DNA from: Candidatus Heimdallarchaeota archaeon
GTDB lineage: Archaea > Asgardarchaeota > Heimdallarchaeia > Heimdallarchaeales > Heimdallarchaeaceae
Assembly: GCA_021399395.1 (NCBI GenBank)
Contig: JAAFKJ010000122.1
Span: 1 to 16,675, forward strand
DNA: 16,675 bases
Direction of reading: 5' to 3'
Both the position numbers and the translations under genes were made by a program. How positions within the stretch are numbered: position 1 is the stretch's first letter; every line of letters begins with the position of its first letter. Below are positions 1 through 16,675 of the stretch, one piece after another. The notes beneath the pieces were generated by a model. It saw only the letters and a list, made by a program, of their open reading frames with translations. It had not been told where the DNA came from and made no database searches.

Positions 1-110
1 AAGCCAAACCAAAAGCTAAAGATACCAAAGATACCAAAGATACCAAAGATACCAAAGATACCAAAGATACCAAAGATACCAAACCAAAATCCAAATCAAA
101 AGAGGAGTAA
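1..110 (+). CDS. rps3: 3' end of a gene, by position ribosomal protein uS3 (partial; low-complexity C-terminal tail)
   Basis: Frame starting at nt 3 is open: AKPKA(KDT)x7 KPKSKSKEE, stop TAA 108-110, followed by AGGTG SD and uL29. Identity rests only on the conserved order uS3-uL29; no core domain is visible. Confidence 0.7.
   Translation, partial: AKPKAKDTKDTKDTKDTKDTKDTKDTKPKSKSKEE
18..80 (+). repeat. 9-bp tandem repeat AAAGATACC x7, encoding (KDT)7
   Basis: Seven perfect copies counted: 18-26, 27-35, 36-44, 45-53, 54-62, 63-71, 72-80. Confidence 0.97.
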
Positions 111-120
111 GGTGTAAAAA

Positions 121-324
121 ATGGCCATTATCAGAAATAGTGAAATAAGAAAGATGAACAAAGATCAAAGGCTTAGAAAATTAGAAGAATTTAAGAAAAA
201 ACTCTTTACAATTCAATCCGAACTTTCATCTGGAGGTTCAATTGAGAATCCTGGGCAAATTCAAGAATATAAAAAAGCTATTGCTCGTCTTAGAACAATA
301 ATGACTGAATTAGATGAAATTTAA
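121..324 (+). CDS. rpl29: 50S ribosomal protein uL29
   Basis: 67 aa; EIRKM...ENPGQIQEYKKAIARLRT motif; SD AGGTG upstream; operon position. Confidence 0.95.
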   Translation: MAIIRNSEIRKMNKDQRLRKLEEFKKKLFTIQSELSSGGSIENPGQIQEYKKAIARLRTIMTELDEI

Positions 325-632
325 TGTCAAAGACAAATAAGAGAGGGAGTAGGAAAGCTTCTGTTTGGAAAAGCCTTACTAAATCTTTGATAGGTTTGAG
401 GGTTAGTATCCATAGAAGTTCTTCAAAAGAATGGGAGGGAATAAAAGGTATCATAATTGATGAAACCTTTAATTTGCTAAAAATAGAAAAAGCGGGTAAA
501 ATTATATCAATTCCAAAATCCAATCAAGTTTTTGAGCTCGAGATTGACGATGGATCGAAAATTCTAGTTGACGGTCACCTCCTAGAAGGCAATCCTGAAC
601 ACCGTATAAAGAAGAAGTTAAGAAATTGGTAA
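324..632 (+). CDS. rnp1: Ribonuclease P protein component 1 (Rpp29/Pop4)
   Basis: LIGL.V...GIKGIIIDETFNLLKI...IPK...VDG.LL.G.PE.RIKK pattern; lies between uL29 and uS17; TAATG overlap with rpl29. Confidence 0.9.
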   Translation: MSKTNKRGSRKASVWKSLTKSLIGLRVSIHRSSSKEWEGIKGIIIDETFNLLKIEKAGKIISIPKSNQVFELEIDDGSKILVDGHLLEGNPEHRIKKKLRNW

Positions 633-682
633 TAATTTATCTGTTTAGTTTATCCATTTTTATTCGTATTACTTGTAATTTC
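633..682 (+). terminator. T-rich tract, putative archaeal terminator after rnp1
   Basis: TTTATCTGTTTAGTTTATCCATTTTTATT directly after the stop and before a promoter-like element. Confidence 0.45.
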
Positions 683-695
683 TAAAAAGACTTAA

Positions 696-714
696 CAATA
701 AAAAGTATTAAAAA
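696..714 (+). promoter_or_regulatory. Putative internal BRE+TATA promoter for the rps17-rpl6 unit
   Basis: CAATAAAAAGTATTAAAAA: purine-rich BRE-like run followed by TATTAAAA; exact copy at 4753-4771. Confidence 0.7.
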
Positions 715-770
715 GATAGAAATTGGCAAAAATCTGAAAACATATTCGTATTGAATAAAAGATACGTATA

Positions 771-864
771 GGTATGCGACGTCTTACTCCAAAGAAATTT
801 GGAGCTATGATTGCTTCCTTTGTTTTTGAATACAGGGGAATGCATGGGTATAAGACGCTATACC
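771..864 (+). ncRNA. Candidate structured 5' leader (three-way junction) upstream of rps17
   Basis: Pairings read by eye: GGTATG 771-776/TATACC 859-864; CGTCTTA 780-786/TAAGACG 851-857; CTCCAAA-GAAA-TTTGGAG 787-804; CTATG 805-809/CATGG 843-847; TTCCTTTGT 815-823/ACAGGGGAA 832-840. Abuts the SD GAGGTGA 865-871. Confidence 0.65.
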
Positions 865-877
865 GAGGTGAAAAGAA

Positions 878-1210
878 ATGAGTAAAGTAAGGAATGTAGG
901 TATTCCAGGCGTTGAACCCCCTACTACCGAGTGTGATGACCCACGATGTCCTTTTCATGGACGACTTCCAGTAAGAGGAAGAGTATTCACAGGTAAGGTG
1001 GTTTCAGATAAAATGCGAAGAACTGTTGTTATTAGACGAGATTATCTGAAGTATGTTAAAAAATACAGAAGATACGAACGTGCACATGGGAAAATTTCTG
1101 CCCACAATCCTCCTTGTTTGAATGTAAAAGAAGGAGATATAGTTGTAGCTGCAGAATGCAGACCACTAGCTAAGACTGTAGGTTTTGTCGTTGTTCAAAA
1201 AGTAAATTAA
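878..1210 (+). CDS. rps17: 30S ribosomal protein uS17
   Basis: [32 protein letters not shown] motifs; SD GAGGTGA. Confidence 0.98.
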
Positions 1211-1219
1211 GGTGATAAA

Positions 1220-1636
1220 ATGGCAAAAAGAAAAGTTATTGGTAGACCTCAAGTTCATATTACTAAGGGGTTAATAGTTGGTTCAAGGATGAAATGTGCA
1301 GATAATTCTGGAGCACGTATTGTTCAGATTATTGCTGTTAAGAACTACCGAGGTAGACTTAACCGTATCCCTAAAGCATCAGTTGCAGATATGGTAATAG
1401 TATCTGTCAAACAAGGAACCCCACAGAGAAGAAAACAAATCTTTCCTGCTGTGGTAGTGAGACAAAAGCTAGCTTTTCGTCGTAGATCTGGAGATTGGAT
1501 TGAATTTGAGGAGAATGCAGTAGTTTTGACAAATGAAGTTGGTGATCCTATAGGAAGCGAAATTCGAGGACCTGTTGCTAAAGAAGCAGCTGAAAGGTGG
1601 CCAAGAATTGCACACCAAGCTTCAATAATAGTGTAG
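1220..1636 (+). CDS. rpl14: 50S ribosomal protein uL14
   Basis: CADNSGAR, AVVVRQK, FEENAVV, GPVAKEAAERWPRIA motifs. Confidence 0.98.
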   Translation: MAKRKVIGRPQVHITKGLIVGSRMKCADNSGARIVQIIAVKNYRGRLNRIPKASVADMVIVSVKQGTPQRRKQIFPAVVVRQKLAFRRRSGDWIEFEENAVVLTNEVGDPIGSEIRGPVAKEAAERWPRIAHQASIIV

Positions 1637-1646
1637 GTGAAAGAAG

Positions 1647-2213
1647 ATGAAACAAACACAATCAAAACAACCTCGAAAACAAAGAAAAAGCCATTTCAAA
1701 GCAGATTATCATTTGAGAAATCGAAAAATGACTGCTCTTCTATCTGATGCATTAAGAGAGAAATATGGTATTAAACGTCTTCCAATTCATAAGGACGATA
1801 AAGTAATAGTTTTCAAAAATGTTTCAAAAGATGAAGAAATCAAAGGAAAAGTGATACGTGTTCTACCCCAAAGATATTCAATTCATGTTGAAGGGCACAG
1901 TAAAGAAAAAGCAGATGGTACAATTGTCAGTTTTCCTGTTCATCCAAGTAATATCATTATTACTTCGCTAAATCTCCGAGATAAGAGAAGACGCGCGATA
2001 ATTCAAAGAAGATCAAAGAAAGAAATTACCGAAGAAGAATTAACTGAAGGTATATTCGATGATGAAGCTGAAATTGTAGAAGACCTTGATGATATTGATG
2101 TTTTAGAAAGTGAAGAATTACTAGATGAAGAATTCGAAGAAATTGAGATGGATGAACTCGACGAAGAGCTCGAGGAAGAATCCAAAGTTGAACAAGAGGA
2201 GGAATCATCATGA
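1647..2213 (+). CDS. rpl24: 50S ribosomal protein uL24 with a 63-aa acidic C-terminal extension
   Basis: SKQPRKQRK, LS..LREKYGIKRLPIHKDDKV, VHPSNIIIT motifs; residues 126-188 contain 35 D/E. Confidence 0.96.
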   Translation: MKQTQSKQPRKQRKSHFKADYHLRNRKMTALLSDALREKYGIKRLPIHKDDKVIVFKNVSKDEEIKGKVIRVLPQRYSIHVEGHSKEKADGTIVSFPVHPSNIIITSLNLRDKRRRAIIQRRSKKEITEEELTEGIFDDEAEIVEDLDDIDVLESEELLDEEFEEIEMDELDEELEEESKVEQEEESS

Positions 2214-2956
2214 CAAAAGGTGGAGGAAAACGACATTTAAAGAGATATGTTATTTCTAAACATATTCCAATTCACAAGAAAGCTTACAAATACACAGTGA
2301 GACCAGCTCCTGGACCTCATGCTGCAGATGATTGTATCCCAATCGCAATATTGCTCAGAGATATGTTTCATTATGCACGCAATATGAGTGAAGTTAAACG
2401 CATTTTATTCGAACGTAATGTAATCATTGATGGTAAAGTTAAAACAAATAGAAAACATCCCCTAGGATTTATGGATGTTGTTTCTTTGCCTAAGATGCAA
2501 AAACATTACAGAATGGTATATGCACTTAAACAGGGATTAAGACCTATTTCTATTAAAGAAGCTGAAACAAAAGAAAAATTGTGTCAGATTAAGAACAAAA
2601 CAGCCATCAAAGATGGTTTAATACAGCTTAATCTACATGATGGACGAAATATAGTTCTTAGTAAAGGAGCAACAACTACAAATTCTTATTTCACACATGA
2701 TACCATAAAAATCTCTCTTCCTGATCAGAAGATAGTTGAGAGGTATGAACTCAAAGTTGGAAATTATGGTTTCGTTACAAGTGGTAGATGGATGGGTAAG
2801 CACGGAACTATTGAAGAGATTAGTACACATGGTACTAAGATGACAAAGACAGTTACATTGAGTACTCCTGAAGGAGAAAACTTAGTTACTCTCTACAGAT
2901 ACATTTTCGTTGTAGGGAACAAAACTCCAAGTGTGACTATTGCAGAAGAGAAGTAG
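2210..2956 (+). CDS. rps4e: 30S ribosomal protein eS4
   Basis: GGKRHLKR, PGPH, PLGFMDVV, QLNLHDGRNI motifs; ATGA overlap with rpl24. Confidence 0.98.
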   Translation: MTKGGGKRHLKRYVISKHIPIHKKAYKYTVRPAPGPHAADDCIPIAILLRDMFHYARNMSEVKRILFERNVIIDGKVKTNRKHPLGFMDVVSLPKMQKHYRMVYALKQGLRPISIKEAETKEKLCQIKNKTAIKDGLIQLNLHDGRNIVLSKGATTTNSYFTHDTIKISLPDQKIVERYELKVGNYGFVTSGRWMGKHGTIEEISTHGTKMTKTVTLSTPEGENLVTLYRYIFVVGNKTPSVTIAEEK

Positions 2957-2966
2957 GTGATGATGG

Positions 2967-3533
2967 ATGGCAGAAGAAGTTATAGAACAAGAAGCATTCG
3001 TTCCTAAATTCAATGAAGAATGGAAAAAACATCCTATGAAAAAGCCTATCTTAAAAGCGCTAATTATTAACACTAGTGTTGGTGAATCAGGTCCTAGATT
3101 TGAAAGAGCAAAAGAAATACTCCGCCAAATCACAAAACGTGAACCAGTAGATAGACCAGCAAAAGAATCAATTAGAGGTTTTGGAATTCGTAAAGGAGAA
3201 CCAATTGCTGCAGTAGTAACATTAAGAGGGGAAGATGCAACAACATTACTCAGAAGATTGCTCTATGCTTATGATTATGAAGTTAAATCAAGTTCTTTTG
3301 ATCAACAAGGTAACTTCGCCTTTGGTATTACTGAGCACGTCGATATTGAAAATGCTCCATTTGATCCAATGTTAGGTACAATTGGTTTTAATGTGGTGGT
3401 AAAAATTGAACGTCCAGGATATCGAGTAAAGTATAGACAAAGAAAGAGGCAGAAGCTACCTAAGAAACATTATGTTTCTCCAGAAGAAGCAATGGAGTTC
3501 ATAACAACAGAATTTGATATGAGGATCGTGTAG
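2967..3533 (+). CDS. rpl5: 50S ribosomal protein uL5
   Basis: INTSVGESG, FGIRKGEPIA, SFDQQGNFAFGI.EH, RPGYRVK motifs. Confidence 0.98.
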   Translation: MAEEVIEQEAFVPKFNEEWKKHPMKKPILKALIINTSVGESGPRFERAKEILRQITKREPVDRPAKESIRGFGIRKGEPIAAVVTLRGEDATTLLRRLLYAYDYEVKSSSFDQQGNFAFGITEHVDIENAPFDPMLGTIGFNVVVKIERPGYRVKYRQRKRQKLPKKHYVSPEEAMEFITTEFDMRIV

Positions 3534-3542
3534 GTGACGGAA

Positions 3543-3710
3543 ATGCAGGAAAAACGAGAAATTAAATATGGAAAAGGATCAAGAACATGCAGACGTTGTG
3601 GAACTCATAAAGCTATTATAAGACGTGGAGGCTTATTTGTTTGCCGACGATGTATACGAGAGATATATTCCAAAATCGGCTTCAAGAAAACAGGAGGCCG
3701 TGGAGGCTAA
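3543..3710 (+). CDS. rps14: 30S ribosomal protein uS14, zinc-binding type (not in the ORF track)
   Basis: Translated by hand, 55 aa: [55 protein letters not shown]. Two CxxC motifs, SD AGGTGA, canonical position between uL5 and uS8. Confidence 0.96.
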
Positions 3711-3723
3711 GGAGGACAGAAAA

Positions 3724-4113
3724 ATGCAAATGGATACATTAGCAGATGCAATGTCTGCAATACTAAACGCAGAAAAAACAGGTAAGAAAACCGTCACTGT
3801 TAAACCAGCTAGCAAAACGATTGCAAATGTTCTAAGAACAGCTCAAAGAGCAGGTTATCTTGGTGAACTTGAATTTATTGAGAATCATCGAGGTGGACTG
3901 TTCGAAATCCAACTATTAGGACGTATCAACAAATGCGGTGTTGTTAAACCACGTTTTCCAGTGAAAAAGGATCAATTTGAAGAAGAAGAAAGAAAATATC
4001 TACCAGCTAGAGGTTTTGGAATACTTATAATGACAACTCCTGAAGGTGTGATGACTCATGAGGATGCCAAAGAGAAAGCAATAGGCGGTCGTTTATTGGC
4101 CTATATATACTAA
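3724..4113 (+). CDS. rps8: 30S ribosomal protein uS8
   Basis: DTLADAMSAILNAE, GRINKCGVVKPRF, GGRLLAYIY. True start is ATG 3724 after GGAGG; the track's 3625 start overlaps rps14. Confidence 0.97.
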   Translation: MQMDTLADAMSAILNAEKTGKKTVTVKPASKTIANVLRTAQRAGYLGELEFIENHRGGLFEIQLLGRINKCGVVKPRFPVKKDQFEEEERKYLPARGFGILIMTTPEGVMTHEDAKEKAIGGRLLAYIY

Positions 4114-4124
4114 GGTGATATGTG

Positions 4125-4676
4125 ATGAAGCAACTCTACTTACAAAGAGAAATTGAAGTTCCTGAAGATTTGAAATTAACAATTAAAGATAAAGTTGTTA
4201 CAGTTGAAGGACCTAAGGGTACTCTAACTAGAAGCTTTGAAAATGTTGATTTTGATATCAACAAAAAAGGGAAGAAAGTTCACATAAAAGCTTATTATAT
4301 CAACAAAAAACGAAAAGCAGCTACTCTTGCTGTTGTTGGTTACATAAACAACATGATAAAAGGCACTATGGACGGATATCTCTTTAAATCTAAAATAATC
4401 TTTAGTCATTTTCCTATTACTGTCGAGCCCGATAATAAGAAGAAACTCGTTACTATCAAGAATCTATATGGTGGAAGAAAACACATTATAGTACCAATTG
4501 TAGGATCAGATACCAAAGTTTCCATAGATAAGGATGATGTGATTATTAAAGGAATTGACAAAGAAGCTGTAGGGCAAACAACTGCAAATATGCAAGAAGC
4601 TTGCAGATTACGTGGTAAAAGAAGAAAAGATCCTGAAACTTTTATGGACGGCATATGGTTGTGGCATAAAGAATAG
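4125..4676 (+). CDS. rpl6: 50S ribosomal protein uL6
   Basis: V.GPKG.L.R, HFPITV, GIDKEAVGQTTAN, KD.ETFMDGIW motifs; start ATG 4125 (or GTG 4122). Confidence 0.97.
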   Translation: MKQLYLQREIEVPEDLKLTIKDKVVTVEGPKGTLTRSFENVDFDINKKGKKVHIKAYYINKKRKAATLAVVGYINNMIKGTMDGYLFKSKIIFSHFPITVEPDNKKKLVTIKNLYGGRKHIIVPIVGSDTKVSIDKDDVIIKGIDKEAVGQTTANMQEACRLRGKRRKDPETFMDGIWLWHKE

Positions 4677-4681
4677 CCACA

Positions 4682-4750
4682 TCTATTTTATTTTCATAAC
4701 ACTATTTTTATTTTTGTTTCTTTCAATTCCTCAAATTAGTTTATTTTCTT
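4682..4750 (+). terminator. Long T-rich tract, putative terminator after rpl6
   Basis: Several T4-T5 runs, e.g. TATTTTTATTTTTGTTTCTTTC, immediately after the stop. Confidence 0.55.
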
Positions 4751-4752
4751 AC

Positions 4753-4771
4753 CAATAAAAAGTATTAAAAA
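4753..4771 (+). promoter_or_regulatory. Putative internal BRE+TATA promoter for the rpl32e-rpl15 unit
   Basis: CAATAAAAAGTATTAAAAA, identical to 696-714, about 55 nt upstream of the rpl32e start. Confidence 0.7.
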
Positions 4772-4825
4772 CTCAAGAAGGAAGGGTAGCGTACATTACA
4801 AGGTAACATTCTACTGTGAGTGCTT

Positions 4826-5356
4826 ATGACAACCGATAAAAAGAAGTTATTGGAAAAACGAAAGCAGATCAATGCTCGTAGACCTAAATTTGTACGTCAA
4901 GAAAGTTGGCGTTACAACCGTGTCAAAAAGAGTTGGCGAAAGCCAAAGGGTATTGATAATAAAATGCTTGAGAAACGAAGAGGTTACCCTTCTATGGTTA
5001 GCATAGGATATAGGGGACCTAAAAAAGTCAGAGGTCTACATCCTTCGGGTTATCAGGTAGTTCATGTTGCTAATATCTACGAATTAGAAGAAGTAGATAA
5101 AGAAAATGAAGCAATTATTATTAAGCATACTGTGGGTGCTCGAAAACGGCAGGCTATTTTAGACACTGCGTCCGATTTGGGGCTAAAAATTATTAATCCT
5201 CCAGCTCGAATAGAAGAGTTTGGTGAAGTACTCGAAGAAGGTTTGCTTGAAGAAGAATATGAACTCCTTGATGATGAGTTCGAGTTCGATGAAGATCTCG
5301 AATTGGATGAAGACCTAGAATCAGATGAAGAACCTAAGGAGGATTCTTCATCGTAG
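4826..5356 (+). CDS. rpl32e: 50S ribosomal protein eL32 with a 47-aa acidic C-terminal extension
   Basis: RPKFVRQE, WRKPKGIDNK, GYRGPKKVRGLHPSG motifs; the last 47 aa contain 26 D/E; start ATG 4826 (or GTG 4820). Confidence 0.97.
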   Translation: MTTDKKKLLEKRKQINARRPKFVRQESWRYNRVKKSWRKPKGIDNKMLEKRRGYPSMVSIGYRGPKKVRGLHPSGYQVVHVANIYELEEVDKENEAIIIKHTVGARKRQAILDTASDLGLKIINPPARIEEFGEVLEEGLLEEEYELLDDEFEFDEDLELDEDLESDEEPKEDSSS

Positions 5357-5379
5357 AGAAACTGAAGTGAGGTTTGATT

Positions 5380-5844
5380 ATGGACGTTAAAACCCAAAGA
5401 AGAATAGCTGCTAAGATTCTAAAAGTCGGAGTTAATCGAGTGAAGATTGATCCTGATAGCTTACCTGATGTTGCTTTGGCTATTACACGAGAAGATGTTC
5501 GCCGTCACATTGATGATGGTGATATCAAAAAGCGTAAAGTCAAAGGGATAAGTAGGGGAAGAGCAAAAGCTGTTGCAGCCAAAAAGAAAAGAGGACAAAG
5601 AATCGGACCTGGAAGTCGAAAAGGACCTAAATATTCCCGTCTTTCAAGCAAAGATAGATGGAAGAATAAGGTTAGAGCTCAAAGAAAGTATTTGAAATCA
5701 CTTAGAGATGAAGAATATATTGACACTATTAACTATAGAAAGCTCTATCTCCAATCAAAAGGTGGTCTTTTCCGTTCTGTTCGCTATCTTCGAAACTATA
5801 TTGCTGAACATGGTTTAGCAAAGAAACGTCTTCCGGAATTGTAA
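5380..5844 (+). CDS. rpl19e: 50S ribosomal protein eL19
   Basis: QRRIAAKILKVGVNRV, AITREDVR, GPGSRKG, KGGLF motifs; ATG 5380 preferred for its spacing from GAGGT. Confidence 0.97.
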   Translation: MDVKTQRRIAAKILKVGVNRVKIDPDSLPDVALAITREDVRRHIDDGDIKKRKVKGISRGRAKAVAAKKKRGQRIGPGSRKGPKYSRLSSKDRWKNKVRAQRKYLKSLRDEEYIDTINYRKLYLQSKGGLFRSVRYLRNYIAEHGLAKKRLPEL

Positions 5845-5856
5845 TGAGGTGTAAAT

Positions 5857-6498
5857 ATGTCAAGACGAAGAAGAAGAGGTTTCAAAAAGAAACGAAGATT
5901 ACAACAGAAGCAGAAAAGGCAAGGTCCACTATATAGAGTGCCTTTCAGAAGACGTAGAGAAATGAAGACTGATTATCAACAACGTAAGAGACTCCTAAAA
6001 TCTGGTAAAATACGTTTTATAGCCCGTCCTTCCAACAAGCAAGTTATGGTTCAATTTGTAGAATCAAAAATCGGTGGTGATCATACTTTTGTTCAAGTAA
6101 GATCTAACGATTTGAAAAAGCATGGATGGGATATAGCTACCTCAAATCTTCCAGCTGCTTATCTAACCGGCTATCTAGCTGGAAAGAAAGCTGCTAAAGC
6201 TAAGATTAAGGAAGCTATTTTAGATGTAGGAACTTTTGCAGTCAACCCTGGTACAAGAATATTTGCTACATTGAAGGGTGTTGTTGATGCTGGCATTACT
6301 GTGCCATATAATGAACGAATGGTCCCTCCTGAAGATCGAATCAGGGGTGAGCATATTAAGGCTTATGCAAAACAATTAGCAAAAGATGATAAAGAGAAAT
6401 ATGACAAAATATTCTCAAAATATCTTGCAGTTAGTAAAAAACCTGAAGATTTGCCTAAATTGTTTGACGCAACCAAATCTAAAATCGACACAATATAA
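5857..6498 (+). CDS. rpl18: 50S ribosomal protein uL18 with a basic N-terminal extension
   Basis: GP.YRVPFRRRRE.KTDY, NLPAAYLTG, LKG.VDAG, RIRGEHI motifs. Confidence 0.97.
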   Translation: MSRRRRRGFKKKRRLQQKQKRQGPLYRVPFRRRREMKTDYQQRKRLLKSGKIRFIARPSNKQVMVQFVESKIGGDHTFVQVRSNDLKKHGWDIATSNLPAAYLTGYLAGKKAAKAKIKEAILDVGTFAVNPGTRIFATLKGVVDAGITVPYNERMVPPEDRIRGEHIKAYAKQLAKDDKEKYDKIFSKYLAVSKKPEDLPKLFDATKSKIDTI

Positions 6499-6512
6499 TG
6501 AGGTAGAAAAAA

Positions 6513-7151
6513 ATGAGTAGAGATATGTATATGGATCTAGATGAATGGGAACCTCGAACACGAGTTGGAAGACTTGTGAAAGAGGGTAGAATTACCACAA
6601 TCGATGAGATATTCCAACAAGGATTACCTCTAGTTGAACCAGAAATTGTAGACATGCTATTTGGCGATACCATAGAAGATAATGTTGTGGATATTAGTTT
6701 GGTGCAAAGACAAACAGATGCTGGTAGAAAAAGAAAATTCAGGGCAACAGTTGTTGTTGGAAACAAAAATGGTTATGTTGGTGTCGGTGAAGCTAAATTG
6801 AAAGAAATTGGCCCCGCCATCAAGAAAGCAATTGTCAATGCAAAACTAAACATAAGACCAATTAGAAGAGGATGTGGTTCATGGGAATGTTCATGTGGAA
6901 CTCCCCATACTGTACCGTACAAAGTAACAGGAAAAGTTGGATCTACAGAAGTGATTCTCTATCCCGCACCAAGAGGACTTGGATTAGTGGTTGGTAACAT
7001 TGCAAAGACAGTTTTAGAGCTGGCAGGAATTTCAGATGTTTGGAGTAAAACATTTGGTGAAACCAGAACAACATCTAACTTCGCAAAAGCAACATTTGAA
7101 GCATTAAAGAACAGCTATGAAATCATGGCTCCATATGATTGGACACGTTAA
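6513..7151 (+). CDS. rps5: 30S ribosomal protein uS5
   Basis: [41 protein letters not shown] motifs. Confidence 0.98.
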
Positions 7152-7165
7152 GGAAGTTGGAAAGA

Positions 7166-7654
7166 ATGAGTCAAAATAAAGACAAACTAGAACTAATAGC
7201 AGTCATTCGTCTGAGAGGAACAGTCAATGTCCATTTCAAAGTCAAAGAGAACCTTGAGATGTTGAATGTTCGAAGAGCTAACTATATGACCTTGGTACCT
7301 AACACTTCCTCTTATCTGGGAATGTTAAAGAAAGCCAAAGATTTCATTACTTGGGGCGAAGTCAATCAAACAGCTCTAGAACATGTAATTGCAAAACGTG
7401 GTGAACTTCCAGGTAGAACAAAGATAACTAACAAATACTTGAAGGATACTACTCCCTTCACAACAATAAAGGCCTTATCAAAAGCATTCTTAACTGGTGA
7501 AGCACATTTCAAAGATGTTCCAGAGATGAAAAGATTCTTTAGACTACATCCAGCTAGAAAGGGATACAAGACAGTTAAAAGAGGCTTTGCAGAAGGTGGT
7601 GAACTTGGTTATAGAGGTTCTGCTATAAATGAATTAATTGTGAGGATGGCTTGA
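7166..7654 (+). CDS. rpl30: 50S ribosomal protein uL30
   Basis: AVIRLRG, GMLKKAKDFITWGE, FRLHPARKG, GGELGYRG..IN.LI.RM motifs; ATG 7166 avoids the overlap with rps5. Confidence 0.96.
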   Translation: MSQNKDKLELIAVIRLRGTVNVHFKVKENLEMLNVRRANYMTLVPNTSSYLGMLKKAKDFITWGEVNQTALEHVIAKRGELPGRTKITNKYLKDTTPFTTIKALSKAFLTGEAHFKDVPEMKRFFRLHPARKGYKTVKRGFAEGGELGYRGSAINELIVRMA

Positions 7655-7659
7655 TAAAC

Positions 7660-8103
7660 ATGACAGTACGAACAAGAAAACGAGTAAGAAGAGAACGTGG
7701 TTACAGAACACATGGATGGGGAATAGTAAGAACCCATCGTAAAAGTGGTATGAGAGGTGGTGTTGGTAATGCTGGTCCAAAATCACATCATAAACTTCTC
7801 GTGATAAAAGGCATACGCCCCCCATTAGGTAAAAGGGGATTTGCTGTCCCTCCATCTGTTGTTGAGGATATCCCAGCAATTAATATATCTCATTTAGAAG
7901 CTATGTTACCAACTTTACTGAAAGAAGGTAAGATTACCAAAAAGGGTGAAGTTTTTGAGATTAATCTCATAGAACTAGGATATAAAAAGGTTCTAGCCCA
8001 AGGAAAAATCACTGTTGCAATGAACATTACAACAAAATATGCTTCTGAAAGAGCTGTTAGCAAAGTTAAAGCTGCAGGTGGAAAAGTAAAATTACTAGAG
8101 TAA
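7660..8103 (+). CDS. rpl15: 50S ribosomal protein uL15
   Basis: RG.RTHGWG...HRKSG.RGG.GNAG, GYKKVL..G, SE.A..KV.AAGG motifs; ATG 7660. Confidence 0.97.
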   Translation: MTVRTRKRVRRERGYRTHGWGIVRTHRKSGMRGGVGNAGPKSHHKLLVIKGIRPPLGKRGFAVPPSVVEDIPAINISHLEAMLPTLLKEGKITKKGEVFEINLIELGYKKVLAQGKITVAMNITTKYASERAVSKVKAAGGKVKLLE

Positions 8104-8133
8104 TTACTTTCCACTTTTAATTTCTTTTTTATT
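8104..8133 (+). terminator. T-rich putative terminator ending the spc unit after rpl15
   Basis: TTACTTTCCACTTTTAATTTCTTTTTTATT directly after the stop. Confidence 0.55.
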
Positions 8134-8144
8134 GGATTTCAATC

Positions 8145-8165
8145 CGAAAACCTTTTGTTTATATG
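8145..8165 (+). promoter_or_regulatory. Putative promoter for the kinase-like gene (probably leaderless)
   Basis: TTTATATG at 8158-8165 is centred about 26 nt before ATG 8187; no SD present. Confidence 0.45.
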
Positions 8166-8186
8166 CAATAAGCTGAATTGGAAACT

Positions 8187-8801
8187 ATGAAAATTTTCAT
8201 TCTTGTAGGTTTACAGTTGAGCGGGAAATCATCTCATGGTCATAGGTTGAGAGAGGAAGAGAAAGTGCCTATGGTTGAGACTGGACATGCAGTTTATCAT
8301 GAGCTCAAACGGCAAAATCTTGAAGTAAACCACAAAAATACAACTCAAGTAATTTTATCTCTTTTGTCACGAGATCCTACAGCTTTTACACAAACCATCT
8401 TGGATTATGAAGAAGACATATATGAAAATTCGTCGATATTAATACTCAATGGAGTAAAATCTCCAGCTGAAATCAATTATACAAGGAAAAGATTTGGAAA
8501 GGAAAATGTAACAGTTCTTGGCTTTCATGCAGGCCAAAAAACTAGATATAACAGAGTTACTAACCCAGATCGTTTTACAGTTTCTGGTAATTTTCTAGAG
8601 AAAACTCAAGAGGACCAAGATCTTGCAAAATGGGATAATTTTCTTAGTCGAGATGTACGGGAGATAGGACTAGGCATTGGAAACGCTCTTGCTACTGCAA
8701 ATGAAATAATAATCACAGAAGATAACAATTGGCCATTCTATTCTTTTGAAATTTCCTATAATCATTTCCGTAACTATATTATGAATGGAGTAAAATCCTA
8801 A
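8187..8801 (+). CDS. P-loop NMP-kinase-fold protein, dephospho-CoA-kinase-like (UPF0200-like), divergent
   Basis: N-terminal beta strand plus GLQLSGKS Walker A; ILNGVKS..E, HA...TRY.R and F..RD.RE..LGIG.ALA.A match the archaeal UPF0200-type pattern as I recall it. Confidence 0.7.
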   Translation: MKIFILVGLQLSGKSSHGHRLREEEKVPMVETGHAVYHELKRQNLEVNHKNTTQVILSLLSRDPTAFTQTILDYEEDIYENSSILILNGVKSPAEINYTRKRFGKENVTVLGFHAGQKTRYNRVTNPDRFTVSGNFLEKTQEDQDLAKWDNFLSRDVREIGLGIGNALATANEIIITEDNNWPFYSFEISYNHFRNYIMNGVKS

Positions 8802-8817
8802 GACCATTTCAAAAAAT

Positions 8818-9831
8818 CTAAGTGTCTTTCTTCTTACTTGGATAAGTCCCACTTTCCATAACTACCCTTTTCACACTTGCTAGAAGGCCTTGATTTATAT
8901 CTTTTAGATTTTCAGAATCAAGCTGTGCTTCACCTAGCGCAACTAGTTCTTGTTTTAATGTAAATATCCCAACTAGTGCTCCCTTACTGAAATTATTTGT
9001 GAATTTTGACACACCGGGAATTGCTAGTGGCGCACCATGACACAGTGAATTTACAGAACTATCTTTAACAAAGATCTTTGGTAAGTGTGTGACTCCCATT
9101 TCCATTGGTAAAATTATGTTTCGGAGTGGAATTTCATCATTTTCTTCTTTTGACCACATATATGCATCATATAAATCATGAAGTGTGGCTAGATAGTTGT
9201 TCTCAGAGAAGGGACCAGATTTAACTCTTCTAAGTTCTTTCATATGCGCTCCACATGAAAGACTCTGACCGATATCATGTGCATACTTTCTTACATAAAA
9301 TCCTGCTTGACTTTTAACCCAGAAGAGAACCTCTCTATTCTTGATTTCTAAGACTTTATTTTCATACACTGTTCTAATTCTTAATACCCGTTTTACGCTC
9401 GAACGAAATGGTGGTCGTTGATAAATGTCTCCCACATACTCGTTCATCATTCCCCTAATTGTTTCTTCATCTACATCTTTGTGCAAGCGCATATTGCACA
9501 CATATTCTTTAGCTGCGAGCAACAATGTGCCTAAAATCTTTGTAGCTTTGCCCAGAGCAGTTGGAAGAACTCCTGTAACAAGTGGATCTAAAGTACCAGA
9601 ATGACCTGCCTTTTTTAGATTCAATATTTTCTTAACATAACTAACTACTTCATGGCTTGTTGGTCTAGGAGGTTTGTCGATATTAATAATTCCGTAATCC
9701 AATAGCTCTTCAATAGATCTTTCTGTTGGAATTTTCCCCCATCTATAATCAGTTGTATCACTTGATAACTCTACTATGGGTGCTAAATTATCATCCAATG
9801 AAAGTTTAGGGGGAGTATAGATTAAGGTCAT
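8818..9831 (-). CDS. cbf5: H/ACA RNA-guided pseudouridine synthase Cbf5 (TruB family, PUA domain)
   Basis: DKPPRPTSHEV, catalytic KAGHSGTLDP, YQRPP.RSSVKR.LR.R, GAHM.ELRR; C-terminal PUA domain (CHGA.LAIPGV). Confidence 0.97.
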   Translation of the reverse strand: MTLIYTPPKLSLDDNLAPIVELSSDTTDYRWGKIPTERSIEELLDYGIINIDKPPRPTSHEVVSYVKKILNLKKAGHSGTLDPLVTGVLPTALGKATKILGTLLLAAKEYVCNMRLHKDVDEETIRGMMNEYVGDIYQRPPFRSSVKRVLRIRTVYENKVLEIKNREVLFWVKSQAGFYVRKYAHDIGQSLSCGAHMKELRRVKSGPFSENNYLATLHDLYDAYMWSKEENDEIPLRNIILPMEMGVTHLPKIFVKDSSVNSLCHGAPLAIPGVSKFTNNFSKGALVGIFTLKQELVALGEAQLDSENLKDINQGLLASVKRVVMESGTYPSKKKDT

Positions 9832-9855
9832 CTTTAACCAACTGTAAAAAATAGG

Positions 9856-9869
9856 GATATAAAGTTTGA
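9856..9869 (-). promoter_or_regulatory. Putative promoter of cbf5 (near-leaderless)
   Basis: Minus strand reads CAAAC-TTTATATC, about 25-30 nt upstream of the cbf5 ATG. Confidence 0.45.
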
Positions 9870-9881
9870 GGATATCTATAT

Positions 9882-10163
9882 TTATACCTTGGGAACAATT
9901 TTTTCTTCCATGTAATCCTTCAAACTTCCAGCTTCTATCGCTGCTGAAACTTCTTCGTCTGTTGCATCTCTCTTAACAGAAACTACTTTGTCAGTAGGTT
10001 CAAGGTGTCTGATATTGCATTTTCTTCGACGAACTGAAGTCATTTTTTTGGGGCCAGTAAGTAGGACATAATTTGGATCAATTATATTTATGATAACTCC
10101 TTTTTTACCAGCTTCTCTTCCATTAGTTTTTACAACTACTCTTCCAATTTGAATTGCTGTCAT
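9882..10163 (-). CDS. rpl14e: 50S ribosomal protein eL14
   Basis: IGRVVVKT.GREAGKK.VI..IID.NYVLLTGP...VRRRKCNI.HLEPT. Confidence 0.97.
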   Translation of the reverse strand: MTAIQIGRVVVKTNGREAGKKGVIINIIDPNYVLLTGPKKMTSVRRRKCNIRHLEPTDKVVSVKRDATDEEVSAAIEAGSLKDYMEEKIVPKV

Positions 10164-10714
10164 TTTTCTTCACTTTTCATTTTTTTTTCAAATGCTAATA
10201 GTATAATCTGAACACAGTCAGTTGCACTGAATCTTTGTGAATTTAAGATTATATCGTATATAGTTAAATCAGAAATATCGATATTATACAGTTTTTGATA
10301 TCTGCTTTTTTCTGATTCTTCTCTTGTGTCTGTTTCATGACGGGTTTGTTCTGTTGATTTTAGCTCTCTTAGAGTTATTCTATCAATCCGTGTATCAAAT
10401 GGAGCTGTTATGTAGACTAACATATCTGCTATATCTTTCAGCATCCATCCACCCAGTTGTGCATCAATAACAATGTTGTTTTTTGATTCTGCAATTTCAA
10501 CTGTTTTATCGTCAATAAATTTGTCAATTTCATCTTGTAATTCAGCTTTTTTGCTGAATTCTGCGAGATTCATGTTGGCGTTATCTGCCATACTTCTGAA
10601 TAGTTCCCCAGCTGAAATATACTCATAGTTAAGTTCTTCTGCAATTCTTTTAGCAGCTGTACTTTTACCTGATCCGTGGGGACCTGAAACAGCGATGATT
10701 GGCAAACTAGCCAC
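10160..10714 (-). CDS. cmk: Cytidylate kinase (archaeal type)
   Basis: SGPHGSGKST P-loop, SAGELFR.MA, ID..ID, RY.KLYNIDI.D..IYD; lies between eL34 and eL14. The start may be TTG at 10705 given SD spacing. Confidence 0.93.
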   Translation of the reverse strand: MASLPIIAVSGPHGSGKSTAAKRIAEELNYEYISAGELFRSMADNANMNLAEFSKKAELQDEIDKFIDDKTVEIAESKNNIVIDAQLGGWMLKDIADMLVYITAPFDTRIDRITLRELKSTEQTRHETDTREESEKSRYQKLYNIDISDLTIYDIILNSQRFSATDCVQIILLAFEKKMKSEEK

Positions 10715-10721
10715 CTCCTCC

Positions 10722-10982
10722 CTAGTCGCTGCGTACTTCGGCTTTAATAGCGCCTTTCAGACATCTGGAGCACAAATAACCTGCATGAACTCTAGATGGA
10801 AGACGTTCAGAGCGTGACATTTTTCTTACTCTATTTTGTCGACCGAAGGCTACTCCATGTAGAATAGCTCCACATTTAGAACAATGTGGTTTTTTAGTTC
10901 TTTTTTCGATTTTCACTAATTTTGTTTCAGATGGGATTCTTCTCAATCTTGTTTTTGCGACTCGTAACGAAGGTTTAACCAT
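10722..10982 (-). CDS. rpl34e: 50S ribosomal protein eL34
   Basis: CSKCGAILHGV...SER.PSR..AGYLCSRC zinc motifs; canonical position; ATG 10982 (or 10988). Confidence 0.92.
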   Translation of the reverse strand: MVKPSLRVAKTRLRRIPSETKLVKIEKRTKKPHCSKCGAILHGVAFGRQNRVRKMSRSERLPSRVHAGYLCSRCLKGAIKAEVRSD

Positions 10983-10997
10983 TTTCATTCCTCACGT

Positions 10998-11690
10998 TCA
11001 TTTGTTCTTAGAACTTGTTTTCTTTTTAGCTAACTCAGCTTTAGCTGTTGAAACAGGTGTTTTAATTTGTTTATGTTCTGGTTTCTTTATTTTGGTTTTG
11101 GTTGCACCTGAAGGGGTGACACCAAATATCCTTGAAATTATGGATCCAAAAGCGAATGCTGAAATAAAGTACCATAATGTAAATGAAACTTTTGAAAATA
11201 TTCGTCCATTATATTCTTCCTGTCCTAACCAAGATGATTGTCCTATCCAAGGGAAATCCCCTAGATTGAAAGGTAACCAAGCATAGTAATGACCAAATTC
11301 ACCTACAGGGAATGCATTTCTAAGTATTGCAAATATCAGTAGGAATGGTATAGTTGTAAATAACATGGGCTTCATACGTTTAAACATCATAGATGATTGC
11401 ATCTTCTTAATACGTTCCTCATCTCTTTTAACGCTTAACCACAGTTTTTTATCAGCAGTAGACATAGCTTGTTTCTTGCGTTTATTCCATTCATTGACTT
11501 TTTGCATGCTTTCTTTTAATGCATCAACATCTGTAACTAATCTAGTGATAAAGGTCGATAAAATTGCAATTAGAATTGCAGTTATCGCTATTATCCATGC
11601 AGATGTTGGACGTTGATTCAAATCATTTCTTATCATCCAATCTGTAATACCTTGAAACCAATCATCCCAGAATGCCATAATTAAAACCAT
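10998..11690 (-). CDS. DUF106 / EMC3-TMCO1 (Oxa1 superfamily) membrane insertase-like protein
   Basis: TM1, coiled coil, MKPMLFTTIPFLLIF, LPF and WYFISAF...SRIFG; conserved location upstream of eL34; Lys-rich C-terminal tail. Confidence 0.88.
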   Translation of the reverse strand: MVLIMAFWDDWFQGITDWMIRNDLNQRPTSAWIIAITAILIAILSTFITRLVTDVDALKESMQKVNEWNKRKKQAMSTADKKLWLSVKRDEERIKKMQSSMMFKRMKPMLFTTIPFLLIFAILRNAFPVGEFGHYYAWLPFNLGDFPWIGQSSWLGQEEYNGRIFSKVSFTLWYFISAFAFGSIISRIFGVTPSGATKTKIKKPEHKQIKTPVSTAKAELAKKKTSSKNK

Positions 11691-11722
11691 ATTCTGTGCT
11701 TATTATTTCAGAATTTATTTGC

Positions 11723-11738
11723 TTTTTAAAAGCTTTTG
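11723..11738 (-). promoter_or_regulatory. Putative promoter for the DUF106-rpl34e-cmk-rpl14e unit
   Basis: Minus strand reads CAAAAG-CTTTTAAAAA, about 35 nt upstream of ATG 11690. Confidence 0.5.
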
Positions 11739-11766
11739 TAACTTGAGTATATTGGAGCCTATAAAA

Positions 11767-12492
11767 TTACTGTATTTTATTCCTTAGAAGTAGGAAAATA
11801 TTATCATCACCTTTTACTCCTCCAAGTTTAGAAAGATTAACTATCTCAAAACCACTTCTTTGTACAATATTCACTAATTCTCGTTTTGTAAATAAGTGAT
11901 AATATCTCTCAGCAACGATTTTTCTATTATTGTCAAACCAAGGCAAATAAATGTCTCCATGCCTCCATAATCTGTTTCTCAGTTTTTTATGGGGATAGAA
12001 TATTACCTCTTTGAGCATCTTTCTCCTTGATCCTTTCTTCCACCTTCTCCAACATGATACTATTAGATAATTATTCTTCTTCAAAGTGCTACGAATACTC
12101 CTTAGTACTTCTACAACATCATTTTTGTTTCTTAGATGGTGGAGTGTTGCTATACATAGTGCTAAATCTGCAAAATTGTTTATTAGAGAGAGAAATTTCA
12201 TATCACTGTTCACACGGTAAATTTTGTTTTCTTCCAAGGTGATGGCATTATGTAATAGTTCAAAGGAAATGTCAATCCCTATGTGTTCCCATTTTTGATC
12301 TTCAAAGAAGAGAAGATTTCTACAATTACCCGTTCCTATATCAAGCATAATTCCAGATGTGGGAATTGTGTAACTTTGACTAATTTGCATCATAAATTGT
12401 AGAAAATCTTTCCATGGTTTCGTCTTTAAACTTGTGTACTTTGGGGAGATTTTTCTGTATGCCTCTATAAGTTCGTAATCCACATCTTTCAA
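11767..12492 (-). CDS. Class I SAM-dependent methyltransferase, Trm9/ALKBH8-like
   Basis: Y.KI...Y.....KPW, LDIGTGN, GIDIS, D.ALCIATLHHL, DIYLPW and RYYHLF...EL motifs; TTG start uncertain. Confidence 0.8.
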   Translation of the reverse strand: MKDVDYELIEAYRKISPKYTSLKTKPWKDFLQFMMQISQSYTIPTSGIMLDIGTGNCRNLLFFEDQKWEHIGIDISFELLHNAITLEENKIYRVNSDMKFLSLINNFADLALCIATLHHLRNKNDVVEVLRSIRSTLKKNNYLIVSCWRRWKKGSRRKMLKEVIFYPHKKLRNRLWRHGDIYLPWFDNNRKIVAERYYHLFTKRELVNIVQRSGFEIVNLSKLGGVKGDDNIFLLLRNKIQ

Positions 12493-12524
12493 GATGAATT
12501 GTCAATGTCTTGGTCCTTTATCAA

Positions 12525-12558
12525 CTTTATTTATAACTGAATAAGAAATTTTATATAT
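12525..12558. promoter_or_regulatory. Back-to-back TATA-like boxes for the divergent methyltransferase and oxidoreductase genes
   Basis: Minus strand TTATAAAT at 12529-12536; plus strand AAGAAAT-TTTATATA at about 12543-12556. Confidence 0.45.
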
Positions 12559-12600
12559 TCACTTGTCTTTACTCAAAACGAGTAAATATCTTTAAGGTTG

Positions 12601-13560
12601 ATGAGAAAAATGGAAACACTCAACATAGCTGTAATAGGTGTAGGAAGCTGGGGAAAGAATCATGCTAGAGTTTTTAGTGAAATGGAAAACGTAAATCTTC
12701 ACAGTATTCATGATTTAAATTACAATCATGCATCTGAATTAGCTAAAATACATAATACTCAAGCGATTAAAAATCTTGATGATTTATTGAAAAATGAAGA
12801 AATTGATGCCATAACTATCGCAACACCTACTTCAGCACATGCTGAAATAGCTTTACAAGCTATAGGGTATGGTAAACATGTTCTTGTTGAGAAACCAATG
12901 ACAAGCACAATTGAAGAAGCTGAAAAGATTCTTGATGCTGAAAAACAAAACAATGTTATTGTTTCAGTTGGATTTATAGAACGTTTTAATCCTATTGTTT
13001 ATCGATCTAAACAACTTATTCAGAATGAGGAACTGGGAGAACTTGTTCTCATAAGTGCAAGAAGATTAGGACCATATTGGCCAGATAGATTGAAAGATGT
13101 AGATGTTATTAGGGATGTAAGTATCCATGATATAGATGCTTTCAGATATTTGATTTCTAAAGAGCCAAAATCAGTCTATGCTAGAGGTGGAAAACTGCGA
13201 CACACTTATCTCGACTATGCAGAAATTCTACTAGATTTTGGAAATGGAGTTACAGGTTTCATAGAATCCAATTACCTTACACCACATAAACTTAGAAAAC
13301 TAATGTTAACATGTGAAAAGGGGATTGTTGAGGCAGATTATATCTCTCAAGAGTATGTTATTGAAGATGCGGAATGGTTAAGAAACAAGAAAATGCAATG
13401 GCAAGAACCCCTAAGTAAAGAAATGAATGCATTTATTGAAGCATGTCGAGGGAATGCTCCACCTGTTGTAACTTCCTTAGATGGTATTAATGCCTTGAAA
13501 ATCGCTCTATCTTCTATCCTAAGTATAGAAAGTCATAAAGTAATTGATTTAGATCTGTGA
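12601..13560 (+). CDS. Gfo/Idh/MocA family NAD(P)-dependent oxidoreductase, resembling UDP-N-acetylglucosamine 3-dehydrogenases
   Basis: VIGVGSWGKNHAR Rossmann motif, HVLVEKP, VGFIERFNP, D.SIHDID, NYLTPHKLRKL. Start is ATG 12601 or 12610. Substrate is inferred. Confidence 0.88.
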   Translation: MRKMETLNIAVIGVGSWGKNHARVFSEMENVNLHSIHDLNYNHASELAKIHNTQAIKNLDDLLKNEEIDAITIATPTSAHAEIALQAIGYGKHVLVEKPMTSTIEEAEKILDAEKQNNVIVSVGFIERFNPIVYRSKQLIQNEELGELVLISARRLGPYWPDRLKDVDVIRDVSIHDIDAFRYLISKEPKSVYARGGKLRHTYLDYAEILLDFGNGVTGFIESNYLTPHKLRKLMLTCEKGIVEADYISQEYVIEDAEWLRNKKMQWQEPLSKEMNAFIEACRGNAPPVVTSLDGINALKIALSSILSIESHKVIDLDL

Positions 13561-13609
13561 TGTAAAATAAGTAGAAAACAAAATGGAAAAATAAAAAGGG
13601 AAGGAGATT
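13561..13609 (-). terminator. Pyrimidine/T-rich putative terminator downstream of secY
   Basis: Plus strand is A/G-rich (AAAACAAAATGGAAAAATAAAAAGGG), which gives T-runs on the secY strand. Confidence 0.5.
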
Positions 13610-15073
13610 TTATTGCAAGCCTAAGAAGCCTGCTAGTGCAGGTACTGTTTCACTTACTTGCTCACTTGCAAATATCTCATAGTACTGTCTTAGAATTCCA
13701 GTAGTAAGAAGTATACCCGTACCCGTACCTAATGCTCCTAAGAAATCCGCAACTGCTGCTAGGACTCCTATAAAGAAACCTCCAAGCCATGCTGCTGTTG
13801 GAATATATCTTTCTAGATACCTTTCAACTATACGTGGATTCCTTCTGAAACCTGGTATTTGCATGTTGGCATCTAAGAGTTGCTTTGCAACATTTTTTGA
13901 GCTCATACCTGCCGTATCTATCCAGATCCGCGAGAATATACCACATAATGCTATCATTAGGAATAGATAGATGATTGCATTAACCGGATGCTGCGCCACT
14001 TGCTCCGGACCATACGGTGCCGTCGTCCATGATGCTAAACCGCTCGTAGGTGCCAGCTGTTCTTGCTGGCCCGTATCCGCAACATTTTCCCATCGACCGA
14101 AGAAGTTCACAAAGAAGTACTTGAACCCTGATTCTTCTTTTTCCCAGTTCGTAAACATTAGATTTGACACGAAATAAATATTAGCAAATAAAGCACTAAC
14201 TAAGATAACTGGAATATTTGATGTATATAGAAACTTGATTGGATATCTAGCTGGCATTTTGTATTGACTGTGTTGAACTGGAATTTCTATTTTAACAGAA
14301 TCAACGTAGATAACAATAGCAAAAACAACTATCGTAGCTAGTAATCCTATAAGATCGGGATTTCGCCCCACTCTACTAAAAGCATCCGCCACTTCCTGAC
14401 CCGGATTATCGCCGAACAATCCTTGGAAGAAAGCGATAACACAACCTCTGGATTGAGTATCCGTGTAATCTTTAAGACTAAACATACCATCAAAGATGTT
14501 GAATGATACACTTGCGGCGATAAAGAGACTTATACCACTCCCCATTCCGTATCCCTTCTGGATTACTTCATCCATTAGTAATATGATGAATCCCGCAACA
14601 AGGAGTTGCACGAGAATGAGCATAATATTTTGTATACCTAACTCCTCTCTTGCTCCGTAGGCTCCTCCAAGAATATATGCCAGAGCTTCGAAGATTGTCA
14701 TTAATACAGCTAGTATTTTTTGAGTTCCTGTATATAATGCTCTCTCTTCAGAATTTGTGAAATCTACTTTAATAATCTGTGATCCCACTAATAATTGCAT
14801 TATCAAACCTGCTGTTACTATAGGTCCTATTCCTAGTTCAGCTAAGGTTCCCCTTTGAGATGCTAATATCGCTCTCATGGCAAAAAATGGGTCTTTATTG
14901 TCTTCCCCTGCAGGAATACCTACAATAGGGATGTTGAGCATGGTCAAATATATTGCAAGAATTCCAAAAGTCCAAGCTATCTTCTTCTTGAAAGAAGGTT
15001 TCCTTGCAGGTTTCTTCACTTCAAAGATGAATCGTTGAAACGGTTTGAATAGTAGTAAGAATTTTGACGCCAT
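13610..15073 (-). CDS. secY: Protein translocase subunit SecY / Sec61-alpha
   Basis: GTLAELGIGPIVTAGLIMQLL, GSGISLFIA, YPIKFLYTSNIPVIL, IPGFRR and GTGTGILL motifs; about 10 hydrophobic segments. Confidence 0.98.
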   Translation of the reverse strand: MASKFLLLFKPFQRFIFEVKKPARKPSFKKKIAWTFGILAIYLTMLNIPIVGIPAGEDNKDPFFAMRAILASQRGTLAELGIGPIVTAGLIMQLLVGSQIIKVDFTNSEERALYTGTQKILAVLMTIFEALAYILGGAYGAREELGIQNIMLILVQLLVAGFIILLMDEVIQKGYGMGSGISLFIAASVSFNIFDGMFSLKDYTDTQSRGCVIAFFQGLFGDNPGQEVADAFSRVGRNPDLIGLLATIVVFAIVIYVDSVKIEIPVQHSQYKMPARYPIKFLYTSNIPVILVSALFANIYFVSNLMFTNWEKEESGFKYFFVNFFGRWENVADTGQQEQLAPTSGLASWTTAPYGPEQVAQHPVNAIIYLFLMIALCGIFSRIWIDTAGMSSKNVAKQLLDANMQIPGFRRNPRIVERYLERYIPTAAWLGGFFIGVLAAVADFLGALGTGTGILLTTGILRQYYEIFASEQVSETVPALAGFLGLQ

Positions 15074-15113
15074 TGAAACACCGGTTCGAATTCATTCTCA
15101 ATGAAGTTCTTCT

Positions 15114-15131
15114 ATTTATAAGCATTTTTCT
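15114..15131 (-). promoter_or_regulatory. Putative own promoter of secY
   Basis: Minus strand reads AGAAAAATGC-TTATAAAT, about 45 nt upstream of the ATG; GGTG SD at 15079-15082. Confidence 0.55.
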
Positions 15132-15240
15132 GTATGTTACAAACAGAGAAATTTTCTTTTTCTTGTCTAAAAGAAGAAATAGCACATCATGGTAATATTT
15201 TTAATATTATCAATTTACAAAGTGTATTGTTCAAAATGCA

Positions 15241-15325
15241 GCCAGGATACTCAAGCCTGGTATGAGGCTAGATTGGAAATCTAGTGTCGATAGACTCCGG
15301 GGTTCAAATCCCCGTCCTGGCTCCA
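15241..15325 (+). tRNA. tRNA-Ser(GGA), intronless, CCA encoded
   Basis: Acceptor GCCAGGA/TCCTGGC; D arm CTCA..TGAG; anticodon arm CTAGA-TTGGAAA-TCTAG (GGA at 15275-15277); variable arm GTC-GATA-GAC; T arm CGGGG-TTCAAAT-CCCCG; then T-CCA. Confidence 0.95.
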
Positions 15326-15357
15326 TCCATTCTTGATACTCTAGAGTTTTTGTCTTT

Positions 15358-15378
15358 GAAGCAAATGTTTAAAAAAAT
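15358..15378 (+). promoter_or_regulatory. Putative promoter of the rps13-rps4 (alpha) operon
   Basis: GCAAATG-TTTAAAAA (TATA at 15368-15375) predicts a start near 15398, just 5' of the structured region. Confidence 0.5.
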
Positions 15379-15406
15379 CTTCTACGCTCTCAAACTGAAG
15401 TCATTT

Positions 15407-15505
15407 GTGCTATTATCTAGTTGGTAAGCACTGGGCGAAGCTCTAAGGGGAACTCCCCACTCTGATATACTTCAGAGGTAAGAGCACCACAACTCCGGGT
15501 TGTGG
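15407..15505 (+). ncRNA. Candidate structured 5' leader upstream of rps13 (hairpin, three-way junction, hairpin)
   Basis: GTGCT 15407-11/AGCAC 15427-31; GCTCT 15440-44/AGAGC 15481-85 enclosing GGGG-AACT-CCCC 15447-58 and CTCTGA-TATACT-TCAGAG 15460-77; CCACAAC-TCCGG-GTTGTGG 15487-15505. A GC-rich island in AT-rich intergenic DNA. Confidence 0.68.
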
Positions 15506-15528
15506 AATAAAACAAACAAAGTGATAAC

Positions 15529-15972
15529 ATGTCATTTCGCCATTTAGTTAGAATAAAGTCTACTGATCTCGAAGGATATCTTCCAGTTACTCTAGGGCTA
15601 TCAAAAATCACTGGAGTAAATAGAAGATTGGCTGAAGCTATTGTAAGAACTCTAAAAATACCTCTATCTGAGCGTATAGGTTATCTTACAGATTCGACAA
15701 TAAAAGAAATAGAGGGTATTATTAGTGACCCCACTTCAGCTGGTATTCCTAAGTGGTTGGTAAATAGAAGGAAAGATCGTCAAACAGGTGATGATCTGCA
15801 CATTACAGAAGCACAACTTATCTTGCAGACTAAGCAAGATGTTGAAAGATACATACGCATTCGCAGTCGTAGAGGAATTAGACACTCGTTCAAACTTAAA
15901 GTTAGAGGGCAAAGAACTCGAACCCATGGTAAAGGGGGTTCCACAGTAGGAGTCTCTAAGAAGAAAAGGTGA
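15529..15972 (+). CDS. rps13: 30S ribosomal protein uS13
   Basis: FRHLVRI..TDL.G, IPKWLVNRRKD..TG.D.H, RGIRH...LKVRGQRTRT motifs. Confidence 0.98.
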   Translation: MSFRHLVRIKSTDLEGYLPVTLGLSKITGVNRRLAEAIVRTLKIPLSERIGYLTDSTIKEIEGIISDPTSAGIPKWLVNRRKDRQTGDDLHITEAQLILQTKQDVERYIRIRSRRGIRHSFKLKVRGQRTRTHGKGGSTVGVSKKKR

Positions 15973-15977
15973 TATAA

Positions 15978-16675
15978 ATGGGTGGAATAAGAAGACAAAG
16001 AAAGAAAATTATAACTCCTGGACATCCTTACGATAAAGTTCGTATTGAACAGGAATTACCTTTAGTTGGAGAATATGGTTTACGTAACAAAAAAGAACTG
16101 TGGAAAGCAAGAACCGTGCTATCTAAAGCTAGACAACAAGCCAGAGCTTTACTCGCACTTCCTATAGAAGTAAGAGCACAACGAGAAAAAGAACTTCTAT
16201 CTCGTTTAGCTAATCTTGGTGTGCTCTCCTCAGGTAGCGACCTTGACTCTGTTTTGGCATTAGATGTTCGTACAGTCTTGAATAGGCGCTTACAAACAAT
16301 AGTGTTCAAAAAAGGACTTGCAAGCTCACCATATCAAGCAAGACAATTTATTGCACACAGACATATTGCTATTGAAAGAGCTGTTGCTACTTCTCCAGGA
16401 CGTCTTATCAAGATAAACGAAGAGGAAAATATCGATTATGCTCCTCAATCTCCATTGCTTGAGAAATCGCATCCTGCTAGAACTCAAGCTCCTCCAACAA
16501 GTGAAGAACCTCCTGAGAAGAGAGAATCTCCAAAAGCTAGACAAAAACCTCAAGACAAACCTGTCCCTAAGAGGGAAGACAAACCTGTCCCTAAGAGGGA
16601 AGACAAACCTGTCCCTAAGAGGGAAGACAAACCTGTCCCCAAGAGGGAAGACAAACCTGTCCCTAAGAGGGAAGA
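15978..16675 (+). CDS. rps4: 30S ribosomal protein uS4, 3'-partial, with a long Pro/charged repeat tail (not in the ORF track)
   Basis: Translated by hand: MGGIRRQRKKIITPGHPYDK...EYGLRNKKELWK...RRLQTIVFKKGLASSPYQARQFIAHRHI...HPAR, then TQAPPTSEEPPEKRESPKARQKPQ(DKPVPKRE)x5. No stop before the window end; SD AGGTGA. Confidence 0.97.
   Translation, partial: MGGIRRQRKKIITPGHPYDKVRIEQELPLVGEYGLRNKKELWKARTVLSKARQQARALLALPIEVRAQREKELLSRLANLGVLSSGSDLDSVLALDVRTVLNRRLQTIVFKKGLASSPYQARQFIAHRHIAIERAVATSPGRLIKINEEENIDYAPQSPLLEKSHPARTQAPPTSEEPPEKRESPKARQKPQDKPVPKREDKPVPKREDKPVPKREDKPVPKREDKPVPKRE
16552..16675 (+). repeat. 24-bp tandem repeat AAGACAAACCTGTCCCTAAGAGGG, at least 5 copies, encoding (DKPVPKRE)n
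   Basis: Copies start at 16552, 16576, 16600, 16624 (one synonymous T>C at 16640) and 16648; a partial sixth runs off the end. Confidence 0.97.

Follow-up and report, generated by a model that had tools for sequence, protein, structure and literature searches.

Does the DNA in front of rps17 in Heimdallarchaeaceae encode an RNA that controls the synthesis of ribosomal proteins? The question is raised by a contig of Candidatus Heimdallarchaeota archaeon (GenBank assembly GCA_021399395.1, contig JAAFKJ010000122.1, positions 1 to 16,675 of the forward strand; this whole stretch of 16,675 nucleotides is called the window below). In it, a sequence-only reading had noticed, at 743-877, a candidate ribosomal leader RNA built as a three-way junction with a GAAA tetraloop and abutting the Shine-Dalgarno (SD) sequence of rps17. 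Known cis-regulatory RNAs of archaea are very few, and uS17 is the only primary 16S rRNA-binding protein that is not known to have a regulatory role in E. coli.

Gene context and predicted transcript

The gene for uS17 (rps17; 878-1210, + strand; Pfam Ribosomal_S17, 5e-26) is the first of a unit that continues with the tightly packed genes for uL14, uL24, eS4, uL5, uS14, uS8 and uL6 (1220-4676, + strand; Pfam). It is preceded by L29 (121-324) and by the RNase P subunit Rpp29 (324-632), both assigned with Pfam, and the gap between Rpp29 and S17 amounts to 245 bases. Downstream of L6, a 143-base gap is followed by L32e, L19e, L18, S5, L30 and L15 (Pfam). The ORF directly after L15 (8178-8801, 207 aa) has no Pfam match, and a Cbf5-like pseudouridine synthase is encoded on the minus strand at 8818-9831. 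At the other end of the window, positions 18-83 consist of 7.3 perfect tandem copies of AAAGATACC, in the 3' end of a 5'-open gene that lies before L29; the AAAGATACC repeats encode (KDT)n in a lysine-rich tail.

Archaeal promoters have a BRE/TATA architecture, with a usual spacing from the TATA element to the start. The gap before rps17 contains a promoter-like box, CTTAACAATAAAAAGTATTAAAAAGAT (691-717, + strand), which has a TATA-like core at about 705-715 and is nearly invariant in 23 same-genus sequences. A second copy of this box is found at about 4745-4772, before the L32e unit, and relatives likewise carry copies about 4 kb downstream. The 14-base core of the box occurs exactly only at these two sites; 18 genome sites have at most one mismatch, and one near-match appears to precede a tRNA gene. 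By its BRE/TATA-like architecture, the box at 691-717 may be regarded as a putative promoter. Judged by spacing only, the predicted transcription start is the G after a T at position 736 (+ strand), some 23-27 nt after the TATA-like core, and the TG at this place is nearly invariant in the alignment of the 23 same-genus sequences. For a transcript starting at about 736 the leader would measure some 142 nt, although its start could be at another place and cleavage could remove it.

Of the 22 same-genus relatives, no more than 6 have Rpp29 in front of the unit (tblastn). In at least two relatives, L018 and L022, a divergent tRNA gene, intron-sized, is located upstream of the S17 unit; this gene was missed by ARAGORN and found with the Rfam tRNA model. 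The S17 unit must therefore have its own promoter there. Taken as a gene arrangement, 736-877 is best read as the putative mRNA 5' leader of the uS17-uL14-uL24-eS4-uL5-uS14-uS8-uL6 unit in Heimdallarchaeaceae.

None of the RNA sequencing runs searched contained the sequence of the window organism itself: X14 covered only 1564-1700, and X18, X19 and X20 represent relatives, about 90% alike. In one study, two metatranscriptomic libraries yielded contigs that join the leader of a relative, about 90% alike, to rps17-rpl14. Both contigs begin within this leader, their first aligned bases lying some 66-68 nt 5' of window position 841, and their unaligned 5' parts resemble the AUUG-hairpin-AUG segment of the leader. 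These contigs give a weak indication that the leader is co-transcribed with rps17-rpl14, DNA carry-over being possible and the ends and strand of a contig not being those of an RNA.

Fold of the leader RNA

Folding of 765-880 with RNAfold gives a minimum free energy (MFE) structure of -35.9 kcal/mol in which the core, 771-864, is a three-way junction. A comparison with dinucleotide shuffles, which the sequence-only reading had proposed as a check, yielded a mean of -22.3 and a standard deviation of 3.1 for the shuffles; the native fold was the more stable in 200 out of 200 cases, none being equally stable (z -4.38). The three-way junction is recovered when 633-900 is folded as a whole (z -3.39). 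The minus strand of the region gives a stable fold as well (z -5.5), so that energy alone leaves the strand of the leader RNA undecided; the plus strand is assigned because G-U pairs are frequent in the relatives (e.g. GU 19 and AU 18 at one pair).

The helices that had been drawn from the letters are all present, namely the two-part closing stem (771-776/859-864 and 780-786/851-857), the hairpin at 787-804 and the long arm at 805-847, and so are the GUA linker at 848-850 and the SD, GAGGTGA at 865-871, immediately 3' of the closing stem. The remark that nearly every base of 771-864 is paired was a little generous, the dot-bracket count being about 72 of 94.

The closing stem comprises P1a and P1b. 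In P1a, GGUA (771-774, + strand) pairs with UACC (861-864, + strand), and three of its four pairs have changed in a compensatory way; both complete Ca. Heimdallarchaeum genomes, for instance, have AA/UU in place of GG/CC. In P1b, GACGUCUUA (778-786, + strand) faces AAGACGC (852-858, + strand), with G778 paired to C858, 780-785 paired to 852-857 and A779 bulged. P2 is a 7-bp hairpin (787-804, + strand) that carries a GAAA loop in the window. P3, the long arm (805-847, + strand), has its base at 805-807/845-847 and a distal helix that begins at 812-814/842-844; the four bases of its bulge, 808-811, read UGAU in the window and ARAU in most relatives. The base of P3, which was part of the sequence-only reading, is backed by the covariation consensus, the MFE structure pairing 806-808 with 848-850 instead. 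The junction strand J3/1 is GUAU (848-851, + strand). Directly after P1a starts the SD, GAGGUGA (865-871, + strand), which is unpaired in the folded state (RNAfold, 765-880); the 16S rRNA of a same-genus relative ends in ..GGAUCACCUCCU.

Upstream of the junction, the small hairpin that had been placed at 743-757 is indeed present in the window, with an MFE alternative at 741-768 (P0, + strand). It is the weakest part of the element: sequence and position vary in the relatives, with energies from -1.2 to -10 kcal/mol. Folded one by one (MFE), the majority of the 23 sequences from the same genus form one hairpin here, and a few, L007, L011 and L022, fold differently. In genus g10 P0 is absent, and the Rpp29 stop codon lies there 6 nt before P1a; the junction alone is therefore the conserved unit.

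Conservation and covariation

When 41 genomes were searched at the DNA level, 22 same-genus relatives proved to have the whole region, with identities of 73-90%. In a MAFFT alignment of the resulting 23 sequences, 96.8% of the cells in paired columns can pair and 13 of 29 pairs show compensatory changes; none of 500 shuffles scored as high on any measure, and partners slid out of register were paired in 37-50%. A covariance model, R1, was built from this alignment. The larger alignment, which has 63 rows and 37 distinct sequences, is model-fitted and hence biased towards the model, as the MAFFT alignment is not; it gave 96.1% of 1054 cells paired, compensatory changes at 18 of 29 pairs, again 0 of 500 shuffles as high, and 37-45% for slid partners. 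Structural conservation and covariation in relatives, on which the leader proposal had been made to depend, are thus found in both alignments.

Invariance was counted in the 29 sequences that were obtained without pattern scans; the 8 further distinct sequences add nothing on this point because their scans demanded the invariant words. Twenty-five bases do not vary: GACGUC 778-783, A786, C805, AUU 810-812, AUGGGU 844-849, AGACGC 853-858 and the UG within the SD. Both P1b strands are represented by their invariant words in 29/29, together with A786, and 6 of the 7 P1b pairs are without any variation; in P3, C805, AUU 810-812 and AUGG 844-847 are fixed, and in J3/1, G848 and U849 are the same in 29/29. 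The helices that radiate from this core are free to change, with covariation in 7/7 pairs of P2, which change on both sides, in 7/8 of distal P3 and in 3/4 of P1a, while the pair 807-845 at the base of P3 alternates between GU (19) and AU (18). Invariant bases clustered at the junction, with P2 and distal P3 free, are the pattern of a putative binding site held by a scaffold. The 771-864 structure is almost certainly a functional RNA.

Both P1b strands being invariant and GACGTC being a palindrome, the conserved words could also be viewed at the DNA level, GACGTCTTA and TAAGACGC being inverted-repeat half-sites for a transcription factor. This is very improbable. The spacing between the half-sites is variable, at about 50-75 bp, the site lies downstream of the promoter box, and the helices in between covary with G-U pairs that are sensible only as RNA.

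It could also be argued that the leader serves in mRNA processing or stability, either as a 5' UTR cut by an endonuclease or as a folded 5' end that protects the mRNA. The portion of PMC5499594 drawn on here describes Methanolobus ribosomal operons whose mRNAs live longer and are translated more after being cut close to the RBS, and the two RNA-library contigs of a relative begin inside the leader, although contig ends prove little. A stabilising hairpin, however, needs neither 25 invariant bases nor a three-way junction, and I consider this explanation unlikely; processing and protein binding are not mutually exclusive and could both apply.

Not all the features of the window proved to be conserved. 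The GAAA tetraloop, which had been presented as a defining feature, is there in the window but occurs in 10/29 Heimdallarchaeaceae members; the loop is variable, and its role as a conserved tertiary-contact element is rejected. A 24-codon upstream ORF (807-881), whose stop overlaps the rps17 start (AUGA), was considered as a conserved leader peptide and discarded: its ATG, which exists only where the bulge reads CUAUGAUUG, is found in 3/29 sequences (the window, L002 and L003), so that this ORF is probably incidental. A minus-strand ORF (692-958) was discarded as well, relatives carrying 1-, 2- and 4-base indels across its span. Pairing of the CUCC of P2 with the SD was rejected, the P2 sequences differing in four genera, and so was an intrinsic-terminator-like site at 801-817 (one site versus 0.5 expected by chance), the T-run of which is not conserved.

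Distribution and position of the element

R1 finds exactly one match per genome in 29 of the 47 genomes of the order, the window's own genome included. By family, these are 28 of 30 other Heimdallarchaeaceae (f1) and 0 of 16 genomes in the three remaining families of the order. In the whole class the count is 29 of 83, with 0/36 in three additional families and hence 0/52 in the six other families together. The S17 match is missing too in the two Heimdallarchaeaceae genomes that lack a match to R1. Pattern scans added 24 loci from species genomes and 10 metagenome contigs, and the leader loci include Ca. Heimdallarchaeum endolithica, Ca. Heimdallarchaeum aukensis and AB_125. Among the class genomes searched, the element is restricted to one family, the Heimdallarchaeaceae. 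In L067, a 7.6-kb contig binned as Atribacteria, the leader scores 137 bits, and the S17 match behind it has only 49% identity; the contig is probably a mis-binned Heimdallarchaeal contig, which leaves the low S17 identity unexplained.

In every locus checked for it, rps17 is directly 3' of the leader, and the element stands directly before the rps17 SD in 29/29 Heimdallarchaeaceae sequences and in the metagenome loci checked. An SD-like purine-rich run comes right after the last P1a column in 37/37 distinct sequences, as GAGGUGA in 28, GGAGUGA in 5, GAGUUGA in 3 and AAGGUGA in 1.

These data bear on the idea that the fold is a separate small RNA gene that acts in trans and merely lies upstream of rps17, into which it is read through. 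Its own promoter-like box, its compact stable fold and the U-rich P3 loops of many members would agree with such a gene. By contrast, the 3' strand of the closing helix adjoins the SD in 37/37 sequences, the single match per genome is never elsewhere, the T-run of P3 is not conserved and lies within the fold, no terminator is present between the fold and the SD, and features of C/D, H/ACA or tRNA molecules were not found. A trans-acting small RNA is therefore quite improbable; that the leader acts in cis on the rps17 operon is, for its part, very probable.

Loci of other families and a second candidate leader

Families f2 and f4 (4 loci) and f5 and f7 (21 loci) have rps17 1-15 nt after the Rpp29 stop and are leaderless. 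Since four other families have this arrangement, control by a leader is dispensable in kin. In f3, a sister family of the same order (L101-L110; 10 loci, 6 genera), the gap before rps17 measures about 210-310 nt and holds a TATA-like box. The RNA predicted there has an outer helix that ends 0-7 nt before the SD and, in its interior, a helix AGCCN/NGGUU with two hairpins inside it, one variable and one of the form GGAA-[N RUCAGG]-UUCC. The RUCAGG loop of the latter has its complement in a CCUGAY further upstream, and this pseudoknot covaries, as GUCAGG/CCUGAC in 5 loci, GUCAGG/CCUGGC in 1 and AUCAGG/CCUGAU in 3, L107 being ambiguous. The f3 leader has no Rfam match. Homology of the f1 and f3 leaders was rejected, R1 with filters off giving no match at the f3 leader positions. 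The f3 RNA is thus a candidate for a second, structurally different leader before rps17.

Comparison with known RNA families and with rRNA

A search of the leader region in the window and in the loci of 9 relatives against Rfam 15 (4227 models), with E values up to 1, returned nothing; this was another of the checks suggested at the outset, and the leader has no match to any of these models. ARAGORN found no tRNA in 600-1000, and the Rfam tRNA model matches only 15241-15322 in the window.

Two classes of RNA were looked for in the alignment. In a K-turn, a bulge of three bases precedes tandem G.A/A.G pairs formed by both strands; in the leader the strand that faces the ARAU bulge is the invariant CAUGGG, which is without a GA step, so that a K-turn or L7Ae site was not found. 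C/D box sRNAs have a C box, RUGAUGA, and a D box, CUGA. Conserved boxes of this kind were not found, and there are no Rfam C/D matches in the leader; CUAUGAUUG is confined to the window, L002 and L003, and in its place CCGARAUUG or CCAARAUUG stands in most of the remaining sequences.

Mimicry of rRNA was searched for with the 16S, 23S and 5S genes of relatives, neither 16S nor 23S rRNA being assembled in the window's own genome. A blastn-short comparison of the leader with these rRNAs gave chance-level words only, the best being a 10-mer (E 1.6), and the conserved leader words are absent from the relatives' 16S and 23S. R1 with filters off produced 31 weak matches, all outside the rRNA genes, in AT-rich flanks, and when helices 11 and 21 from the 16S rRNA of a relative were inspected by eye, no convincing likeness to the leader was seen. 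Since a resemblance to rRNA was not found by sequence words, by the model or by eye, no particular protein is pointed to.

The statement that no leader was known for archaeal rps17 agrees with the literature covered, in which none was found for this operon in archaea and no cis-regulatory RNA of Asgard archaea. The supplementary motif alignments of PMC7247131 could hold a similar motif, Rfam 15 itself having no match. The leader is best read as a new RNA family, presumably of the cis-regulatory ribosomal-protein leader kind.

Two related possibilities have to be weighed at this point, a sensor of the riboswitch type and a target for some regulator other than a ribosomal protein: a small molecule, an ion or a dedicated regulatory protein would bind at the junction, the stability of P1 beside the SD would set translation, and the making of ribosomal proteins would in this way follow a growth signal. 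The tight junction does hold the conservation while the peripheral helices vary freely, the RNA that the sister family f3 has at this site is pseudoknotted and even more intricate, and rRNA mimicry was not found. The genes concerned, however, encode ribosomal proteins only, and no Rfam riboswitch matches. The sole alternative pairing that has been proposed, 847-852 with 859-864, was brought forward as a two-state switch; it can form in the window, but not as a conserved switch, since in the 37 distinct sequences, with 80.6% of cells paired, 215 of 500 shuffles score as high and covariation support is lacking. The SD, moreover, is unpaired in the fold, which leaves no visible expression platform. 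Of the features that mark a riboswitch, an aptamer-like core is therefore present and a conserved alternative pairing is not. I give this possibility a small chance, and a slimmer one to its full form, in which the junction would either represent a riboswitch of a new class or be recognised by a dedicated regulator, and the f3 leader would be a second aptamer for the same signal.

A possible translational operator

An invariant junction, variable scaffolds, a helix that touches the SD, a single copy and a fixed place together fit a translational operator bound by a protein. In this reading, to which I assign a probability of about one half, the leader would be bound by a ribosomal protein encoded in the unit, and translation at the SD would be lowered; whether the ligand is such a protein and acts by a steric block of the SD is likewise an even bet. 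The leader is, on balance, likely to be a feedback switch of a new family that governs the synthesis of ribosomal proteins. Among the points that go against an operator is one from the P1b helix: it is fully invariant Watson-Crick, which is unusual for a protein site and may reflect some other constraint.

The docking site for the trans-acting factor would comprise the helix GACGUCUU/AAGACGC with its bulged A, the junction GGGU and the base of P3 with its ARAU bulge. Of the proteins encoded in the unit, the factor would most likely be a primary rRNA-binding one, either uS17, the product of the adjacent gene, or uS8. Both uS17 and uS8 are primary 16S rRNA binders, and I know of no organism in which uS17 is known as a regulator. 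Protein in excess over free rRNA would bind the junction and, because the junction adjoins the SD, would hinder 30S binding, leading to less translation of rps17 and of the coupled downstream genes. The two proteins are proposed as candidates because of the 'closest gene' and 'prior example' rules in the portion of PMC7247131 used here.

How does such an operator compare with known systems? The closest precedent by gene content is the spc operon of E. coli, which shares L14, L24, L5, S14, S8 and L6 with the Heimdallarchaeaceae unit. In E. coli, S8 binds where the L5 cistron begins, at a site that imitates the irregular core of helix 21. Here too a primary 16S-binding protein would feed back on the polycistronic mRNA from which it is made; unlike the S8 site, the Heimdall element is a three-way junction at the 5' end, in front of S17, and the only irregularity of its conserved helix is one bulged A. 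The operator of E. coli thrS, which mimics the anticodon arm of a tRNA, has in common with the leader a folded domain immediately 5' of an unpaired SD, so that steric competition with the 30S subunit is possible in both; in contrast to thrS, the Heimdall leader has no tRNA likeness (Rfam, ARAGORN).

Among archaea, the sections of Eckert and Weinberg (2020; PMC7247131) drawn on here describe four ribosomal leaders, for L4 in Archaeoglobi, eL15 in Euryarchaeota and S15 in Halobacteria and Methanomicrobia, with none from Asgard archaea, and they give several unrelated RNAs per ribosomal-protein operon as typical of ribosomal leaders. As in those archaeal leaders, a covarying structure precedes a ribosomal-protein gene or operon, is restricted to a lineage and has a ligand deduced from context; it differs from the leaders in these sections in heading a uS17 operon, in belonging to Asgard Heimdallarchaeaceae, in having no match in Rfam 15 and in showing no resemblance to rRNA that could be found. 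According to the parts of Qi et al. (2017; PMC5499594) that concern 5' UTRs, those of Methanolobus ribosomal operons average 154 nt, and the operons tested are rpsO and rps17e, of which rps17e encodes eS17 and not uS17. Compared with the methanogen UTRs in these parts of PMC5499594, the setting is alike: in both cases a ribosomal-protein operon of an archaeon has a 5' UTR that measures about 140-150 nt and is structured near the RBS; those UTRs, however, are defined by cleavage sites, and the Heimdall leader by a conserved covarying junction.

If the leader is an operator, it would provide a defined RNA-protein pair from Heimdallarchaeia and may be the first regulatory role for uS17. If it is a sensor, ribosome synthesis in this Asgard lineage (Heimdallarchaeia) would be under metabolite- or signal-level control. 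Two unrelated leaders at one operon boundary in sister families, together with leaderless kin, make a compact natural case of the origin and replacement of such regulators. With the invariant 25-base core and the R1 model, the element can readily be annotated and put to the test.

rRNA genes of the relatives

The rRNA genes of the relatives have peculiarities of their own. The Rfam 5S rRNA model, run on G000, G001, G004, G045 and G046, found nothing in three same-genus genomes, and the two complete Ca. Heimdallarchaeum genomes gave a score of only 31 bits, the cut-off being 38 bits; 5S rRNA of Heimdallarchaeaceae may be unusually divergent, or partly unassembled. The 23S genes of the same-genus relatives L033, L034 and L035 are 3.4-4.4 kb long, versus 2987 model positions, and this length fits reports of enlarged rRNA expansion segments in Asgard archaea (PMC7594248).

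Follow-up and report, generated by a model that had tools for sequence, protein, structure and literature searches.

A structured leader of the rps13-rps4-rps11 mRNA in Heimdall-group archaea as a candidate translational operator

The rps13 locus and its upstream spacer

The window (the whole stretch of DNA analysed, 16,675 nucleotides) belongs to an assembly of 2.8 Mb in 201 contigs, with a GC content of 34%. Close to its 3' end lie the first two genes of a ribosomal protein operon, rps13 and rps4, encoding uS13 and uS4 respectively. In relatives the order of this operon is rps13-rps4-rps11, and S4 followed by S11 was seen in one of these genomes (G001). The leader discussed here sits in the 203-nt spacer between a tRNA gene and rps13. 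The features of the locus, including the parts of the leader and of a helix (LR) between the leader and the rps13 reading frame, are as follows.

13610-15073, minus strand: secY
15241-15325, plus strand: tRNA-Ser(GGA), a separate upstream gene (ARAGORN; Rfam tRNA model, 55.2 bits)
15347-15351, plus strand: run of five T after the tRNA, read from the sequence (TTTTTGTCTTT, kept in many genomes of the window's own genus)
15358-15378, plus strand: BRE/TATA promoter-like box, GAAGCAAAtgTTTAAAAAAAT, with the top conservation in the spacer among 23 aligned loci of the genus
15397 (+/- 3 nt), plus strand: predicted transcription start, about 27-30 nt past the start of the TATA box
15400-15406, plus strand: GUCAUUU, the 5' terminus, complementary to the Shine-Dalgarno tract AAGUGAU (optional helix P0)
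15407-15431, plus strand: hairpin H1, in which 15407-15411 pairs with 15427-15431 (RNAfold, covariation)
15434-15439, plus strand: GGCGAA, the 5' strand of LR, abutting P2 with zero unpaired bases between
15440-15485, plus strand: P2 domain, with a constant base GCUC/GAGC and variable distal arms P2a and P2b
15487-15505, plus strand: hairpin H3 (CCACAAC/GUUGUGG), 7 bp, 15487-15493 with 15499-15505
15506-15520, plus strand: unstructured A-rich linker, 14-28 nt long and 52-88% A across 30 sequences
15521-15525, plus strand: Shine-Dalgarno (SD) sequence GUGAU, four bases before the ATG, its GUGA invariant in the genus
15529-15551, plus strand: beginning of rps13, nucleotide-invariant in the genus over seven codons plus two bases; it carries the 3' strands of the SD hairpin (15531-15535) and of LR (15536-15541)
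15536-15541, plus strand: UUCGCC, the 3' strand of LR, in rps13 codons 3-5
15529-15972, plus strand: rps13 (uS13), open reading frame and first gene of the operon (orthologues at 47-93% identity)
15978-16675, plus strand: rps4 (uS4), continuing past the contig end (Pfam S4 and Ribosomal_S4)

The T5 run is likely the archaeal termination signal of the tRNA transcript. Beyond it, conservation within the spacer peaks, in the alignment of the window's own genus (hereafter g1), at TTTGAAGCAAAT..TTTAAAAAAAT (15354-15378). We take the box at 15358-15378 to be a promoter from its agreement with the archaeal TATA consensus, and TTTAAAAAA is also found in four further genera, g10 to g13. The next 18 bases or so (15379-15396) are variable in the g1 alignment, and conservation restarts at GAAGUCA. 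The usual archaeal distance from TATA box to start would place the beginning of the transcript near 15397. Comparison of 15000-16675 with three metatranscriptome runs of a single study yielded two short RNA contigs, at 15778-15987 and 15784-15970, both within rps13, and none over the leader.

The preliminary description of this DNA had proposed a structured leader here, with a set of helices followed by an A/C tract and an SD sequence. All of these lie where it placed them, and RNAfold reproduces the helices: the segment 15398-15528 has a minimum free energy (MFE) of -43.3 kcal/mol, against a mean of -28.9 (sd 3.4) for dinucleotide shuffles (z = -4.25), and none of 200 shuffles folds as stably. 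Together, H1, P2 and H3 make up a compact body that is GC-rich against the 34% GC of the genome. The P2 domain comprises P2 itself (15440-44/15481-85) and the arms P2a (15447-50/15455-58) and P2b (15460-65/15472-77), arranged as a three-way junction with linkers AA, A and GUA; a single purine, 15486, joins P2 and H3. The A/C-rich tract at 15506-15520 leads to AGUGAU (15520-15525) and the ATG at 15529. The GUGAU at 15521-15525 is complementary to the AUCAC of the 16S 3' end, GGAUCACCUCCU, of three congeners. This match makes it a genuine Shine-Dalgarno sequence, not merely the weak one that had been described.

Is the structured RNA part of the rps13 message or a transcript of its own? The linker between H3 and the SD contains no run of T longer than two in any of the 30 sequences, and no terminator-like site was found before the ATG. 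Moreover, H3 covers positions -25 to -45 or so of rps13, where a second TATA box would need to be. As a terminator is lacking and a second promoter would not fit, the structured RNA would be the 5' UTR of rps13. It does not appear to encode a leader peptide, since the leader lacks an ATG and its sole GTG frame is four codons long and unconserved. Nor is it tRNA-like: ARAGORN and the Rfam tRNA model detect only the tRNA-Ser at 15241-15325.

Distribution and covariation of the leader

When 41 relatives were searched at the DNA level, 23 other genomes of g1 proved to have the entire tRNA-spacer-rps13 stretch, at 69-86% identity and with an invariant BRE/TATA box ahead of the leader. A covariance model (R1) of 24 sequences from the genus has one match in the window's own genome (127.5 bits, E = 6e-23), the next one falling at E = 2.3. 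Across the 47 genomes of the order, R1 matches 23 of the 24 genomes of g1 and both genomes of a second genus, g10. This genome-scale scan missed g11 to g13, whose leaders were found by eye, then with the filters off and then through a second model, R2. Regions upstream of rps13 in these three genera hold a diverged leader (22-35 bits with R1, filters off) that shares the TATA box, CG(A/G)AGCUC, GAGC followed by a purine, a 6-7-bp hairpin of other sequence and the SD.

R2 includes the diverged genera, so that its matches within the family hold by construction; it finds one copy, preceding rps13, in 29 of 30 other genomes of the family, spread over five genera. The sole miss (G013) likewise lacks an rps13 match. 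R2 matched none of the 52 genomes examined from six further families of the class, and inspection by eye of four rps13 loci from two sister families revealed no leader-like element upstream. A structured 5' UTR of about 130 nt sets the family apart from the rps13 upstream regions of its sister families.

Metagenomes provided sequences outside model building. We collected 80 loci encoding relatives of uS13 and scanned 62 of them with R2: 11 score 64-137 bits, and the remaining 51 give no match. These 11 matches, and the 52 genomes of other families that gave none, are what is informative in the R2 results. The matching loci are those scanned whose uS13 is full-length or N-terminal and at least 58% identical to that of the family. 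The only other locus at this level of identity, L140, encodes a C-terminal part of uS13 (query residues 53-152) from locus position 11; because the match begins in the C-terminal part of the gene, the leader region falls outside the locus.

The leader does not behave as a dispersed repeat or MITE, a match to which would have counted against the proposal of the preliminary description: each of 30 genomes has a single copy, in every case 5' of rps13. In g11 and g13, no tRNA-Ser lies within 420 nt 5' of rps13, and the leader is still there. Rfam 15 holds no family for it. At gathering thresholds the whole window returns tRNA only, and a cmscan of 15200-15700 with E values up to 10 gives four matches, all on the tRNA at 15241-15355.

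For the covariation analysis, 30 leaders were aligned in two ways: alignment A3 was fitted to the covariance model, and alignment A4, made with MAFFT, was not structure-fitted. Standard pairs fill 94.9-95.1% of the pair cells in both. In A4, 95.1% of cells are paired versus 90.1% in column shuffles, and 11 pairs show double-sided changes versus 4.4; no shuffle among 500 reaches either value, although these statistics overstate independence since the leader sequences are phylogenetically related. Slid registers of A4 give 29-46% of cells paired. The structure exceeds what chance would yield, and G.U pairs on the plus strand fix its strand.

The helices differ in how they vary. In H3, double-sided changes affect seven of eight pairs in A3 (99.2% of cells paired) and seven of seven in A4 (99%), and the metagenome loci add the variants CUGCAAC/GUUGCAG and CUACAAC/GUUGUAG. 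H1 shows them in four of six pairs in A3 and three of five in A4, for example GUGC/GCAC to GUAU/AUAC. The base of P2, GCUC/GAGC, is identical in 30 of 30 leaders save one U in one sequence; it has no double-sided change, and the case for P2 therefore rests largely on conservation. Its distal part is a three-way junction in 25 leaders and a plain hairpin in the other five. The P2a and P2b arms, on which the preliminary description laid stress, are variable and form the dispensable part of the structure. The constant core reads ..CG(A/G)A-GCUC..GAGC-R-H3. The leader of rps13-rps4(-rps11) that had been proposed is thus upheld as a conserved, covarying, single-copy element that is preceded by a promoter-like box and runs to the ATG without a terminator.

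Pairing of the leader with the start of rps13

GGCGAA (15434-15439), seen earlier as an unpaired linker, is an exact complement of UUCGCC (15536-15541) in rps13 codons 3-5, with which it most likely pairs to form LR. The hexamer is invariant in all 24 g1 leaders. Its counterparts are GACGAA in g10, GGCGGA in g11 and g12, and (C)GCGAA in g13, and 96.7% of LR cells are paired in the MAFFT alignment. On that alignment RNAalifold predicts LR unprompted, pairing GGCGAA with columns 183-188, together with P2 and H3. In g10, GACGAA faces UUCGUC, a compensated change from G-C to A-U; in g11 and g12, GGCGGA faces UUCGCC or UUCGUC, with G.U pairs as a result. The register differs in g13: its Phe-Arg codons, UUUAGG, are not complementary, and a UUCGC lies directly 3' of the SD instead. 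A double-sided change in LR is thus limited to one pair in two sequences of one genus, g10, and probably represents a single event; with a single probable compensatory event, the case for LR rests largely on conservation.

On the coding side of LR, the 24 g1 genomes share every nucleotide of rps13 codons 1-7, except for TCA to TCG in one of them, and third positions vary freely from codon 8 onward. CGC accounts for 639 of the 21,472 arginine codons of the genome (3%), and TTCGCC occurs within the first 33 nt in just three of 1,995 ORFs. Under RNAfold the mean probability of LR exceeds 0.5 in all of g1 and g10, which make up 26 of the 30 sequences; in g11 to g13 the probability is only 0.04-0.12, though the strands are complementary.

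In the MFE structure predicted for 15397-15560 (-50.3 kcal/mol), H1 and H3 are formed, LR stacks on P2, and a small hairpin pairs the GUGAU of the SD with the GUCAU of codons 1-2. Holding 15519-15541 open raises the energy to -41.5 kcal/mol, so that the closed form is favoured by 8.8 kcal/mol. Predicted pairing probabilities in the window fold are 0.92-0.99 for the SD and 0.48-1.0 for LR. For a highly expressed gene, so tightly shut an initiation region is odd unless something opens it.

A competing helix, P0, would pair 15400-15406 with the SD. It appears in the MFE structure of the UTR alone and, with 48 nt of ORF, the window MFE takes P0 over LR; for 15397-15560, the fold with P0 is less stable than that with LR by 7 kcal/mol. 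The choice between the two changes with the length of ORF included, and the predicted fold thus depends on the 3' boundary. LR is nested, and P0 and LR together would make a pseudoknot. In A3, 88% of P0 cells are paired, with one-sided changes only and no double-sided one. We keep P0, weakly supported as it is, as a possibility.

We also looked for mimicry of ribosomal RNA. The window's own genome has no assembled 16S, and the 16S sequences of three congeners were used. With the 16S of one congener, the leader shares two 7-mers (GGCGAAG and GAGCACC), where we estimate that about 3.6 would be expected by chance; in 16S, GGCGAAG is a small hairpin loop beside helix 23, a different context. With filters off, R1 gives weak matches only in three rRNA loci (at most 19.3 bits), in sequence of GC content 0.13-0.40, against 0.55 for the 16S stretch checked; the four matches shown in full fall outside 16S. 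No conserved tandem G.A pairs of the kind found in K-turn, loop-E or L7Ae sites were seen by eye against the consensus motifs.

Three further ideas were set aside. A likeness between GAGCA-hairpin-AAUA and 16S around position 1288 is true of genus g1 only. A GCGAAGC mini-hairpin would be broken by the G to A change of g10, yet this change is compensated in the ORF. Finally, a tie of the leader to the unusual HhH tail that uS4 carries fails on distribution: the tail is found in g1 and the leader in all five genera. The uS4 sequences of g10 run off their loci within HhH-tail repeats.

Possible functions and comparison with known ribosomal protein leaders

We interpret the element as a structured 5' leader of about 132 nt of the rps13-rps4-rps11 mRNA, which most likely serves as a translational operator, a reading we favour without great assurance. 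With greater confidence, we see it as probably a cis-regulatory leader that occludes the initiation region. Whether a ribosomal protein exerts feedback on this candidate leader seems to us an evenly balanced question, and that this protein is uS4 is less likely than not. In the proposed mechanism, GGCGAA would pair with UUCGCC and stack on P2, and the GUGAU of the SD would pair with the GUCAU of codons 1-2. The SD and AUG would then be enclosed in a four-helix junction formed by LR, P2, H3 and the SD hairpin, which would cost some 9 kcal/mol to open. A ribosomal protein of the operon, when in excess over rRNA, could bind the invariant P2/H3/LR junction and either stabilise the closed form or trap the small subunit on it; translation of rps13 and of the genes coupled to it would thereby be repressed.

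What could the partner recognise? P2, the joining purine and GGCGAA are constant while H1 and H3 covary freely, which suggests that a partner reads the junction. The position of the leader in the operon and precedent in other organisms suggest that this partner would be an operon-encoded protein. Bacterial and yeast precedents would favour uS4 as the ligand, with uS11 or uS13 also possible. A specific version, in which uS4 binds the LR/P2/H3 junction and clamps the leader on rps13 codons 3-5 in Heimdall-group archaea, is a tentative proposal and likewise less likely than not.

The same fold could act without any protein feedback, as a constitutive cis-element that tunes translation, shields the 5' end from 5'-to-3' exonucleases or responds in a thermometer-like way through melting of the SD hairpin and LR. 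A conserved fold that shuts off the SD and AUG fits this equally well, as do the failure to find rRNA mimicry and the dispensability of the distal arms. We nevertheless consider it rather unlikely: sequence that stays fixed beside covarying helices usually marks a recognised surface, not a mere stem, and here five genera agree in the sequence of GCUC/GAGC, of the joining purine and of GGCGAA, next to helices that covary freely. In addition, the bacterial counterpart of the same operon is autoregulated. A multi-helix junction whose joining nucleotides do not vary, together with an expression platform predicted to sequester the SD, might suggest a riboswitch-like element that senses a small molecule, or tRNA or rRNA status, and acts on the same helix. 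Such a sensor seems most improbable for an element that has no Rfam riboswitch match over 15200-15700 at E values up to 10, occurs once per genome and solely ahead of ribosomal protein genes, and has junction arms that vary or are deleted.

Two other readings go back to the preliminary description. In one, the leader promoter would give rise to a small RNA, either independent or processed, with rps13 expressed by read-through or from another start. The strong promoter-like box of its own and the compact H1-P2-H3 body, GC-rich in a 34% GC genome, would suit such an RNA. The reading is nonetheless disfavoured, and we regard it as improbable, given linkers with T-runs of at most two in 30 of 30 sequences, no terminator-like site, an H3 at about -25 to -45 that leaves no space for a TATA box of rps13, complementarity of the leader to the ORF start, and a leader that always adjoins rps13, even where the tRNA is missing. 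The other is a switch in which GUGCU (15407-11) would exchange AGCAC 15427-31 for AGCAC 15483-87 and so open the junction-closing stem. Both copies of AGCAC are indeed in the window, and the core four pairs of the alternative helix are possible in 20-24 of 29 sequences. Pairing in the alternative register stands at 72.4% versus 72.0% in shuffles, however, with 220 of 500 shuffles as high. Its pair G15-C130 is broken in nine of 29 sequences, because changes in H1 are matched on the 3' strand of H1 itself and GAGCAC does not follow them; the clade whose H1 became GUAUC/GAUAC has kept GAGCAC and so lost the alternative helix. We give this partner swap hardly any credence, and return to the reading of the leader as an operator to compare it with known systems.

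To our knowledge, very few cis-regulatory RNAs have been described in archaea. Our literature search found no ribosomal protein leader in Asgard archaea, the main text of PMC7247131 being the part of that survey covered. That text lists four candidate archaeal leaders, for S15 (Halobacteria and Methanomicrobia), eL15 (Euryarchaeota) and L4 (Archaeoglobi). These resemble the present leader in being 5' UTR structures of ribosomal protein genes backed by comparable computational evidence, but they belong to other operons, lineages and structures, and none of those in the main text concerns rps13, rps4, rps11 or Asgard archaea. The statement in the preliminary description that no archaeal counterpart is known therefore agrees with both Rfam and these four leaders of PMC7247131 (main text). 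As far as our searches show, this is the first candidate ribosomal protein leader for this operon in archaea.

The closest parallel is the leader of the E. coli alpha operon (RF00140), described in PMC3616713 as extending over the start codon into the coding sequence of rpsM; in the same account, S4 represses the S13-S11-S4 cluster by entrapment of the 30S subunit. S4 is also reported to recognise a multi-helix junction in rRNA (PMC2665224, in part). Like RF00140, the Heimdall-group leader precedes the uS13 gene (rpsM in E. coli) and has a structure that includes the start codon and early codons, and the logic proposed for it, translational repression of the whole cluster, is that given for the E. 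coli leader in the portion of PMC3616713 cited here. In contrast, there is no sequence or covariance-model match to RF00140 with E up to 10, and the architecture differs, with H1, the P2 junction, H3 and a nested long-range helix here and a double pseudoknot in E. coli, although P0 formed together with LR would give a pseudoknot here as well. The promoter is of the archaeal TATA type and the gene order is S13-S4-S11, as opposed to S13/S11/S4 in E. coli. Judged from these comparisons, the relation between the two leaders is one of analogy, not homology, and the predicted leader-to-codon helix would be an independently arisen parallel.

Other S4 leaders, from Clostridia, Fusobacteriales, Bacteroidia and Flavobacteria as well as the Firmicutes S4 leader, are presented in the main text of PMC7247131. 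They too are lineage-restricted, lie before rpsM or rpsD and were found by covariation, but they are bacterial and none matches the Heimdall-group leader in the Rfam scan. The GUAA that mimics rRNA in bacterial S4 leaders, according to the same text, has its counterpart in a GGUAAG in the window, which varies in relatives. Lack of mimicry need not be unusual: the main text of PMC7247131 reports that many ribosomal protein leaders show none, and several of the bacterial S4 leaders are likewise without it.

Asgard archaea are the closest archaeal relatives of eukaryotes, and yeast uS11 (RPS14) binds RPS14B pre-mRNA. Yeast RPS9 (uS4) autoregulates via its own pre-mRNA (PMC3315480, in part); the same part of that paper cites Sano et al. 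1999, on Halobacterium, for 'possibly archaea'. In yeast RPS9 and RPS14, orthologues of two of the three operon proteins thus feed back on their own transcripts, but they act on splicing, not translation, and through unrelated RNA elements.

The value of the element is limited by its narrow distribution, in one family. If the operator reading is true, it would nonetheless provide a defined RNA-protein pair for the balance of ribosome synthesis in the nearest archaeal relatives of eukaryotes, and a testable prediction on SD use and start-region unfolding in organisms not yet genetically tractable. It would also be a clear case of convergence with the bacterial alpha-operon leader, as in both the leader pairs with the opening codons of the gene for uS13. 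Should uS4 be the ligand, this would be the first ribosomal protein operator known in Asgard archaea, and self-feedback by uS4 would extend over Bacteria, Asgard archaea and eukaryotes, in each case via an unrelated RNA.

Repeated and invariant motifs around the rps13 start

The sequence CAUUU stands at three places around the rps13 start (15402-06, 15533-37 and 15541-45), and the longer heptamer GUCAUUU at two, the predicted 5' end of the transcript (15400-15406) and codons 1-3 of rps13 (15531-15537). Both heptamer sites seem to keep complementarity to the Shine-Dalgarno tract, since a second genus presents GUCAAG at both positions together with the SD region GUGAUUGAU. Further into the gene, positions +14 to +23 of rps13 (window 15542-15551, CAUUUAGUUAG) show no variation in 24 genomes, and this stretch falls outside all of the helices proposed for the leader.

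The rps13 start differs in g13, another genus of the family with a leader. There, the ATG that lines up with the start codon seen in other genera is not in the uS13 frame and meets a stop seven codons later; the sole possible starts for uS13 are a GTG within the SD-like motif GGTGAT, or an ATT four bases downstream of that motif. This arrangement is seen in three independent records (L063, L064 and L095).

Insertions in tRNA-Ser(GGA) and 16S rRNA

The tRNA-Ser(GGA) gene upstream of the leader contains, in two congeners of the window's genome (L011 and L016), inserts of about 30 nucleotides on the T-arm side and about 18 nucleotides on the anticodon side, which are probably introns. No 16S rRNA was found in the window's own assembly. 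In three congeners (L031, L032 and L033), the last 100 nucleotides or so of this RNA are unlike one another, with insertions of tens of bases a little upstream of the terminal GGAUCACCUCCU.

Extended ribosomal proteins and genes downstream of rps11

From rps4 onward, the genes lie as follows in the window and in locus L093 of a relative, G001:

Window 15978-16673 and L093 5574-6656: rps4, the long uS4 of the window's genus
L093 6668-7339: rps11, uS11 of 224 aa, Pfam S11 domain at residues 102-220
L093 7431-7814: C2H2 zinc-finger ORF, 128 aa (Pfam zf-C2H2, E = 2e-21)
L093 7814-8986: C2H2 zinc-finger ORF, 391 aa (Pfam zf-C2H2, E = 1e-44)

In the window's genus, uS4 is 317-368 aa long. Its normal S4 domain is followed by tandem repeats rich in Lys and Pro, and the protein closes with a helix-hairpin-helix domain at the C-terminus (Pfam HHH_5, E = 1.4e-15); the copy in the window is cut short within the repeats, where the contig ends. 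This tail is absent from the uS4 of two sister families (189-204 aa) and of three further genera in the window's own family (205-235 aa). The uS11 of G001 is also extended, by about 100 aa at its N-terminus, and its gene is immediately followed by the two ORFs built of C2H2 zinc fingers; the usual gene after rps11 in other archaea is rpoD.
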